Shown here piece after piece: positions 1-64,000 of a stretch of DNA of 64,000 nt; the stretch's first letter is position 1; every line of letters starts with the position of its first letter. This stretch comes from an uncultured Bacilli bacterium (GTDB lineage: Bacteria; Bacillota_I; Bacilli_A; RF39; UBA660), in assembly GCA_964018915.1 (NCBI GenBank), contig CAXHRJ010000001.1, positions 544,636-608,635 on the forward strand, given 5' to 3'. Position numbers and translations under genes: made by a program. A model generated the notes under the pieces. The model was given only the letters and a program-made list of their open reading frames with translations. It was not told where the DNA came from and made no database searches.

Positions 1-14
1 TGACAAAAGTAAAA

Positions 15-959
15 TTGAAGACAAGAAATGTCATCATTGCAGTTGGATGTGTTGTTGTTTTTATTGTTGCAGGTATTGGAATATTTAAATGGAAAAAGCA
101 ATTAGATCATCAAAAAACATATGAATACAAACTCCAAAAGCAAGGCTACTCTGAGGAGGATACAAACTATTTAATCGGGAAATTATCAGAAACAGAACTT
201 GATAAAATTCTAGAAGCTGAAACCGCTAATGAAAATTTACCTAAACTTATGAAAGAAACTTATTATCTAAAGAGAAATCATGATAAATACTTAACTTATA
301 GTGAAGCAAATCCTGATAAATCCCTAACAGATGTTGTTGCTATTATTAATGTAGGTGCTGATAAAGAATGGTATAGTGAATTTGTAAATACAGACGTTGA
401 AAAAGATTATCTAATGTTAACAAATAAGTTTCATCGATTAGGAGAAGAATATGATCCTGAAGATTTAGAAGATGTTAAGAATTGGTATGCTTATGGAAAT
501 GAACCTAAACTTAGAAGAGAAGCCTATCAGCAATTTATCGGTATGTATAATGCTGCTAAAAAAGATAATCAAGATATTATTATCAATTCTTCTTATCGCA
601 GTTATAAATATCAAGAAAATTTATATAATGAATATTTAAATTCTATGGGTCAAAAAGATACAGATGCAATTGCTGCAAGGCCTGGATTCTCAGAACATCA
701 AACTGGCCTAACCGTTGATGTTACTACTTATGGAGCTAATAATGATACCTTCGATACAACAGAAGAATTTGTTTGGTTACAAGAACACGCCCATGAATAT
801 GGATATATTTTAAGGTATCCAAAAGGAAAAGAATATATTACTGGTTATAATTATGAATCATGGCACTATCGCTATGTTGGAGTTGAAGCTGCTACTGAAA
901 TTCACAATCGAAATATTACTTTTGATGAATACTATGCATACTTTATAGAGGGTGAATAA
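15..959 (+). CDS. D-alanyl-D-alanine carboxypeptidase, peptidase M15B (VanY-like), N-terminal TM anchor
   Basis: C-terminal motifs SEHQTGL, DVT, YGYILRYPKGKEYITGY, WHYRYVG typical of VanY/M15B Zn carboxypeptidases; N-terminal hydrophobic helix. Confidence 0.8.
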   Translation: MKTRNVIIAVGCVVVFIVAGIGIFKWKKQLDHQKTYEYKLQKQGYSEEDTNYLIGKLSETELDKILEAETANENLPKLMKETYYLKRNHDKYLTYSEANPDKSLTDVVAIINVGADKEWYSEFVNTDVEKDYLMLTNKFHRLGEEYDPEDLEDVKNWYAYGNEPKLRREAYQQFIGMYNAAKKDNQDIIINSSYRSYKYQENLYNEYLNSMGQKDTDAIAARPGFSEHQTGLTVDVTTYGANNDTFDTTEEFVWLQEHAHEYGYILRYPKGKEYITGYNYESWHYRYVGVEAATEIHNRNITFDEYYAYFIEGE

Positions 960-963
960 ATAA

Positions 964-2190
964 ATGAAAAAAGGAAAAGAAAAAAGAAAAAAGAGTGTTA
1001 TCCTTTTCTTCGCTGGTTTTATATTATTATGGATAATAATTGGATCTATCCTTCTTTTATCACAAAATACACAGGATAAACTAAAAAAGAAAGGATATTC
1101 TACAAACGAAATTTTTGAAATTAAAACCATTTTAAATGAGAAAAATTTAAAAATACTTCTAAATTATAGTTATCATGAAAATGTTCTGCATATACTTAAA
1201 GAGGAAGAATTTAGAGAAAAGAATTTAAAAAAATACTTAGACTTTTTCTTCCAATATAAAACAGCAGATTCTTATGACGTTGTCTTCTTAGTCAATCATG
1301 GAAAAGACGATATTACCTATAATCCTGATATCCATGATATCTTAGCATCAAAAAATTTTAAAGAGGATAATCTAGATAGATATCTTAGTTATTATCAGGA
1401 ATACGAAATAAAAGGAGATTTCGTAGTAGTAGCTGTTAATCAAAATTTAGATAAGGAGAATATTTTTGTGGATGATACTATTTTCCTTTTTATGGAAAAA
1501 GAATATGCCCTAGCAAGAAATTTAGATCGTTACAAATCTTATTATAATGAACACCAAGAGTTAGAAATTGATGAAGTTATTACAAGAGTAAATAGCAATC
1601 TTGATAAAACCTTCTATCAAGATATAACCCCTACTGATTTAGAAAAAGAAAATCTCTTAATTGTTAATAAATTTTATTATTTAGATAAAGATTATGTCCC
1701 TGATAATTTAGTAACTATCTCTTCTGTATATGGTAGAGGTGAAATTAAAGAAGAAGCTTATAATGCATTTATTAAAATGTACAATGATGCTGCTAAAAAA
1801 GGATTATATCCATATATATCTTCACCATACCGTTCCTACAACAGACAAAATACACTTTATACCAACTATGTAAATGCAGATGGTATAAAAAATGCAGATA
1901 CTTACTCTGCTAGACCAGGATATTCAGAACATCAAACAGGATTAGCAATGGATCTTGGGACTGCCTCTAATAATGATATTGGCGATTTTGAAAATTCAAA
2001 AGAATTTGAATGGGTCAAAGAAAATGCTCATAAATACGGTTTTATTCTAAGATATCCTAAAGGCAAAGAATATATTACTGGTTATATTTACGAACCATGG
2101 CATTATCGCTATGTTGGGGAAGAAGTAGCAAAATATATTTATGAACATGATATTACGTATGAAGAGTATTATGAATACTTTATAAAATAA
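964..2190 (+). CDS. M15B (VanY-like) D-Ala-D-Ala carboxypeptidase paralog with N-terminal TM and internal NLDRY(L/K)SYY repeats
   Basis: Same C-terminal motifs (SEHQTGLAMD, YGFILRYPKGKEYITGY, WHYRYVG); tandem to the preceding paralog; repeated ~55-aa segments in the middle. Confidence 0.8.
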   Translation: MKKGKEKRKKSVILFFAGFILLWIIIGSILLLSQNTQDKLKKKGYSTNEIFEIKTILNEKNLKILLNYSYHENVLHILKEEEFREKNLKKYLDFFFQYKTADSYDVVFLVNHGKDDITYNPDIHDILASKNFKEDNLDRYLSYYQEYEIKGDFVVVAVNQNLDKENIFVDDTIFLFMEKEYALARNLDRYKSYYNEHQELEIDEVITRVNSNLDKTFYQDITPTDLEKENLLIVNKFYYLDKDYVPDNLVTISSVYGRGEIKEEAYNAFIKMYNDAAKKGLYPYISSPYRSYNRQNTLYTNYVNADGIKNADTYSARPGYSEHQTGLAMDLGTASNNDIGDFENSKEFEWVKENAHKYGFILRYPKGKEYITGYIYEPWHYRYVGEEVAKYIYEHDITYEEYYEYFIK

Positions 2191-2198
2191 AGAAGATT

Positions 2199-2885
2199 CT
2201 ATTGAATCTTCTTTTCTATTACTTTATGAACATCTATTTCTTTAGGTTCAAAATCTCCAATATAAGAATTTAAATTCTCAATTAATGATTCTATCAAATC
2301 ATTTCTACTTCTCCTATAAAAATTTACATTTTCTTTTAATTGAATGATTGCTTCATCAATTTCAGATAATAATGCTTGATTAGCTTGCATAGCTTCTTGG
2401 TTTTTATTTTTTTTATTCTGTAATTGCGTAGTATTCATTTCAATTTCTAACAAATCATGATTGATATTTCCACTATAATTTCCTAATAATTTTCTAAATT
2501 CTCTGCTTACATTTCTATACTCTACTAAACCAAGCATAGTACTTATAGCTGGAAAGCTTAACAAAACTTTTAAAATTGGAAATGTGGAAGGCTCTATACA
2601 TAAAGAAGAAAGGACTAAAGTAATGCCTATAAATCCTAGTCCACATTTTAAACCAAACGAAATAGCTTTTCTTAAAAATTGTCTTCTAAAACTTTTTTCA
2701 TTATCTAAATAGTATTTTATTCTTTGATATTTTTTTCTTTTGTAATGAAGAGACTGACCTTCTTTTTCATATTGTTGATCTTTTTTTCTTCTTTTCGTAT
2801 TAGTGTCCTCTATTTCTTTTCTTTTTTCTTCTAGCAGTTGAATCTTATGCTCTTCTTTTTCTATTTCTTCTAAGTATCTATCCAT
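2199..2885 (-). CDS. hypothetical membrane protein with flanking coiled-coil/charged regions
   Basis: K/E-rich N-terminus, two central hydrophobic helices, C-terminal coiled-coil-like sequence; no recognisable catalytic motif. Confidence 0.4.
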   Translation of the reverse strand: MDRYLEEIEKEEHKIQLLEEKRKEIEDTNTKRRKKDQQYEKEGQSLHYKRKKYQRIKYYLDNEKSFRRQFLRKAISFGLKCGLGFIGITLVLSSLCIEPSTFPILKVLLSFPAISTMLGLVEYRNVSREFRKLLGNYSGNINHDLLEIEMNTTQLQNKKNKNQEAMQANQALLSEIDEAIIQLKENVNFYRRSRNDLIESLIENLNSYIGDFEPKEIDVHKVIEKKIQ

Positions 2886-2962
2886 TTATCCCCCCAACTA
2901 TATTTTTACATTCCACTACTTCCATTATAACATAAAATAAAAAGCACAATGTGCTTTTTTAC

Positions 2963-3238
2963 TTAGTTCATAAATCCTGAACATTTTCCACAATCATTGT
3001 TGATAATTTGATTTTCTTCTGAGCAAGTATATCTTGGTGTATAAGTATGATTGTATACATGTTTGTTTACTACATGAGTATGAATTGGACAGATATGTGG
3101 TACTTCATGATAATACATTTTTTCTACGCATTTATTGATAACTGGTTCTACTACTTGTTCAGACATTTGTCTTTGGCAACAGTTACGTCCAGACATGTTC
3201 ATATTCATGTTTCTGTTGCAACAATTTTGATTAAACAT
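2963..3238 (-). CDS. His/Cys-rich small protein, CotD-like spore coat protein candidate
   Basis: Pattern VPHICPIHTHVVNKHVYNHTYTP resembles the His-rich VPHIHP..H..NVN.QH motif of Bacillus CotD; sporulation genes (spoIVA, spoIVFB) present in window. Confidence 0.45.
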   Translation of the reverse strand: MFNQNCCNRNMNMNMSGRNCCQRQMSEQVVEPVINKCVEKMYYHEVPHICPIHTHVVNKHVYNHTYTPRYTCSEENQIINNDCGKCSGFMN

Positions 3239-3319
3239 ATTATTTTCCCCCTTGTCTAATCTATCTTATGTGGAAACTAAAAAAAGGAATAAACAATTTC
3301 CTAGGAATTAAAAAAATAC

Positions 3320-4618
3320 CTAAAAAGGCATTTTTCCGTTTTTTAATTGTTTCATCATTACTTTCATTTGGTCAAACTGTTTTAATAATCTATTTACTTC
3401 TTCTACTGTTCTACCAGAACCACTTGCTATTCTTTGTTTACGAGTAGCTTTTAAACAATCTGGATGTCTTCTTTCATATGGCGTCATGGAAAGAACAATT
3501 GCTTCAATATGAGCCATATCCTTAGGGTCTATTTTTACACCTCTTGCTTCTTTTGGTAGTCCTGGAATCATTTTAATTAAATTTTCTAAAGGCCCTAATT
3601 TTTTAATTTGTTTCATAGTACTTAAGAAATCCTCTAAATCGAATTTTCCTTCTTGCATTCTCTTAGCAGATTTCATTGCCTCATCTTGATCAATAACTTC
3701 CTCTGCTTTTTCTATCATGGTCATCAAATCTCCCATGCCTAGAATACGAGTTGCCATTCTATCTGGATAGAATTCATCTAATCCATCCATTTTTTCACTA
3801 ATACCAATAAATTTAATTGGAACATTTGTTAAATGTCTAATTGATAGAGCTACTCCACCACGAGTGTCTCCATCTAACTTTGTTAAAACAGCACCTGTTA
3901 AAGATAATCTTTCATTAAATCCTTCAATAACATTAATGGCATCTTGTCCTGTCATACTATCTACAACAAGCATTACTTCATGAGGATTTACTTCCCTTTG
4001 AATATTATCTAATTCTTCCATTAATTGTTCATCAATATGTAATCGTCCTGCTGTATCGATTAAAACATAATTATAATGGTTTTCTTTCGCATATGCGATT
4101 GCATTCTTAGAAATTTCTACTGGATTTCCTTTTCCCTCTGAATAAACATCTATATTTAATTCTTTACCAATTTGCTTCAACTGATCAATTGCGGCTGGTC
4201 TATAAACATCACAAGCAACTAGCAAAGGATTCTTCTTATACTTTTTACGTAACATACGAGCAAGTTTACCAATAGTAGTTGTCTTACCACTACCTTGTAA
4301 ACCTACAAGCATTAATACTGTTGGATTTCCAGTTGTACAAATATCAGCCTTCTCTCCACCTAGTAATTCTACTAATTCATCTTTTAATATTTTTACAAAC
4401 ATTTCTCCAGGCTTCAAAGATTTTGTAACTTCTTCTCCTAATGCTTTTTCTTTTACATTATTAATAAACTCTTTTACTACTTTATAGTTAACATCTGCTT
4501 CTAACAAAGCTAAACGGATTTCTCTTGTTACTTCACTAATATTATCTTCTGAGATTTTGCCATATCCTTTAATCTTATTTACAGCATTTTGTAATCGATC
4601 TCCTAAGCTTTCAAACAT
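3320..4618 (-). CDS. ffh: signal recognition particle protein Ffh (SRP54)
   Basis: MFESLGDRLQ N-terminus, GLQGSGKTTT P-loop, DTAGR, Met-rich C-terminal M domain. Confidence 0.95.
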   Translation of the reverse strand: MFESLGDRLQNAVNKIKGYGKISEDNISEVTREIRLALLEADVNYKVVKEFINNVKEKALGEEVTKSLKPGEMFVKILKDELVELLGGEKADICTTGNPTVLMLVGLQGSGKTTTIGKLARMLRKKYKKNPLLVACDVYRPAAIDQLKQIGKELNIDVYSEGKGNPVEISKNAIAYAKENHYNYVLIDTAGRLHIDEQLMEELDNIQREVNPHEVMLVVDSMTGQDAINVIEGFNERLSLTGAVLTKLDGDTRGGVALSIRHLTNVPIKFIGISEKMDGLDEFYPDRMATRILGMGDLMTMIEKAEEVIDQDEAMKSAKRMQEGKFDLEDFLSTMKQIKKLGPLENLIKMIPGLPKEARGVKIDPKDMAHIEAIVLSMTPYERRHPDCLKATRKQRIASGSGRTVEEVNRLLKQFDQMKVMMKQLKNGKMPF

Positions 4619-4687
4619 TTTTCATCACCAGTCAATATTATATCATGAATTTGTATAGTTTTTCCACTATTTTCCCACAATAATACT

Positions 4688-5187
4688 AGGGTGATACTAT
4701 TATTTGCTTACTCATATTTATTTTAAAAATTGTAGAAAATGCTTTAGCAACTCTTAGAATCATTGTAATTGCCAATGGAAAAAAAGGATTAGGAGCTACT
4801 CTAAACTTTTTAATGGCCCTCACTTGGATTTTCTCTACTTCTTTGGTTCTTAAAAACATTCAAGAAAGTTTTCTAAATGTTTTAGCGTTTTGCCTAGGTA
4901 CTTTTGTTGGATCGTATATAGGCTCTATCATTGAAGAAAAATTAGCACTAGGTAGTAATATGATTATCAGCATAACAACTAAAGATAAAGAATCTATTGC
5001 AAAGAAAATTAGAGAGCTATCCTACTCTGTTATTGAACTAGAAGGAAAAGATAATAATGATGAGAAAAATATACTACTAATTCCTACTTCTAGAAAAAAG
5101 AAAAGAAAATTAATGCATTTCATTAAACGGATTGATAGGAAAGCTATTATCATTGTAGATAACGCTTATTCTGATACAAATTTATAA
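4688..5187 (+). pseudogene. 5'-truncated YitT/DUF2179-family membrane protein fragment (no start codon for the conserved upstream TM segment)
   Basis: Reading frame is open from a stop at ~4687 with no ATG/GTG/TTG until 4813. It encodes TM-like sequence followed by a C-terminal domain resembling the YitT C-terminus (DUF2179-like: ISITTKDKESIAKKIRELSYSVIELEGKD..ILLIP). The N-terminal multi-TM core is absent. Confidence 0.45.
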
Positions 5188-5828
5188 GCATTATCTGTAA
5201 TGATATACATATTAGTGTAAAGTGATTTTAAATCGTTTTTTTTATTAACAGTCCATACCATTTTCTTTTTTATACTTGTAATATCAGAAAATGCACCTTT
5301 CGAAACAGATAAAAATTCAAACTTAGAATAATCCTTATTCTTATTAATAATGTCACTTATTAGTAAACCAACTGGAAATTTGCACATATTTGTCGATAAC
5401 TTTACCAATTCATAACAAAAACTACATAAATAAATGTTTAAATTTTGATAAGTTATACACATTTTCTTTAAAACATCTACTTCATCATGGTAGTCACCAA
5501 ATTCTTTCTTTATATCCAATAGTATTATTTTATTACTTTCGACACTATCTAAAAATTCTGTTAAAGAAGATAAATAATAAGGTTTATCTTTAGTGCCAAA
5601 ATTTATTTTTTGCAAATCTTCTAATGTTTCAGATGCAATAAATTTTCTATTAAAGCCTAATTCAACAATAGATGAATTATGATAAATAATAAACTTTTTA
5701 TCTTTCGTAAGTCTAATATCTAACTCTACCCCATCTATATAATCTTGTTTTAAACACCAAAGTAAAGCTTCCTTTGTGTTCTCCTTAAATTCATGATTAT
5801 CATTGCCACGATGCGCAATAAATTTCAT
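5166..5828 (-). CDS. glycerophosphodiester phosphodiesterase (GDPD) family protein
   Basis: N-terminal FIAHRG motif and E..D.VELDIRLTKD motif of GDPD/PI-PLC-like TIM-barrel phosphodiesterases; 49 bp downstream of the HerA-like ATPase, same strand. Confidence 0.7.
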   Translation of the reverse strand: MKFIAHRGNDNHEFKENTKEALLWCLKQDYIDGVELDIRLTKDKKFIIYHNSSIVELGFNRKFIASETLEDLQKINFGTKDKPYYLSSLTEFLDSVESNKIILLDIKKEFGDYHDEVDVLKKMCITYQNLNIYLCSFCYELVKLSTNMCKFPVGLLISDIINKNKDYSKFEFLSVSKGAFSDITSIKKKMVWTVNKKNDLKSLYTNMYIITDNAYKFVSE

Positions 5829-5876
5829 ACTATCACCAGTTAAAGTATATGAAAAAAAAGATATTTCTATCTTTTT

Positions 5877-7634
5877 TTAATGTGTCCATCTACCAACTAC
5901 ATCAGCATTACTACTATATGGTTCTGGATTTGGAAGTGGCATTCTTACAATCATTGGTATTTTAAGTGCTCGTCCGAATGCTACACAAGTACCAGGTTGT
6001 AAGCTCTTCTGTTTCTCCATAATTTCAGCGCTCATATTTGGAAGCATCTGTCTAATATACTCTAAGTCTTTTGGGTGGGTCATCTTAAATATCAAGAAAT
6101 TCGTTAACTGAGAGATAACGGTTTCAGATAATTCTACTGGTCTTTGTGAAATTAGAATCAAAAGCAAACCGAACTTACGTCCCTCTTTTGCAATTCTTTC
6201 AAAAATATTATATCCAAGTAAGAAATTATCATTATCATTTTGTACATAACGATGCGACTCTTCTAATACAATATGAAATGGAATAGAAGCTCTCTCATTT
6301 AATCTCTTAGTAAAATCAAATAATAATTTAGAATAAATCTTAACAATGGTTTTAGCTACCCTATCATCAGCATCCTCCAAATTGAAGTTAACTAACTGGG
6401 CTTTTCTACCATTTTTAGTAACTAAAGATGCAACATAATTTTCCATATTAATATATTGTGGATAAGAGAAAAATTCTTTTGCTTCTCCGATTGCTAAAGA
6501 GTGAAGTCTAACTTTTAAAGTAATAGCTTCATTATATAATCTTTCATTTCTAAGTAATCCTTCAGAAATAAGAGTAAATTGTAAAGCCTTTTCCATATCA
6601 TCTAAGGTAAAGAAATGATCAGCGGTTGGCTCATATTTTTCAAGATTTTCATCAATAAATGAAGTAATATACTGTGTAATTAAAACGCTTTCTGTAAATT
6701 GTCCTGAGGTATCAATTAAGAAACATTCTCTAAACTTTCTTACATAACCGATTCCCTGAACAGGAGCTTCTAAGTTGAATTGATCTGTTGAACAACTTGC
6801 TAAAATAGAGAAAATATCATTTCTTTTACTAGCCGATGTTTGGTTCGTATACATAATATCCATAATAGCTTTAGCTATTAAATGATTCTTATAACGGGTA
6901 CTAATATCTCCATCTGTTGCAAATACACGTACCAATTTCAACATTCTTTCAATAATTGGTAATTGAGAATGTCTTTCTGCATTCAAAAGCAACGCAAAGT
7001 CATCTAGATTCAAAAGCCATAAAGGAATTCGAAGCATCTCTCCATCTTCATTTAATTGAGCTTTATTAGTTGTATAGAATTTAAAATTATAGTTTGGGTT
7101 AATTTGATTGATATTTCTAAAAGCATTATGATATTCTCCATAAGCATCAAAAATCATAAAATTAGATTTATATGGTACAAACTCTGGATTATAAAAAATA
7201 CTTTGAATAAATCTGGCAACTCCATAAGATTTACCACTACCAGTATTACCAAAAATTGCCATATGATTACTACATAAATCATTAATATCTACCATTACAG
7301 GCATATCTTCATAAAGAGGACTCATTCCTAGTAATAAAGAACCTTCACCTTTTTCACCCATAATAATTTTTAATTCATCTGGTTCAATAATTCTAGTAGT
7401 AGCTGTTAAATTAGGCTTTCTTAAAACACCTCCGATGAATTTACCATCTGCAAGTTCTCCTAAAAAGCGAATCTTAATAATTTCATTAGATACATCTTCT
7501 ACTTCCCCAAGTATTTTCTTTTCTTCATCTTCAAAAACCACATGCATATTCATTAAATTCATAATGACTGGTGCTTCTTTTGGTATTGATACATGTGCTA
7601 CATTATCACTAATATACACTATTTTTCCAAACAT
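5877..7634 (-). CDS. HerA-like (DUF87/COG0433) ATPase with N-terminal HAS-barrel-like region
   Basis: Walker A GNTGSGKS, Walker B-like HIVLEESHRY, overall length and layout of bacterial HerA/DUF87 ATPases; starts 16 nt after ylxM stop. Confidence 0.7.
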   Translation of the reverse strand: MFGKIVYISDNVAHVSIPKEAPVIMNLMNMHVVFEDEEKKILGEVEDVSNEIIKIRFLGELADGKFIGGVLRKPNLTATTRIIEPDELKIIMGEKGEGSLLLGMSPLYEDMPVMVDINDLCSNHMAIFGNTGSGKSYGVARFIQSIFYNPEFVPYKSNFMIFDAYGEYHNAFRNINQINPNYNFKFYTTNKAQLNEDGEMLRIPLWLLNLDDFALLLNAERHSQLPIIERMLKLVRVFATDGDISTRYKNHLIAKAIMDIMYTNQTSASKRNDIFSILASCSTDQFNLEAPVQGIGYVRKFRECFLIDTSGQFTESVLITQYITSFIDENLEKYEPTADHFFTLDDMEKALQFTLISEGLLRNERLYNEAITLKVRLHSLAIGEAKEFFSYPQYINMENYVASLVTKNGRKAQLVNFNLEDADDRVAKTIVKIYSKLLFDFTKRLNERASIPFHIVLEESHRYVQNDNDNFLLGYNIFERIAKEGRKFGLLLILISQRPVELSETVISQLTNFLIFKMTHPKDLEYIRQMLPNMSAEIMEKQKSLQPGTCVAFGRALKIPMIVRMPLPNPEPYSSNADVVGRWTH

Positions 7635-7649
7635 AAATCCTCACCCTTC

Positions 7650-7949
7650 TTATAATATTTCCAATATTTGTTTTAATATTGCTTCATCTTTTACACATTC
7701 TTTTATTTTTTCTGTTTTTTTATAAAATGCTAACTTCTCTTCATAATATTTCAATTTTTCTTCTATTGCTACTAATGTTTTATGAACTGCATTCTTACTA
7801 ATACCATTTAAATCTGCAATTTCTTGCAAAGTTAAATTCTCAAAATAGTAAGATTCAAATAAACTTTGCTGCTTCTCTGTAAGCAATTCTCCATAGTAAT
7901 CATATAATGTATTTAAATAAATAGTCTCATCAATCATAATAACTCCCAA
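7650..7949 (-). CDS. ylxM: YlxM/p13-like putative DNA-binding protein (sigma-70 region 4-like HTH) of the ftsY-ffh cluster
   Basis: ~100 aa, LTEKQQ..FE.YY.E.LTLQEIA....ISKNAV motif typical of YlxM; position immediately downstream of ftsY. Confidence 0.85.
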   Translation of the reverse strand: MGVIMIDETIYLNTLYDYYGELLTEKQQSLFESYYFENLTLQEIADLNGISKNAVHKTLVAIEEKLKYYEEKLAFYKKTEKIKECVKDEAILKQILEIL

Positions 7950-8254
7950 ATAGTAGAAACTAATGTAATCATTCCAAAAACTACATATAGAATTGCTAGT
8001 TTCTTCTTATTTGTTATTTTATAATGATTCCATGCCATCGTAAATAAAGTAAGAGATAGCATTGCATATAAAAGAGGCATTAATTCTTTTACAAATAGAG
8101 TTACTACCCCTGATATTAAAACACCGATTACAAAAACAATTTGTAATGTAATACTAATCGGTTGCTTCTTTGGTTTTAATTCAATAACTTCTACACTATT
8201 CATAACTACCTCACATATCTTTAAATAGACCATAGATATATTTTTCAATATCAA
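7934..8254 (-). CDS. small membrane protein (3 predicted TM helices)
   Basis: Hydrophobic composition only; overlaps ftsY stop and ylxM start, so may be co-transcribed. Confidence 0.35.
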   Translation of the reverse strand: MILKNISMVYLKICEVVMNSVEVIELKPKKQPISITLQIVFVIGVLISGVVTLFVKELMPLLYAMLSLTLFTMAWNHYKITNKKKLAILYVVFGMITLVSTIWELL

Positions 8255-9185
8255 ATGTTCTTAAGTCTTTTGCCTGTTCTCCCATTCCTACAAATTTAAC
8301 AGGTATCCCTAACGATTCTTTAATAGCAAGTACAATTCCACCTTTAGCAGTTCCATCTAGCTTTGTAAGAACGATCCCTGTAATATTCGTAATTTTTTGA
8401 AATTCTTTTGCTTGACTAATTCCATTTTGACCAGTTGTAGCATCCACAACAAGCAAAGTTTCATGAGGGGCTTCTGGTATAATTTTACCAATTACTTTAT
8501 TCATCTTTTCTAATTCATTCATAAGATTAGCTTTATTTTGAAGACGCCCAGCTGTATCAATTAATACAACATCGTAATTTTCATTTTTTGCCTTTGTTAC
8601 ACCATCATAAATTACACTAGCAGGGTCCGCATTTTCTTTGTAAATAACAGGGCATTCTGTTCTTTCTCCCCATTCAATAATTTGCTCTACTGCACCTGCT
8701 CTGAAAGTATCTCCTGCAACCAGTAATACTCTTTTGCCTTCTTCTTTTAACCTATGAGCAATTTTTCCAATAGTAGTTGTTTTCCCAACACCATTTACGC
8801 CAACAAATAAAACAACCGTTGGGTCCTCTTCCGCATAATTAATTTTACTTACCATAATAGAATTATCTACATAGATAATAAACATTTCATCAACAATGAT
8901 TTCTCTTAAATCTTCGCTGTTTTCAATGTTTTCTTTTTTAACTCTCTTCTTTAGTCTGTCAATAAATTCCATTACAGTATTAACACCAATATCTGCCATA
9001 ATTAATATTTCTTCTAATTCTTCAAAATATTCAGGGCTTACCTTTTTATATTTAGAATTCAAAAGACTAATTTTGGAAACAAATTCTTTTCTTGTTTTCT
9101 CTAGTCCTTTATCATAAACTTCTATTTCTTCTTTTTCTTGTTTATTAGTACTAAAAATATTTTTAAATTTATCAAATAATCCCAT
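8211..9185 (-). CDS. ftsY: signal recognition particle receptor FtsY
   Basis: GVNGVGKTTTIGK P-loop, DTAGR, TKLDGTAKGG SRP-GTPase motifs; short N-terminal A domain. Confidence 0.95.
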   Translation of the reverse strand: MGLFDKFKNIFSTNKQEKEEIEVYDKGLEKTRKEFVSKISLLNSKYKKVSPEYFEELEEILIMADIGVNTVMEFIDRLKKRVKKENIENSEDLREIIVDEMFIIYVDNSIMVSKINYAEEDPTVVLFVGVNGVGKTTTIGKIAHRLKEEGKRVLLVAGDTFRAGAVEQIIEWGERTECPVIYKENADPASVIYDGVTKAKNENYDVVLIDTAGRLQNKANLMNELEKMNKVIGKIIPEAPHETLLVVDATTGQNGISQAKEFQKITNITGIVLTKLDGTAKGGIVLAIKESLGIPVKFVGMGEQAKDLRTFDIEKYIYGLFKDM

Positions 9186-9271
9186 GCTGATTCCTCCTTA
9201 TAATGTTCCATTACCATTTTATCATAAATAAGTAAAAAAAGAAAAGATATTTCCACTTTTCTTTTCCACTA

Positions 9272-9715
9272 TTAAGCAACTTTTTTCTTCTGCTTTTCTT
9301 TATCTTCTACTTTTGTTACTTCCCCTAATTCTATTATCATTTTACTTGGAATATGATAAGAAAAATTTATAGCTAAATGTGTATCTGCCATATCATAGAA
9401 AGTATCGTATTCTTCCATTTTACAACCGATTGTTTCTTCATCTTGCTTATCTACTGTAAATCCATAAAAACGCCCCTGTAATAAAAAATAATAATCTGCC
9501 ATATCCTCAATAGATAAGAGTTCTTTCGCAATCTCTCTATTATGTTTAGTAAATTCACTTTCTATAATCCAGTTAGGATTATTAGACATACAAGAATAGA
9601 AGGCAAAAATAAGTCTTAAAGTATCATCCATTTGAAAGAAACGGGAATGTCTATCTTTCATATTTACCTCCTTTAGTAGCGATTTTATAATAGTATATTT
9701 TTGAATATAAGTCAA
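9272..9715 (-). CDS. hypothetical protein
   Basis: ORF only; divergent from rnj; no recognisable motif. Confidence 0.35.
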   Translation of the reverse strand: MTYIQKYTIIKSLLKEVNMKDRHSRFFQMDDTLRLIFAFYSCMSNNPNWIIESEFTKHNREIAKELLSIEDMADYYFLLQGRFYGFTVDKQDEETIGCKMEEYDTFYDMADTHLAINFSYHIPSKMIIELGEVTKVEDKEKQKKKVA

Positions 9716-9792
9716 GTCAAACTAGACAAATGAAATAAAAAACGGTATAATGATATAGTTGAATTTGAGAAAAAAAGAAAGGAGAGAAAGTT

Positions 9793-11463
9793 TTGAAATT
9801 TTTTGATGGCGGAGATACAAAAATATTCGCACTAGGTGGACTTGGAGAAGTCGGAAAAAACATGTACTGCATCATGACAGGTAATGAAATTATTGTTACA
9901 GATGTAGGAATTACATTCCCTTCTAACGAGTTACCTGGAATAGATTATATTATTCCAGATTTTACATTTTTAAAGAAAAATGAAAAAAAGATAAAAGCAC
10001 TTTTTATTACACACGGGCATGAAGATCATATAGGAGGTATTCCCTATTTACTTCAATCATTAGAAATTCCAGCAATCTACGCACCTAATCAGGCAGCTGG
10101 ACTTATTCGAAAAAAATTAGAAGATAGAGAAATTAAATATGATCGTGTATATGTATATACAGAGAAAACTAAAATAAAATTTAAGAGTATGAGCGTTGAG
10201 TTCTTTAGGACTACTCACTCTATTCCAGATTCACATGGTATTGTCGTTAATACTCCTAATGGAACTATTGTTACAACTGGAGATTTCAAATTTGACTTAA
10301 CACCAATAGGTCCAATGGCAAACTTACAAAAGATGGCTAGCATTGGAGAAAAAGGTGTTACATTATTACTAAGCGATAGTACCAATGCCTTACATGAGGG
10401 ATTTAGTGTAAGCGAATCAAAAGTAGATGAAGCATTATCTGAGATATTCTTAGAACATCATGGTAGAATTATTATTGCTACTTTTGCTTCTAATATTTAT
10501 CGTTTAAAACATATTGTAGATACATGTAAAAGAAACAATAGAAAAATTGCTATATTCGGGCGCAGTATGGAAAACAATATTGAGATTTCTCTAAAGGAAG
10601 GATATATCAAACATCGTGAGATATTTGTTACCCCAGAAGAGGCTAATCAATTAGAGCCTAACAAAGTATGTTTACTTTGTACAGGTACACAAGGAGAACC
10701 ACTTGCTGCTCTATCAAGAATTGCTAATGGAAGTCATAGACAAATTAAATTGCAACCAGATGATTTAGTAGTACTTAGTTCTTCAGCTATTCCAGGAAAT
10801 GCTTTAAGTATTTCTAAGACAATTAACAAATTATATCTTCAAGGTGTTAAAGTATGTACCAATACTTCATTAAGTGAAGTTCATACTTCTGGGCATGGTA
10901 ATCAAGAAGAATTAAAATTAATGCTACGACTATTTATGCCAAAATATTTCATGCCTTTTCATGGTGAATATCGAATGCTTAAAACGCATGCTGACTTAGC
11001 TATTGAATGTGATATTCCAAAAGAAAATACATTTGTCCTAAGTAATGGCGATGTTCTTTCTATGTATAAAGGAAAGATTACAAGAGATGGTACTGTTCCT
11101 GCTGGAGATGTATACATTGATGGAAATAGAATTGGCGAAATCGGTTCTGCAGTTATGAAAGATAGAAAAATCATGTCTAGTGATGGTATTGTTGTAGTAA
11201 TTGCTAATATCGATACTAATAAAAATAAATTACTTGGTAATCCTAATATTACAACGAGAGGATTTGTTCTAATTCAAGAAAATTTAGATTTAATTAAAGA
11301 GCTTGAAGTAATAAGCACAAAAGCAATTCATTCTAAAATTGATAAACATGTTAACTATAGTGAAATAAAAAGTGAAATTACAAATCAATTATCAACATAT
11401 ATCTATGAAAAAACAGGAAGAAATCCAATTATTTTACCTGTAATTATGGACATAAAAAAGTAA
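9793..11463 (+). CDS. rnj: ribonuclease J (metallo-beta-lactamase/beta-CASP RNase), TTG start
   Basis: HGHEDH metallo-beta-lactamase motif, 556 aa. Upstream promoter-like TAGACA-17-TATAAT and RBS AAAGGAGAG. Confidence 0.9.
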   Translation: MKFFDGGDTKIFALGGLGEVGKNMYCIMTGNEIIVTDVGITFPSNELPGIDYIIPDFTFLKKNEKKIKALFITHGHEDHIGGIPYLLQSLEIPAIYAPNQAAGLIRKKLEDREIKYDRVYVYTEKTKIKFKSMSVEFFRTTHSIPDSHGIVVNTPNGTIVTTGDFKFDLTPIGPMANLQKMASIGEKGVTLLLSDSTNALHEGFSVSESKVDEALSEIFLEHHGRIIIATFASNIYRLKHIVDTCKRNNRKIAIFGRSMENNIEISLKEGYIKHREIFVTPEEANQLEPNKVCLLCTGTQGEPLAALSRIANGSHRQIKLQPDDLVVLSSSAIPGNALSISKTINKLYLQGVKVCTNTSLSEVHTSGHGNQEELKLMLRLFMPKYFMPFHGEYRMLKTHADLAIECDIPKENTFVLSNGDVLSMYKGKITRDGTVPAGDVYIDGNRIGEIGSAVMKDRKIMSSDGIVVVIANIDTNKNKLLGNPNITTRGFVLIQENLDLIKELEVISTKAIHSKIDKHVNYSEIKSEITNQLSTYIYEKTGRNPIILPVIMDIKK

Positions 11464-11472
11464 CATCATATG

Positions 11473-12051
11473 TTACTTTTTTTGTTCCCCTATAACCACT
11501 AGTTGTTCATTATTTCCAAAGCAAGTAATTAATGTAATCGTCTTTTTATTAGAATCTCTAATTACTTCTACTTGTCCTGTCTTAGGGACTTTATACATAT
11601 CTACTATTTGATAACTATAATTCTTATTATAATAAGTAAAAAGAATCGTATCCCCTAGTTTTAATTTGTAAAGATTTTTAAAGTAAGCTACCTCTCCAAA
11701 ACCACTATGCCCTGCTATAATAACATTTCCGCTTTCTTCTTCTGGAGTTGAACTAGACTTTAAAAATATTAGTTTTTCATCTAAGTTACTTCTCTCATCA
11801 TTTTTATCATATAAATCTTGTTTTAATGAAATAGCAGGGATTTCTAATGTAGCAATACTATCCTTTTCTATAAAAGGAAAATGGATATCTAATTTTGGGA
11901 ATAGCATAGAAGTACTAGGAGTAAATCCTAGAATCGTATGCCAAATAGAAGTTAATACCACTATTATTTTAAATAACATAGAATAATCTCCTAATTCTTG
12001 CAAAACTATAAAACCATGATAATGGAGAAAACAATCCTGTATCAGGAACAT
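11473..12051 (-). CDS. sortase (class A-like), membrane anchored
   Basis: IAGHSGF and TLITC catalytic motifs resembling SrtA (IAGH..., QLTLITCDD); N-terminal TM; immediately downstream of a VPDTG-containing surface protein. Confidence 0.8.
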   Translation of the reverse strand: MFLIQDCFLHYHGFIVLQELGDYSMLFKIIVVLTSIWHTILGFTPSTSMLFPKLDIHFPFIEKDSIATLEIPAISLKQDLYDKNDERSNLDEKLIFLKSSSTPEEESGNVIIAGHSGFGEVAYFKNLYKLKLGDTILFTYYNKNYSYQIVDMYKVPKTGQVEVIRDSNKKTITLITCFGNNEQLVVIGEQKK

Positions 12052-13333
12052 CTTCTATAATCTCTTTATTGTATAGTTTTAATTCTCCTTCAAATTCATC
12101 ATTTACTTGAAAAGTAAAATCTTTGATATTTTGATACCCTTCTTTTCCCTTTAACTGATGAATTCTATAAGTTCCATAAGGAAGATGAAACTGTGCTAGA
12201 CCATTTGTATCGGTTGTTACTGTTAGTACTAAAACATCATCTTGATAAATCTCAAAGATAGCATCTTCCTCTAATTTATAAGTTCCACTTCCATACCACT
12301 TTTGGATAGTAATCGCTTTATAGGCTTGTTCTTCATATACTTCTATTGGAATTTCTTCCTTATCAACAGAGAATGTATAACTATTTGCATCGATTAAATA
12401 GCCTGGACTAGCTAATAATTCTTTAATTGTATAAACGCCATACTCTAATAAAGAACTACTAGCGTTTCCATTCTCATCTGTCTCGATAGTCTCTACTAAT
12501 ATTCCATCTTTGTAAATTCCATACTTTGCACCTTTTAAGCTATTTTCACTAGATATAAAAGTATCTTCTAGATTCTTTTTCTTTAAATTTATTCTTCCTT
12601 TTAGAAATTCAATTTCAAAAGACATGTTCATTTGAGAAAGTAATCCTGGATGATAAACATTTTGTCCGTTATTATGATAATAAAAAATATCTACTCCAAA
12701 AACGCCCTCATTTGTAGGTAACTCAAAGGTAAAAGTATCATCTAATGGCATAATAGAATTCTTTAAAATCATGCTTTTACTTTTCCAATTATTCCATTCC
12801 TCTAAGTTTTTAAATACTAATTTTCCTGCATTTACTTTTTTCAAATTCTTATAATCTTGAATTAAATTTTCTATTTCTTGTGTTTCTGATTGATAAGCAT
12901 TTATTTTTTTACCATTTTTTCCATCTGCAAAATAGATATTCGCATCTTTAGCAACAGTTTTCCATATTAAATATTGAGTAATGCCATACCATTTTTTATC
13001 TTCATGACCTGGATATTGATATCCAAAATATGCTAAAGTGGAGATTCTCTCCCAATCGCTATCACTAATATTTAATATTTTCTGATTTGTGTAATAAGCT
13101 GTATAATCATCTTTTTGATTTAATAATACAAATGGTTGCAAACAATATACAAAAGAATTATCACTTTTCCGTCTAAGAACATACGGGTTACTTGATTTTA
13201 CAGTATCTCCCTCTATCCTAGTAATCCACATCTCCTCTACTTTTTCTTCTGTATAATAAAACTGTACATCATCCTTCGCATAAACGTTTTCCATCAAAAA
13301 AAGAAATAAAAAGATAAACAATAATTTTTTCAT
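11969..13333 (-). CDS. sortase-anchored surface adhesin with putative thioester domain (TED) and Cna-B-like domain
   Basis: Signal peptide (MKKLLFIFLFLFLMENVYA). YCLQP fits the [YFL]C-hydrophobic-[DNQ] thioester Cys motif and ITQYLIW the TQxxIW Gln motif. C-terminal VPDTG + hydrophobic stretch + RIRR tail gives the sorting signal. Confidence 0.65.
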   Translation of the reverse strand: MKKLLFIFLFLFLMENVYAKDDVQFYYTEEKVEEMWITRIEGDTVKSSNPYVLRRKSDNSFVYCLQPFVLLNQKDDYTAYYTNQKILNISDSDWERISTLAYFGYQYPGHEDKKWYGITQYLIWKTVAKDANIYFADGKNGKKINAYQSETQEIENLIQDYKNLKKVNAGKLVFKNLEEWNNWKSKSMILKNSIMPLDDTFTFELPTNEGVFGVDIFYYHNNGQNVYHPGLLSQMNMSFEIEFLKGRINLKKKNLEDTFISSENSLKGAKYGIYKDGILVETIETDENGNASSSLLEYGVYTIKELLASPGYLIDANSYTFSVDKEEIPIEVYEEQAYKAITIQKWYGSGTYKLEEDAIFEIYQDDVLVLTVTTDTNGLAQFHLPYGTYRIHQLKGKEGYQNIKDFTFQVNDEFEGELKLYNKEIIEDVPDTGLFSPLSWFYSFARIRRLFYVI

Positions 13334-13384
13334 AGCAATTCCTCCTCTACTATGATTGTTATTGATTTATCTTTCATTTCCTTT

Positions 13385-14107
13385 TTATTTTTTACTTTTT
13401 TTCTCTTTTTTATTACTTTTAAGTTTTCTTACTACATTTACAATTAAGATACCAATATATTGGAAAAATACAATAATACAAGTAATAAATACTGCATCTA
13501 ACCAAGCAGGTGTATGATCTAAACTTCCTTGGGATGTAATTCCATATAATTCAATAATCGTAAATCTATTAATAAATAGAAGAATTAAAATATAAATAAA
13601 GAAAAATCCAAACATAATTTGTTTTTCTCTAAATTTATTCATACCATAAATACCAATCGTTGGTAAAATAGTAAAAATTACAAATGCTGCCATCCAAATC
13701 ACTGGTTTTACATCAAAAACAACTTTTGGAACCAAAAAGAATAATAATAAATATACAATAATATCTAAAACGATTACATATTTATAGTCTTTTAACTTAT
13801 CTAATAGATAACTACCAAGAATCATTACTTTCTCACGAATTTGACTATCCTTTGTTACTACTTCTATTTCTTCCTTTTTAGTGGCTTTCTTCGTCTCTTT
13901 CTTCTCTACTTTTTTCTCCTCTTTTAAAGTTTCCTTTTTTGGAGATTCTTTCTTAGAAGCTTCTTCTTTTTTGACTTCCTTTTTTTCCGCTTTAATATCT
14001 TTTTCCTTCTTTTCAACTACTTTTTCTTTACCAGTTTCCTTTTTCTCTGGTATATTTTTTTCCTTAATCTCTTTTTCGTTATCCTTACTCATACTATCAC
14101 CTATCAT
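13385..14107 (-). CDS. membrane protein with K/E-rich (KEKE) N-terminal tail and 4 TM helices
   Basis: Composition only: ~90 aa of KEKKE repeats then four hydrophobic helices. Confidence 0.5.
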   Translation of the reverse strand: MIGDSMSKDNEKEIKEKNIPEKKETGKEKVVEKKEKDIKAEKKEVKKEEASKKESPKKETLKEEKKVEKKETKKATKKEEIEVVTKDSQIREKVMILGSYLLDKLKDYKYVIVLDIIVYLLLFFLVPKVVFDVKPVIWMAAFVIFTILPTIGIYGMNKFREKQIMFGFFFIYILILLFINRFTIIELYGITSQGSLDHTPAWLDAVFITCIIVFFQYIGILIVNVVRKLKSNKKEKKSKK

Positions 14108-14165
14108 TAGTTTATCATACTTTTTTCAAAAAGTAATCATAAAAGGAAAAAATAACATAAAAAAG

Positions 14166-14514
14166 CTACATGATATTTTCTATTTCAAGTAGCTTTTTCT
14201 TTATTATAATGTTATTTGCAACTATAACCACTTTTCTCAATTTTAATTTTGAATCATAAGTTACTCCAGACATTTCTGAATAGGTAGGCCCCATAAATGT
14301 ATCAAGACCTAATTTTCCTTCTTCAGCATCATCTTTAGGATTGGCCTTAAAAGTCATTTTAAAAATTGCTGTACTTATTTTATTATCTTTGAATTTAATG
14401 GTAGACTCAACTGTTTCATCTATCTCTGACGTAGTACAAACTAATTTTTTACTACCACAAACTGTTACACATAATAAAGTAACTATTATAATTGGTAAGC
14501 AAATAATTTTTCAT
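14166..14514 (-). pseudogene. small lipoprotein, frameshifted in an A5 tract directly after the ATG
   Basis: ATG at 14514-14512 reads MKNYLL... and hits a stop after 20 codons. The -1 frame is open to 14166 and encodes a textbook lipoprotein signal (KIICLPIIIVTLLCVTVCGS, lipobox TVC) plus a 90-aa mature domain. One fewer A would give MKIICLP. Confidence 0.4.
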
Positions 14515-14550
14515 TTTTTCTACTCCCTTTTTATCATTTTAAATCGAATT

Positions 14551-17391
14551 TTACTTAATTACAATATTTACTAATTTTTTAGGAATAACAATCATCTTAA
14601 CAACTTCATGTCCATCTAAATAAGTTTTAACGTTTTCAATAGATTGCGCAAGTTCTTTCATCTCTTCTTCTGTTGCACTTATACTTACTGTGATTTTTCC
14701 TCTTACTTTTCCATTTACTTGGACAACCATTTCATAGCTATCTTCTACTGTCTTTTCTTCTTCATAAGTTGGCCATGGTGAGATTGATAACATATCTCCC
14801 AATTGACAGTTTTCATTAATTTCCTCTGTAATATGTGGAGCAATTGGATTTAATAAGTGAATTAAAACACGTAAATCATCTTTTGTTATAGACTCTTCTT
14901 TTTCAATTTCATTTAAGAAAATCATAAGTGCTGATACAGCAGTATTATATTTTAAATTAGTTAAATCATTCGTAACTTTTTTAATGGTTTGATGTACTAA
15001 AGTTTCTTTTGTATATCCTGACTTATCATTTAATTTCTCTTGTAATCTCCAAATACGATCTAAAAACTTTTTACATCCCTTAAGTCCATTTGTAGACCAA
15101 GATGCTTCATGTTCATAGTCACCAATAAACATTTCATAAGTACGTAGAGCATCTGCCCCCATTTCCTCTACAATATCATCTGGATTAATAACGTTTCCTT
15201 TTGATTTACTCATTTTCTCGCCATTAGATCCTAGAATCATACCATGACTAACACGAGTCCATATCATTTCTTTGCTAGGAACAAGACCAATATTATATAA
15301 GAATTGTACCCAGAATCTAGCATATAGTAAATGTCTTGCAGTATGTTCCATACCACCATTATACCAATCTACTTTTTTCCAATATTTCATAGCATCCATA
15401 CCAGTAAATGCTTCATTATTATGAGAATCCATAAATCTTAAGAAATACCAACTAGATCCAGCCCAGTTAGGCATCGTATCTGTTTCACGTCTAGCAGTAC
15501 CACCACAACATGGACAAGTAGTATTTACCCAATCTGTAATATTAGCAAGTGGGCTTTCTCCATTTTCTGTTGGTTCATATTCTGCTACATCAGGTAATAA
15601 TAGTGGTAACTCATCTTCTTTCATTGGAACCCATCCACATTTTGGACAATCTATCATTGGAATTGGTTCTCCCCAGAATCTTTGTCTTGAGAAAATCCAA
15701 TCTCTCATCTTGTAGTTTACTTTCTTTTCTCCTACCTTTTTCTCTTCTAACCAAGCAATCATTTTATCAATTGCCTCTTGTTTATTTAAACCATTTAATT
15801 GTTCTGAATTAACATGAACACCATCATCTGTCATGGCACCTTCCCCAAATAAAGCACGAGTAGCATCATATTTATGGGCATTACTTGTTAAAGTATCAAT
15901 CAATTTATCTTTATCAATCCACATTACATCAGCTAAATCAATTTCTTCTTGGGCTCTATCTTCTTGTTTTAAACTGTTTAATTTACCAACAATCGTATGA
16001 CACTCAATATGACGATTAACATCTTTATGAGCTGCATAGAAATTATCAAAGTAGATAAATTCCATTTCAGAATCAATTGTAATATCTGTATAACCAGTTT
16101 CCTCTACTACTTCACGAATACCTGCTTCAATAGGAGTTTCTTCTCCTTCAATACCACCCATTACAAAGTTAATCCAATTAAACTTCTTATTATGTACACA
16201 TAAGTATTTATCCTCTGTTGGATGTTTTATTACCACATTAACAACTTTTCTATCTGTCATTGGTTTATCAGGACGAATAGCAGAATCACCAGTACCTACA
16301 AAGTTCTTTGCTATTACTTGAATAATAGGTAAATTAAATTTCTTAGCGAAATCATAATCCCTTTCATCATGAGAAGGAACTGCCATTATCGCACCTGTTC
16401 CATAACTTGATAAAACATAGTCACTAATATAGATTGGAATTTTCACTCCATTTACAGGGTTAATTGCATAAGCACCAGTGAATACACCAGTCTTCTCTTT
16501 ATTTAATTCTGTTCTTTCCATGTCATTTTTTAAAGCACAGGCTTTTTTATACTCTTCTACTTCAGCCTTTTTATCAGGTGTAGTAATCTCATCTACATAA
16601 GCATGTTCTGGTGCTAATACACAATAAGTTGCTCCATATAACGTATCACTTCTTGTTGTAAATACAGTAAATTCTTTATCATGTCCATCTACTTTAAAAT
16701 TAACATTAGCTCCTACCGATTTACCAATCCAATTGATTTGTCCTAATTTTACTTTCTCAGCAAAGTTCGTATCTTCTAATCCTTGTAATAAATCTTCAGC
16801 ATAATCTCCCATACGTAACATCCACTGTGATTTTTCCTTTTGAACAACTGGGGAACCACATCTTTCACATACTCCCCCTGCTGCATCTTCATTAGAAAGT
16901 ACAGATTTACAAGTTGGACACCAATTTACTGGAATTGTATCTTTATAAGCCATTCCATGTTTATAAAATTGTAGGAATTGCCACTGTGTCCATTTATAAT
17001 ATTCTGGATCTGTAGTTGAAAATTCTCTTGTCCAATCAAATGAAAAACCTAGTTTTTGCATTTGCCCTTTAAATGTTTTGATATTTTCACGTACTGCTTC
17101 TTTTGGATGAATATGATTTTTGATCGCATATTGTTCTGCTGGTGCACCAAAAGCATCCCACCCCATTGGATATAAAACATTCATTCCTTGCATTCTTTTC
17201 ATACGTGCAATTGCATCTTGTGCGGTATAACTTCTTACATGTCCAACATGTAATCCTGAACCTGATGGATAAGGGAACTCTACTAATACATAGTATGGTT
17301 CTTTCTCACTTCCATTTTTTGCTTCAAAAATCTTGTTATCTTCCCAATATTTTTGCCATTTCTCTTCTATTTTCTTAAAATCATAATGCAT
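14551..17391 (-). CDS. leuS: leucyl-tRNA synthetase with an inserted Nudix-hydrolase domain
   Basis: HVGH (LHVGHVRSY), KMSKS, CP1 editing-domain motifs (AVPSHDERDYDFA). Length is 946 aa against ~805 aa for Bacillus LeuRS. The extra ~125 aa (residues ~378-500) contain a perfect Nudix box GGIEGEETPIEAGIREVVEETGY. Confidence 0.95.
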   Translation of the reverse strand: MHYDFKKIEEKWQKYWEDNKIFEAKNGSEKEPYYVLVEFPYPSGSGLHVGHVRSYTAQDAIARMKRMQGMNVLYPMGWDAFGAPAEQYAIKNHIHPKEAVRENIKTFKGQMQKLGFSFDWTREFSTTDPEYYKWTQWQFLQFYKHGMAYKDTIPVNWCPTCKSVLSNEDAAGGVCERCGSPVVQKEKSQWMLRMGDYAEDLLQGLEDTNFAEKVKLGQINWIGKSVGANVNFKVDGHDKEFTVFTTRSDTLYGATYCVLAPEHAYVDEITTPDKKAEVEEYKKACALKNDMERTELNKEKTGVFTGAYAINPVNGVKIPIYISDYVLSSYGTGAIMAVPSHDERDYDFAKKFNLPIIQVIAKNFVGTGDSAIRPDKPMTDRKVVNVVIKHPTEDKYLCVHNKKFNWINFVMGGIEGEETPIEAGIREVVEETGYTDITIDSEMEFIYFDNFYAAHKDVNRHIECHTIVGKLNSLKQEDRAQEEIDLADVMWIDKDKLIDTLTSNAHKYDATRALFGEGAMTDDGVHVNSEQLNGLNKQEAIDKMIAWLEEKKVGEKKVNYKMRDWIFSRQRFWGEPIPMIDCPKCGWVPMKEDELPLLLPDVAEYEPTENGESPLANITDWVNTTCPCCGGTARRETDTMPNWAGSSWYFLRFMDSHNNEAFTGMDAMKYWKKVDWYNGGMEHTARHLLYARFWVQFLYNIGLVPSKEMIWTRVSHGMILGSNGEKMSKSKGNVINPDDIVEEMGADALRTYEMFIGDYEHEASWSTNGLKGCKKFLDRIWRLQEKLNDKSGYTKETLVHQTIKKVTNDLTNLKYNTAVSALMIFLNEIEKEESITKDDLRVLIHLLNPIAPHITEEINENCQLGDMLSISPWPTYEEEKTVEDSYEMVVQVNGKVRGKITVSISATEEEMKELAQSIENVKTYLDGHEVVKMIVIPKKLVNIVIK

Positions 17392-17783
17392 TATTTTTCT
17401 CCTCCTTGTTTCTTTTGATAATAACGACCTATTTTACTATAAATAATTAATATGAATGGTACTAATAAAACAATTCCTACTACCAGTACAGATACCATCC
17501 AAAGCAGAAAGTTTGGAATGATATTTTGTAATAAACATACTACTGTCACTACCGTTGATAGAATAAAAGCATTCGATAGCGCTATTACTCGTACCAATGA
17601 TTTCATATTAATTTTACTATAATCTAACTTATATTTTTTAGATAGTAAAGATAATTCTTTTCCATCTTTCATGTTTTCTAGAACTTTCTCTTTTCTAATT
17701 ACGAACAGTTCATAGAATAAATAAATCAGGACAAACATCCCTAACCATAATAATAATTCTAACATCTTCCCTCCTATAAACAA
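17391..17783 (-). CDS. small membrane protein between T-box leader and leuS
   Basis: 3-4 hydrophobic helices; start overlaps the leuS region, located downstream of the T-box terminator, so probably co-transcribed with leuS. Confidence 0.5.
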   Translation of the reverse strand: MFIGGKMLELLLWLGMFVLIYLFYELFVIRKEKVLENMKDGKELSLLSKKYKLDYSKINMKSLVRVIALSNAFILSTVVTVVCLLQNIIPNFLLWMVSVLVVGIVLLVPFILIIYSKIGRYYQKKQGGEK

Positions 17784-17789
17784 AAAAAA

Positions 17790-17995
17790 GTATCATGATG
17801 AAGGGACGATTTATCGCGGTACCACCCTTCTTCATAATACTTCTATTATGCACTTCAATCTTTAACGCAGATAACGTCTCCTTAGAGAAGCTCCAAAGCA
17901 AGTTCATAGCCATCCATCAAAAGTTTTCACCAACCACTTTCTCTCTATAGATATTAGACTACTACTACTCTTTTTCTTCGCTTTATGACTAATAT
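17790..17995 (-). promoter_or_regulatory. T-box riboswitch leader (Leu specifier, CUU) with terminator/antiterminator
   Basis: Minus-strand AAGGGUGGUACCGCG T-box sequence (plus strand cgcggtaccaccc at 17815-17827), followed by a long imperfect hairpin and U8. Upstream AGAGAG...GGUGA stem I elements and AUGAACUUG specifier-loop-like sequence. Confidence 0.7.
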
Positions 17996-17999
17996 TATA

Positions 18000-20423
18000 T
18001 TACAACTGTGCGATATATTCAAGTAATTTTATAAATAATTGAACATATTTTGTTTCTAAACCAGTTCTTCCTTGACCAAGCTTACGCATTGCGATTCTTT
18101 TCTTATTAACTGGTTCTTCACTCATAAATAAATCATAAATTTGCTCTTTTTGTTTTGTAGGGATTGGAATATCACTAATAATAGACTCAATCTCTTCCAT
18201 AACAATGCGCACCGCATCTATCTCAATATCTTTACCCTTACAGTTAATCGTTAACTGTTGAGTAGTTGGTGCATTACTAACTTCTACAATGAAATCTGGA
18301 CCTTCTGTATAAGTCACACAGTCTATTTTAACATCCCTTACAAAAGCAGTAACATCTTCTGATTTCTTTGTATTCCTGAAACGAATTTTATAATTTCTTT
18401 CATCCGGAATAATTCCTGTCTTACCTTCAATTGGTCTAATGATAACAGTATAATTATTTGGTAAATAATTATAATCAATTAAACTTAGTAAATAATATCC
18501 CTTTAAATATAAGTCAGTAGTTCCATCGTCTTCATACATACGATAGTTATTACTTTGCCCAGGGAATATTTGAATTTCTAAATCTTTTGGTGGAGTTGTA
18601 TCATTTAAATCTGGATTATTAGACATTGGAATAATAGCACCAGCTTTTGCAAATACAGGATAATCTTGATCCCTAAAGAAGGAAACATATTTTTTTCCAC
18701 CTGGGAATTTCTTTCCTGTTACAAAATCATACCAAGTTCCTTCTGGTAAGAAGAACTTTTGAATAACACGATTCATGACTAACTCTTTTTTCTTGGTAAT
18801 CGGACAAACAAAGAATTGACTACCAAAATAATATTCATTACGATATAAGCCATCATCATATAGTTCTGGATAACGATAATAAATTGGTTGAATTAGTGGA
18901 ATTCCATACTTATAATACTTATAAGCTTCTGAATAAAGATATGGAATCAAACGATGACGTAATTGTAAATAATCTTTTGCAATTGCATACGTTCTCATAT
19001 CCCAACGCCATGGCTCTCTCTTATAGAATCTTCCTACATCTGCACTTAATTTTAAAATAGGTGAAAAAGTTCCTAATTGAATATAACGAGTATAAAGTTC
19101 ACTATCTTCTGTTCCAAAGAAGAATCCACCAATATCATGACTCCACCAACTAATCCCCAAATTAGTAGCTTTACCATTAAAGAATGGAATAGCCTTTAAA
19201 GTATTCCAACTAACAGTGGATTTTCCAGCATATAATACAGGATAACGATGAGCTGCTATAGTACCATTATATCCATATACCATTGGTCTACGCTTATAAT
19301 CTCTCATCATATCATAGAAGTGATAATGTTTTAAAAGAGTTAATGCTTCTAATTGGTTTTGATCATACCAATCTACCCAGAAAAAGTCTACTCCAAATTT
19401 ATCTAATGGATGGATAAATACTTTTAAATATACATCCACTGTTTTAGCATCATACACATTAAATGGAATAACACCATTTGGTAAAGGTTGTAAATACTTT
19501 TTAGCTTCTTCATAATACGCATCAATTGGATAAAAACCTTCTACTGGATTAATATTTAACCCGATACGGATTCCTTTAGAGTGCATTAAATCTACTAATC
19601 TCGTAGGATTTTGAATATATTCTCCATTAAAAGTAAATCCCGTTTTTAAATGATTTTCTCCTTCTTTCAAGCGGATATGCCAATCCTTATCTAACATAAT
19701 TATAGACATTGGAATTTCATTGGTATCAAAATTCTTAACTAATTCTTCTAACCCTTCTTCTGTATAACTATCATTTCTACTCCACCAGTTACCTAATGCA
19801 TATCTTGGAATAAGTGCTGGATACCCTGTCAACATGAAATAATCTTTTAGTGCTAAAGTAAAATCTTGAAAATACATAAACAGATAAATATCTATACCAG
19901 GATTTTCTCTTTGTAAACAATTTCCACGAGCATTGAACACTTTTGTATTAGAATCATCAATAGTAGCAAAACCATCAACTGAATATAATCCTTTCATGTT
20001 ATAACGATTATCTTCTTCTTTACTATCTGTTACTTGTAATACAGGAGCCATAAAGTTTTTAGCTTCTGGATGTCCATAGTACCACACACGATCTGTATTA
20101 TTTAATTCCACTCTCAAATTAACAGACTTATTCACATTTGTTCCTTTAAATGGTGCATTCTTTGCATAAGTTAATTTAAAATATTTAGTAGTGACAATAA
20201 TAGAACTTCCATTATCTGCTACTTGGAAATCAGTTTGAGGAAAATTTCTACATAGTACTAACTCTGTAGGTCTATCTTCAAAAATACCATTTTCATTATA
20301 TTCTAAACGAACAAGTCTCTCTGTTAAAATGGTAATACGAAATTTTTCTCCTACTAATACACTAGAAGGATTTGCTCTTGACTTACTTAAATCTAATGCA
20401 AATTGATCTCCTAAATCATACAT
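18000..20423 (-). CDS. glycoside hydrolase family 31 (alpha-glucosidase/alpha-xylosidase-like)
   Basis: GH31 motifs FWVDWYDQ, GISWWSHDIGGF, 807 aa. Confidence 0.85.
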   Translation of the reverse strand: MYDLGDQFALDLSKSRANPSSVLVGEKFRITILTERLVRLEYNENGIFEDRPTELVLCRNFPQTDFQVADNGSSIIVTTKYFKLTYAKNAPFKGTNVNKSVNLRVELNNTDRVWYYGHPEAKNFMAPVLQVTDSKEEDNRYNMKGLYSVDGFATIDDSNTKVFNARGNCLQRENPGIDIYLFMYFQDFTLALKDYFMLTGYPALIPRYALGNWWSRNDSYTEEGLEELVKNFDTNEIPMSIIMLDKDWHIRLKEGENHLKTGFTFNGEYIQNPTRLVDLMHSKGIRIGLNINPVEGFYPIDAYYEEAKKYLQPLPNGVIPFNVYDAKTVDVYLKVFIHPLDKFGVDFFWVDWYDQNQLEALTLLKHYHFYDMMRDYKRRPMVYGYNGTIAAHRYPVLYAGKSTVSWNTLKAIPFFNGKATNLGISWWSHDIGGFFFGTEDSELYTRYIQLGTFSPILKLSADVGRFYKREPWRWDMRTYAIAKDYLQLRHRLIPYLYSEAYKYYKYGIPLIQPIYYRYPELYDDGLYRNEYYFGSQFFVCPITKKKELVMNRVIQKFFLPEGTWYDFVTGKKFPGGKKYVSFFRDQDYPVFAKAGAIIPMSNNPDLNDTTPPKDLEIQIFPGQSNNYRMYEDDGTTDLYLKGYYLLSLIDYNYLPNNYTVIIRPIEGKTGIIPDERNYKIRFRNTKKSEDVTAFVRDVKIDCVTYTEGPDFIVEVSNAPTTQQLTINCKGKDIEIDAVRIVMEEIESIISDIPIPTKQKEQIYDLFMSEEPVNKKRIAMRKLGQGRTGLETKYVQLFIKLLEYIAQL

Positions 20424-20438
20424 ATTCTCACCCTTTTT

Positions 20439-21863
20439 CTATAATTCTTCTATCTTCATAAAGTTTGTATTTTTTACTTCTTTAAAAGGATATCCTCCTG
20501 TAATAATAATGCGATCTCCTGGTTGTGTAGATATCAAATCAAAGGTTACCTTTTTAGAAACTTGAATAATTTTATCAAAATCTTTTAAGTCATCTATTAA
20601 TACTGGATTAACAGCAAAATGTAATTGTAGTGATTTTACAGTAGATTCATTTGGACTTACAGCGATAACTGGGCAACTTGGTCTACAGTTACTCATCTTC
20701 CTTGCTGTATATCCACTCATAGTTGGCGCTATAATCGCACAACATTTTAATTTGCTAGCACATCCTACAACACTATGAGAAATCATACTAGTAATATCCA
20801 TTTCTTGTTCTTCTTTATTCTTTATAAAATCTAAATAATCAATATCTTTTTCAGCAGAATTAATAATTTTTTCCATCATAGTAAGTGTCTCAATTGGAAA
20901 TTTACCAACCGTAGTTTCATTACTTAACATAACAGCATCTGCTCCGTCTAACACCGCATTGGCAACATCTGATACTTCTGCACGTGTTGGACGAATAGTT
21001 CTTTCCATAGAAGATAATAATTCGGTTGCTACAATACTAACAATTCCTGCTTTATGGCATTTATCAATAATTTTCTTTTGTACACCTGGAACTCTTTCAA
21101 CAGGAATATCTACCCCTAAGTCTCCTCTAGCTACCATAATACCATCACTTACACGAATGATTTCATCTAAATTATTAACAGCTTCTTCTGTTTCGATTTT
21201 AGAAATTAATCCAATATGATCATTCTTTAAACGAATTAGTATATCGCTTACAGCAAGGACATCCTCTTGTGTTGCCACATAAGAAAGCGCTAAAAAGTCA
21301 ACATTCATTTTATGGGCAAATACAATATCGGTCTCATCTTTCGTATTCATCTTTGGTAAATTTAGTTTTACTCCTTCTACTGCAACCGTTTGAGTATTTT
21401 CAATAGTACCGTCTGTTAAAACTTCACAGATAATGCAGTCATCTTTCTTATCAATTACGAGAAAAGACATCATCCCATCTTTTACTTTAATAATATCATT
21501 ATAATTTACATCTTTAATTAAGCCACTATAATTAACCGAAAATTTCGTACTATCTCCAGCAATATCATCCATGTAAATACGAATCTTATCGCCCTTACGG
21601 AAATAAGCTTCCCCATTTACAAATTTGCCAGTACGAACTTCTGGGCCCATTAAATCTATCATCGTTGCAATACTTAAGTGTAACTCCTCATTTAATTCTT
21701 GTATTTTTTCTATAATATCCTTACAGAAATTATAGTTGGCATGACTCATATTTAAACGAGCAACATCCATTCCTCCTACCATCAATCTTTTAATCTGTTC
21801 TTTTTCCATAGTAGCCGGCCCTATTGTGACAACAACCTTAGTCTTATTTAACATACTATTCAC
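20439..21863 (-). CDS. pyk: pyruvate kinase (no C-terminal PEP-utilizer extension)
   Basis: TKVVVTIGPAT, MVARGDLGVDIPVE, overall PK domain order, 474 aa. Confidence 0.95.
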   Translation of the reverse strand: MNSMLNKTKVVVTIGPATMEKEQIKRLMVGGMDVARLNMSHANYNFCKDIIEKIQELNEELHLSIATMIDLMGPEVRTGKFVNGEAYFRKGDKIRIYMDDIAGDSTKFSVNYSGLIKDVNYNDIIKVKDGMMSFLVIDKKDDCIICEVLTDGTIENTQTVAVEGVKLNLPKMNTKDETDIVFAHKMNVDFLALSYVATQEDVLAVSDILIRLKNDHIGLISKIETEEAVNNLDEIIRVSDGIMVARGDLGVDIPVERVPGVQKKIIDKCHKAGIVSIVATELLSSMERTIRPTRAEVSDVANAVLDGADAVMLSNETTVGKFPIETLTMMEKIINSAEKDIDYLDFIKNKEEQEMDITSMISHSVVGCASKLKCCAIIAPTMSGYTARKMSNCRPSCPVIAVSPNESTVKSLQLHFAVNPVLIDDLKDFDKIIQVSKKVTFDLISTQPGDRIIITGGYPFKEVKNTNFMKIEEL

Positions 21864-21912
21864 CTATTATCAATTATATCATAATAATAAAAATTTACAA
21901 GGAAAGTTCCCA

Positions 21913-21947
21913 CTAAAAAAAGAAAATTAGTAGATTTCTCTACTAAT
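21913..21947 (-). terminator. rho-independent terminator after ABC permease gene
   Basis: GATTAGTAGAgaaaTCTACTAAT hairpin followed by U-rich run on minus strand. Confidence 0.6.
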
Positions 21948-21951
21948 CTTT

Positions 21952-22698
21952 TTAACTATAAATTTCTAATTTATTTTCTACTAAATGAACAGTACTTATG
22001 AATCCTAATACAATTAATAAAAGCATAAATCCATCTATTACAAAATCCATATACTCTTCCACATTTACCCCCATCATCATTTCTCCAAAAAGACCAACTA
22101 AAATTCCAAAAACAAAGTATCCAAGAATAAAGGAAAGAATCCCAATCGCTTTTCCATTTGGAAATTGACTTTTAAAGAAACAAAAGATAGTTGTAACAAT
22201 AGAAGAAAATGCGGTAGAGTAAAAAATCATAAAAAGGAAAACACGTAATAAATAGATTGGATGTTCTAAAATGAATTCTCCCATCTCTCCTAACATATCA
22301 ATTAAAAGACTTTCTTCGACTGCTGCTATTACTATAAAAAGACCAAAAACAAATATAAAAGCATAAATAACATTCATCGCAATAGCAATGATATACTTAG
22401 CCATTAATAATTTAGATGCTGATATTGGAATCATACTCTCTAATAAAAAGGTTGGCTTTTTAAACGTCTCTATTGTCCTTTTCGTTCCATAAAAGAAAGC
22501 TGCAAAAAAGGATATTGATAAAATAATAGTATACGCTATTGTTAATAATCCGCCAATCGTATTATCAAGCATATCCATTTTAATAAAAATAAACTCTAAA
22601 AGGAAGATAATGGCAATGGCAGAAAACCAAACCTTATTTCCTTTAAATATAGACTTAAATTCCCATTTCATATAACTAGACATGACTAAACACCTCAA
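21952..22698 (-). CDS. ABC-2 family transporter permease
   Basis: Six hydrophobic helices; overlaps the upstream ABC ATPase gene. Confidence 0.6.
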   Translation of the reverse strand: MRCLVMSSYMKWEFKSIFKGNKVWFSAIAIIFLLEFIFIKMDMLDNTIGGLLTIAYTIILSISFFAAFFYGTKRTIETFKKPTFLLESMIPISASKLLMAKYIIAIAMNVIYAFIFVFGLFIVIAAVEESLLIDMLGEMGEFILEHPIYLLRVFLFMIFYSTAFSSIVTTIFCFFKSQFPNGKAIGILSFILGYFVFGILVGLFGEMMMGVNVEEYMDFVIDGFMLLLIVLGFISTVHLVENKLEIYS

Positions 22699-23389
22699 TA
22701 TAATGCTCTTCTAAGCTCTTTCCATCCCTTGTTAAATTCTTCTTATCATCATAAAGAATTATATTTCCATTTTTCAAAAATACAACATCATCTAATATCT
22801 CTTCTGTATCTTTTATCAAATGAGTCGAAATCAATATAATATTTTCTGGTGTGGAAGCCTCTTTTATAACCGTAAGCATCTCATGCTTAATGAGAGGATC
22901 TAAACTTCCTAAAGGCTCATCCAACAAATAGATTGGAACATTTCTAGAAAGAGTTAACATAAGAACTACTTTTTCTTTATTTCCTTTTGATAATTTTGGA
23001 ATATCCATTTCTACCGGAAGCCCTAATCTTTGACATAATGTATAAGCTCTATTCACATCAAAATCTTGGAACATATCTTGATAATATGCAATAGCATCGC
23101 TTACCTTCATCGTACTATATAAGTATTCCCTATCAGGCATAAAAGAAATATACTTTCTTGTCTCATAACCAATATCTGCACCACAAATTTTAATATTTCC
23201 CATTTGCGGACGAATAATTCTCATAAAAAGTTTTAACATCGTTGTCTTACCACTACCATTTGGTCCTAAAAGTCCCACAATACTTCCTTTTTTTAGTGAT
23301 AAGTTTACACAATTTAAAGCTACTATATTGCCATATGTTTTTGTTACATTTAGTAATTCTAAAACAGCTTCATTCACTTTGAAACACAC
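22676..23389 (-). CDS. ABC transporter ATP-binding protein
   Basis: Walker A GPNGSGKTT, signature LSKGNKEKV, Walker B LLDEP. Confidence 0.85.
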   Translation of the reverse strand: MCFKVNEAVLELLNVTKTYGNIVALNCVNLSLKKGSIVGLLGPNGSGKTTMLKLFMRIIRPQMGNIKICGADIGYETRKYISFMPDREYLYSTMKVSDAIAYYQDMFQDFDVNRAYTLCQRLGLPVEMDIPKLSKGNKEKVVLMLTLSRNVPIYLLDEPLGSLDPLIKHEMLTVIKEASTPENIILISTHLIKDTEEILDDVVFLKNGNIILYDDKKNLTRDGKSLEEHYIEVFSHV

Positions 23390-23457
23390 TCCTATCCTTT
23401 TTCAGTATAACATAATATATGTTCTAGAGCAACAAAAAATACACTTATTCAGTGTAT

Positions 23458-24447
23458 TTAAATCCATACTCCAAAGATAATAGCTGACATACTAAGTAGT
23501 AATCCTACAACCCAAAATAGCTTAACAATATCTCTTTCATCCCAGCCTAATTTTTCTAAATGATGATGCAAAGGAGTCATTAAAAATACTTTTTTATGGA
23601 AATATACCATACTAATAATTTGAATTAAACAGACAACTGTTTCTAAAATAAATACTCCAGCTACTACAATAAATGTAATTTCATGTTTAGAAATAATAGC
23701 TACTGAAGCTAAGGTTGCTCCTAAAGATAAGGAACCAGTATCTCCCATAAATACTTTAGCTGGATGCGTATTGTAAACTAAGAAACCAAGTAAAGATCCC
23801 ACTAATACAAAGCAAAATATCGCAATATCTTCTGTCCCAGCAATCGCTCCACTATTCCAACTAATCAAAGCAAATGCTAAAAAAGCCATTACTGATAAAC
23901 CACCAGCTAAACCATCTAATCCATCCGTAATATTCACAGCATTACTACTTGCTACTAACACAAATAACAAGAATATTCCATAGAACCATCCCATATCTAT
24001 CTTAAACCCTAAAGTATAAGCATCTAGTACAGGTTCTGCTCCTCCATGCATATAGATAGCAAAGAAGATAAGGGCAATAATCAGTTGCCCTGCTAATTTT
24101 TGAAACTCTGTTAATCCTATATTGTTTTTTCTTTTAATAATCAAGAAATCATCTATAAATCCTAAAGCTGCATAAGCTAAAAATACAAACAGAACAATTA
24201 GCAAATTGGGAGAAAACTCAATTTTCCCCATAAATAATAAAATAATGGTAGCAACTATTGTTGGTATGATAAAAATAATTCCCCCCATTGTTGGAGTACC
24301 ATCTTTATCATGATGTTTCTTTTCTAAATACGTGCTAACTTTCTGTTTCGCTATTCTTCTAAGCAGTGGTATCGCTATTAACCCAAATATAACAGCAATT
24401 ATAAATCCTATCATCATTGCTAACATTGCTTTAGTTAGTACAAGCAT
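23458..24447 (-). CDS. mraY: phospho-N-acetylmuramoyl-pentapeptide transferase
   Basis: Polytopic membrane protein with MraY motifs (NxxNxxDGxDGL, VFMGDTGSL). Confidence 0.95.
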   Translation of the reverse strand: MLVLTKAMLAMMIGFIIAVIFGLIAIPLLRRIAKQKVSTYLEKKHHDKDGTPTMGGIIFIIPTIVATIILLFMGKIEFSPNLLIVLFVFLAYAALGFIDDFLIIKRKNNIGLTEFQKLAGQLIIALIFFAIYMHGGAEPVLDAYTLGFKIDMGWFYGIFLLFVLVASSNAVNITDGLDGLAGGLSVMAFLAFALISWNSGAIAGTEDIAIFCFVLVGSLLGFLVYNTHPAKVFMGDTGSLSLGATLASVAIISKHEITFIVVAGVFILETVVCLIQIISMVYFHKKVFLMTPLHHHLEKLGWDERDIVKLFWVVGLLLSMSAIIFGVWI

Positions 24448-24458
24448 TGCATCATCCC

Positions 24459-25763
24459 CTATATATTATCTAAAACTATTTTCTTATCATCAAAAAATAT
24501 TTTTTCAGTTCCAATAATTTGATATTTTTCGTGCCCTTTTCCAAGCACTAATAGTATATCATCTTTTGTTAGAAATTGTATACCCCTTTTAATAGCTTCT
24601 TCTCTATTTACTTCAATTTCATAATTTACACAATCAAGATTTTTTACAATGTCTTTTAAAATTCTAATAGGATTTTCATTTCTAGGATTGTCACTTGTAA
24701 AAATAACATAATCAGATTTTCTAGTTGCTATTTCACCCATTATTGGCCTTTTTTTAGCATCTCTATCTCCACCACAACCAACAACTGTAATAATCTTTTT
24801 ATGCTCTAATTCTCCTACACTATCTAAAATATTTTCTAAAGCATCTGGTGTATGGGCATAGTCAATAATAATTTTATTGGTATTATAATCAATACTATCC
24901 ATTCTTCCTTCTGGAGAATAACATTGACTCACGATTCCTTTTAATTCTTGATAATTATATCCTAATTGATAAAAAAGACAGATAGCAGACGTCATATTAT
25001 ATATATTATATTTTCCTAAAAGAGACATTTGATACTCTTCTTCATTCAATTTAAAGAAAGAAGTTTCTCCTACCATTTGATAATCTGTATTAGAATATCC
25101 ATAAGTAACATAATTTCCTATTTCAAAATAACTTGCACATGGATCATCTCTATTGATAATAGAAATGCCATTTTCTTTTACTTTATAAAATAATTGTTGT
25201 TTCGCTTTTAAATAATTTTCCATTGATTTATGGTAATCTAAATGATCTTGCGTTAAATTCGTAAATATTGCATAATCATATTCTAAAAAATCTACTCTTC
25301 CCTGATCTAACGCTTGACTACTTACTTCCATAACCGCATACTTACATCCAGCTTCTACACTCTTCTTTAATAACTTATATAATTCAATAGAACCTGGTGT
25401 CGTATTTTTTAAATCACGAACTTTATCGTCTATATAAAAACCTAATGTACCTATATAACTACAAGGGATATCTAACATCTTAAAAATTTGCCATATTAAA
25501 AAACAAGTAGTAGTTTTTCCATTTGTACCAGTTACTCCAATCACTTGAATTGGTAGTTCTCTTTTTTTTAAATAAGTAGTTAAATACTCCTTTGTAGAAG
25601 AAACAATCTCAGTCTCAACCGAATAATCTCCTCTTTCTGCAATAATCTTTTTTGCACCATTTTCTATTGCTTCTTTTATATAATCATGTCCATCATAAGT
25701 TGTTCCTTTTATCGCTAGAAAAGTATCTCCCTCTCGTACTTTTCTAGAATCACATTTTAGCAT
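24459..25763 (-). CDS. murE: MurE-type Mur ligase (UDP-MurNAc-L-Ala-D-Glu:diamino acid ligase), DNPR-motif paralog
   Basis: DSRKV.EGDTF.A.KG...DGHDYI N-terminus, GTNGKTTT P-loop, C-terminal FTSDNPRNE motif (DNPR is characteristic of meso-DAP-adding MurE). Confidence 0.8.
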   Translation of the reverse strand: MLKCDSRKVREGDTFLAIKGTTYDGHDYIKEAIENGAKKIIAERGDYSVETEIVSSTKEYLTTYLKKRELPIQVIGVTGTNGKTTTCFLIWQIFKMLDIPCSYIGTLGFYIDDKVRDLKNTTPGSIELYKLLKKSVEAGCKYAVMEVSSQALDQGRVDFLEYDYAIFTNLTQDHLDYHKSMENYLKAKQQLFYKVKENGISIINRDDPCASYFEIGNYVTYGYSNTDYQMVGETSFFKLNEEEYQMSLLGKYNIYNMTSAICLFYQLGYNYQELKGIVSQCYSPEGRMDSIDYNTNKIIIDYAHTPDALENILDSVGELEHKKIITVVGCGGDRDAKKRPIMGEIATRKSDYVIFTSDNPRNENPIRILKDIVKNLDCVNYEIEVNREEAIKRGIQFLTKDDILLVLGKGHEKYQIIGTEKIFFDDKKIVLDNI

Positions 25764-25827
25764 AAGAACACCTCAATATAGTCTATGGGGAAATTACTCT
25801 TATGTGCAAAAAAGAGAGTCGAATTAC

Positions 25828-27192
25828 TCAACTCTCTATTTTAATTTTTTCTTCCTTTAAAATTTGTTCCACAGCTTTTCTATCATTAAATGGAATTTTT
25901 TCATCTTTTACAATAATAAATTCTTCATGTCCTTTTCCTAAAATTAATAATAAATCATTTTCTTTTAATAAAGATACCGCATACCTGATAGCTTCCATTC
26001 TATTCTTTTCTACTTTATAGTGACGTAATTCATTACCTTCTAACATATCTTTTACAATATCATCAAACTCTTCCTCATGTAAATCATCACTAGTTACTAC
26101 TACATAGTTTGCACTATGAAGTGCAAGTTGCATCATAATAGGTCTTTTTTTAGCATCTCTACTTCCTGTACAACCAAATACAATATAAGTATTTCTATGT
26201 GGCAATTCCTCTATCGTTTTAAAAATGTTTTCCATCGCATCTGGCGTATGGGCATAATCGATAATAACTGTATTTTTATGGAATGTCACCATTTCCATTC
26301 TACCAGGAGGTGGCATCAACGATGGTACTACTCTTTCTATTTCTTCCTTAGATATTCCCATTAAATCTAGCACAATAGTTGCACATAATACATTGTAGAC
26401 ATTATATTTACCAATTAAAGATGTATGAATATGTAAATTATTTACTGAAAAATTACTACCGTAACTATGCAATTCTAAATCTTTTATTTGATAATCACTC
26501 TCTGCAAAGCCATATGTCTTTACATTTTTGATTTCATAATAGCTATGATAACTATCATCTAAATTGACAATAGAATTTCCACTTTCCTTCAACTGATAAA
26601 ATAACTGTTGTTTTGCTTTCGCATAGTTTTCCATTGTCTTATGATAATCTAAATGATCTTGTGTTAAATTCGTAAATATTGCATAATCAAAAGGAATTTT
26701 ATTCATTCTACCATAAGATAATCCTTGGCTACTTACTTCCATAACAACATGTTTGTAACCCGTTTCATAGCACTCCACTAACATTTCATACATATCACAA
26801 AGATCAGGTGAAGTATTTGGCAAATCACAAACTTTTTCTTTTTTATAAAAACCAACAGTTCCTATATAAGCTGCATTCTTTTTCAATTTATTTAATGCTT
26901 CATAAAGTAAATAAGCAGTAGTAGTTTTTCCATTTGTACCAGTAAGACCTACTATCACCATCTCTTCTAAATAAGTGTGATAAGAATTGTATAATAACTC
27001 TTCTAAATATTTGCGAGTATCTTCCACAATTATCGTTTCTACAGAGTATTCCCCTTTTTCTGCTACTACCTTTGTTGCGCCATTTTCTATTGCTTTTTCT
27101 ATATAATCATGTCCATCTGTAGCGATTCCTCTCAAAGCCACAAAAGTATCTCCCTTTTTTACTTTTCTAGAATCTGTCTTGATAGTAAACAT
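25828..27192 (-). CDS. second MurE-type Mur ligase paralog lacking DNPR (TSDDLHEEE instead)
   Basis: Same N-terminal and P-loop motifs (GLTGTNGKTTT), ~45% identity by eye to the adjacent paralog, but specificity motif replaced. Confidence 0.8.
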   Translation of the reverse strand: MFTIKTDSRKVKKGDTFVALRGIATDGHDYIEKAIENGATKVVAEKGEYSVETIIVEDTRKYLEELLYNSYHTYLEEMVIVGLTGTNGKTTTAYLLYEALNKLKKNAAYIGTVGFYKKEKVCDLPNTSPDLCDMYEMLVECYETGYKHVVMEVSSQGLSYGRMNKIPFDYAIFTNLTQDHLDYHKTMENYAKAKQQLFYQLKESGNSIVNLDDSYHSYYEIKNVKTYGFAESDYQIKDLELHSYGSNFSVNNLHIHTSLIGKYNVYNVLCATIVLDLMGISKEEIERVVPSLMPPPGRMEMVTFHKNTVIIDYAHTPDAMENIFKTIEELPHRNTYIVFGCTGSRDAKKRPIMMQLALHSANYVVVTSDDLHEEEFDDIVKDMLEGNELRHYKVEKNRMEAIRYAVSLLKENDLLLILGKGHEEFIIVKDEKIPFNDRKAVEQILKEEKIKIES

Positions 27193-27193
27193 A

Positions 27194-27916
27194 TTACGCC
27201 CCCTCTACTACTTGATAATCTAAGTAATTCTTATTATAGGAAACTAAATTATTAATTTCACGGTATTCCAATTTCACTTGTAAATCCCCATATAAAGGAT
27301 AATAATCTTGATAGTTTATCACTATTTCTACAATCATCTTATCACTTTCTATAATCTCTAAAAGAATAGATTTATCATTTTCTACATATTCATAACTAGA
27401 AATCTTTTTACCATCTTTGTATTCCTTTTCTTCCACTAATTTAGAAGAATTTATCATAGTTTTCAAAGATTCTTTATTTAATTCTTTTATGGATAAAGTA
27501 ACTATAAAATCATTAGAAAGCTTCAATTCTTTTAAAATAGAATCTACTTTATAAACATTTTTCAAAGAAGAATAATACTCCTCTCCCAAATAATTGAAAT
27601 AATAATGATTATCAAAATAAGTACCTATTATTTCCTCTGTCTTTCCTTGATAAGAGAACGTATAGGTATATTCAAAACTTTTCATACTAGAATAAGTTTC
27701 AACAGAATCTACTTCATTAGAATTGTTAGAAGTATGGGAACTTGGTGTTGGATGTGGTATTAAAATGATTATAATATAGGAGATAAAAAAGAAAAGCATC
27801 CAAGCACCTAATTGAAGCAAAGCCTTCTTCCTAGGATTTTTTGACATTTCCTTTATCTTTTTTATTAGCGTTTTCATCTTTTTTATCATAGAACACCTAT
27901 TCAAACTTTTTACCAA
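27194..27916 (-). CDS. hypothetical exported/membrane-anchored protein
   Basis: K-rich N-terminus, one TM helix, no motif. Confidence 0.4.
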   Translation of the reverse strand: MVKSLNRCSMIKKMKTLIKKIKEMSKNPRKKALLQLGAWMLFFFISYIIIILIPHPTPSSHTSNNSNEVDSVETYSSMKSFEYTYTFSYQGKTEEIIGTYFDNHYYFNYLGEEYYSSLKNVYKVDSILKELKLSNDFIVTLSIKELNKESLKTMINSSKLVEEKEYKDGKKISSYEYVENDKSILLEIIESDKMIVEIVINYQDYYPLYGDLQVKLEYREINNLVSYNKNYLDYQVVEGA

Positions 27917-28883
27917 TCAAGTCTTCTTTATTAGGATAACCATTTAAATAATCTCGTACCAACATTTTTTTCTTTCCCTCTGGTTGTATAACTGTTAAAA
28001 TGATTTCTCCATCACCTGTTGAAACACAAATGCCATCTTTTTCTAGTGCTACTATTTTTCCGTAATCAGAATATTTCTTTTCTATTCCTATCCTAGAAAA
28101 CCATACTTTCATACGTTTTCCATCTAACATAGTGTATGCGACTGGAAAGCTATTTAATCCGCGAATTTGATTATACACTTCTCTTCTCGTATTTGAAAAA
28201 TCAATTCTCTCATCTTCTGGCTTAATATTATAAGAGAAAGTTGCCTCCTCTTCCTTTTGTTTCACATATTCTACATTGCCACTAATAATATCTGGCATAG
28301 TCTCTTTTAATAAATCACTACCAAGAACACTTAATTTATCAAATAAAGTTTCTGCTGTATCTAATTCGTCTATTGGTATTTCCCTCTGTCTAATAATATC
28401 TCCATCATCCATACCAATTCCCATCTTCATAATAGTAACACCACTTGTAGGATCTCCTTCTATAATCGCTCTATGAATAGGAGCTCCTCCACGATGTCTT
28501 GGTAATAAAGAAGCATGTACATTGATACAACCATACTTAGGATAATCTAACATCTCTTTTGGTATAATCTGTCCATAAGCACATGTTACAATCATATCTG
28601 GTTGAAGTTCTAATATATCACTATATTCTTTTCTTACCTTTATAGGTTGAAATAAAGGAATATTAGTTTCTAAAGCTACTTCTTTCACAGGAGAAGTACT
28701 CATCTTACCACTTCTACCAATTGGTTTATCTGGCTGAGATACTATTCCAACTACCTTATAATTTTCTATTAACATTCTAAGTACAGGAACACTAAAATCT
28801 GGAGTTCCCATAAATACTACTCGAATCTCTTTATTCATACTATCACCATATCCATTATAATATGTTTTTATACTTTTTACCAA
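27897..28883 (-). CDS. fmt: methionyl-tRNA formyltransferase
   Basis: VVFMGTPDFSVP N-terminus, formyltransferase fold motifs (HASLLPRHRGGAPI). Confidence 0.95.
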   Translation of the reverse strand: MVKSIKTYYNGYGDSMNKEIRVVFMGTPDFSVPVLRMLIENYKVVGIVSQPDKPIGRSGKMSTSPVKEVALETNIPLFQPIKVRKEYSDILELQPDMIVTCAYGQIIPKEMLDYPKYGCINVHASLLPRHRGGAPIHRAIIEGDPTSGVTIMKMGIGMDDGDIIRQREIPIDELDTAETLFDKLSVLGSDLLKETMPDIISGNVEYVKQKEEEATFSYNIKPEDERIDFSNTRREVYNQIRGLNSFPVAYTMLDGKRMKVWFSRIGIEKKYSDYGKIVALEKDGICVSTGDGEIILTVIQPEGKKKMLVRDYLNGYPNKEDLIGKKFE

Positions 28884-28887
28884 ACTT

Positions 28888-29445
28888 TTAAGAATTATAT
28901 TTTGCTACTAAAACTTTATTTTTCTCTAATAAACCTTCTTCTCTTGCAAAAGAAGGCTCTACTACATGCTCCGAATAACAAGTTCTCTCTTGTTCTTCTA
29001 GCTTTTTACACTTTTCTCCATATTCTAAGGCCCATTCTCTTACTTTTCTCATACTATCAATATTCTCTTCATTTTCTAACCAAGCAATAACATCCTCATC
29101 CGTTAAAACTTTACCCTTATAATGAAACTCCCCATTTGGATAATTTTGCACCATATGTCTAGAAATAGGCCACTGTCTTGCTTCTACACCAATGCAAACT
29201 TCTAAAGGAGGATCTACCATTTCCTTCCAATGTGGATAACAAAAAACAACTGGTATATCTGTTCCATATAATTTATATCCTGTTGCGGTAGACGTAGTTC
29301 CATCTAATAAAATCCCACTAGAAAGATGTAGATTTCTAACACCCATCCAACCTCTATTATAACTTTCTTTCCAACTGTTAGGTAATAAGATTTTTCTTTT
29401 TTTTACAAGAATTCCTTCTAAAATTGTATTTTTATCTTTCTGCAT
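28888..29445 (-). CDS. hypothetical protein co-transcribed with fmt (not recognisable as peptide deformylase)
   Basis: Occupies the position usually held by def but lacks GxGxAAxQ/EGCLS/HExxH motifs. Confidence 0.4.
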   Translation of the reverse strand: MQKDKNTILEGILVKKRKILLPNSWKESYNRGWMGVRNLHLSSGILLDGTTSTATGYKLYGTDIPVVFCYPHWKEMVDPPLEVCIGVEARQWPISRHMVQNYPNGEFHYKGKVLTDEDVIAWLENEENIDSMRKVREWALEYGEKCKKLEEQERTCYSEHVVEPSFAREEGLLEKNKVLVAKYNS

Positions 29446-29557
29446 TTTTTCTTTCTCCTTATAATTTTATACTTATATTCTATCATATAATGAATAGATA
29501 TTTGCATAATTTTAAGATTTTTTCTTTATTATTTGTTATAATAATCTAGGTGATTTT

Positions 29558-30094
29558 ATGAATCTAAAAGATTTAAATACCCCTGAAAAAGTTATGGAAT
29601 TTATGGGAAACATTGACTACGGGTGGATTGGAACAGATAACAAAATTAGAACAAACACAATTAAAGGAATCCAAAAATTCTATCGAACACAGAGTCCTAA
29701 TGAACTATTAACTACTAGATATGGAATTTGTATTGATGATGTAGAACTTGAAAGGCTATTACTTTCCCCTTACTATCATACAAAATCATTCGCTATTATA
29801 TCCTCCATCATCTTCCATTCTTTCTTACTATTAGAAAAAAATGGAGTATACACTTACTTTGAATACTCTTCCTATAAAAATAGAGGAATTAATCACTTTC
29901 TAACAGAGGAAGAAGCTTTAGAACATGCCCTAAAAAGTTTCATGAAATCTCATAATATAAAAAACAGAAATAAGCTTTTTTTAGTAGAATATCCTACTAT
30001 TCCCCCTAATACTACCTTTGAAGAAATGAAAAATATCCTTACTAAAAGACCAAATCTATTAGATAAAAACAATAAAGATATGAAAACTTACTAA
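29558..30094 (+). CDS. hypothetical protein
   Basis: ORF only; convergent with the Rhs orphan array. Confidence 0.35.
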   Translation: MNLKDLNTPEKVMEFMGNIDYGWIGTDNKIRTNTIKGIQKFYRTQSPNELLTTRYGICIDDVELERLLLSPYYHTKSFAIISSIIFHSFLLLEKNGVYTYFEYSSYKNRGINHFLTEEEALEHALKSFMKSHNIKNRNKLFLVEYPTIPPNTTFEEMKNILTKRPNLLDKNNKDMKTY

Positions 30095-30152
30095 TTTTCA
30101 TATCTTTTTCATTCTATTTTTTATATAAAATTTTACATACATATATTAGCCA

Positions 30153-30593
30153 TTAACCTCTATAGGTATCCTCTTCTTCATATCCACCCATATAATAAAT
30201 GTCTACATCGTAAAATGCGCCTATTTGATGAAAAAAATCTATATCTTTTGGATTCAAATATACTGATGGACACTGACTTCCATATATTTCAATAACTAAA
30301 GAAAAAACAAAATCACAATTCCATTTTTGCTTTATTTGTTGAAGTTCTTTTGTTTTAGGCAATAACTTCCTAATTAACTTCCTTAATGGTTTACAAGAGT
30401 CTGGAGAGAATTCATATTTAGTTGATATCTCCCATCTGCCAACTTTTTTTGATATTGGAAAAGATACACTTTTATCATTTCTATTAAATGATTCATCTGG
30501 TGTTATTTCTAACAATTGAGTAATAATATCCGTATTAATATTTTTTCCTTCTATACAAAACTCTGCTTTTACTAAAGATTTCCATTCTTCCAT
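30153..30593 (-). CDS. putative immunity protein of the terminal orphan toxin cassette
   Basis: ATG 7 nt after the stop of the degenerate orphan C-terminal module; position equivalent to other immunity genes in the array. Confidence 0.45.
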   Translation of the reverse strand: MEEWKSLVKAEFCIEGKNINTDIITQLLEITPDESFNRNDKSVSFPISKKVGRWEISTKYEFSPDSCKPLRKLIRKLLPKTKELQQIKQKWNCDFVFSLVIEIYGSQCPSVYLNPKDIDFFHQIGAFYDVDIYYMGGYEEEDTYRG

Positions 30594-30602
30594 TCATGCA
30601 CC

Positions 30603-31149
30603 TCATTTTATCTTTATATATGTATTGATTCCCCCATGTTGTGCGCCTCTAGGAAAAATCCATATGTAGCCATCATCCTTATTTAAATATATATCACAAC
30701 GAGAACCATTTTTTTAAATCCATATTCTTTTTTAAAGGAGTGTATAAAACAGTTGCAGTTGTTCCAATAACAATAGCTATTCCAATAGCAATATCATCCG
30801 CTATTGCTATCATACCACTAGGATCACTAAACATAATAGGATTGTTACTACAATACACATATAGGTTATATTCTAAGATATCTCCATTTGCTCCTAATAT
30901 ACTATCAGCACTTATAAATCTTCCTAAAGTTGGATTATAGTATCTACTATTTAAATAATATAGATTAGTTTCTGTATCATAGTAGTATCCTCTATATCTA
31001 TATGGGTTTATATCTCCTATATTATCTTCTGTTAGATTATTTACTGTTACTACTCCCCATGTGTTATATGTATAGTTTGCTACAGCATTAAATTCAAAAT
31101 CTAATATCTCTATTATATCACCTTGTATGTTTTTTACAAAGTAATATAT
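30603..31149 (-). pseudogene. orphan Rhs core 3' fragment + degenerate C-terminal toxin module (frameshifted)
   Basis: Bases 30818-31149 are near-identical to the 3' end of the main rhs core (…YYFVKNIQGDIIEIL…RYYNPTLGRFISADS…MFSDPSG). After PSG the frame gives 41 aa then a stop. A +2 frame continues (DDGYIWIFPRGAQHGG...) to a TGA 7 nt before the next ATG. Confidence 0.5.
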
Positions 31150-31159
31150 GTTATTATAA

Positions 31160-31215
31160 AGAAAAAGAATTGATCTTTTTATTCAATTCTTTCTTCATTT
31201 TTTATGGAGTTTTAC
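31160..31215 (-). terminator. terminator downstream of immunity gene 31225-31719
   Basis: GAAGAAAGAATTGA...TCAATTCTTTTTCTT hairpin then T-rich run; orphan core repeat begins immediately after. Confidence 0.45.
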
Positions 31216-31224
31216 TTAATTTTA

Positions 31225-31719
31225 TTAAATATCATAATCTATAGATAAACTATCAAAAAGTTTGTCTATAGTAACATAATATAATTGCAAATCATCATAA
31301 GCCATATTATAACAAGTTTCGTCATACTCAACTTTATCTAAATCTGATAAATATTTTTTAGTTAATATATCTATATATTCTCTAATTCCCATATTAAAGT
31401 TTAAATTAACTGACATAAGTTTCATTATATCATTAATGCAACTTTTTATACTATCTAATGTATCGTCTGATAAAAAACTCAAAGTATCATTCAAAATACA
31501 TTCCAAGTAATCAATACGCTTTTGTGGTGAAACATGCAAAGTTGAAGTTCCAATAATATATCCTAATGTTATTTCTTTGAACTTTTTTTCTTGACTTACA
31601 AATTTATTTTTTAATTTTGATTTTCTTAAGCATTCAATGCTTTTAAAGAATACTAATTCTCCCACTTCAACAACATTAACTTTTGTATGTCTAAGAAACA
31701 TATAATTACCTCCTATCAT
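31225..31719 (-). CDS. putative immunity protein for orphan toxin CT2
   Basis: Start overlaps the orphan toxin stop (ATGA), typical toxin-immunity coupling. Confidence 0.5.
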   Translation of the reverse strand: MIGGNYMFLRHTKVNVVEVGELVFFKSIECLRKSKLKNKFVSQEKKFKEITLGYIIGTSTLHVSPQKRIDYLECILNDTLSFLSDDTLDSIKSCINDIMKLMSVNLNFNMGIREYIDILTKKYLSDLDKVEYDETCYNMAYDDLQLYYVTIDKLFDSLSIDYDI

Positions 31720-32611
31720 GGTTTATAATGATGATGATAGCCATCTTTAGGATCCCACTCAAATCGAAAGATACTACCATAGTTTCCACTTTTTTTATAG
31801 CCTGAGATGTTTATAAATGTTAACCCAGGTCTATTATATTTTAATTCAAAACTAGGATTTCTATAAAGAAATTCTACATTTTTTATTTTATACCCATTAC
31901 CATTATTGATTTTAGGAAATTTTCCTGATTTTACTGATGTATCAACCACTACACTACTTAATAATATAGGCCCTGCAATATCATTTCCTAAACTATAACC
32001 AATGTTGTACCAATTACCACTTTTTATTGCACCAGAAACATTATTATATATATTTCCAATTACTTTATGTGGAAGCCAATTTCCACTTGTAATATATGAA
32101 ATTGAAGAATCAAATGTTCCTACGGGGTCAGTCACTGCTTCATATGCAAATTTAAATGGAAATGTAACTGTATCAATAGTACAATCGCCTATTCCTACTA
32201 ATAAACCATGACTAAATTTTACAGCATCTTTTCCAAATTTCTTAGCTCCTTCTACTAAATCATCTAGAAAAGAATTTCCAGAAGAATCACTAAACATAAT
32301 AGGATTGTTACTACAATATGCATATTGGTTATATTCTAAGATATCTCCATTTGCTCCTAATATACTATCAGCACTTATAAATCTGCCTAAAGTTGGACTA
32401 TAGTATCTACTATTTAAATAATATAGATTAGTTTCTGTATCATAGTAGTATCCTCTATATCTATATGGGTTTATATCTCCTATATTATCTTCTGTTAGAT
32501 TATTTACTGTTACTACTCCCCATGTGTTATATGTATAGTTTGCTACAGCATTAAATTCACAATCTAATATTTCTATTATATCACCTTGTATGTTTTTTAC
32601 AAAGTAATATG
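31716..32611 (-). CDS. orphan Rhs core 3' fragment fused to an alternative C-terminal toxin domain (unknown type)
   Basis: Bases 32285-32611 are ~95% identical to the main rhs 3' core. They encode …DPIMFSDSSG, then a 185-aa C-terminal domain (GN/W-rich, ends GYHHHYKP) with no similarity to the GIY-YIG tip. The frame is open through the repeat. Confidence 0.6.
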
Positions 32612-32617
32612 CTTCTA

Positions 32618-32656
32618 CTAATAATAAAAAGAAACTGTTGCAATCCAGTTTCTTTC
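32618..32656 (-). terminator. rho-independent terminator after immunity paralog 32663-33679
   Basis: AAAGAAACTG-gattgcaa-CAGTTTCTTT perfect 10-bp stem followed by U-rich run on minus strand. Confidence 0.65.
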
Positions 32657-32662
32657 AAACTT

Positions 32663-33679
32663 CTATAATAAACCTCTTTTTTTTAAGAATTCCTCTATTC
32701 TTTTATCTTTCTCTTCTCTGTTAATTCCTCTTTTTTCCCAATAATCTAATTGATAAATTTCAGCCTGTTTTAAGTTATAATTTTTGTATGATTCAATTAC
32801 CGAATATTCTAAAGACTTCCACAAAACATTCTTTTCAAGACTTGTTGTCGTAAAACTTCCTTTATTAGAAACATTATATTCAATTTTTGGAAAAACTATT
32901 TTGTTATCAAAATTTCCTATATATTGTAATTCTTTTGGAATTACCCTTTTTGACGATGTAAGTATTTGAAATTCATAGAAAGGTGTGAGTTTATTTTCAT
33001 CTTTTGGCTGTCTCAGATCGTCTACAGTAACATCTACTATATACTTGTACATATATGTATATAGACCACTTTGAATATATTCTAATTCATTTATTTCTTC
33101 TACTGTTGTTGGTATCTTTCCTTTTTTGGTTACTTTTATTTTTACCACTGGCATTATACTTTCCAAATAGCAATTGGACATTCTTACCACAATTAAAATC
33201 AAATATTGACTATCTAGTCCTACTTTCTTCGCTTCTTCACTTTTTAATGGATATGCAAATACATCCCCTATTTGCCATTCACATTTATATGGTTTTCCAT
33301 AACTTTTTACTTTCTTTTCTGAAGATTGTGGAGTATTTAACTTTTCTTTTAATTCTAATAATACCCTTTTTCGTTGTTCTAATAACTTAGAATTTTCTTC
33401 CCATCTTTTTAAATCTATTTCGCTATCTATTACTTTAATTGCATTTTCCTTTACTTTATCTAAAAGCCTTCCATATTTCCATTGAATATCTGACAATGCA
33501 AGCCAAAAGATTGATTCTTCCTCCTCATCCTTATGACTTGTATATTCTTCTATTAACTTTTCTGTTATTTCTTCATTACTTATACCTTTTCTCAATGCTT
33601 CTATATATTCTTCTTTTACATCGTATGCTACATCATCTTGGTATAATTTTACTCCCCATGATCCCATATTATCCTCCAT
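32663..33679 (-). CDS. immunity protein paralog (shared N-terminal WGVKLYQDDVA domain + C-domain homologous to 37182-38165)
   Basis: MEDNMGSWGVKLYQDDVAYDVKEEY…, and C-part YGKPYKCEWQIGDVFAYPLKSEEAK…PVVKIKVTKKGKIPTTVEEINELEYIQS closely matches the cognate immunity protein of the main toxin. Confidence 0.6.
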   Translation of the reverse strand: MEDNMGSWGVKLYQDDVAYDVKEEYIEALRKGISNEEITEKLIEEYTSHKDEEEESIFWLALSDIQWKYGRLLDKVKENAIKVIDSEIDLKRWEENSKLLEQRKRVLLELKEKLNTPQSSEKKVKSYGKPYKCEWQIGDVFAYPLKSEEAKKVGLDSQYLILIVVRMSNCYLESIMPVVKIKVTKKGKIPTTVEEINELEYIQSGLYTYMYKYIVDVTVDDLRQPKDENKLTPFYEFQILTSSKRVIPKELQYIGNFDNKIVFPKIEYNVSNKGSFTTTSLEKNVLWKSLEYSVIESYKNYNLKQAEIYQLDYWEKRGINREEKDKRIEEFLKKRGLL

Positions 33680-33764
33680 ATATGTTTATTATATCATAAC
33701 TTTATTTATAAAAAGAAAAGAACTGAATTATTTTCAGTTCTAAATATAATCAAAATTAATTGAT

Positions 33765-34010
33765 TTATTCTCCATCGTTATACTCTATTTCCTCACAAAT
33801 AACATTAATTTCATTTCCAGACTTTAAAGTTACCAATACTTCTATTTTTCCACTCTCTTCTTTTAATTTTGCTTGATGAACAATATGATTTTCTTTACAA
33901 AAATGATTATAAAGCTCTTCAATTTTTGATTTAGCATCTAATACCTCTACAAAGTATATGTGCTGAACTGGGCCAAAAAAATCACAAGATTGAATATTTA
34001 AATAGATCAC
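33765..34010 (-). CDS. small hypothetical protein in immunity array
   Basis: ORF only. Confidence 0.3.
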   Translation of the reverse strand: MIYLNIQSCDFFGPVQHIYFVEVLDAKSKIEELYNHFCKENHIVHQAKLKEESGKIEVLVTLKSGNEINVICEEIEYNDGE

Positions 34011-34199
34011 ATGATTAAACCTAACTTTTATCTTTTTTTCTTTAACTCATTCTAAATTTGTTACAGATATTTCTATTGTTCGTCTTCTGTAATCATAATT
34101 AAAATCTTCTAATCCATCATTTAATAAATCTAATTTTTTAAGATTTGTTCGTTTTCTTTATTTTTCATTTTCTCACCTTTAATTCAAAAGTTTCAAACT

Positions 34200-35032
34200 C
34201 TATTTTTGAATTAAATCATCTTTTTTTCTTTCCATTTCTGAAATAAGATAATCTTCAAAATTATAAATATTTAACATTGCTACCCCAATTTCTAAACCTT
34301 GTGGATATTTTGTATTAACATCATATTCTAACATACTAATATCATTTGATAAAACAAGAAAACCTGCTTTTTTAAAATCCTGATTATTAAAGCATATTAC
34401 TGCAAATCTATCATCATTTTTTAAACTAGAATTTACAAATTTTAATTCATCAATATTAGGAATATTTCTTTCATCACCAATAAAATTATATAGACTTATC
34501 ACAGGACTTTCATTACAAAATTTATCTTTAGGAATATTATAATAATATTCCTCCTTAATTGCAATTACTCTAAATAATACAAATTTATGATACCATTTAT
34601 GATTCTTAAACTTTTCATCTTTAATTTGATATAGTAATAAGTCTCCTTTTTTAAAAGGGGATAAATAAGAAACTAATTTAGAAACCTTTTTAATAAATGG
34701 CTGTGGTTTCTGCAATTTCTTTTTTAAATCTATCAACACTTTTTTCTTGCATCTAATAGATTTAAATCATCAACCCATTTTTCCAAATCTTTTCCACTAT
34801 CTATATAAGTAATTGCATTTTCCTTTACTTTATCTAAAAGTCTTCCATATCTCCATTGAATATCTGCTAATGCAAGCCAAAAAATTGGTTCATCATCAGA
34901 TAATTCATACTCTTTAATCATAGATTCAGTAACTTCATCATTACTAAGACCTGCTCTTAATTTAATAATATACTCTTCTTTTACATCACATGCTACATCA
35001 TCTTGATATAATTTTACTCCCCATGCTCCCAT
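34200..35032 (-). pseudogene. frameshifted immunity-protein paralog (N-domain ORF 34733-35032 + C-domain ORF 34200-34739)
   Basis: N-part MGAWGVKLYQDDVACDVKEEY…DARKKC stops. The overlapping -1 frame continues LIDLKKKLQKPQPF…, aligning with KRKKVLEELKEKLNTPQP of the intact paralogs. A single indel near 34735 would restore a ~280-aa protein. Confidence 0.55.
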
Positions 35033-36018
35033 ATATTATCCTCCAATGTTTTTTCAACTATTCTTCTTATATAATCATCAGGATCATCTTTCAATGAAAT
35101 AAAAATGTCTAACATAGTATCATCAAAAAACTTTGATAATACGGATAAAGCACCTACCCTTAAATATGGAGTATCTAAATCTTGTAAATATAAATTTCTA
35201 TATTTGCTGCTTGATTCAATATTTCTTCCCTTCAAATATAGTCTTTCTTCTCCTTCGATTTCAAGATCTATACGAATTAAATCTACTCTACCTTTTTCAT
35301 TGACATCTTGCACTAATTGCTCTAAATTATATAACCAATTGCTATCTTTATTTTCTATAGCTATATTAATACTTTGTTTTAAAGAATCTTCCAAGATTAT
35401 TTTTGAAATTTTCTTAAGTCTTGATAAAATCTGAGAAGACCCATACCAATTTAAATCTTGTAACCACATCATTATTTTAGGCAAAAATTTTTCCAATTCC
35501 TTATCAGATTTACTACATACAATTTTTGAGCAATTTTCCCATACCCTCTGTTCGTATTGAGGAACATATGGTTGAATAAATATTTCAAAGTTTGCTAGTT
35601 TCTTTCCTATTTCTATTCCATCATTTTGAAGTTCAACGTCATTTTCATAATCTAACATCTTCAATATCAAAAATCTATTATCAGCAGCTTCAACTTTCTC
35701 TAATATTTCTTTCTTTTTTTCTGATTCTTCCAATAAATCTATTAACCATAAGGTCCATATGTATTTTTTATTAATTAAAGTTTCTTCTATTTTTATTTCT
35801 AATTTTTCATTTATTATTTTTTTAGAAAAACTTTTTAATCTATAATAGATTATAAGAGCTCCTGGAGTATCTATATTTTCAATCCAGTCAAACATTACTG
35901 GCAAAAAAGATATCAACTCTTCATCGTTTTTTGTAGATATAATTCTAGCATACTTATCCCAATCCTTTTTATTTTGTTTTAATAAAAAATGATTAAACAT
36001 CGTATTTATATCCATCAT
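35014..36018 (-). CDS. immunity-like protein with internal tandem duplication (two ~150-aa repeats)
   Basis: Repeated KDWDKYARIISTKNDEELISFLPVMFDWIENIDTPGALIIYYRLKSFSKKII / VWENCSKIVCSKSDKELEKFLPKIMMWLQDLNWYGSSQILSRLKKISKIIL segments; located inside orphan immunity array. Confidence 0.4.
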   Translation of the reverse strand: MMDINTMFNHFLLKQNKKDWDKYARIISTKNDEELISFLPVMFDWIENIDTPGALIIYYRLKSFSKKIINEKLEIKIEETLINKKYIWTLWLIDLLEESEKKKEILEKVEAADNRFLILKMLDYENDVELQNDGIEIGKKLANFEIFIQPYVPQYEQRVWENCSKIVCSKSDKELEKFLPKIMMWLQDLNWYGSSQILSRLKKISKIILEDSLKQSINIAIENKDSNWLYNLEQLVQDVNEKGRVDLIRIDLEIEGEERLYLKGRNIESSSKYRNLYLQDLDTPYLRVGALSVLSKFFDDTMLDIFISLKDDPDDYIRRIVEKTLEDNIWEHGE

Positions 36019-36019
36019 T

Positions 36020-36192
36020 TTAACACTTCCTTACTAAACCAGAGTTTGAAGAACAAGTGTTCCTTTGTGCCCTTTCAGTAATCTCATCCTTACTAAATCC
36101 TGCTCTTAATTTAATAACATATTCTTCTTTTACATCACTTGCTACATAATCTGGATATAATTTTACTCCCCATGCTCTCATATTATCCTCCA
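36020..36192 (-). pseudogene. truncated remnant of the shared immunity N-domain
   Basis: Encodes MEDNMRAWGVKLYPDYVASDVKEEYVIKLRAGFSKDEITE then diverges. It stops 1 nt before the ATG of 35014-36018. Confidence 0.45.
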
Positions 36193-36283
36193 TATGTGTT
36201 TATTATATCATGCATTTATTAATATAAAGAAAAGAACTGAATAAAATCAAGCTCTTTTGCAAAATAAAATATTAATACCTTTT

Positions 36284-37150
36284 TTATAACTTTGATAAAT
36301 CATCTATTGTTATTGGAATTTCTGTAGAAAAGAAACTATTAAATTCAATTCCAATAGATTTTAAATATTCATATTCTTCTCTATTTTCACATTCTATCCA
36401 ACAAACTTTTTCATGTGCCTCAGAGCATAACCAGCATTTATCATCTTTATAAAAACATATATCCATTATACCTTTTGGAAAATCCCAATCATATATAGAA
36501 TCTTTCATAGATACTAGTTCATCGTACATAGTATCATCCAAACAAAATATATATTCTGTTCCATAAAGAGGCAAAGTTCTACAATCACTAATGTGTTTTT
36601 GTTCTAACATTCTTTCTTCAAAAAAAGAATCTATTTTTTTTAAAAAGTGAGAATGATTTCTTTCAATAAACCTTTCAATATTATAATCATAATAAAGCCA
36701 TTCTAATGTATATTTAATTGAAAATAAAAGATTACTGTTAATATAGAAAAAATCAATTGGAAATGAACTATTTGGGCCAAATTCTAAAATTTCGGAAAGA
36801 CAATATTTTTTTATTTCAATATTATCACTATATTTTTTAGCAATATTCTCTATTTCTTCATAAGAAAAATTGATATTTAAATTTCTTTCAGGAAATATTA
36901 CACTTCTTATCTTCTCATGGAATTTTCTATTTTGACCATATCTCCTAAAAAATGATACAATATTGCATTTTTGAATAGCGTATCTTATTAAATTTTTATA
37001 AATTTCAAATGTCATATTAGAAACATCTACATCCACTATTTTACCTCCATTTATACCATATATGAGGATGATTTGGGATTCCATTAACATGAAGATGACG
37101 ATAATATCCTGGAATACCATTTCCGTGGGTTTTATCCTCATAAAAGTCAT
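36284..37150 (-). CDS. hypothetical Cys-containing protein in immunity array
   Basis: ORF only, 31 bp downstream of cognate immunity gene. Confidence 0.35.
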   Translation of the reverse strand: MTFMRIKPTEMVFQDIIVIFMLMESQIILIYGINGGKIVDVDVSNMTFEIYKNLIRYAIQKCNIVSFFRRYGQNRKFHEKIRSVIFPERNLNINFSYEEIENIAKKYSDNIEIKKYCLSEILEFGPNSSFPIDFFYINSNLLFSIKYTLEWLYYDYNIERFIERNHSHFLKKIDSFFEERMLEQKHISDCRTLPLYGTEYIFCLDDTMYDELVSMKDSIYDWDFPKGIMDICFYKDDKCWLCSEAHEKVCWIECENREEYEYLKSIGIEFNSFFSTEIPITIDDLSKL

Positions 37151-37181
37151 CTAATTTTATACTAGATCTTTAACCAAATAA

Positions 37182-38165
37182 TTAAATAATATTTTTAGAT
37201 TTTTTTATTTCTTCCATAATTTTCTCTCCACGTAATCTGCACTCCTCTAAATATTTCTTTCTTTCTTCCCAAAAATTTGGAGCATATATACTACCTTTCC
37301 TTAAATTATAAAACTTATAATTATTAATTACTTTAGTTTCAATTTCTTTCCAATCCAACACGTTCTCGGCAAAATCTTTCATATTAACCATATATTCTAT
37401 TTTAGGTTTTTTTATCTGATTATTAAAATTTCCTATAAATTGTAAACTTTTAGGAATGACTCTATTTGAAGTAGTAATTATACTAAATTCATATTCCGGG
37501 GTAAAACCATACTCATCCTTTGGTAATTTTTGAGCACTTTTCCTTACACTAAAATCAGCCAAATAAACATTACTTTGGATATATTCTAGCTCATTTATTT
37601 CTTCTACTGCTGTTGGAATTTTTCTATTTTTTGTTATTTTTATTTTTACTACTGGAATAATATGTTCTGGATACCATTTTGTTTCTCCTGTTTTTATAAG
37701 TATTAAGTATTGTCCTTCAAAACCAGCTTCTTTTGCTTCTTCACTTTTTAATGGATAGGCAAATACATCGCCTATTTTCCATTCACATTTATATGGTTTT
37801 CCATAACTTCTTACTTTCTTTTCTGAAGGTTGTGGAGTATTTAACTTTTCTTTTAATTCTTCCAATACTTTTTTTCTCTTCCCATATAGTTTAGGATTTT
37901 CATCCCATCTTTCTAAATCCACTTCGCTATCTATAAATTTAATGGCATTACTTTTCACCTCTTGTAATAATCTACCATAATTCCACTGCGTATCTGCAAG
38001 TGCAAACCAAAAGATTGGTTCATCATCTATATCTCCCGTATACTCATTTATTAGTTTTTCAGTTATTTCTTCATTACTTATACCTTTTTTTAATGCTTCT
38101 ACATATTCAGTTTTTACATCACATGCTACATCATCTTGGTATAACTTTACTCCCCATGATCCCAT
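37182..38165 (-). CDS. cognate immunity protein of the Rhs GIY-YIG toxin
   Basis: ATG 3 nt after the rhs stop with RBS GGAGGA inside the last rhs codons; N-terminal MGSWGVKLYQDDVACDV domain shared with paralogs. Confidence 0.65.
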   Translation of the reverse strand: MGSWGVKLYQDDVACDVKTEYVEALKKGISNEEITEKLINEYTGDIDDEPIFWFALADTQWNYGRLLQEVKSNAIKFIDSEVDLERWDENPKLYGKRKKVLEELKEKLNTPQPSEKKVRSYGKPYKCEWKIGDVFAYPLKSEEAKEAGFEGQYLILIKTGETKWYPEHIIPVVKIKITKNRKIPTAVEEINELEYIQSNVYLADFSVRKSAQKLPKDEYGFTPEYEFSIITTSNRVIPKSLQFIGNFNNQIKKPKIEYMVNMKDFAENVLDWKEIETKVINNYKFYNLRKGSIYAPNFWEERKKYLEECRLRGEKIMEEIKKSKNII

Positions 38166-38168
38166 ATA

Positions 38169-41100
38169 TTATCCTCCTACATACGTTTCATGTTCTAAAT
38201 CCCACCAATTGTTCGCTGCATCCAGATAAATATCTCTCTTTGGATTTTTTAATGAAATCCCATGAATTTGATTATTTGCCTTATTAAATTCGTTTAAAGT
38301 TCTATATTCTATTATTTTAGTTTCCTCTAATCCCCTCGCAGCATTTAAAGTCATTGGTCCATAAATATTTAATGCTCTCATCTCTAAATGTTTTCGGTAA
38401 GGATTCCTTCTATGTCTTCTTTTCGTTTCTGCTAAATCTTTAGTTCTACCAACGTATTGAACTTTATCGTTACTATCCGTTAATAGATAAACATAATAGG
38501 CTTTTGGACCTTCATCTTTTCTCTGTTTACGATCTCTAGATACTGACGATTTAATTGCAATGTCAGCTTCCCTTACTCCACTGGCAATAGTCGATATCCC
38601 TCTTCCTAGTGCCTTCACACCTTCTACAACAAATGGAATAGTCAAAGGAATTAATGGTACTAATTCTAAAGGAATAGCAAACTCTCCACTAGGATCACTA
38701 AACATAATAGGATTATTACTACAATACGCATATAGGTTATATTCTAAGATATCTCCATTTGCTCCTAATATACTATCAGCACTTATAAATCTTCCTAAAG
38801 TTGGATTATAGTATCTACTATTTAAATAATATAGATTAGTTTCTGTATCATAGTAGTATCCTCTATATCTATATGGGTTTATATCTCCTATATTATCTTC
38901 TGTTAGATTATTTACTGTTACTACTCCCCATGTGTTATATGTATAGTTTGCTACAGCATTAAATTCACAATCTAATATCTCTATTATATCACCTTGTATG
39001 TTTTTTACAAAGTAATATGTCTGATTATTTACTATTAATCCAGATACTCCACTTTCATCATATAGATATTCTATTATTTCTCCATTTCTATCTTCATAGA
39101 TAATATTATTTCCTTCTAAATAGTAATTCGTTGTTTTGCCATTTATTACTTTCTTTGTTCTTATTCCTTCTACGTTGTATTCATACTCATATTGATTATT
39201 ATCTTGACTAATAGTTTTTAATTCGTTTCCATTTGTCCATGTATAATTATATCCATTATAACTTGTCATATTTCCTATAGAATCATAAGTTATTGGTTTT
39301 TCATTAAATTGAGTTAATTGATCTTTCCAATTATTATCATATTGATATTCACCTAATATATTGGTAGAAGATGGTGTTTGTGCATCTACGATAAAATCAG
39401 TAGGAGGTACTTTAAGCATTGGAGAAAAAGCTAACGCATCCATTGTATAATTATTTTGATACTTTTGTATTAAATTACCACCTGAATCATAAGAATACCC
39501 TATATAACTATAAAACTTTCCAGAATACTCTCTTTTTAATTGGTTTAAAGAATCGTAAGAATATCTTTTTTGGTAGTTACCATTTTTTTTAATTGTCAAA
39601 ATATTTCCATTCGCATCATAAGTATACTCTAATTTCGTAGTACCATTAGTAATCCTTTTTAATAGTGTAGTTGTTTTATATTCATCTACATCATAGTATT
39701 CATAAGTTGTTGTATAGGTTTTATCATCTCTTATGATTTCTTTTTTTATTAATCTATCTAATTTATCATAAGTATAATGAACACTATAATCAGGATAAGT
39801 AATAGTTACTAATTTATCATCTGCATCATAGGTATAAGATACTTCTTTTTCTTTAGAATTATAGTTATATTTTACTTTATCTAAGTTGTTATATTGATCA
39901 TACTGATATTGTTTCTTAAAATTATTTTCTTTAATGCTAGTTATTCTACCACTTAAATCATAAGTATAATAGATATCATTATTTAAATAGTTTAAATGAG
40001 ATAAATATCCTCTATTGTTATAAGCATAAGTTGCAGTTCCTGTTGTATTTGTTTTTTTACTAATTCTACCAAAAGTATCATATTCATAATTTATTGTATC
40101 ATTATTTCCATAGATACTTTTTAGTAAATATCCATTATTTGCTTCATATTGATGAGTTATTAGTGGACTACCTGCTACTTTAATAGAAGTAGTATTTCCA
40201 TACTCATCACGTACAAAATCATAATCAAAATTATTATGGGTTATTTTAGTTAAGTAATCTTTATCATAAGTATAAGAATTGGTAGTATTACCACTTTTTA
40301 TTTGGGTTATATTATCATTAATATCATAAGTATATTCTGTTGCAATTCTTTTTGCATCTACTACTTCTGAAACAGTTCCTCTATTCTCATTATAAGTAGT
40401 AGTTACTTCATACCCTCTTTGATCAATTACTTTGTTTTGATAATTTCCATTTTCTGTATATTCTGCTTTTGTTTCGATATATTTATTTTGTCCATCCACT
40501 GGATAAATCATAAATTTTTGGGCATCTGTTAGATTACATTGATACTGTTGGATATTTCTACCTTTTTCATATATAGCTCCATGAATATCTATACAACTTT
40601 TATAATCTGTTATTTTAGTTTGAAAATAAAATGTTCCATCATTATTATTAGATAATTTATATTTTTGACTATTACTATTACTCTTATTAGATAACAAGAT
40701 ACTGATACTATTAGCAGTATTAGAATCTTTTACTGTTAAAGCTTTTTCATTTTCATCTACTATGAAATAATCTTCTCCAGTTTTTATAAATTTCCATGTC
40801 TTTTTTCCATCAATTAATTCTACATTTGAGTCTTTATCTCCCACTACTAAATTGGTTGCTACTGGCTTTATATAATAATAAGTATTTTCTTCTATGTCAT
40901 CAGTAGATCTAATCATAGATGGTTCTGTTATCTTATTACTAGTAACATTACCATAATCATCATACTCATAACTAGATGTTAATCCATTTTGATTAAATGC
41001 TTGCAATAATCTATTGGTATGATTATAGTCATACTCATAATAAAACATTCTGCCTTTTGGATTCAATGCCCCTATTAGTTCATTTTTCTTACTATAATAA

Positions 41101-44100
41101 TACCTACTATTTTGGTTTGCTAAATCGGATGTACTGATAACATTACCATTTTCATCATAGGTATAACTACTTCCCTTTTCATCTTTATATACACCTATAT
41201 TAGAAAAATAAGAATATGAGGTATTATAGTTATACGCTAAAATCACTTTAAGACTTTCATAATCCTGTTTAGCAACAAAGTTATCACTCAAATATTGCCA
41301 TTCACTTGTATCACTTAACACACTAATTACTTCTGAATATAAAATATTACCACTTCCATCTAAGTACTGAAAAACTAATTTATCAGCCTTAGAATTACCT
41401 ATCGGAGAACCATTATTCTTTGCCCAAAAACTAACATTAAACGAATCTCCTTTTTTACCACTTATTGGAATTATTTTATACAGATGTTTCCATTTTTCCA
41501 TTTCTCCATACATTTGAAAAGCATTAATTCCACGAATAGTAACTACTTTATCATTACTTCCAAGATTAGCTTGTCTTTCCCAATCAGAAGCTCCATTAGA
41601 AAAATTGCCATTATCTACTAAATTATAAGGATTGGTAACATTTCCTTCTTCCAATTGAATGTTATCTACTAAAATACTACCCACATCAAAGATTGCAATT
41701 CCTACTTTTGTATTACTAACAGAATCAGTTGGAATTGTAAATGTTTTACTATATCTATCATAGTTAGCATTTATTTTGATAGGTCCTAAAAATTCATGAT
41801 GATAAGTCCCACTAGAATCCTTATATTCATAAAAGTAATAAGCATCTATATTTCCTTTTATATAAGCAGATAAAGTATAAGTTCCTCCTGCATTCATAGG
41901 AACTGATTGCCATAAAATAGGATTACTGTTTTCTACTATTGATTCTATTTTAAAACTGTTACTACCAATATATCCATCTTTTATAACACTTACATTTCCA
42001 TTATTAACTCCCCAATTAGAAACATTCCAATAATTTAAATTCTTCTCGGCAGAACTATTTAAAATCTCATTATTAGTAGATTTCACCATTTGCGTTTCTA
42101 ATAATAGTTTATTTTTAGTAGAACCACTAGTACCATATTGATATGACACGCCGTATGCATTCTTCAAAGAATTATTCTTATCTAAACTATTAATGCTTAA
42201 TGTCTGTCCTAAATTATTAAAAGTATAATTTTCTAAATTTCCTTTATTATCTTTAAAACTAGTAGTATTACTTCCATATTTCATAGTAATGGAATTTCCT
42301 ACAGTTCCTTTATTTCCATATTCAGTTACTGATTTTACTCGATAAGGAGACTTAGAATGATAAGTGTAAGAAACAGAACTACCATCTACATTTATTACTT
42401 TTGATAATAATTTATTAGTATATTGATATTCTGTTTTTAAACTATCTGGATAGGTAATACTAGTTAGATTATTAGAGTTATATCCATACTTATAAACTCT
42501 ATTATCTACATCCGTTATACTTGTTAATAAATTATTAGTATAAGTAAGTGTTAAGGTATCTCCTACTGCATCCTCCACACTTGTAATAAGATTATAATTA
42601 GATCCATAATTAATAGTAATCTTATTATCATTAGTATCTTTTATTTCTTTTAAATACCACTTACCATTATTTTTTATAAAAGTAGAAACATTGCCACCTT
42701 TATCTTTCATAATATAATTAGTACCACTAGTTGTAATTGTTAAATCTAAGCCATCTTCATCTTTCCATGTACCAGATTCTTGATAGAAATAATGTCTAGT
42801 AGCATCTTCATCAATATATAATAAGTAATTGATACCTGATATCGTTTTTGCTTCTATTGTTTGATTAAGATTTAATCGAAAACCATTTCCATATCCTATG
42901 TTAGTCTCTTTATCATTGGTATTATAAACATGATTAATACTAACTGGTAATCTACTACCAGGAGTTGATGCATCCCTATGAATAAGTGTTAAATTTCCAT
43001 TGTAATCATTTGTCATAGTTGTAGTTCTACCAATACTTTGGGTATGTGTAGTTAAATAATTTTCTAAGCCTGTTTGATTTCTATATTGAATAATAATATA
43101 CGGTCTTTTATAAGTATAAGCACTTGATGTATCACTAGAAATAAAGGATACATCATTTCTACCACTTACTTTCTTTTCTACATGCTCTTTTAATAATAAC
43201 CCATAATTATTTCCACTTACATACCAATCTTTTACTAAACTAGTAATATCAGCAGTATTCTCTTTATTTTGATTATTAGAATCATAAGAATATTTTATAT
43301 AATCTACAATTTGAGAATTGTAAGAATCTTTCATATTATTCCAATAAGCATTAGATTCATTCCAATCTTTTGTAACTGCATGAATATCAATTTGAATATT
43401 TCCACTAGGTGGTGTCCAATCATTCGTATTTTGATAATTAAAGATATGTAGTTCAGCTGCGATTACTTGATCACCACTAGTAAGGGTTGGTAGTTTAAAT
43501 TTAATTAAACTTCTAAAGGGATTCTTATTGGTATTAATATCACTATAGGAAGTACTTCCTACCCTCAAAATATGGGCATTTCCTTTTCCTGTATTCGATG
43601 CATCATTAGGATAAATATACGTATCTACTATATCATCCCTATTAGGACTTGTAGCTATAATAGGATCAATGGTAATTGGAAATATTCTCTCTTTAGAATT
43701 TAACCAATTAGAGTCTGCCTGTAATGTAATCTCATATCCCTCTTCTACCTTTTTTGGAGTTAAGGTAATATCTGAACTAAATTCTAAATTAGAATCATAC
43801 ATTACTGGAGCACTTACATAAAATACTTCTTTCCCCTCTTTATCTAAAAATACTAATTCATTTTTTGTTAACTGTTTTACCACTAAATCTTTTGTAGTTA
43901 AAGAATAAACAAAAGTATCTTTTATAGATTCTTTATTCCCTATAATAATATTTTCTTCTATTCTATCAGAAACTAATTCATACTCTAAATCAATATCCTT
44001 TAAAACTTCAGAATACTCTATTTTTGATTCTAAAGAAGGAATAGAATAAAGTCCTGAACTAGTTAAAAAATCTTTTTCTATAGTTCCATTTGCTTTTTCT

Positions 44101-44525
44101 ATATTTTTCATTTTCCATGAAATTTCATGTTCTTTATAATTTATAGTTAATAAACTTTCTTCTTTTGAAAATTCAGATACTATATTGCTTCTTTTCGTTT
44201 TAAATCCTGAAGAAGTAGATACTAAGGTATTATCAATATCTACTAGTTTTCCATCTTCCTCATAATGAACTGCTTCTGGATAAATAACAGCTTTAATAGA
44301 GCCATCCTCTAATAAATAATGCTTTTCATTAATTGTTCTTTTTTCTAGAATTTCTCCTACTACTGATACTTCTTTTTCAGTATCATTCAATTCTGTTTTT
44401 AATTCCAGTTTACTTTTCTGTCCTTCTTTTTCTAAAAAAAAAGCAAAAGCTACTACTGGACAAGCATTTATTAAAATGGAAATAATCCATATATAAATGA
44501 GTCCATGCTTAAAAATACTTCTCAT
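38169..44525 (-). CDS. Rhs/YD-repeat wall-associated polymorphic toxin (WapA-like) with C-terminal GIY-YIG nuclease domain
   Basis: Signal peptide from MRSIFKHGLIYIW (ATG at 44525, RBS AGAGGAG). Lectin/CBM-like and ricin-B-like N-terminal regions (QQYQCN..QKF). Dozens of YD repeats (YTYDANGN, YEYD, YQYD). Rhs core end RYYNPTLGRFISADS…DPIMFSDPSGEF. C-terminal YYVYLL…VQYVGRTKDLAETKRRH matches the GIY-10aa-YIG…R nuclease signature (cf. UvrC VYRM…VIYVGKAKDLKKR). Confidence 0.9.
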   Translation of the reverse strand: MRSIFKHGLIYIWIISILINACPVVAFAFFLEKEGQKSKLELKTELNDTEKEVSVVGEILEKRTINEKHYLLEDGSIKAVIYPEAVHYEEDGKLVDIDNTLVSTSSGFKTKRSNIVSEFSKEESLLTINYKEHEISWKMKNIEKANGTIEKDFLTSSGLYSIPSLESKIEYSEVLKDIDLEYELVSDRIEENIIIGNKESIKDTFVYSLTTKDLVVKQLTKNELVFLDKEGKEVFYVSAPVMYDSNLEFSSDITLTPKKVEEGYEITLQADSNWLNSKERIFPITIDPIIATSPNRDDIVDTYIYPNDASNTGKGNAHILRVGSTSYSDINTNKNPFRSLIKFKLPTLTSGDQVIAAELHIFNYQNTNDWTPPSGNIQIDIHAVTKDWNESNAYWNNMKDSYNSQIVDYIKYSYDSNNQNKENTADITSLVKDWYVSGNNYGLLLKEHVEKKVSGRNDVSFISSDTSSAYTYKRPYIIIQYRNQTGLENYLTTHTQSIGRTTTMTNDYNGNLTLIHRDASTPGSRLPVSINHVYNTNDKETNIGYGNGFRLNLNQTIEAKTISGINYLLYIDEDATRHYFYQESGTWKDEDGLDLTITTSGTNYIMKDKGGNVSTFIKNNGKWYLKEIKDTNDNKITINYGSNYNLITSVEDAVGDTLTLTYTNNLLTSITDVDNRVYKYGYNSNNLTSITYPDSLKTEYQYTNKLLSKVINVDGSSVSYTYHSKSPYRVKSVTEYGNKGTVGNSITMKYGSNTTSFKDNKGNLENYTFNNLGQTLSINSLDKNNSLKNAYGVSYQYGTSGSTKNKLLLETQMVKSTNNEILNSSAEKNLNYWNVSNWGVNNGNVSVIKDGYIGSNSFKIESIVENSNPILWQSVPMNAGGTYTLSAYIKGNIDAYYFYEYKDSSGTYHHEFLGPIKINANYDRYSKTFTIPTDSVSNTKVGIAIFDVGSILVDNIQLEEGNVTNPYNLVDNGNFSNGASDWERQANLGSNDKVVTIRGINAFQMYGEMEKWKHLYKIIPISGKKGDSFNVSFWAKNNGSPIGNSKADKLVFQYLDGSGNILYSEVISVLSDTSEWQYLSDNFVAKQDYESLKVILAYNYNTSYSYFSNIGVYKDEKGSSYTYDENGNVISTSDLANQNSRYYYSKKNELIGALNPKGRMFYYEYDYNHTNRLLQAFNQNGLTSSYEYDDYGNVTSNKITEPSMIRSTDDIEENTYYYIKPVATNLVVGDKDSNVELIDGKKTWKFIKTGEDYFIVDENEKALTVKDSNTANSISILLSNKSNSNSQKYKLSNNNDGTFYFQTKITDYKSCIDIHGAIYEKGRNIQQYQCNLTDAQKFMIYPVDGQNKYIETKAEYTENGNYQNKVIDQRGYEVTTTYNENRGTVSEVVDAKRIATEYTYDINDNITQIKSGNTTNSYTYDKDYLTKITHNNFDYDFVRDEYGNTTSIKVAGSPLITHQYEANNGYLLKSIYGNNDTINYEYDTFGRISKKTNTTGTATYAYNNRGYLSHLNYLNNDIYYTYDLSGRITSIKENNFKKQYQYDQYNNLDKVKYNYNSKEKEVSYTYDADDKLVTITYPDYSVHYTYDKLDRLIKKEIIRDDKTYTTTYEYYDVDEYKTTTLLKRITNGTTKLEYTYDANGNILTIKKNGNYQKRYSYDSLNQLKREYSGKFYSYIGYSYDSGGNLIQKYQNNYTMDALAFSPMLKVPPTDFIVDAQTPSSTNILGEYQYDNNWKDQLTQFNEKPITYDSIGNMTSYNGYNYTWTNGNELKTISQDNNQYEYEYNVEGIRTKKVINGKTTNYYLEGNNIIYEDRNGEIIEYLYDESGVSGLIVNNQTYYFVKNIQGDIIEILDCEFNAVANYTYNTWGVVTVNNLTEDNIGDINPYRYRGYYYDTETNLYYLNSRYYNPTLGRFISADSILGANGDILEYNLYAYCSNNPIMFSDPSGEFAIPLELVPLIPLTIPFVVEGVKALGRGISTIASGVREADIAIKSSVSRDRKQRKDEGPKAYYVYLLTDSNDKVQYVGRTKDLAETKRRHRRNPYRKHLEMRALNIYGPMTLNAARGLEETKIIEYRTLNEFNKANNQIHGISLKNPKRDIYLDAANNWWDLEHETYVGG

Positions 44526-44550
44526 AACATACTCCTCTACTTTCCCTTTC

Positions 44551-44578
44551 ATTATAATATATAGGGTATATAAGTCAA
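44551..44578 (-). promoter_or_regulatory. sigma-A-type promoter of the rhs gene
   Basis: Minus strand TTGACT (plus 44573-44578) - 16 nt - TATAAT (plus 44551-44556), ~25 nt upstream of the rhs ATG. Confidence 0.55.
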
Positions 44579-44584
44579 TGAGAT

Positions 44585-44660
44585 ATGTTCGAAATGTCCA
44601 AAATCGTGTTCGAAATGGTAGAAAGACGATTTCAGACACAGTTTTAACCATTTCAAACAC
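44585..44660 (-). promoter_or_regulatory. operator-like repeat: two direct copies of TGTTCGAAATG(G) 21 bp apart plus an inverted partial copy, abutting the rhs -35
   Basis: Plus strand tgttcgaaatg at 44585-44595 and tgttcgaaatgg at 44606-44617. Inverted variant catttcaaacac at 44649-44660. TTCGAA core is palindromic. Confidence 0.35.
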
Positions 44661-44689
44661 AAAAAAAGAAATGAATAACCATTTCTTTA
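44655..44689 (-). terminator. rho-independent terminator of nrdG
   Basis: Minus strand AAAGAAATG-gttatt-CATTTCTTT hairpin overlapping the nrdG stop, followed by U7. Confidence 0.5.
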
Positions 44690-45249
44690 TACGTATAAAC
44701 CTTCTGCATGACATCTTCCATAAGTAGTTAGTTCTTCTACTTCATCAAAATCAGCAAGAACTACTGTATTTTGTTCTAAACTTTTCTTTACATCTATAAT
44801 TCTTTGATTACTAGAACCTCTAAATTTTAAGCTATAACTATGTCTAGACATAATAAATTTACCATCTACTAAGATATCAATTTGCTTTAAAAAATCCATA
44901 ATAGATTTCTTTTTTTTACTCATAATCATCAATTGTTCAAAAGTAAACCCTGTATAACACCAAACATCCATATTATTTTCATGAACACTTTTTGCGATAA
45001 TTGCACAAGCTTCTGGTTGATAGAAAGGATCCCCTCCGCTAAATGTTACTCCAGTTTGAGCCTCTAAATAACCAATCTCTTCTACAATTTCTTCTACTTC
45101 TTCTTCGAATCCACCATTAAAATCATGAGTCCCTGGATTATGGCATCCAGGACAATTATGCCCACATCCTTGTGTCCATAAAACTGTCCTAATACCTGTT
45201 CCATCTACTACACTATCTAATTGTAAATCACTCGCTAAACGTATTTTCA
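44687..45249 (-). CDS. nrdG: anaerobic ribonucleoside-triphosphate reductase activating protein (radical SAM)
   Basis: CGHNCPGCHN radical-SAM Cys cluster. Probable start MKIRLAS at 45249, whose ATG overlaps the TAA of the upstream 60-aa ORF (TAATG). Confidence 0.9.
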
Positions 45250-45432
45250 TTATGCTGCTTTTTCTTCTGTTTCTTTTAATGAACATTTAATATCTTTAAT
45301 ACCAGTGTGTTTTACTCTATCTTTTTCTTCTGCACGTTTACCGTTATTAAATCTCTTAACATCTCCTGAAAGGTATCCTGTTACCCTTCTAATTCTTTCG
45401 AATCCTACACCTTCACCAACTAATTTTTCCAT
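45250..45432 (-). CDS. stand-alone glycyl-radical tail of class III RNR (NrdD C-terminal segment encoded separately)
   Basis: RIRRVTGYLSG…NNGKRAEEKDRVKH resembles the NrdD C-terminal RVxGYLG…NxGK…RVKH glycyl-radical segment. Own RBS GAAGGAG 8 nt before ATG. Separated from nrdD by 33 nt with three in-frame stops. Confidence 0.6.
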   Translation of the reverse strand: MEKLVGEGVGFERIRRVTGYLSGDVKRFNNGKRAEEKDRVKHTGIKDIKCSLKETEEKAA

Positions 45433-45465
45433 ATTATTTTCTCCTTCTTTCTATTATTATTTATA

Positions 45466-47778
45466 TTAACAATCACAACTTAGTGACTTTATTGTCTCAA
45501 GTGGTACACTATCGAACTCTTTACGTCCACATCCTGGACAACAATCCCCGATAACGCCTACATATCCACAAACAGGGTCTCTATCTACTGGATGGTTAAT
45601 TGCACCATAACCAATTCCTGTCTCCTTCATTAAACGAATAACTTTCTCAAATGCTTCTACATTTTGAACAGTATCTCCATCTAACTCTATGTAAGAAATA
45701 TGTCCTCCATTTGTAAGAGCATGGTAGGGAGCCTCTTTTGATATTTTCTCTTTAATACTAATATTATAATAAACTGGGATATGGAATGAATTTGTATAGT
45801 ATGCTCTATCTGTTACACCCTTAATTCTTCCATAAATTGCTTTATCAATACCAATAAATCTTCCTGATAAACCTTCTGCTGGAGTTGCAATTAAAGTAAA
45901 GTTCAAATTATACTTTTCACAATATTCATTACATCTATTTCTCATAAATGTAATAATCTCAATTCCTAATTTTTGAGCTTCTTCACTTTCCCCATGATGT
46001 TTACCAATTAAAGCCTTTAAAGTCTCAGCTAAACCAATAAATCCTAATGTCAAAGTTCCATGTTTTAATAGTTTTCTTAGACGATCTGTTGTTTTTAACT
46101 TCTCTCCATCTGTCCAAACACCTGATGCAAGTAAGAATGGGAAGTTATAAACTCTTTTATTACATTGAATTTCAAATCTTTCTAATAATTGATCTCTTAC
46201 CAAATCCATCATTTCTCCTAAATCTTGATAGAAACCTTCCATATCTGCTTTTTCTCTTTCTTTTAAACAGATACCATGTTTAATACCAAGTCTTGGTAAA
46301 TTGATAGAAGTAAATGATAAGTTACCGCGACCACCTGTCGTTTGATTATTTAAATCTGTAACATCAGCCATAACACGAGTTCTACAACCCATATATCCAA
46401 CTTCTGTCCTATAATCTCCTTCTTTATAATATTCTAAATTGAATGGAGCATCTAAGAATGAGAAGTTAGGGAATAATCTTTTAGCAGACACCCTACATGC
46501 TAATTTAAATAAATCGTAGTTAGGGTCTTCTGGGTTATAATTAACGCCCTCTTTTACTTTAAATATAGATACTGGGAATATTGGAGTTTCTCCTTTTCCA
46601 AGTCCTGCTTCTGTTGCCTCTAAGAAATTTTTAATAACCATTCTTCCTTCTGGAGTAATATCTGTACCAAAGTTAACAGAACTAAATGGTACTTGTGCTC
46701 CAGCACGAGAATGCATAGTATTTAAGTTATGTACAAAAGCTTCCATAGCTTGATAAGTTTGACGATTTGTTTTTACTAATGCTCTATCATAGCATTTTTC
46801 AAATAATCTCTTAATCTTACCTGATTCGCCATAAGCAAACTCAAATTTTTCCATTGGAAACTCAATGCTTGTTAACTTATCAATTTCTTTTGCGATTCTA
46901 TCCATGTTGATAAATGATAGTAAATCTTCATAATCTAATAAATCATAGATTTGTTGTTTTAATCCTTTTTTAAATGTCTTTAATACACCAGGAGCCATAT
47001 AATAGTCAAATGCTGGAATAGATTGACCACCATGTTGGTCATTTTGATTAGATTGAATAGCAATTGCTGCAAGTGCACTATAAGAACCAATAGATGCTGG
47101 TGTTCTTAAATGTCCATGACCTGTTGAAAAACCATGCTTAAATAATCTATCTAATTCTATTTGCATACATGTTGTAGTACCCATTGCTAAGAAATCCATA
47201 TCATGAACATGAATATCTCCCTCATCATGAGCTTGTGAAAACTTCTTTTTCATTAAATATGTTTTAGCAAATTCTTTTGATACTGTACTACCATATTGAA
47301 GCATAGTACCCATTGCACTATCACCATCAATATTGGCATTTTCTCTTTTCGTATCATCTTCATTAGCAGATTTTAATCCCAATCCCTCTAATGTTTTTAA
47401 AAATTTATGTAAATGTTTATCTTCAGAGAATAGCTCTCTAGAACGAGTTCTCATTTCTCTATATTCTGAAAAAGAATCCTTTACATCTTGATATCCTTGT
47501 TTTTCAAGTTCAGCTTCAATTAAATCTTGAATCTCTTCGATTTTAATTTTTGTTTCATCTTTATATTTTTTTTCAATTGCTTTGATTACTCCTAAATAAA
47601 CCTTATTTACATCTTTTTCTGTATAAATTTTCTTTTCTTCTTCTGTATCATTAGATGTAACTACTAAATTATCAAAACCTTTTTTTATGGCAAGTGCTAT
47701 TTTACTAGCATCAAAACCTACCTTTTTTCCATTACGTTTTATAACATCTAATGTAATCTTTGTATATGCATCTGACAT
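45466..47778 (-). CDS. nrdD: anaerobic ribonucleoside-triphosphate reductase large subunit (ends after Zn-ribbon, lacks glycyl-radical motif)
   Basis: N-terminal ATP-cone-like region, class III RNR core. C-terminus DCCPGCG…SLSCDC Zn-ribbon, then stop. Confidence 0.9.
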   Translation of the reverse strand: MSDAYTKITLDVIKRNGKKVGFDASKIALAIKKGFDNLVVTSNDTEEEKKIYTEKDVNKVYLGVIKAIEKKYKDETKIKIEEIQDLIEAELEKQGYQDVKDSFSEYREMRTRSRELFSEDKHLHKFLKTLEGLGLKSANEDDTKRENANIDGDSAMGTMLQYGSTVSKEFAKTYLMKKKFSQAHDEGDIHVHDMDFLAMGTTTCMQIELDRLFKHGFSTGHGHLRTPASIGSYSALAAIAIQSNQNDQHGGQSIPAFDYYMAPGVLKTFKKGLKQQIYDLLDYEDLLSFINMDRIAKEIDKLTSIEFPMEKFEFAYGESGKIKRLFEKCYDRALVKTNRQTYQAMEAFVHNLNTMHSRAGAQVPFSSVNFGTDITPEGRMVIKNFLEATEAGLGKGETPIFPVSIFKVKEGVNYNPEDPNYDLFKLACRVSAKRLFPNFSFLDAPFNLEYYKEGDYRTEVGYMGCRTRVMADVTDLNNQTTGGRGNLSFTSINLPRLGIKHGICLKEREKADMEGFYQDLGEMMDLVRDQLLERFEIQCNKRVYNFPFLLASGVWTDGEKLKTTDRLRKLLKHGTLTLGFIGLAETLKALIGKHHGESEEAQKLGIEIITFMRNRCNEYCEKYNLNFTLIATPAEGLSGRFIGIDKAIYGRIKGVTDRAYYTNSFHIPVYYNISIKEKISKEAPYHALTNGGHISYIELDGDTVQNVEAFEKVIRLMKETGIGYGAINHPVDRDPVCGYVGVIGDCCPGCGRKEFDSVPLETIKSLSCDC

Positions 47779-48214
47779 CGTAATTCCTCCTACCCTCTAC
47801 ATGAAATTATACGCTCATAAGATGTCATTTTGCAATACCTTTTTAACACTTTTTGAGTGGTTTTTGAAATATATTCCCTTTTACCTTTTATTTATAAAAA
47901 ATTCATTTTCAAAAAATTTACATTTTCTATTTTTTAATTTTTTTGTATTTTATTTTGTGGTGTATTTTTGACGCATGAAAGCACATTTTTCTTTATTTTT
48001 CAATACATTTACTAAAAGTTATACACATTTTTGTTGATAACTATTTTTTCTATTTTTTTATTTTTTTCATTTTTCAAAAAAATCTTTTTTTCATTTTTCC
48101 ACTTTTTTATTTTTCTCTTTTTACTATTTTTTGTTCAAAAATAAGCCCAAACAAACGTTTTTAATAATACCTTTATAACAAAAAATAAGAATATCCATTT
48201 TTCTAGGAATATTC

Positions 48215-49036
48215 TTATCTTCTTTTTTGACAATTTTTACAAAAGTAGGTACCTCTTCCACCTACTACAATTTTTTCAATTTCTGTATTACACTTACTAC
48301 AAACTGCTACTGTATGTACCAATAGATTCTGCTGAAATCGACCATGAACTCCTTTTTCAGATTCATAACTTCTAATAGTAGTTCCACCCATAATAATAGC
48401 GTCCTCTAGTATCTTTCTAGTTGATTCTATAATATCTAATCTATTTTTTTTAGTTAATTTGCAAGAACATTTTAAGGGATGAATACCAGATAAAAATAAT
48501 ATTTCATCTGCATAGATATTCCCAATACCAGCAATTATTGTCTGATCTAATAAAGATGTTTTAATAGGAATTCTTTTATCTTGCAATTTTTCTTTCAAAT
48601 AATCTTCCGTTAAAGAAGTATCCCAAGGTTCTTTCCCTATTTCTGAAAGTGGAAGTTCTTGATAAAGGGTATCTTTCTTAAATACATACATTCTTCCAAA
48701 CTTCCTTGTATCTTGATAACGTAATTGCTGATTATTATCTAAAGTAAAAGTTACATGTTCATGTTTCGTTATTTCTTCATTAGGATGCTTTAGAAAATAT
48801 TTTCCTTCCATTCGTAAATGACTTACTAAATCATAATCTTCCAATTTAAAAATTAGCCATTTTCCTCGTCTATCCATACCAATAATCATTTGATTTTTTA
48901 CTTTTTCTTTAAAATCATCCACAGATGTATTAGCAAGTATTTTAGAATAATACACATGAATGTCTATAATCTTTCTTCCCACTAAATATCTTTCTAATGT
49001 TCTCTTTACTGTTTCCACTTCTGGTAACTCTGGCAT
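48215..49036 (-). CDS. mutM: formamidopyrimidine-DNA glycosylase
   Basis: MPELPEVE N-terminus (catalytic Pro2, Glu3), C-terminal zinc finger CxxC…CxxC. Confidence 0.9.
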   Translation of the reverse strand: MPELPEVETVKRTLERYLVGRKIIDIHVYYSKILANTSVDDFKEKVKNQMIIGMDRRGKWLIFKLEDYDLVSHLRMEGKYFLKHPNEEITKHEHVTFTLDNNQQLRYQDTRKFGRMYVFKKDTLYQELPLSEIGKEPWDTSLTEDYLKEKLQDKRIPIKTSLLDQTIIAGIGNIYADEILFLSGIHPLKCSCKLTKKNRLDIIESTRKILEDAIIMGGTTIRSYESEKGVHGRFQQNLLVHTVAVCSKCNTEIEKIVVGGRGTYFCKNCQKRR

Positions 49037-49045
49037 ACTACACCT

Positions 49046-49687
49046 CTATTTATTTCTATGTTTTGCTATATCTTCTTGAATTAAATACCCTGCTGATTTT
49101 CTTCCATGTAATGCTTTTTCTAAACGTTTTTCTGGGGATTCTGATGGAGAATACAAATAACTAGCAACTGCTGGTCCATCTGTTTCAAATTCACTCATAC
49201 CAGAATACACTAATCCTCTAAGATAATCTTGATAAGTAGCGTTATTCTTTTGATTTAATTCTTTTTGTGATAAATTACTTTCTGATATTTTTAATGTACC
49301 ATCAAAAGAAAGATGATTTTTATCATAATAAGAACAATAAAATGGCATTTCTCCTATATCAAAACCTAATTCTGAAAGATACATTAGTTCCTCTTTCAAT
49401 TCTGCAAGATTTCTTTTTAAGGATGTTCCTGAATCATAAAAAGAATGAATCCAGTCCCTTTCTCTCCAATTTGTTATAATTCCTACATATTCCCCTTCTT
49501 GATAAAATGGTTTAGGTAATAAAATTCTTTTTGTTTCTACTTTAGAAAGTTTAAAACAAGTTTCCTCTGTTATAAAACCTTCTAAGGAAGAAAAGATACG
49601 AATTTTAGAATTTCCTACATGATAAACAGATGCTTCTTCTGTCTTGTAACAAAAATTAGATGAATTTAATTTTACTTCTTTTTCCAT
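49046..49687 (-). CDS. hypothetical protein
   Basis: ORF only. Confidence 0.4.
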   Translation of the reverse strand: MEKEVKLNSSNFCYKTEEASVYHVGNSKIRIFSSLEGFITEETCFKLSKVETKRILLPKPFYQEGEYVGIITNWRERDWIHSFYDSGTSLKRNLAELKEELMYLSELGFDIGEMPFYCSYYDKNHLSFDGTLKISESNLSQKELNQKNNATYQDYLRGLVYSGMSEFETDGPAVASYLYSPSESPEKRLEKALHGRKSAGYLIQEDIAKHRNK

Positions 49688-49925
49688 ATTTCAACCTCCT
49701 ACACAAAATTATTACATTATATAACAAATTATACATCAAAGTCAACCATTATCTGTAAACTTAACCGTTAAATTTTTATTTATTTTGATTTATAATAATG
49801 AAATATTTTCAGAAGAAGAGATTTTGCAAAAAGCAATACACGTTAAAGATACCAATATTCTTTCTATAATCTTTCGTCATGGAGGAAGTACTACTCAAGA
49901 AAGAATTTGGCAAAATCCTAGAAAT

Positions 49926-49952
49926 CAAAAAAAATAGGCATAAAGCCTATTA
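49926..49952 (-). terminator. rho-independent terminator of the rplU-prp-rpmA operon
   Basis: ATAGGC-tttat-GCCTAT hairpin overlapping rpmA stop followed by U8 on minus strand. Confidence 0.6.
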
Positions 49953-50246
49953 AATTTCTGGATAAACACTTACTTGTTTTTTATCTTTTCCAACACGTTC
50001 AAATTTTACATATCCACTAATCTTAGCATAAACAGTATCATCTGATCCAATACCTACATTAGTACCTGGATAAATTTTAGTTCCTCTTTGACGATAAAGG
50101 ATTGAACCTCCTGATACATATTCTCCATCAGCTGCTTTTGCACCTAATCTCTTAGAGATTGAATCACGTCCATTCTTTGTGGAACCTTGACCTTTTTTAT
50201 GAGCAAATAATTGGATATTTAATGTCATCAATTTCATAGATGGCAC
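49950..50246 (-). CDS. rpmA: 50S ribosomal protein L27 with Firmicutes-type N-terminal propeptide
   Basis: N-terminal extension [14 protein letters not shown] before AHKKG; rest matches the conserved L27 sequence. Confidence 0.95.
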
Positions 50247-50250
50247 CTCC

Positions 50251-50556
50251 CTATCTTAATATTTTTATATACTCTGGATAATCATTAGCAAGTCCTTCAA
50301 GTAAATTTAACATATTCTCTATTAATATATCAATCACTCTATCATGCTTCATGATTCCCACTTCTAGAAAGCCATCATCTTCTGTATAAACGATACATTC
50401 CTCATCAATGCTGATTAAAGCATTTATGCTCGTAATACAAATACAAGATACAGACGCACATACAATGTCAAAACCGTCTTCCGCATATCCTGCATGTCCC
50501 TCTATCTTAATATAATGATTTTTTTCCTCTTTTTGTTTTACCGTAATTGTAATCAT
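50251..50556 (-). CDS. prp: ribosomal-processing cysteine protease Prp (L27 propeptide protease)
   Basis: ~100 aa, [18 protein letters not shown] motif; between rplU and rpmA. Confidence 0.85.
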
Positions 50557-50557
50557 A

Positions 50558-50860
50558 CTATTTTACTTTAATACTTTTAATTTCTACTTTTGTATATGGT
50601 TGACGATGTCCTTGTTTTCTACGGTAATTTTTCTTTTGATTATATTTGTAAACAATAATCTTCTTAGTTTTACCATGTTTTACAATTTCACCTGTTACAA
50701 CAGCATCTGTTAAGTAAGGTTGTCCTACCTTGTTATCTACCATTAAAACTTTATCAAAAGTAACAGTTTTACCTGCTTCTTCATCTAACTTTTCAACGTA
50801 AAGAACAGTACCTTCTTCAACATAATATTGTTTTCCACCAGTTTCAATAACTGCTTTCAT
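50558..50860 (-). CDS. rplU: 50S ribosomal protein L21
   Basis: [18 protein letters not shown]-terminus. Confidence 0.95.
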
Positions 50861-50986
50861 ATTATCCTCCTTTTATTAATCTAAGACTCGCCATTAAGGT
50901 CCTTCTCATAATCTACCTATCCGTGCGGTTGTAGAATGAGGCTCTACACAGTATTAAATTTTAACACACAATCCTTTTTTTGTCAA
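50861..50986 (-). promoter_or_regulatory. rplU promoter (TTGACA-17-TGnTAAAAT) and structured 5' leader (putative L21 autoregulatory leader)
   Basis: Minus-strand TTGACA (plus 50981-50986), extended -10 TGTTAAAAT (plus 50958-50966). ~95-nt leader with hairpin UGUAGAgccucauUCUACA, strong RBS AAAGGAGGA. Confidence 0.45.
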
Positions 50987-51013
50987 CAAATACAAGCTTT
51001 TTTATTGTTTTTT

Positions 51014-52255
51014 CTAATAGTGGTAGGAAGATTCTTCCTCTTTTTTTGTACCTAATGGTAATAAACCGACATTTCGCCTTAATTTCGTTAAAGATAAATG
51101 CACCAGAGGTAAATTATACTTTGCTGCATATGCTTCTATTGCACTAGTATCTTTACAATCATCCGTATAAAACGCCCCTATTACTTTCACTTTATGGTTA
51201 AAGAATATTTCTGAATAACATTTACTTTTAGAATAATTTAACACTTCACCATTAACTGCTATATTATGTGCATTTGCTCCTATTTCTAAGTCTTTAGGTA
51301 AAAGAGTTCTAGATATTTTGGAATTTTCAAACCATACACATCGTTTCTCAGGATTCGTTACTTGCCAACTATCGGGAAATAAGTGTCTTACAAATTCATC
51401 CTTGGTAACCATCCAACTTCCAGCATCAGAAAAACAAATTGTCTCTATCGCATCTATATCGAAATCACAAATGATTCCAGTATTACCAAATGGAGGTGTT
51501 AGAAGTCGATTGGTTGCTAAACTACAACAAACTTTTCCTATTTCATCTGGGGGAATCATTTCTCCTGAGAAAGTATGAATAATATATTTAAAAGCATGAT
51601 CATCATGATGCTTTGGATCTGTCAATACACTTTTCCAAGCTTTTTCTACTACTTTAGAAAATCTCTTTTCAATCTCTAATATGCCACAATACAATTTTTC
51701 AAGTTCTTGATAATCTCTTTTATATTCTTCTGTATAAAAAGAAAAAATCTCTTTTCCAAAATTATTTTTTTGATTACCATATTTCTCCATAAAAGAAAGA
51801 ATTTGATTGGAAACCTCATCTAAGTTAGGAACTTCTGTTGGAAGTTTTTGAATACATTCTAAAATGTACCTTATTCTATTCACTAAAAAAGTAGGATTTC
51901 CATAGTAAGGTTCCATCGGAGTAGCAAGCGTATAAGCCTTACATTCTTCAAATTTAGTTGTATATTCTTTAATTTTATCAGATAACAATAGTTCAATAGG
52001 AATCTTACTTTTGATAGATTCTAATACCATTTTTTTAAACTCCCTATCATAAATTCTTTTTATCTCTTCTTCTGTTATTGTAACTGGATAAAATTTAAAA
52101 CTTTTCTCTTTTCTCTCTATACCATATACATAAACATAATACTTTTGCATAATACTTGATAAAACATGATTTAATCTTCTATCTTCTACACCATTACCAA
52201 GACAATCACAAGGATATTTCTCTAATAAATTAGAATACGTTTCTAGCCATTCCAT
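51014..52255 (-). CDS. hypothetical protein (413 aa)
   Basis: ORF only; lies between spoIVFB and rplU where Bacillus has nothing. Confidence 0.4.
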   Translation of the reverse strand: MEWLETYSNLLEKYPCDCLGNGVEDRRLNHVLSSIMQKYYVYVYGIERKEKSFKFYPVTITEEEIKRIYDREFKKMVLESIKSKIPIELLLSDKIKEYTTKFEECKAYTLATPMEPYYGNPTFLVNRIRYILECIQKLPTEVPNLDEVSNQILSFMEKYGNQKNNFGKEIFSFYTEEYKRDYQELEKLYCGILEIEKRFSKVVEKAWKSVLTDPKHHDDHAFKYIIHTFSGEMIPPDEIGKVCCSLATNRLLTPPFGNTGIICDFDIDAIETICFSDAGSWMVTKDEFVRHLFPDSWQVTNPEKRCVWFENSKISRTLLPKDLEIGANAHNIAVNGEVLNYSKSKCYSEIFFNHKVKVIGAFYTDDCKDTSAIEAYAAKYNLPLVHLSLTKLRRNVGLLPLGTKKEEESSYHY

Positions 52256-52369
52256 AAGACTCCTCCCATAAAATCATAACATATATTAAAATTTATTACC
52301 AAAATTTAATTACTCTTAGCAAATATATTTTATTGTTTTTTTATTTTGTGATATTATGAGAGCAATTTA

Positions 52370-52711
52370 ATGGGAGGAAAAATAATGGAGACAAACTTTC
52401 AAAAGACAAATCCACAAGAAGAATGGTTTGTTAATAATACTGGTTTTGATAATTTGGGTCTTAATTTTGTAGCGCCTTTCTATATCCAAACAAATGAAAT
52501 CCAAGATAAAGACTATGAATACGCTAAAGTGATGAGAGCCTTAGAATACTATAAAAAGCATTATGCTAAAAATCATAATCTAAACATAGAAAGATTAGAT
52601 TTTCACTTTATCAATTATGGTAGAACAGAATTAGTTTACGTATTAAAAAATGGAAATGATATCTGTGAAATGGTACTAATAAAAAAACAGGAGTTAGAAT
52701 GGGAACAGTAG
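52370..52711 (+). CDS. hypothetical protein
   Basis: ORF; divergent from 51014-52255. Confidence 0.35.
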   Translation: MGGKIMETNFQKTNPQEEWFVNNTGFDNLGLNFVAPFYIQTNEIQDKDYEYAKVMRALEYYKKHYAKNHNLNIERLDFHFINYGRTELVYVLKNGNDICEMVLIKKQELEWEQ

Positions 52712-53313
52712 AAAAAGAAACACAAAATTTAACAGAACTAAAAAAGAGAGATGAACATGTGGTAGATCCAATAGAATATTATCAAATTGGAGACCAAGAA
52801 TTGCACACCACTCCCTACCTATATCAAGCAAGATGCATCGCTGGATATGGTGGATATTGGGGAATGTATATTCCAGAACCATTGTATAAATTTGAATGTT
52901 TCCAAGATGGAATTGATGATATGATATGTATTTGTATGATTGCTAAATTAGTAAATTTATATGATCATAAGAACCAAATGGGAATTGGCAAATATAGATT
53001 AAGTGGCGGAGATTTCATATTGCCAAAAGATTGGGATGCCAAAGAGATAATCATAGATTCCTTATTAGATAATTTATATCTCATAGCAGCTAGAGAAATG
53101 ATTACTTGTTCTTTTGAAGAATACTTAGCTATCCTTAGAAGAGAATTTACAAGGTATACCATTGATGAAGAAAAAGAAACTACACTTATCAATGTTAGAG
53201 GAAGAGCTATCATGAGCTCTGAAAATATAGAAAAAGGTATTCGTCTAGGAATAGAAATTTCCCCAAAGGAAGAAACAAATAATAATCAAAAGAAATATTT
53301 ATTGGATTCATAA
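52699..53313 (+). CDS. hypothetical protein, overlapping previous gene with its own RBS (AGGAG-5nt-ATG)
   Basis: ORF and RBS. Confidence 0.35.
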   Translation: MGTVEKETQNLTELKKRDEHVVDPIEYYQIGDQELHTTPYLYQARCIAGYGGYWGMYIPEPLYKFECFQDGIDDMICICMIAKLVNLYDHKNQMGIGKYRLSGGDFILPKDWDAKEIIIDSLLDNLYLIAAREMITCSFEEYLAILRREFTRYTIDEEKETTLINVRGRAIMSSENIEKGIRLGIEISPKEETNNNQKKYLLDS

Positions 53314-53330
53314 GTGATTGTTAGTAGCAA

Positions 53331-54053
53331 TCACTTTTTAATAATAGCAAAATAACCTTTTAAAAATTCCTCTTCTGAATAAAATCTATTCTTATAAAAA
53401 AAGATAGATTTAACACTTCTTTTCATTTTCTTTAGATTTTTTCCTCTAATCAAATTCTTTCTATAGTATGAATAGCGATATTGATATCGTTCAAATAGAA
53501 ACGTTAAAAATATATCAGGTAATTCTTTTAATAATTTTATATTTTGAAATAATAGATAACTACCTAACATAACCATATATAAAGATGGATAATAGATAAT
53601 CATTAAAATTACAATAAGATAGGAAAAAAAGAATACTACCCAATAACTTTGATAATAACTAATTGTTAAATTACAGAATAAAAATAAAAATTTAGAACCA
53701 TCCAAAGGATAAATAGGAAGTAAGTTAAAAATCAGTAAGGGATAGTGATAAATCGTTGGATATATCTGGTAAAGAAGAATTTGAAAAATTGGACCTCCTA
53801 CTAAAATTAAAAACTCCTGATAAATTGGCTTATTCAATTTTTCATGAAACTTAATCATACCACCAAAAGGTAAAAAGAGGACACTTTCTATTTTCCAATG
53901 AAATAGCCAAGCAAATGTCAAGTGTCCACATTCATGGACAAAAATTATCAACATAAATGTGTAAAAGTCTTGAAAATGAGCAGTTAGAATTGCTACTACT
54001 GCAAAAAAATAAAGAAGTGGATGAATACGTATTTTATGATAAATACTTCTCAT
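53331..54053 (-). CDS. spoIVFB: site-2 protease family M50 (SpoIVFB-like) intramembrane metalloprotease
   Basis: HECGHL (HExxH in TM helix), polytopic; overlaps upstream SpoIVFA-like gene. Confidence 0.7.
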   Translation of the reverse strand: MRSIYHKIRIHPLLYFFAVVAILTAHFQDFYTFMLIIFVHECGHLTFAWLFHWKIESVLFLPFGGMIKFHEKLNKPIYQEFLILVGGPIFQILLYQIYPTIYHYPLLIFNLLPIYPLDGSKFLFLFCNLTISYYQSYWVVFFFSYLIVILMIIYYPSLYMVMLGSYLLFQNIKLLKELPDIFLTFLFERYQYRYSYYRKNLIRGKNLKKMKRSVKSIFFYKNRFYSEEEFLKGYFAIIKK

Positions 54054-54564
54054 ATGGAATGATATTTCCCTCTTCTTTATATACTAAGTACAATTCTTTA
54101 TCAACAACACCTAATAAAGAACCAGATTCTACATAATCATAAAGCTTTACATTAGTAGTTGACAAATTTCCATACCAACAGTCAATACCATCTAATTGTT
54201 CTACAATTACTACATTTCCATATCCTTCTTTTTCTCCTACAAAAACTACTAAGCCAGTTTGAATAATCGGTACTGGATAAGTATCTTCTACTGTTAACTT
54301 TACACCATCTAAATAAGATTCTTTTTTAGAGTACGATAAATTTTCCTTAAATACAGGTTTGGTATCTAAATATTTTTGAAATGGAAATGTTGTTCCAAAG
54401 AGATTTTGATACAACTTATTTACTTCTATAAAGGGAAAATGTTCTTCGTATACTTTATGATAAAAATTCTCTTTAAAATCAGCATTAGACTTAATTCCAA
54501 TTAAAAGAAAAAGTGTAATGGCGATTGTTAAAAGAGTTCGATACAAAAAAGAAAATAAGTGCAT
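54034..54564 (-). CDS. SpoIVFA-like membrane protein with degenerate LytM/M23 domain
   Basis: N-terminal TM, C-terminal GLVVFVGEKEGYGNVVIVEQ…WYGNL LytM-like fold without catalytic His; synteny with spoIVFB. Confidence 0.5.
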   Translation of the reverse strand: MHLFSFLYRTLLTIAITLFLLIGIKSNADFKENFYHKVYEEHFPFIEVNKLYQNLFGTTFPFQKYLDTKPVFKENLSYSKKESYLDGVKLTVEDTYPVPIIQTGLVVFVGEKEGYGNVVIVEQLDGIDCWYGNLSTTNVKLYDYVESGSLLGVVDKELYLVYKEEGNIIPYEKYLS

Positions 54565-54609
54565 ATCATCACCTATTAATAAATATGCACAAAAAAAGGG
54601 ATTATTCCC

Positions 54610-55230
54610 TTATTCAAATAACAAATCTTTATTCATTAAATAATACTGCCCACATGAAATTAAGGATAGTATAGCCGCTATAAATAACAAGAAATCAGCA
54701 ACTCTTATATTAATTAATTCAAATGGCAAATTATAGAATAATGTCAAAGCAATACCTGACATAAGACAAGCCGTTTTTAACTTTCCTGACTTAATAGCAG
54801 CTACTACCTTTCCTTTACTTCCAGCTATCATTTTAATAGTGTTTACAACACTATCCCTCATAACAATAATAACTGGAATAATTGGATGAATAAATCCTGA
54901 TGCAGCTAATATTATTAAAACAGAATTTACTAACATTTTATCTGCTATGGCATCTATCATCTTTCCAAAATCAGTAACTAGATTTCTACTTCTAGCAATA
55001 TATCCATCCAAGAAATCAGTAAGAGATGCAATAATAAATAAGCCACCAGCTATCATATATTTTACATCTACTACAATTCTTTCATTTATAAATAATTTTG
55101 GCATAGGAATACCAATCATATCAAAAGGTAAAATCAAAATAATTACAACTACAAAAGATAAAATAATCCTTAGTAATGTAATTTTATTTGGTAAATTCCA
55201 AATGGAATTTTTTGCTTTTAATTTCTTCAC
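54610..55230 (-). CDS. pgsA: CDP-diacylglycerol--glycerol-3-phosphate 3-phosphatidyltransferase
   Basis: CDP-alcohol phosphatidyltransferase motif DFLDGYIARS…G…DAIADK. Confidence 0.9.
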   Translation of the reverse strand: MKKLKAKNSIWNLPNKITLLRIILSFVVVIILILPFDMIGIPMPKLFINERIVVDVKYMIAGGLFIIASLTDFLDGYIARSRNLVTDFGKMIDAIADKMLVNSVLIILAASGFIHPIIPVIIVMRDSVVNTIKMIAGSKGKVVAAIKSGKLKTACLMSGIALTLFYNLPFELINIRVADFLLFIAAILSLISCGQYYLMNKDLLFE

Positions 55231-55232
55231 TA

Positions 55233-55739
55233 TTATCCCACCAATGCATAAGAAATATCTCTCTTAGAGTTTATTCCGTTTGTTGTATTATCATCCTCTT
55301 CATTTGATAAGAATGTAAGAATTCCAAATATCAATAAGGCTAATACAATGACAACAAGAGCAACTCCTACTAATAAAGGAGTAGAACTTCTTTTTCCTTC
55401 TTCAACTGTATAAGGAGAAGCTATTTTCTTTGGTTGTTTTTTTTCATTCTTTTCACTTTTTTTACTTGCTTTTCTAATATCTTCTAATGAAATTTTAGAA
55501 GTATAATCAAAAACAAACTCATTGAATTCTTCAACCATTTCTTCATAATCTAATCCCAAATATTTTGAATAATCTCTAATAAAGTACTTTAAATAAAAAA
55601 TATCATCGAAAGCATCTCTATTACCATCCTCAATATTCTCTAACTGAGATGGTTTTAATTTTAAATCTTCTGCTGCTTCTTCAATTGATATTCCCATACT
55701 TTCTCTGGTTTCTTTTAATTTCTCCCCTATTTCTTTCAT
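55233..55739 (-). CDS. RodZ/YmfM-like HTH (XRE) membrane protein
   Basis: N-terminal XRE-type HTH (GEKLKETRESMGISIEEAAEDLKL), C-terminal TM; ymfM-pgsA synteny as in Bacillus. Confidence 0.7.
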   Translation of the reverse strand: MKEIGEKLKETRESMGISIEEAAEDLKLKPSQLENIEDGNRDAFDDIFYLKYFIRDYSKYLGLDYEEMVEEFNEFVFDYTSKISLEDIRKASKKSEKNEKKQPKKIASPYTVEEGKRSSTPLLVGVALVVIVLALLIFGILTFLSNEEDDNTTNGINSKRDISYALVG

Positions 55740-55764
55740 ATGAAAACCTCAATTCTAAAACAAT

Positions 55765-56117
55765 AACACTTCATAAGCCATGTTCTGTACCACTTGGGTG
55801 GCAAACATCTATCTACCAATTTCTTGGTCCCTAACTCCGTTTCGTTCCTTTGTTAAAGCTCCCCTACCAAAATTTGGGTTTCTCGCTCGTGGGGTTTACC
55901 GCGTTCCACTTCCTTCATTTCTGAATTTTTCGTCACTTTGGCACTTTTACACCTACTAAAGCCATATCTTAAGACTTAGGCTTCCTTGGAGCCGTTAGTT
56001 AAAAACTACTAGGGGTTATTTTTTCCCCCTACACGAACACTACAATCATTTCAGACTGTGCGAGCATGGACTTTCCTCTATATATACAATATATAGCGTT
56101 TGCCCAAAGTATTATTC
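55765..56117 (-). ncRNA. rnpB: RNase P RNA, bacterial type B
   Basis: Minus strand contains GAGGAAAGUCCAUGCUCGCACAG (P4), GUGCCAAAGUGACGAA, GUGGAACGCGGUAAACCCC, GAGCGAGAAACCCAAAUUUUGGUAGGGG, GUAGAUAGAUG. These are near-identical to B. subtilis RNase P RNA. P1 pairs 5' AAUAAUACUU with 3' AAGUGUUAUU. Adjacent gpsB as in Bacillus. Confidence 0.85.
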
Positions 56118-56450
56118 TTTTCCATATATTATTTTTTCTAGATTTGATAATCTACGAAGTAAATCGGCATTAGCCCCGCTAGCACCTTGTGGATCACTTT
56201 CTGTAATGACATCTAGTTTACTACGAAGGTTCCTTACTTCTTTTTTCAATCTAATGTTATCCTCTAGTAAATCTTTCTTATCTTCCTCTAATTCATGAAT
56301 CATAGACATCATTTCATCATAGTCTTTGATAATTAAGTCTAAGAAGCGATCTACCTCTTGTGGTCTGTAACCTCTTGTATCAATCTTAAAATCTTTTTCT
56401 AAGATTTCCTTACTAGTAAGCACTACTCTATCTTGATACATACTATCCAC
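56112..56450 (-). CDS. gpsB: cell-cycle protein GpsB (DivIVA-domain)
   Basis: LTSKEILEKDFK…GYRPQEVDRFLDLIIKDYD matches GpsB N-terminal DivIVA domain; stop overlaps rnpB 5' end. Confidence 0.85.
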   Translation of the reverse strand: MDSMYQDRVVLTSKEILEKDFKIDTRGYRPQEVDRFLDLIIKDYDEMMSMIHELEEDKKDLLEDNIRLKKEVRNLRSKLDVITESDPQGASGANADLLRRLSNLEKIIYGKE

Positions 56451-56494
56451 CTCTCTTTAATTCAACGCTATTATCTCAAAAAAATGCTTATTTG

Positions 56495-56689
56495 TCAAAC
56501 GTTGCTCCTTTTTTCTCCACCCTTTATTTGATAAGTACTTAGTTTAATATAATTTACATCATTTATCATGGTATTTAACATTTCTTCTACATGCTTCTTA
56601 CGCTCCATATTCATCACCTCAAAACCATCATATTCTATTGACTTGGTAATATTTGTCGAATTATAAATGGGAAGTAGCATTAAAATCAA
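56495..56689 (-). CDS. small hypothetical protein
   Basis: ORF only; possibly shorter (MNMERKK… start). Confidence 0.25.
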   Translation of the reverse strand: MILMLLPIYNSTNITKSIEYDGFEVMNMERKKHVEEMLNTMINDVNYIKLSTYQIKGGEKRSNV

Positions 56690-56720
56690 ATTTATAGTAT
56701 AATATTTTCTAGGTGATGTT

Positions 56721-57284
56721 ATGAGGTATCCAAATGGAATTCAAAAAGAATATCACAGTATAACCACTTATGGTAATAGAGGAATGACTTTAGAGGAAGA
56801 CCTAAATATAACCAATGAATATTATAGAGATGCCAATATTGCAATTATCTATAAAAAGCCTACTCCTATTACTATTGATAGAGTGGATTATCCATCTAGA
56901 AAAGAAGCCGTTATTAGGGAAGCTAGATTTAAGATTCCCTCAACAACAGACTATAATGGAATTTACAAAGGGAAATATATTGATTTTGAAGCAAAAGAAA
57001 CCAATCAAAAAACAAGTTTTCCCCTAGCCAATATCCACAACCACCAGATTGAACATCTAAGAAAAATTATGGAACATGGCGGAATTGGATTTTTAATAGT
57101 ACGGTTCACTCTTTATGGAGAAACCTATCTTCTAGAAAACAAAAAATTCTTTGACTTTTTAGAAAAAGAAAATAGAAAATCTATTCCTAGAACTTACTTT
57201 CAAGAACATGGAAAATTAATTCCTATTGGTCTTCGGCCTAGATTAGATTATTTAAAATTAATTGAGGTGAATTATGAAATCTAA
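56721..57284 (+). CDS. recU: Holliday junction resolvase RecU
   Basis: Near-colinear with B. subtilis RecU (RYPNG…NRGM…DYNGIYKGKYIDFEAKET…FPL.N.H.HQIEH). Confidence 0.95.
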   Translation: MRYPNGIQKEYHSITTYGNRGMTLEEDLNITNEYYRDANIAIIYKKPTPITIDRVDYPSRKEAVIREARFKIPSTTDYNGIYKGKYIDFEAKETNQKTSFPLANIHNHQIEHLRKIMEHGGIGFLIVRFTLYGETYLLENKKFFDFLEKENRKSIPRTYFQEHGKLIPIGLRPRLDYLKLIEVNYEI

Positions 57285-60132
57285 AAATAGAATTTTAGAA
57301 AACCCAACTACAGCAATTGTAATTGGTGTTAGTGTCTTATGCTTTATTTTAGGAGCAATTGCACTTAATGTATTTATCAGTTTTATTGTAGTTGGAATAA
57401 TAGATGTCGTCTACTTTAAAGATTCTATTATAAAACTCATTCAATCTAAAAAAAAGAAATCATCTACTGAAAAAAAGAAAAAAGAGAAGAAAACATCAAA
57501 AAAAGAAAATATCAAAATAAAAAGTGAAGAAAAAGCTATTTATGAATATAAAGTTGGAGATGAGATTATCTCTACAGGAGATGATAGTATGAAAAAGAAA
57601 AAAGAGAAAACGAAAAAGCCAAAAGAGAAAAAAGAAAAGAAGAAAAAGAAGCTTGGATGGAAAATTTTCCAATGGTTCTTACTATTCTGTTGTTTGTGTT
57701 TCATTGCTGGTGTCATTGCAGCAGTTGCCTTCTGCTCTTACATTGTAAAAACAGCTCCAGAGTTTAAGCCTGAAGCACTATACTCTAGTGAACCATCAAA
57801 AGTTTATGGTAGAAATGGAGAATTAATTGCTACTCTTGGAACAGAAAACAGAGAGATTATTACTTATAGTGAACTTCCAGAAGTATTTATTAATGCTTTA
57901 GTAGCAACAGAAGATTCCCAATTCTTCCAACATAATGGAATTGACTTAGGAAGATTCTTTGTAGCTTCTGTAAAACAAGTATTAAGTTTACCTGGTGCTG
58001 GTGGAGCATCTACTCTTACAATGCAACTTTCTAAAAATACTTATACATCTACAGAAGCTAAAGGTATGAAAGGAATCATTCGTAAATTCCAAGACGTATA
58101 TATTGCTGTATTCCAAATTGAACCTACTTATACAAAAGAACAAATTATTGAGTTCTACGTTAATACAAATCAAATTGGTAGTAGATACGGTGTAGAAGCG
58201 GCATCTCAATTGTACTTCCAAAAAAGTGCGAAAGATATGAATGTTGCAGAAGCTGCCCTATTAGCTGGTATGTTCCAAGCGCCTTCTGCCCTTAACCCAC
58301 TATATCATCCAAAAGAAGCAGAAGAGAGAAGAAAACTTGTTTTATACTATATGCATAGACATGGATATATTACTGATGAAGAATATGATATAGCAGCTAA
58401 AATGACTGTTGAAAAGATCGTAAAAGCAACAGATGATTCTGATACTTCTAGTGCTGATGATATCGAAGATGTTTATCGTTCTGCTATTGATACGATTGTT
58501 CAAGAAGTAAAAGATACTACTGATCAAGATCCTAGACATACTTCTATGAATATCTATACTACAATTGATCCTAAAATTCAAAAACATGTTGGTAGTATTA
58601 TGACTGGTGATTCTTACAAATGGGAAAATGGTAAAGTACAAGCAGGTATTGCCGTTGTAAATGTAAAAGATGGTACGATTGCGGCTGTTGGAGGTAACAG
58701 AGAAAATAAAAAGAATGGCGCCTATAACCATGCTACTGACTCTAGAATTAAGTATCAAATTGGTTCTACAGCAAAACCATTATATGATTATGCACCAGCT
58801 ATCGAATACTTAAACTGGAGTACTGGTACTGTTATTGCTGATGAAAAAATTACTTATAGTGATGGTACTTCTATTAATAACTGGGATGGAAAATGGAATG
58901 GATTCAATAGTATTCGTACACAATTAAAACTATCAAGAAACATTCCAGCTCTTAAAACTTTCCAACAAGTAGATAAAACTAAAATTAACAATTTTGTTAA
59001 GAGTTTAGGACTACATCCAGAATCACACTTACATGAAGCGCATTCTATTGGTGGTTACAATGGAGAAAACCCACTATATATGGCATCTGCTTATGCAGCG
59101 TTCGCTAATGGTGGTTATTATACAGAACCATATGTTGTTTCTAAAATCGTATTTGCAGATACTGGAGAAACAAAAATTATTTCTAAGAGTACAAATCAAG
59201 TAATGAGTTCTTCTACTGCCTATATGATTACTAGTATTCTTCAAGATGCAGCAGCTTATGGTATTGACTCAGGTTCTTATGGAAATATCAATGGGGTAAA
59301 ATATGCTGGTAAAACAGGTACTACAAACTTTGATGATAAGACGAAAAAAGAGTTTAAATTCCCTTCTAATGCGGTTAAAGACTATTGGGCAGTTGGATAC
59401 AATACTGAATACTCTATTGCAGTTTGGTATGGATATGATTCTAACAACGATGGTTATAATAAGTTAGGAAGTAAACAACATACTAGATTATTCCAAGCGG
59501 TAGCAAAAGGAATCTTTACAAACAAAGCCAATTTCACAATGCCTTCTACTGTTAAAAAGGTAAAAATTGAAAAAGATTCTGCTACCTTAATGTTACCTAG
59601 TGAATTCACACCGAAAGAATATATTACAGAAGAACTATTTGTAGCTGGTACTGAACCTACTACTGTATCCAATAGATTTGCTAAGTTATCTGATGTTTCT
59701 AACTTATCTGCTACTGTAAGTGGTGGGCAAGCTATCCTTTCTTGGGAACCAATCGCTACACCAGATGCTTTCAACAAAGAATATTTAACAAATTTAAATA
59801 AAAGCGCTTATAGTAAAAATGATGAATTAGAAAAATATGTTAACTCTCTAATTTCCAAGAATAAAAGTGTTCTTGGAACTGTTGGATATAATGTTTATGT
59901 TCAAACAGAAAATGGACTTACCCTGCTTGGATGGACAGACAAACCAACATATACAGTTACAGGACAAAATGGAAATGTAACACTTGTAGTAAAAACTTGC
60001 TACTCTAATTTCAAAACAAATATGAGTGATGGTAAAAGTGTAAATGTTACTATTAGTGGAGGATATCAACCACCTATAGAGAATCCTGATGATTCCAATA
60101 CTAACACAAATACCAATCCAAATGAACCATAG
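57274..60132 (+). CDS. ponA: bifunctional class A penicillin-binding protein 1 (glycosyltransferase GT51 + transpeptidase)
   Basis: EDSQFFQHNGID GT51 motif, STAKP (SxxK), SRN, KTGT motifs; recU-ponA operon; K-rich N-terminal extension with extra TM. Confidence 0.95.
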   Translation: MKSKNRILENPTTAIVIGVSVLCFILGAIALNVFISFIVVGIIDVVYFKDSIIKLIQSKKKKSSTEKKKKEKKTSKKENIKIKSEEKAIYEYKVGDEIISTGDDSMKKKKEKTKKPKEKKEKKKKKLGWKIFQWFLLFCCLCFIAGVIAAVAFCSYIVKTAPEFKPEALYSSEPSKVYGRNGELIATLGTENREIITYSELPEVFINALVATEDSQFFQHNGIDLGRFFVASVKQVLSLPGAGGASTLTMQLSKNTYTSTEAKGMKGIIRKFQDVYIAVFQIEPTYTKEQIIEFYVNTNQIGSRYGVEAASQLYFQKSAKDMNVAEAALLAGMFQAPSALNPLYHPKEAEERRKLVLYYMHRHGYITDEEYDIAAKMTVEKIVKATDDSDTSSADDIEDVYRSAIDTIVQEVKDTTDQDPRHTSMNIYTTIDPKIQKHVGSIMTGDSYKWENGKVQAGIAVVNVKDGTIAAVGGNRENKKNGAYNHATDSRIKYQIGSTAKPLYDYAPAIEYLNWSTGTVIADEKITYSDGTSINNWDGKWNGFNSIRTQLKLSRNIPALKTFQQVDKTKINNFVKSLGLHPESHLHEAHSIGGYNGENPLYMASAYAAFANGGYYTEPYVVSKIVFADTGETKIISKSTNQVMSSSTAYMITSILQDAAAYGIDSGSYGNINGVKYAGKTGTTNFDDKTKKEFKFPSNAVKDYWAVGYNTEYSIAVWYGYDSNNDGYNKLGSKQHTRLFQAVAKGIFTNKANFTMPSTVKKVKIEKDSATLMLPSEFTPKEYITEELFVAGTEPTTVSNRFAKLSDVSNLSATVSGGQAILSWEPIATPDAFNKEYLTNLNKSAYSKNDELEKYVNSLISKNKSVLGTVGYNVYVQTENGLTLLGWTDKPTYTVTGQNGNVTLVVKTCYSNFKTNMSDGKSVNVTISGGYQPPIENPDDSNTNTNTNPNEP

Positions 60133-60170
60133 GAGTTGTTTAACAACTCCTTTTATGAAAGAAGTTAATT

Positions 60171-60986
60171 ATGAAAAAGAAAAAAAATAACTTACTAATT
60201 TATTTCATACTATTTTTTCTAGTAAGTACTTTATTACTATCTGTTTACAAAATTTTATCTTGGCAAAAAGATAATGAAAAAATTGATACCCAAATAAAAG
60301 AGATAGAAGAAGTTACAGAAATAAAAGAAATAGTAGATAATGAAAAAACAGAGATAATAAATCCTCCAAAAACAAAAGAAGACCCCTATTGGGATTACAT
60401 TAAAACAAATTTAATTGATGTTGATTTTACTGATTTAAAAAATATTAACAATGAAGTTGTTGGATGGATTCAAGTAAATGGCACTAATGTCAACTATCCT
60501 TTTGTTCAGACAAAAGATAATTCCTACTATTTAAATCATCAATTGGACAAAAAGAAAAATACCGCAGGATGGGTATTTATGGATTATCGAAATAATATAC
60601 AAGAGTTAGATAACAATACTATTATTTATGCACACGGTAGAATTAATAATACTATGTTTGGTTCTCTTAGAAGTATCATTAAGAAAAGTTGGTATCAAGA
60701 TAAAAATAATCATATCGTAAAACTATCTACAGAAACAGAGAATACCTTATGGCAAGTATTTAGTACTTATCGCATCAAAACAACAAATGACTACATTCAA
60801 AATACCTTTGATAGTGAGGAAGAATATATAGAATTCTTAAATATGATAAAAAACAGAAGCGTTTATGATTATCAGGTATTGTTAAATGAAAATGATAAAA
60901 TATTAACTTTATCTACTTGTTATGATGATCATACCAAAGTAGTCTTACATGCAAAATTAATAAAACGTGAAAAGAAGGAAATTTAA
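60171..60986 (+). CDS. srtB: class B sortase
   Basis: NVNYPFVQTKDNSYYLNH, YAHGR, TLSTC catalytic Cys motif, N-terminal TM. Confidence 0.8.
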   Translation: MKKKKNNLLIYFILFFLVSTLLLSVYKILSWQKDNEKIDTQIKEIEEVTEIKEIVDNEKTEIINPPKTKEDPYWDYIKTNLIDVDFTDLKNINNEVVGWIQVNGTNVNYPFVQTKDNSYYLNHQLDKKKNTAGWVFMDYRNNIQELDNNTIIYAHGRINNTMFGSLRSIIKKSWYQDKNNHIVKLSTETENTLWQVFSTYRIKTTNDYIQNTFDSEEEYIEFLNMIKNRSVYDYQVLLNENDKILTLSTCYDDHTKVVLHAKLIKREKKEI

Positions 60987-60996
60987 TTCCTTCTTT

Positions 60997-62481
60997 TTAA
61001 ATTACTAATGTAAATAAATTACCAGAACCTTTATTCACTAACTTACAAAGAGTTTGCTGTAACTTATATCTAGCTCCCTCTGGCATAAGAGAAATCTTAG
61101 CCTGAATTCCCTCTTTTACAATAACATCTAAACTTCTACCAAATATTTCACTTTTCCATACATTCTCTTGATCTCTCATTAAATAATCAATCAATTCTTT
61201 ACTCTGTAATTCTGATCCTATAATTGGTTCAAATGTTGACTCTACATCCACACGTATCATATGAATAGAAGGTGCAACTGCTTTTAGTTTAATACCATAT
61301 CTACTTCCCTGTTTTATCACTTCTGGAGTCTCTAGTTTCATATCTGCTAAGGTTGGACTAGCAACACCATATCCAGTCGTTTTCACCATTGCTAAAGCAT
61401 TCTTAATATGATCATATTCTACTTTAGCTTCATTATACTCCTGGAATAAAGAAATAATATCTGCCCTACTATTTACTTCAATTCCTACTATTTCTTTTAA
61501 TATTTGATTATATAATTCATCAGGAGCATGTAAATTAATCGTTACAATACCCGTAGATGTATCCACATTAGAAATATAAGATTTTGAAATATATTCACAA
61601 GATTCAAAATGATTAATAATAGTATCAATATCCCTTAACTTATCTACCTCTACTACACTTTCTCTTATCTTATCCATATAGATTTTCTTAAGCCAATTGG
61701 TAGGTTCTAGACAAGCTATCCAATCTGGCATATTTATTTCTACTTCTAATACTGGGAATTCAAATAAAGCTTCTTTCAATATTTGATATACATCTTTCTC
61801 ATTTAAATTTTCTATACTAATAGGAAGTACAGGAACTTCATATTCTTCTCTCATTTTATTAGCGATATTCTCTGTTTCAGGAAGCATAGGATGAGCTGAA
61901 TTTAAAAGTACTATAAATGGTTTTCCAATACTCTTTAATTCCCCTATTACTCTTTCTTCCGCTTCTATATAACTACTTCTACTAATCTCCCCAAAGGAAG
62001 CATCTGTAGTTACTACAATACCAATACTAGAGTGATCACGAATAACTTTCTCTGTTCCTATTTCAGCAGCTTCTACAAATGGTATCTCTTCATCATACCA
62101 AGGAGTTCTAACCATTCTAGGACCATTCTCATCTTCATAACCTTTTGCACCCTCAACTACATAACCAACGCAATCAACAAGTCTTACACTGGCACTAAAA
62201 TCATCTATTTTAATACTTGCTGCATTACTAGGAACAAACTTAGGCTCCGTTGTCATAATCGTTTTTCCCTGAGCAGATTGTGGTATCTCATCTAAACAAC
62301 GTTTTCTTTCATATTCATCTTCTATATTAGGAACAACTAAATTCTCAATAAACTTCTTTATAAATGTACTTTTACCAGTTCTTACTGCACCTACTACACC
62401 TAAATATAATTCTCCTCCTGTACGATCAGTTATACTTTTTACAATATCAATTTTTTCCATATATTCCCTACTTTCTTTCAC
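60997..62481 (-). CDS. spoIVA: stage IV sporulation protein A (spore coat morphogenetic ATPase)
   Basis: MEKIDIVKSITDRTGGELYLGVVGAVRTGKSTFIKKFIE is near-identical to the SpoIVA N-terminus/Walker A. Confidence 0.95.
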   Translation of the reverse strand: MKESREYMEKIDIVKSITDRTGGELYLGVVGAVRTGKSTFIKKFIENLVVPNIEDEYERKRCLDEIPQSAQGKTIMTTEPKFVPSNAASIKIDDFSASVRLVDCVGYVVEGAKGYEDENGPRMVRTPWYDEEIPFVEAAEIGTEKVIRDHSSIGIVVTTDASFGEISRSSYIEAEERVIGELKSIGKPFIVLLNSAHPMLPETENIANKMREEYEVPVLPISIENLNEKDVYQILKEALFEFPVLEVEINMPDWIACLEPTNWLKKIYMDKIRESVVEVDKLRDIDTIINHFESCEYISKSYISNVDTSTGIVTINLHAPDELYNQILKEIVGIEVNSRADIISLFQEYNEAKVEYDHIKNALAMVKTTGYGVASPTLADMKLETPEVIKQGSRYGIKLKAVAPSIHMIRVDVESTFEPIIGSELQSKELIDYLMRDQENVWKSEIFGRSLDVIVKEGIQAKISLMPEGARYKLQQTLCKLVNKGSGNLFTLVI

Positions 62482-62698
62482 TTAACTATATGCGATAAAA
62501 AAAGAGATATGAAAAAAAGAACTAACTCATGTTAGTCCTCATATAATAATTTAATAATATTTATCTTCCTGATTATAAAAGATAAAAGAAGAATGGCTAC
62601 TAATAATACTATAAGACAAGTCATTAGAAAGTTTGTTACCATAGAAATTTGTAATATTATTAAATCTTTAAAAATGGCAGATATTAGAATAGAAATAA

Positions 62699-62926
62699 TT
62701 ATACCTGGAACAAAAGAGAATAATAGTAGTAAAAACTCATAAGAAGAGATATTTTCAAATTTGAATACCCTACACTCCTCATAATAGCAATATCTTGTTT
62801 ATTATCATAAATAATAATAATATTCACAAAGAAGATTACAGTAAAGCAGAAAAGTCCCAATATATTAGAAAAGCAATTTATTATATTACAGAAAGAACGA
62901 TATCTAGCAAATACACCATCATACAA
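62699..62926 (-). CDS. small hydrophobic ORF (doubtful)
   Basis: ORF only. Confidence 0.2.
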   Translation of the reverse strand: MYDGVFARYRSFCNIINCFSNILGLFCFTVIFFVNIIIIYDNKQDIAIMRSVGYSNLKISLLMSFYYYYSLLFQV

Positions 62927-63049
62927 TCACCTCCATAAAAAAGAGACATTTTTTAAATGTCTCTAGTTTTTATATTTCAAAATTTCTTTCTATCATCTTA
63001 TTTTTTTCATATGTCTATTTCTTCTCCACTCTTTCATTTTTTTAAATTC

Positions 63050-63940
63050 CTATTTAGATAAAAAATCTAAATATTTTTTCCATAATTTATGAAGTTTATT
63101 TTTATTTTTCAATTCATTCGTATCTATATATACAGGAAATTTAATCTTCTTAAAATATTTACTATTTATTAGTGGTTTTGAACTATCTATTTTAGAAAAA
63201 TAAGAAAAAGGAATTATTAAACAACAATAGTTTTCTTTTAATGTTAATACCGAGCCAGTACTATCAGAAGGCCAAATTACTATATTATCTTCAACAAATT
63301 TTATTTTTTTAAACAAATAATAAATTTTATCAATCATATTCAACTTACCAAAATAAATACTTTTCATTTCATCATCTTTAAAAAGATGAAAATATACATC
63401 ATAATAAAGTTTCTCATTATTGATATTCATTCTATAAGTAATGCTAAAATTTAGTCCCGTATTCTTTACTTTTTTATGAACCAACTCTTGAAAAATTCCC
63501 TTTTCTCTTATTTGGGTAATTGTTTCTTCTAATATTTTATGATCTAGTTTATCTATAGAAAAAATATCATACATACCTTCACAAATGCTCTGAAATAGCA
63601 TTTCCTGTTTTTCTTTTTCATCAACCTTTAAATATTTTTTTATATTTAGAGTAGCTATTCCTACTTCAAACCATGGTATTTGATAATTACTTAAAGCACT
63701 TTCTAATGATTTCTTTTTGGTGTCTGAAATATTTATATAAATATGATCATATCTTGGGCATTTTAATTCTTTATTTTGAAATAAATTTCGGAAAAGATTG
63801 GCATAAATTATATCATAAGGAAAAAACAAAGTATTACTACTTTCTCCATCAAAAAAGATTCTAATATCCTTTAGTAATCTATTGGCTTTTAGGACAGTAT
63901 TTTTTCGTACCTCTCTTTGCTTTTCCATATAATCATTCAT
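63050..63940 (-). CDS. hypothetical protein
   Basis: ORF only. Confidence 0.4.
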   Translation of the reverse strand: MNDYMEKQREVRKNTVLKANRLLKDIRIFFDGESSNTLFFPYDIIYANLFRNLFQNKELKCPRYDHIYINISDTKKKSLESALSNYQIPWFEVGIATLNIKKYLKVDEKEKQEMLFQSICEGMYDIFSIDKLDHKILEETITQIREKGIFQELVHKKVKNTGLNFSITYRMNINNEKLYYDVYFHLFKDDEMKSIYFGKLNMIDKIYYLFKKIKFVEDNIVIWPSDSTGSVLTLKENYCCLIIPFSYFSKIDSSKPLINSKYFKKIKFPVYIDTNELKNKNKLHKLWKKYLDFLSK

Positions 63941-64000
63941 ATTACACCTACCTTTGTAAAGTAATTTAAGCTAATATTTCATCATTTTTCTTCTATTAAA

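Follow-up and report, generated by a model that had tools for sequence, protein, structure and literature searches.

The window analysed here, a stretch of 64,000 nucleotides taken as a whole, carries on its minus strand a gene for a 2118-aa Rhs/YD-repeat toxin, a gene for a 327-aa protein directly downstream of it, and a further array of about 8 kb in which two orphan copies of the 3′ end of the Rhs core are found together with nine immunity-like open reading frames (ORFs) or fragments. The features are collected in Table 1.

Table 1. Features of the toxin locus, listed in minus-strand order, with the evidence for each
Feature	Position	Strand	Basis
Promoter-like site TTGACT-16-TATAAT, 11/12	44551..44578	(-)	Upstream of toxin ribosome-binding site and ATG; consensus match only
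Rhs/WapA-type polymorphic toxin gene, 2118 aa	38169..44525	(-)	RHS_repeat E=7.6e-19, YD_repeat_2x, public annotation
N-terminal basic and hydrophobic leader, MRSIFKH-GLIYIWIISILINACPVVAFA	44439..44525	(-)	Kyte-Doolittle
DNRLRE surface domain, aa 301-479	43089..43625	(-)	NF033679, 74.8 bits (cutoff 34)
Ricin-type beta-trefoil lectin within repeat region, aa 1243-1345	40491..40799	(-)	PF14200 (RicinB_lectin_2), 32.9 bits (cutoff 25.6)
Rhs-associated core, aa 1863-1947, ends NNPIMFSDPSG	38685..38939	(-)	TIGR03696, 76.9 bits
Pre-toxin linker: hydrophobic segment aa 1949-1967, then Lys/Arg/Asp-rich spacer	38505..38684	(-)	Kyte-Doolittle 2.01
GIY-YIG (URI) nuclease toxin domain, aa 2008-2118, ~111 aa	38172..38504	(-)	PF01541, relatives, profile against PDB
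Putative cognate immunity protein, 327 aa: DUF4259-like helical N-domain and beta-rich C-domain	37182..38165	(-)	Gene order
Acidic ORF, 288 aa (250 aa in public annotation), orphan immunity candidate	36284..37150	(-)	Homologue in array L014
57-aa N-terminal fragment of immunity family	36020..36193	(-)	62-78% identity to paralogue N-termini
334-aa protein with two DUF5071 repeats, orphan immunity candidate	35014..36018	(-)	PF16804, 42 bits, 2 stretches
Frameshifted immunity paralogue (99-aa and 179-aa ORFs)	34200..35032	(-)	Similarity to 277-aa L003 gene
Acidic ORF, 81 aa, pI 4.85	33765..34010	(-)	No family matches
Intact orphan immunity paralogue, 338 aa	32663..33679	(-)	64-65% identity to immunity gene
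Orphan cassette A: intact 186-aa alternative tip, in frame with a core 3′ end (32277-32615)	31716..32615	(-)	TIGR03696, 77.3 bits
Putative immunity gene for cassette A, 164 aa; ATGA overlap with tip stop codon	31225..31719	(-)	Position
Orphan cassette B: core 3′ end and only 39 aa beyond DPSG	30694..31173	(-)	Core similarity
DUF4279 (FdL-Imm5) immunity protein, 146 aa	30153..30593	(-)	PF14106, 68.4 bits; gene after cassette B

The toxin and its C-terminal tip

The minus-strand ORF spans 38169-44714, and its likely start is the ATG at 44525, which the public gene calls for this genome also use and which gives the length of 2118 aa in both cases. This ATG is preceded by a ribosome-binding site (AGAGGAG) and by the best promoter-like match of the region, TTGACT-16-TATAAT at 44578-44551. 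The leader reaches a Kyte-Doolittle maximum of 2.33 over 19 aa (aa 12-30) and probably serves as a signal peptide for Sec or as an anchor. The original prediction had placed lectin or ricin-B-like modules at the N-terminus; the N-terminal module is instead the DNRLRE domain, and the ricin-type lectin, for which PF00652 scored under its own cutoff, is internal, the RicinB_lectin_2 match covering aa 1243-1328. The RHS/YD repeats are recognised by both PF05593 (E=7.6e-19) and TIGR01643 (E=5.6e-14), although the dozens of YD repeats that had been expected come to 12 when counted with a strict YD-motif regular expression.

An Rhs/YD toxin with a PxxxxDPxG-type boundary at the end of its core had been predicted, and the RHS repeats are indeed followed by a TIGR03696 core that ends in DPSG. 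Similarity to the orphan cassettes and to the Rhs proteins of other species ends at the G of this motif, a putative autoproteolysis boundary. Because the core carries RYYNP and not RYYDP, which we take to be the commoner form, autoproteolysis of the toxin is not assured. Hydrophobic stretches comparable to that of the pre-toxin linker are found before the nuclease in relatives and after DPxG in cassette B, in L003 and in L002, the locus of a related genome. Pfam and NCBIfam scans of the toxin revealed no cell-wall-binding module, either of the WapA type or of the LysM type present in Streptococcus suis, and the protein is therefore classed as WapA-like only and not as a WapA orthologue. Compared with the WapA/Rhs contact-dependent-inhibition architecture proposed originally, the toxin resembles WapA in its layout and presumed function, and it differs in the cell-wall-binding module.

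The original prediction assigned the tip to the GIY-YIG nucleases and named an HMM search of the C-terminal domain against PF01541 as the check. The C-terminal tail, scanned alone, does score as GIY-YIG (23.9-24.4 bits, where the PF01541 cutoff is 22.6 and the lower score exceeds it by only 1.3 bits), and the family profile and the conservation of catalytic residues agree with this assignment. An exhaustive HMMER search for relatives of the tip gave 398 cluster representatives at E<=1e-3; among the top 149 matches, 146 carry the GIY-YIG domain at their extreme C-terminus, and PF01541 is matched by 32 of 42 relatives (best E=3e-8), with other nuclease families matched by none of the 42. When the family profile was compared with the PDB, eight chains were matched, none below E=0.01 (the best was UvrC, E=0.016). 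Seven of them are named GIY-YIG nucleases or belong to the UPF0213 family (UvrC, T4 EndoII, I-TevI, BH0048, Slx1), and the eighth is the N-domain of GrxS16, which has the GIY-YIG fold. The AF2 model of the tip, built from a two-sequence alignment and with a pLDDT of 66, has the secondary structure beta-beta-alpha-beta-alpha, and its best Foldseek matches are UvrC GIY-YIG domains (probability 0.92, TM 0.58, weak E-values of 0.3-1). Tox-URI2, whose Pfam accession we take to be PF15653, was rejected as the family of the tip, having no match to it even at E<=10 and none among the 42 relatives.

The tip is basic (pI 9.45) and contains the motifs YVY, YVG, R, RGLE and N. Over 142 tips, conservation is 142/142 for Y11, 140/142 for Y22, 141/142 for both G24 and E65, 142/142 for N83 and 99-100% for H36; E65 and N83 align with the Glu/Asn region of UvrC. 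Position 32, which is equivalent to R39 of UvrC and R27 of I-TevI, is Thr in the window's tip, and an Arg (R35) is found three residues on. Across the family the two placements are mutually exclusive, R35 being present in 37 of the 38 tips that lack R32 and in none of the 104 that have it. This either/or placement argues for selection for the function of the Arg, and the covariation suggests that R35 stands in for R32 as the catalytic Arg, a shift by one helical turn that we regard as modestly new.

The adjacent gene and the orphan array

The gene for the 327-aa protein starts at 38165, 3 nt after the stop codon of the toxin (38169-38171), which is the gap given in the original prediction. The pairing is kept elsewhere: of 22 loci with this tip family in other Bacillota genomes, 21 have a homologue immediately behind the tip, and in three of the 21 this homologue is a C-domain-only version. 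In MAG MGBC118066, which has the nearest tip (60% identity), the next gene encodes a homologue with 66% identity to the 327-aa protein; the tip and the immunity gene diverge together.

The 327-aa protein, whose AF2 model has a pLDDT of 93.4, had no match in Pfam, NCBIfam or the PDB, known immunity families included. DUF4259 (PF14078) does not match the window's protein either; of 64 relatives, 12 match it with the threshold set at E<=0.01, a number that rises to 26 when E<=10 is allowed, and one carries the NCBI name DUF4259. The Pfam models of Imm14, Imm26, Imm44 and Imm51 matched none of the 64 members of the family, even at E<=10. Because no known immunity family or solved structure is matched, it is gene order that points to an immunity role for the protein, and on this basis the gene is likely to be the cognate immunity gene of the tip. 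The protein could still be remotely related to known Imm families, for example with an Imm51-like N-domain and an Imm14-like C-domain. The putative immunity family, which joins a DUF4259-like N-domain to an unmodelled C-domain with no PDB neighbour, is modestly new. We see evenly balanced chances for a broader proposal, namely that the two-domain family is new and dedicated to a Bacillota clade of GIY-YIG (Tox-URI1-like) tips, that the nuclease is inhibited by the family's beta-rich C-domain, for whose fold there is no solved relative, that the acidic DUF4259-like N-domain is a module which is shuffled and not always present, and that the catalytic Arg of the tips has moved by one helical turn.

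At least seven immunity-like genes and fragments had been predicted downstream of the toxin, in keeping with the nine counted here. The acidic 288-aa ORF (pI 4.9), which had no family match in Pfam or NCBIfam, has a 30%-identical homologue in another tip/immunity array, L014, and homologues of the 334-aa DUF5071 protein are found in arrays L014 and L026. The frameshifted paralogue is broken by the loss of 1 nt in a poly-A run; its orthologue is the 277-aa gene of L003, which lies directly after a divergent GIY-YIG-tipped Rhs gene and is 78% identical to the C-part (tblastn) and 71% identical to the joined 99+179-aa product. The intact 338-aa paralogue is followed by a terminator-like hairpin (32627-32656).

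Two displaced core 3′ ends, each with an alternative C-terminal tip, had also been predicted, and both core copies are present, but cassette B has lost its toxin domain. The core copy of cassette A (32615-32277) matches toxin aa 1835-1947 with 96% protein identity and 97.3% DNA identity over 335 nt, and that of cassette B (31173-30802) matches aa 1828-1951 with 92% protein identity and 98.3% DNA identity over 343 nt; the 39 aa that follow DPSG in cassette B are a hydrophobic segment without a toxin domain. A search with the 186-aa tip of cassette A gave no homologue beyond itself and no family model, and no family model was matched by the 164-aa protein encoded next to it, which has a 66%-identical homologue in the syntenic array of L002. 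The DUF4279 protein belongs to the published FdL-Imm5 immunity family (PMC9424270) and has a 62%-identical homologue in L002. A comparison of related loci, suggested originally as a way to see tip switching, brought out the same genome: L002 has the same downstream flank as the window and a different tip, and the window's 327-aa immunity family is present there only as orphans.

Proposed route of action and alternative readings

We consider it highly probable that the chromosome of this low-GC Gram-positive gut bacterium, a member of the Bacillota, carries a polymorphic toxin locus of the Rhs/WapA type, with a GIY-YIG-tipped secreted shell, an immunity gene and an orphan array, acting by the following route. 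The 2118-aa protein would be exported via Sec by its N-terminal leader, and the DNRLRE and lectin modules may display or target it. As in other members of the family, the YD-repeat shell would enclose the toxin's own C-terminal tip, which the DPSG motif suggests is freed at the boundary of the Rhs core. The hydrophobic pre-toxin segment could then aid entry of the tip into a neighbouring cell, where the basic nuclease of ~111 aa, with its domain and catalytic residues predicted from sequence, would cut DNA as its presumed substrate. The producer would be shielded by the cytosolic 327-aa protein, for which genomic pairing was found and binding is conjectural, with the beta-rich C-domain as the probable inhibitor. 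The two promoterless copies of the last ~340 nt of the core would permit tip swapping by homologous recombination, and the extra immunity genes, including the paralogues of the GIY-YIG immunity gene, would guard against the toxins of relatives.

Each of the main parts of this reading has an alternative. The locus as a whole might be a decaying remnant that no longer works in competition, given that one immunity paralogue is frameshifted and another reduced to a 57-aa fragment, that cassette B has no toxin domain, and that the lineage is rare and uncultured, the 90% cluster of the toxin having a single member. We think this unlikely, as nothing interrupts the 6.4-kb main ORF, which is preceded by a good promoter-like site and a ribosome-binding site, the cognate toxin-immunity pair is intact as well, and the decay is limited to the orphan array, which is usual in such arrays. 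The proposal that the 327-aa protein is an accessory factor (a chaperone, export adaptor or tip activator), with immunity located elsewhere or absent, is one that we regard as very unlikely. Its lack of a match to any Pfam or NCBIfam Imm family, its unusually large size for an immunity protein, and the joining of its N-domain to other C-termini in unrelated plasmid loci, as might be seen with a generic adaptor, would all fit such a role; however, the protein lacks a signal peptide and follows the tip both in divergence and in position, C-domain-only versions hold this same position, and toxin-less orphan copies occur in the arrays, as is usual for immunity genes but not for export factors.

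A concern about the tip itself is that it could have the GIY-YIG fold without being a DNase toxin, and might instead lack activity, act on RNA or serve for binding. The replacement of the canonical Arg at position 32 by Thr and the marginal Pfam score of the window's tip are in line with this possibility, yet we hold it to be the least likely of the alternatives, because the strict R32-or-R35 pattern argues that the function of the Arg is under selection, the remaining catalytic residues are invariant across the tips, and a dedicated gene is maintained downstream.

Significance and comparison with known systems

Earlier work has described both Rhs proteins with GIY-YIG (Tox-URI1) tips and WapA-type loci that carry orphan arrays, and the locus is otherwise a textbook polymorphic-toxin island that leaves the general concepts unchanged. 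It is a Gram-positive, Sec-type addition to the Rhs toxins with GIY-YIG tips. The toxin-immunity family pair found in 21 of 22 loci is unnamed in current domain libraries and would better annotate several hundred 'hypothetical' genes of gut Bacillota. The tip and the 327-aa protein are a ready test pair for the inhibition of a GIY-YIG nuclease by a protein, on which we know of no structural work, and the either/or catalytic Arg is a small natural experiment on the plasticity of the GIY-YIG active site. The original prediction that the tips and immunity families were uncharacterised is correct only in part: there is no family model for the 327-aa family, for the tip of cassette A or for the proteins of 288, 164 and 81 aa, but the GIY-YIG tip (Tox-URI1, PMC3482391) and DUF4279 (FdL-Imm5, PMC9424270) are known.

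The S. suis WapA (Sec signal, DNRLRE, Rhs) has been shown experimentally to have a role in competition (PMC12704120). S. suis WapA-CT1 (PMC12704120) and Bacillus subtilis WapA resemble the window's locus in having a leader, a YD/Rhs shell, an Rhs core, a variable toxin, an adjacent immunity gene and 'Rhs orphan' cassettes, and the S. suis protein also has the DNRLRE domain (PMC12704120). In contrast to both, the window's toxin has an internal ricin lectin and no LysM or other cell-wall-binding module, and its tip is a GIY-YIG domain, where that of S. suis is NucB-like and that of B. subtilis a tRNase. Its length is 2118 aa as against 3158 aa, and no sortase or SecF-like partner as in S. suis is present at the locus, neither SecF-like nor SrtB genes adjoining the toxin. 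The PAAR-RhsA-GIY-YIG T6SS effector candidates of Salmonella (PMC11669294) likewise have a GIY-YIG domain, predicted to be a DNase, at the tip of an Rhs shell; these are Gram-negative, PAAR/T6SS-delivered and computational, whereas the window's toxin is Gram-positive and has a Sec-type leader and no PAAR.

A DNRLRE-Rhs toxin is also encoded on a plasmid of Bacillus toyonensis (NZ_CP126517.1), with an immunity gene and an orphan array downstream. In that array a gene for a DUF4259-like N-domain is found with an orphan Rhs-core cassette. The plasmid locus differs in that its DUF4259-like gene encodes the N-domain only and its immunity gene is a barstar, which we take to imply a barnase-type tip.

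The closest published description of the tip is that of Zhang et al. (PMC3482391), who in 2012 catalogued GIY-YIG/URI tips on Rhs toxins as Tox-URI1. These tips, too, sit on RHS repeats, are known from Firmicutes and have immunity genes downstream, and their signature (Y, YxG, R, [RK]xxE, N), compared by published motif, is present in the window's tip (PMC3482391). The immunity partners listed are Imm14, Imm26, Imm44 and Imm51 for Tox-URI1 and Imm54 for Tox-URI (PMC3482391). The immunity family of the window differs in being unmatched by the Pfam models of all five, and the subclade of its tip differs in having the Arg at position 35 instead of 32.

Toxin gene and its C-terminal GIY-YIG tip

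The window (G+C about 28%) has a chromosomal housekeeping context, with nrdD/nrdG upstream and fmt and Mur ligase genes downstream; no tRNA genes were found in it, and its structured RNA elements are listed in the table. The toxin ORF (38169-44714, minus strand) most plausibly starts at the ATG at 44525, which gives a protein of 2118 aa. An AGAGGAG ribosome-binding site lies just upstream of this codon, as does the best promoter-like match of the region (TTGACT-16-TATAAT, 44578-44551), and the public annotation (GCA_965646225.1, same genome) likewise gives a product of 2118 aa. The N-terminus of the toxin is basic and then strongly hydrophobic. Domain scans identified a DNRLRE domain (aa 301-479), RHS repeats and a Rhs-associated core (aa 1863-1947) that closes with ...NNPIMFSDPSG, in keeping with the predicted DPxG ending, and a second hydrophobic stretch follows immediately after DPSG. 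The ricin-type lectin that had been placed at the N-terminus is present but internal (aa 1243-1328), a minor correction to the original prediction, whose finding is real and whose interpretation is essentially correct.

The assignment of the C-terminal domain as a GIY-YIG nuclease was borne out by the profile search, in which the C-terminal tail scanned alone matched PF01541 at 23.9 bits, above the cutoff of 22.6, and no other family even at E<=10. A phmmer search of the PDB with the tip sequence alone gave nothing meaningful, and the matches came with the family profile, which picked out eight chains among all PDB sequences, none below E=0.01 and the best being UvrC at E=0.016. Seven of these are named GIY-YIG nucleases or belong to the UPF0213 family (UvrC, T4 endonuclease II, I-TevI, BH0048 and Slx1), and the remaining chain, the N-domain of GrxS16, has the same fold. 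The AF2 model of the tip, built from a shallow alignment (pLDDT 66 overall, about 75-85 in the core), has the element order beta-beta-alpha-beta-alpha, and its top Foldseek matches were UvrC GIY-YIG domains, with a probability of 0.92, a TM-score of 0.58 and weak E-values. The tip is basic (pI 9.45), and its substrate would be DNA by analogy with the superfamily. A mention of GIY-YIG in S. gallolyticus in the literature was set aside as having no bearing on this locus.

A word-indexed homologue search returned one relative of the tip, at 51% identity, whereas a two-sequence tip profile, searched exhaustively with HMMER, matched 398 cluster representatives at E<=1e-3 (202 at E<=1e-10), so the tip family is large. 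The top match, P0122 (5140 aa, 42 matching stretches), was discarded as a repetitive-sequence artefact. The carriers include fragments as well as Rhs proteins of up to about 2000 aa, and in 146 of the 149 top representatives no more than 25 residues separate the domain from the end of its carrier; an extreme C-terminal position is a hallmark of polymorphic-toxin tips. PF01541 was matched by 32 of 42 aligned members, with a best E-value of 3e-8.

Across 142 tips, Y11, Y22, G24, H36, E65 and N83 are conserved at 99-100%. Position 32 is the counterpart of the canonical catalytic arginine (R39 of UvrC, R27 of I-TevI); 104 tips have arginine there, always without one at position 35. The remaining 38, which include the tip of the window, lack R32; 37 of these have arginine at position 35 and one has lysine. 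The canonical placement and the one three residues later are thus strictly mutually exclusive across the window's tip (38172-38504) and 141 related tips, a pattern that we refer to as arginine migration. The simplest reading of the alignment is that the arginine side chain may have moved by one helical turn with catalysis kept.

The adjacent probable immunity gene

ORF 37182-38165 (327 aa) starts 3 nt past the toxin stop codon, as stated in the original prediction, and is likely to be the immunity gene for the tip. At least 244 homologues of its product were found. The closest tip (60% identity) is carried by a 2098-aa Rhs protein of the metagenome-assembled genome MGBC118066 and is followed after 3 nt by a homologue 66% identical to the 327-aa protein. 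The insert of an ENA metagenome contig (L007) is identical to this locus; the contig has Illumina adapter sequence at both ends (1-40 and 1460-1502), which has given rise to artefactual peptide ends in database proteins (MCSSDL... and ...SEEHTSELQSLA).

With a 7-sequence alignment as tip query and each species represented by a single genome, 22 loci were found to encode the tip family, all in Bacillota; the next ORF after the tip is a member of the family of the 327-aa protein in 21 of the 22 (E-values 1e-15 to 1e-152). The exception, L018, has at 840-1100 a short unrelated ORF (MGSWNYYIEIK...), followed by genes on the opposite strand. Because three of the 22 loci (L009, L010 and L012) keep only the C-terminal half of the family, the C-domain is the tip-associated module. 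L009 has three tandem C-domain-only copies (7401-9378) after its GIY-YIG-tipped Rhs gene. In another species (L003), the gene after an Rhs protein with a more divergent GIY-YIG tip (28% identity) encodes a 277-aa protein of the immunity family, the orthologue of which in the window is the frameshifted paralogue listed in the table.

We found no Pfam or NCBIfam model for this family. Published immunity partners of Tox-URI1 are Imm14, Imm26, Imm44 and Imm51, and an Imm14/Imm51 fusion has been mentioned by Zhang 2012 (PMC3482391). Such a fusion was considered for the 327-aa protein and the Pfam models lend it no support: none of the 64 family members searched matched any of these four models, even at E<=10. 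DUF4259 was matched weakly by 12 of the 64, through the N-domain. The AF2 model, built with the 64 sequences, is confident (pLDDT 93.4) and predicts a helical N-domain (aa 1-108), a beta-rich C-domain and a long terminal helix; Foldseek found nothing for it in the PDB (best E 0.7, TM<0.2), and the family sequence profile gave no relevant solved relative. The two domains differ in charge, with a pI of 4.6 for the acidic N-domain and of 9.0 for the basic C-domain. The N-domain alone recurs on plasmids of Bacillus, Planococcus, Arthrobacter and Shinella. One of these loci, on the Bacillus toyonensis conjugative plasmid NZ_CP126517.1 (114792-126475), comprises a DNRLRE-domain Rhs toxin gene, a barstar immunity gene and its own orphan array. 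Within this array lie the DUF4259-like N-domain gene and an orphan Rhs core accompanied by a YxiJ-family gene, and the locus adjoins HBL/NHE enterotoxin genes.

Orphan array and replacement of tips

Two copies of the core's final ~340 nt lie downstream, with DNA identities of 97.3% (32611-32277, cassette A) and 98.3% (31157-30815, cassette B), and the homology stops at the G of DPSG. Of the two displaced core-and-tip cassettes that had been predicted, both core copies are real and the tip of A is intact, but the toxin domain of B is lost, 39 hydrophobic residues past DPSG being followed by a stop. The tip of A had no family match and, in a word-indexed search of 5.8 billion proteins, no homologue but itself. 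Its stop codon is overlapped by a 164-aa gene, and a related genome has a homologue of this gene in its syntenic array. Cassette B is followed by a DUF4279 gene, and DUF4279 is the published immunity family FdL-Imm5 (PMC9424270). Six further elements lie between the cognate pair and cassette A, and homologues of two of them, the 288-aa and DUF5071 proteins, are found in other tip/immunity arrays.

Features in and around the toxin locus, in window positions
Feature	Position	Strand	Remarks
RNase P RNA class B	55769-56111	-	ordinary chromosomal element of Bacillota
Ribosomal protein L21 leader	50874-50940	-	ordinary chromosomal element of Bacillota
T-box leader	17799-17987	-	ordinary chromosomal element of Bacillota
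288-aa acidic ORF	between cognate pair and cassette A		
57-aa immunity-family fragment	between cognate pair and cassette A		
Protein with two DUF5071 repeats	between cognate pair and cassette A		
Frameshifted immunity paralogue	34733-35032 / 34200-34739	-	1-nt loss in poly-A run
81-aa ORF	between cognate pair and cassette A		
338-aa immunity paralogue	between cognate pair and cassette A		intact; 64-65% identity
Cassette-A tip	31716-32297	-	186 aa, intact, in frame with core copy, ends ...FRFEWDPKDGYHHHYKP

The poly-A tract in the split paralogue (34739-34755) reads A6, and A7 would restore the frame; the split may stem from a genuine frameshift, a tract prone to slippage or an error in the assembly. 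A promoter-like site, TTGTAA-16-TATAAT preceded by an extended TG, falls within the core 3′ end (38983-39010) and has therefore been copied upstream of both orphan cassettes (32575-32602 and 31112-31139), where, judged by its consensus match, it could allow the orphan tips and immunity genes to be expressed. On its distal side the island is bounded by a 178-aa transglutaminase-like gene (weak match to DUF553) on the opposite strand (29558-30094, plus), and the related genome L002 has this gene at the corresponding boundary.

Comparison with L002 revealed another tip at the same flank. L002 shares the downstream flank of the window (the 178-aa gene, fmt and Mur ligase genes) and its core is 77% identical, whereas its tip and immunity gene are different; the immunity family of the window is represented there by two members, both orphans, and the region orthologous to the cassette-A tip is degraded. 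This is direct evidence of tip replacement at the site.

Proposed mechanism and comparison with known systems

The searches establish the domain identities, the conservation of catalytic residues, the conserved adjacency of toxin and immunity genes, the repeat structure and the difference in tips between related genomes. The best-supported model is that of a Rhs shell that would be exported via Sec and displayed on the surface, and that would carry the GIY-YIG DNase into neighbouring bacteria, with putative autocleavage of the toxin and a presumed role for the hydrophobic pre-toxin segment in delivery. The producing cell would be protected by the adjacent cytosolic protein, presumably through inhibition by binding. 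Recombination with the spare cassettes could drive tip change, and the spare immunity genes could widen protection.

The locus is of a well-known kind. A 2012 catalogue (PMC3482391) already lists URI/GIY-YIG tips on Rhs and other polymorphic toxins, under the names Tox-URI1 and Tox-URI2; the signature of the window's tip fits Tox-URI1 and does not match Tox-URI2. Rhs-GIY-YIG candidates have been reported in Salmonella (PMC11669294). The Gram-positive WapA of S. suis, which has a Sec signal, DNRLRE and Rhs domains and orphans, has been shown to mediate competition (PMC12704120). In contrast to the S. suis protein, the toxin described here lacks LysM or other wall-binding modules and SecF-like/SrtB partners, and for this reason we describe it as WapA-like and not as an orthologue of WapA. 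Modestly new with respect to these systems are an unmodelled immunity family that is tightly linked to a tip clade and the shift of the arginine.

Follow-up and report, generated by a model that had tools for sequence, protein, structure and literature searches.

A putative Sec-type Rhs toxin locus with a probable downstream store of displaced tips in an uncultured Bacilli bacterium

Orphan Rhs modules have been described in several bacteria (PMC2935791, PMC3150448, PMC3967940, PMC7043789, PMC12704120). [quoted passage not shown] 2014, PMC3967940; Starsta et al. 2020, PMC7043789). Loss of the main immunity gene upon such recombination has been discussed as a problem for Salmonella (PMC3967940), and a TA-like role has been proposed for the orphan tips of this organism. 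In Streptococcus suis, a truncated 'Rhs orphan' lacks the signal peptide and has an incomplete core (PMC12704120).

Here, we analyzed one stretch of 64,000 nucleotides (the window, 64 kb) from an uncultured Bacilli bacterium; the G+C content of the window is 29%. We consider it probable, at roughly 80%, that the window contains an Rhs polymorphic-toxin locus of the Sec type (WapA-like), in which displaced tips are stored downstream of the main gene. The features of the locus are listed in Table 1.

Table 1. Features of the Rhs locus, in window coordinates; all genes of the locus run right to left
Feature	Position	Strand	Evidence or remark
Main rhs, 2118 aa from M64	38169-44525	minus	ORF; Pfam RHS_repeat and RicinB; NCBIfam TIGR03696, DNRLRE, TIGR01643
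Promoter-like site TTGTAA-N13-TGATATAAT (extended -10) inside repeat	38983-39010; identical at 32575-32602 and 31112-31139	minus	Motif scan
Repeat copy 3, core 3' end within main rhs, residues ~1836-1947 of 2118	38686-39019	minus	TIGR03696 match
Main toxin tip CT-A, 171 aa, GIY-YIG nuclease-like	38169-38684	minus	PF01541, 23.8 bits (cutoff 22.6), E = 5.7e-5
immA, putative cognate immunity gene, 327 aa, 'WGVKLYQDD' family	37182-38165	minus	AGGAGG Shine-Dalgarno; 3 nt after rhs stop
Array of orphan immunity-type genes, no toxin	32663-37150	minus	Repeat families D2-D4, D8; blastp relations
ORF288	36284-37150	minus	Part of immunity array
immB N-terminal fragment, 57 aa	36020-36193	minus	Part of immunity array
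DUF5071 gene	35014-36018	minus	Pfam; part of immunity array
immB split in two	34733-35032 and 34200-34739	minus	Part of immunity array
ORF81	33765-34010	minus	Part of immunity array
imm334	32663-33667	minus	Part of immunity array
Terminator-like hairpin and T-run between imm334 and orphan 2	32627-32656	minus	Scan; fold -12.8 kcal/mol, z = -3.0
Repeat copy 2, orphan 2 core fragment, ends ...FSDSSG	32277/32283-32611	minus	TIGR03696, E = 9.7e-22
Orphan tip CT2, 187 aa	31716-32279	minus	In frame with copy 2, intact; no start codon with Shine-Dalgarno of its own
imm2, putative CT2 immunity gene, 158 aa	31225-31701	minus	AGGAGG Shine-Dalgarno
AT-rich terminator-like hairpin and T-run between imm2 and orphan 1	31156-31198	minus	Fold -12.2 kcal/mol, z = -4.0
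Repeat copy 1, orphan 1 core fragment	30815-31148	minus	TIGR03696, E = 1.9e-23
Orphan tip CT1 remnant, Ntox33-derived	30594-30821	minus	39 in-frame codons (transmembrane-like segment), then stop
DUF4279 immunity-type gene of orphan 1, 146 aa, intact	30153-30593	minus	PF14106, E = 8.4e-19

The main Rhs protein and its tip

The main rhs gene encodes an N-terminal signal-peptide-like segment, a DNRLRE domain, a ricin-B lectin insert, YD repeats, the Rhs-associated core and a GIY-YIG tip. Its start at 44525 carries a GAGGAG Shine-Dalgarno sequence and an upstream TTGACT-16-TATAAT, and agrees with both the start of the L003 orthologue and the 2118-aa gene call in L001. Judged by eye, MRSIFKHGLIYIWIISILINACPVVAFAFF after this Shine-Dalgarno-supported start resembles a signal peptide, and it is kept in L003. 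The YD (RHS) repeats are matched by PF05593 (E = 9.4e-19) and TIGR01643 (E = 1.2e-13). The Pfam and NCBIfam matches of the protein include DNRLRE, ricin-B lectin and one spike-fibre-like segment; they contain no cell-wall-binding family and no PAAR, VgrG-binding or LXG/WXG domain. The neighbours of the locus are nrdD, nrdG, fpg, fmt, Mur ligases and mraY, with no secretion gene among them. At 90% identity, the Rhs protein has no relatives in a 15-billion-protein collection. The immunity function of immA is putative, assigned from position only, and the 'WGVKLYQDD...' family has no match in Pfam or NCBIfam.

Three core-end copies and the two orphan cassettes

The initial annotation proposed three near-identical copies, ~330 bp each, of the 3' end of the Rhs core. 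Repeat search, MAFFT, blastn and anchored ungapped comparison all agree with this, giving exactly three direct repeat copies of ~333 nt in the 64-kb window. The coordinates proposed for them are correct within 3-8 nt; 'plus-strand' is true of the coordinate system only, since the coding strand of the whole locus is the minus strand, with every gene running right to left. Compared to the main copy, copy 1 has 3 differences in 333 nt (identity 99.1%) and copy 2 has 9 (97.3%); the blastn E-values of the copies are 1e-160 to 1e-175, and the next best match in 64 kb is a 19-mer. Near-identity describes the nucleotides well (97-99%), but the encoded peptides are not strictly identical: copy 1 carries C->F and A->V (two of its three differences are non-synonymous), and copy 2 carries N->S, L->Q and P->S (three non-synonymous).

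The assignment to the Rhs core is borne out, as each copy is one complete Rhs-associated core domain that matches positions 1-75/76 of TIGR03696, with 76.9-82.7 bits in the main gene and both orphans (cutoff 32.5). Also as annotated, only the third copy is part of a full rhs gene, and all three end at one common boundary codon, D(P/S)SG. At the boundary motif, the main copy and copy 1 read NPIMFSDPSG, whereas copy 2 has NPIMFSDSSG; the codons are GAT CCT AGT GGA in the main copy and GAT TCT TCT GGA in copy 2. The residue following the motif G is E, M or N, not L as in PxxxxDPxG(L). The reported P->S of copy 2 is present, but it falls within 8 nt of the end of the homology and could be a native feature of the CT2 family. 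In Rhs toxins, an aspartyl protease of the core frees the tip by autoproteolysis; what the sequence shows of this step is the conserved boundary motif.

Could the assembler have strung strain-variable tips from a mixed sample behind one rhs gene? The repeats exceed typical k-mers, and every public short-read contig breaks inside them. We nevertheless regard such an artefact as extremely improbable, because copy-specific SNPs and unique terminator-to-repeat junctions tell the copies apart. The junction between imm2 and copy 1 is covered by one independent short-read contig, L002, which runs from imm2 through the terminator into the start of copy 1; likewise, L016 and L017 span imm33x, the terminator and the start of the core fragment. 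The same cassette order is found in another species (L020), and a second NCBI contig shows the same arrangement (the two contigs are 586 and 678 kb).

Stops sit just upstream of both orphan core fragments, and both orphans read in frame from the repeat into the downstream sequence (CT2 and the CT1 remnant), as the initial annotation had it. It further held that the orphans begin abruptly after terminators and run into different C-terminal modules. Terminator-like hairpins do precede both orphans: the one before orphan 2 is kept in L003 and L016/L017, and the one before orphan 1, which is below the G+C criterion of the terminator scan, was assessed by folding. However, the abrupt 5' edge of copy 2 is partly decay, since the homology between orphan and main gene extends, in one close relative, ~20 nt further upstream than in the window. 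Different modules describe orphan 2 correctly, but not orphan 1, a deletion remnant that soon runs into a stop.

Orphan 2 is an intact start-less ORF, composed of the core fragment and CT2 and followed by the immunity gene. CT2 belongs to a rare unannotated family, with just 6 distant relatives among 1.84 billion representatives. One relative, P0124, is joined to an Rhs core end, reads ...ADDNG at the boundary and itself lies within an orphan array. The imm2 product is 53% identical to a homologue adjoining a CT2 remnant in L020.

In orphan 1, the C-terminal end of Ntox33 persists out of frame; the damage consists of a net internal deletion of ~235 nt and a 1-nt indel (frameshift). L020 has an intact CT1 counterpart of 149 aa after its core fragment (PF15533, 42.3 bits), and the gene adjoining this intact Ntox33 is 75% identical to the DUF4279 gene of orphan 1. 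As its toxin is destroyed, orphan 1 is now only an immunity cassette, and as predicted from its sequence it cannot donate a working toxin. Among the relatives, neither orphan tip type was found on a demonstrably full-length rhs gene (CT2-like in P0124; CT1 type in L020).

The stretch from the main tip to orphan 2 holds paralogous immunity genes with a common N-terminal region; hybrids, one fragment and one split copy are included. In L016, an intact immB adjoins its toxin CT-B; the window has the split immB and no CT-B.

The promoter-like motif has 4 matches in the window versus 0.31 expected, the fourth of which precedes a housekeeping gene, and it is kept in the L003 and L020 copies. The promoter scan overall gave fewer sites than the shuffles (58 versus 75). 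The motif is also constrained by the codons for FVKNIQGDII; due to this overlap with conserved codons, it may be incidental. Strong in appearance, present in all three copies right after the upstream terminators and conserved in relatives, the site could alternatively act together with a non-canonical start, giving a cytoplasmic tip plus immunity protein. The cassettes would then be selfish or regulatory TA-like pairs, not spare parts, and a precedent exists in the internal promoters reported ahead of the PxxxxDPxGL motif in both main and orphan rhs genes (PMC7043789). Against this stands the lack of any in-frame ATG, GTG or TTG with a Shine-Dalgarno sequence within the repeat or the orphan tips; CT1, moreover, is dead, yet its cassette is kept. 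We therefore find internally expressed pairs very unlikely. Having no start codon or ribosome-binding site, the orphan tips are probably silent as toxins; AGGAGG-type Shine-Dalgarno sequences precede the immunity genes.

Recombination at the repeat and the proposed mechanism

The alternative arrangements raised by the initial annotation do occur in related genomes. L003 and L020 are two strains of one species, with flanks 99.6% identical and entirely different cassette sets. L016 and L017, from a lineage ~91% identical to the window, have a different tip, CT-B, after the same DPSG codon, together with intact immB. The CT2-imm2 and core-CT1-DUF4279 cassettes of the window are in the same order in L020, with 78.6-80.5% nucleotide identity. 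Window copy 1 is, in this comparison, 98.5% identical to the window's main copy but only 85.7% to its cassette counterpart in L020, which in turn reaches 95.8% with the main core belonging to its own species. The core fragments follow the main gene of the genome they reside in (96-99% within a lineage versus ~86% between species), grouping by genome and not by cassette. These comparisons support the repeat as a real recombination site. They also show that homologous recombination or gene conversion holds the core-end copies close to identity with the main gene of their genome, with the cargo diverging. Alternatively, the copies within a genome could be so alike through having been acquired recently from conspecifics, not through ongoing conversion.

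The decay of orphan 1 and the non-synonymous changes in the orphan copies show that at least part of the array is eroding and is not kept as an arsenal. Seen from this side, the core fragments might be passive leftovers of past tip displacement that no longer recombine, and the array would matter, if at all, as a stand-alone 'immunity island'. The destroyed CT1, the split immB and another truncated immB copy, the orphan tips without translation start and the likewise truncated orphans of L003 all fit such fossils. We think this improbable, since merely decaying untranslated fragments should not remain 97-99% identical to the main gene while the cargo is ~79-80% identical between species, nor should they group by genome; CT2, 187 aa long, is also still an open frame without stop.

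In the favoured reading, a downstream store of displaced tips, the main gene would provide a YD-repeat shell, and its last ~111 residues (the Rhs-associated core, with the PIMFSDPSG end) would mark the start of the tip. The current tip is the GIY-YIG nuclease-like domain, with its putative immunity gene directly behind. Two further cassettes follow, and in each of them one 333-nt core-end copy leads to a tip, an immunity gene and then a terminator. If the main copy recombined with copy 2 in a RecA-type event, CT2 would become attached to the delivery shell. Swapping of the tip together with its immunity gene, as initially annotated, finds support from the relatives as regards recombination at the repeat, but not as an exchange: the repeats are direct and lie on one chromosome, and recombination within the molecule would delete 6,408, 7,871 or 1,463 bp, or duplicate by unequal sister exchange. 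CT2 fusion could be reached by direct 6.4-kb deletion, after duplication, or by re-insertion of an excised circle. No recombinant with CT2 behind the main core was seen, the public short-read contigs all ending within the repeat. Recombination of the main copy with copy 2 would also remove the main immunity gene, and selection among siblings should work against it. The same homology would allow cassettes arriving from other strains to take the place of a tip, or to displace it, precisely at the DPSG codon. In each copy, the promoter-like site, which comes at the start and just past the upstream terminator, would drive the cassette's immunity gene, and expression of stored immunity would protect cells from neighbours deploying those toxins.

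A bolder version, which we hold only tentatively and consider rather unlikely, takes the 333-nt core end as a cassette head with a fixed 5' boundary after the terminator and an extended -10 promoter. Such a head would express stored immunity genes and be the place where homologous recombination excises and re-inserts cassettes. It would resemble an integron without an integrase, gene conversion would keep it uniform from species to species in an uncultured lineage of gut Bacilli, and the array would store CT2 as a previously undescribed toxin family.

Comparison with known systems

Like the rhs locus of Salmonella Typhimurium (PMC3967940, PMC7043789), the locus has a full rhs gene followed by start-less orphans with near-identical core, and the tip and immunity gene come after the DPxG boundary. 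The shared core is 522 bp at 95% in Salmonella and 333 bp at 97-99% here. Promoters have been reported in the conserved core upstream of the motif in both main and orphan genes of Salmonella (PMC7043789); here, there is a promoter-like site. Whereas recombination in Salmonella is known to fuse the orphan tip, recombination and promoter activity at our locus are deduced from sequence. Different from Salmonella, the host is one of the Bacilli (Gram-positive), the locus has an N-terminal signal-peptide-like sequence instead of T6SS, PAAR or VgrG, and it contains two orphans, one of which has a dead tip, plus a long toxin-less immunity array.

The locus also resembles the C-terminal displacement model of enterobacteria (Jackson et al.; 2011, PMC3150448), with strings of dissociated core-fragment and tip units downstream of the intact gene, and with related strains that have unrelated tips at the same boundary and orphan modules in common. 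In that model the fragment lengths are variable, whereas both orphans here and the L020 counterpart start at essentially the same core position; compared to enterobacterial rhs, the phylum and the export route also differ (PMC3150448).

With WapA of Bacillus subtilis and rhs/wapA of Streptococcus suis (PMC12704120), the main protein shares a Gram-positive host, YD repeats, a length of >2000 aa, a polymorphic C-terminal toxin and a downstream immunity gene; where those proteins have an N-terminal signal peptide, it has a signal-peptide-like sequence. It differs from them in its DNRLRE domain and ricin-B lectin insert, in the absence of cell-wall-binding families among its Pfam and NCBIfam hits, and in its tips.

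Tandem arrays of immunity genes that recombination has shaped are also known for the EsaG/TsaI paralogues of T7SS (PMC9484751) and the T6SS of Vibrio cholerae (PMC5361080). Those arrays relate to T7SS or T6SS effectors, whereas that of the window is associated with an Rhs protein, and it includes the cognate immunity gene (immB) of a toxin that only relatives carry. Orphan Rhs-CT/immunity modules and C-terminal displacement are known already, and the locus is a further member: a known tip-swapping arrangement, here in an uncultured Gram-positive lineage (a gut bacterium).

Core-end copies and the main rhs gene

The three near-identical copies of the Rhs core 3′ end described in the initial annotation are real, as the repeat finder, MAFFT, an ungapped comparison and blastn agree. 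The repeat finder returned one family of three direct copies in the window, 97-99% identical, whose limits were set by MAFFT and, with the common ATTATGTTTAGTGAT as anchor, by an ungapped comparison. The identity begins at ...ATATTACTTTG and stops at GAT CCT AGT GG. Compared to the main copy, copy 1 has 3 mismatches in 333 and copy 2 has 9 in the ungapped comparison; blastn among the copies gave E values of 1e-160 to 1e-175, and chance likeness is excluded. All three contain the whole NCBIfam 'RHS repeat-associated core domain' (TIGR03696, positions 1-75/76, 77-83 bits), with ...NPIMFSD(P/S)SG at the C-terminal end of the core. Outside the copies, blastn in the window found no match beyond a 19-mer; tblastn of the last 250 core residues against the window hit the same three places only, with no fourth or degenerate core copy. 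The copies had been placed on the plus strand; their coding strand is the minus strand, on which the rhs ORF and all genes of the locus are read.

Features of the rhs locus and its surroundings (positions within the window)
Feature	Position	Strand	Remark
Copy 1	30815 to 31148	-	repeat finder 30815
Copy 2	~32283 to 32611	-	repeat finder 32278
Main copy	38686 to 39019	-	repeat finder 38686
rhs ORF from first ATG	38169..44714	-	2181 aa
M64 of rhs	44525	-	preferred start
Upstream extension of rhs	44526-44714	-	63 codons
nrdG	44687-45286		overlapped by the extension
Immunity-gene array	32663-38165	-	5.5 kb
288-aa ORF	36284-37150	-	in the array
178-aa gene	29558-30094	+	sole plus-strand gene of the neighbourhood
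185-aa ORF	28888-29445
Mur-ligase genes	24459-27192	-	434 and 454 aa, adjoining
Fourth promoter-like site	21873-21900	-	sole match outside the rhs locus
Pyruvate-kinase ORF	20439-21863		directly downstream of that site

The main gene encodes RHS/YD repeats, a DNRLRE domain and a ricin-B lectin insert. Its true start is most likely M64, because a GAGGAG Shine-Dalgarno sequence and a TTGACT-16-TATAAT promoter-like site precede this codon, and because of the start of the orthologue in the related locus L003 and the public call of 2118 aa. Owing to the same two signals, the upstream extension in the first-ATG ORF is probably spurious. Judged by eye, the protein has an N-terminus resembling a Sec signal peptide (MRSIFKHGLIYIWIISILINACPVVAFAFF). 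The main tip (CT-A, 171 aa) scores above the Pfam GIY-YIG threshold; a PDB sequence search with it as query gave no meaningful match. One 327-aa gene with an AGGAGG site begins 3 nt past the rhs stop.

The locus is flanked by nrdG and nrdD upstream and by fmt, two Mur ligases and mraY downstream; no secretion-system genes were found among these neighbours. The Rhs protein is the single member of its cluster at 90% identity, and exact-protein look-ups with immA (putative immunity gene of CT-A) and imm334 (immunity-type gene before orphan 2) gave matches only in two NCBI assemblies. The two Mur-ligase genes share 73-77% DNA identity over several stretches (repeat families D5-D7) and are apparently paralogues in tandem. 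The 178-aa gene lies between the last orphan cassette and the 185-aa ORF; its transglutaminase-like DUF553 match is sub-threshold (20.0 bits versus a cutoff of 20.5).

Orphan cassettes and their expression signals

The initial annotation had both orphan copies continue into C-terminal modules, which holds for orphan 2 but not for orphan 1. In orphan 2, an unbroken reading frame opens behind a stop codon, spans the core fragment and leads into the 187-aa tip CT2; a gene of 158 aa with an AGGAGG Shine-Dalgarno sequence follows. CT2 has no match in Pfam or NCBIfam, and a word-indexed homologue search found only CT2 itself; an exhaustive profile-free search of 1.84 billion representative proteins yielded six weak relatives. 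In one of these (P0124), an Rhs core end (...NPIVRADDNG) is joined to a CT2-like domain, within an orphan array and adjoining an Ntox44 cassette. Metagenome contigs searched with the CT2 protein contained no relatives, and the AlphaFold2 prediction, made from a 7-sequence alignment, is unusable (pLDDT 45). CT2 is a rare, unannotated putative toxin domain with a candidate immunity partner.

The frame of orphan 1 ends at a stop 39 codons past DPSG, and the toxin-domain end persists in a different frame. We found an intact counterpart of its tip, CT1, in the related locus L020 (genome GCA_948808835.1); it is 149 aa in length and matches Pfam Ntox33 with 42.3 bits, so that CT1 can be assigned to Ntox33. 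The frameshift-corrected CT1 itself (69 aa) gave no candidates in a word-indexed search. Compared to the L020 copy, CT1 in the window lacks ∼256 nt, with 21 nt in their place (net loss ∼235 nt), and differs by a 1-nt indel in an A-run; a mere poly-A slip is ruled out by the net internal deletion besides the indel. As read from its coding frame, the orphan 1 toxin is dead. The DUF4279 immunity gene of orphan 1 is intact, and the L020 Ntox33 tip is followed by a DUF4279 gene of 75% identity to it. The first L020 tip (L020 1-1038) has an N-terminal MIAIADDVAIG...STPQGK segment in common with the Ntox33 tip and is frameshifted at an A-run ahead of a different toxin domain. This frameshift is probably real, because an independent ENA contig (P0002) has the same reading; it may represent homopolymer phase variation or a pseudogene.

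Hairpin and T-run structures lie directly upstream of orphans 1 and 2. No in-frame ATG, GTG or TTG with a Shine-Dalgarno sequence was found in the three copies or the tips; therefore, the orphan tips would be translationally silent at present. All three copies are headed by an extended -10 promoter-like site, TTGTAA-N13-TGATATAAT, which occurs 4 times in the window versus 0.31 expected. It is kept in the copies of the relatives and overlaps conserved codons for FVKNIQGDII. The fourth exact site lies directly upstream of the pyruvate-kinase ORF.

Immunity-gene array

The stretch separating the main tip from orphan 2 contains immunity-type genes only. immA, imm334 and one split gene (immB, 99 + 179 aa) have an N-terminal 'WGVKLYQDD' region in common. 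These tandem paralogues form an unannotated immunity-like family with the conserved N-terminus MG(S/A)WGVKLYQDDVA...; its members are 327 aa, 334 aa and, for the split gene, 99 + 179 aa in size, and one 57-aa fragment is fused to the upstream region of DUF5071. The hybrid and truncated forms are what recombination among tandem copies would be expected to produce, and the family is a testable candidate.

In the relatives L016/L017, the gene that is split in the window is whole (277 aa) and lies directly behind a different GIY-YIG tip (CT-B), its presumed toxin, which joins the core after the same DPSG. CT-B left no trace in the window; the window lineage has thus kept an immunity gene, now in decay, whose presumed toxin is at present carried by relatives.

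The other array genes are a DUF5071 gene, an 81-aa ORF and the 288-aa ORF, a relative of immunity-like L020 genes. The C-terminal ...ICFYKDDK.W...EYEYLKSIGIEF motif of the latter is common to three L020 ORFs (272, 111 and 268 aa), which come after a different toxin (...HFHPDRYSHRHIWFRN). The 288-aa ORF probably represents an orphan immunity gene whose toxin is missing from the window genome.

Recombination at the repeat and known systems

The window is 100% identical to GCA_965646225.1. L003 comes from an uncultured Bacilli bacterium (MGBC165900) with an Rhs protein 64% identical to that of the window; L020 and L003 come from one species and have flanks of 99.6% identity, and L014 to L019 belong to a lineage ∼91% identical to the window. 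From the core to thiI, L003 and L020 have wholly different tips, immunity genes and orphan fragments. Both orphan cassettes of the window are present in L020, in the same order and with 78.6-80.5% nucleotide identity; however, the core fragments do not track their cassettes. Copy 1 shares 98.5% identity with the main copy of the window as against 85.7% with the L020 fragment before CT1; this fragment and the main core of the L020 species are 95.8% identical. The L020 core fragment keeps one short window-like patch (GATTGTGA), suggesting that it is a mosaic. Similarly, the junction of imm33x, terminator and core fragment is common to the window, L003 and L016/L017, and each fragment is nonetheless like the main gene of its own genome. 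Whether this pattern reflects concerted evolution or repeated cassette capture via core homology, the repeat recombines on either reading of the comparison. These comparisons point to active homogenisation of the core-end repeats and to a turnover of entire cassette sets from strain to strain.

The core fragments of L020 and of window copies 1 and 2 have 5′ ends at the same position, give or take a few nt. At this place too, the L014 contig breaks off with 32 nt of repeat sequence, which, given the usual behaviour of assemblers at repeats, suggests that the 5′ boundary is conserved in this lineage. Logan contigs 100% identical to the window begin or end ∼30 nt inside the repeats and are hence uninformative on the junctions; a metagenome scan with one 30-mer from the repeat 3′ end gave 0 matches. 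Public data thus offered no direct sign of a subpopulation that expresses CT2. The locus is slightly more AT-rich than its flanks (24-28% versus 28-32% G+C), which is no indication of origin.

In L003 (18505-18640), orphan 1 is a 165-nt core fragment fused, within the domain, to the end part of a different toxin (...IHPPHSDGPHQYWHLQKNKW...), with two paralogous ∼125-aa genes after it. The second L003 orphan is truncated, with an ORF6N-domain gene behind it, and a Bro-N gene is at the equivalent place in L020; these genes hint at phage-like insertions at the distal end of the array.

The core-end repeats had been taken for recombination substrates through which tips are swapped. This general reading holds, and recombination of the repeat is borne out across relatives, but recombination between these direct repeats would delete or duplicate DNA and not exchange it. 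As computed from the repeat spacings, an intramolecular crossover would delete 6,408 bp (main copy and copy 2), 7,871 bp (main copy and copy 1) or 1,463 bp (copies 2 and 1), each deletion freeing a circle; unequal sister exchange would give duplications. A simple deletion joining CT2 to the Rhs shell would also lose immA; in Salmonella, the loss-of-immunity problem prompted a duplication-first proposal (PMC3967940). The model of circle excision and re-insertion (PMC2935791) fits the uniform boundaries at the window locus.

Internal promoters in the conserved core have been documented for main and orphan rhs genes of Salmonella (PMC7043789), whereas at the window locus they are predicted only. 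The locus is a further case of a system already well described and leaves the current understanding of Rhs systems unchanged. Its added value lies in the cross-species evidence of core-end repeat homogenisation and in one rare uncharacterised tip. Orphan Rhs tips are textbook in Proteobacteria but hardly documented in Gram-positive gut bacteria; among Gram-positive rhs/wapA loci, those of S. suis have been reported to include orphans (PMC12704120), and the present locus is a clean, compact case in an uncultured mouse-gut Bacilli lineage.
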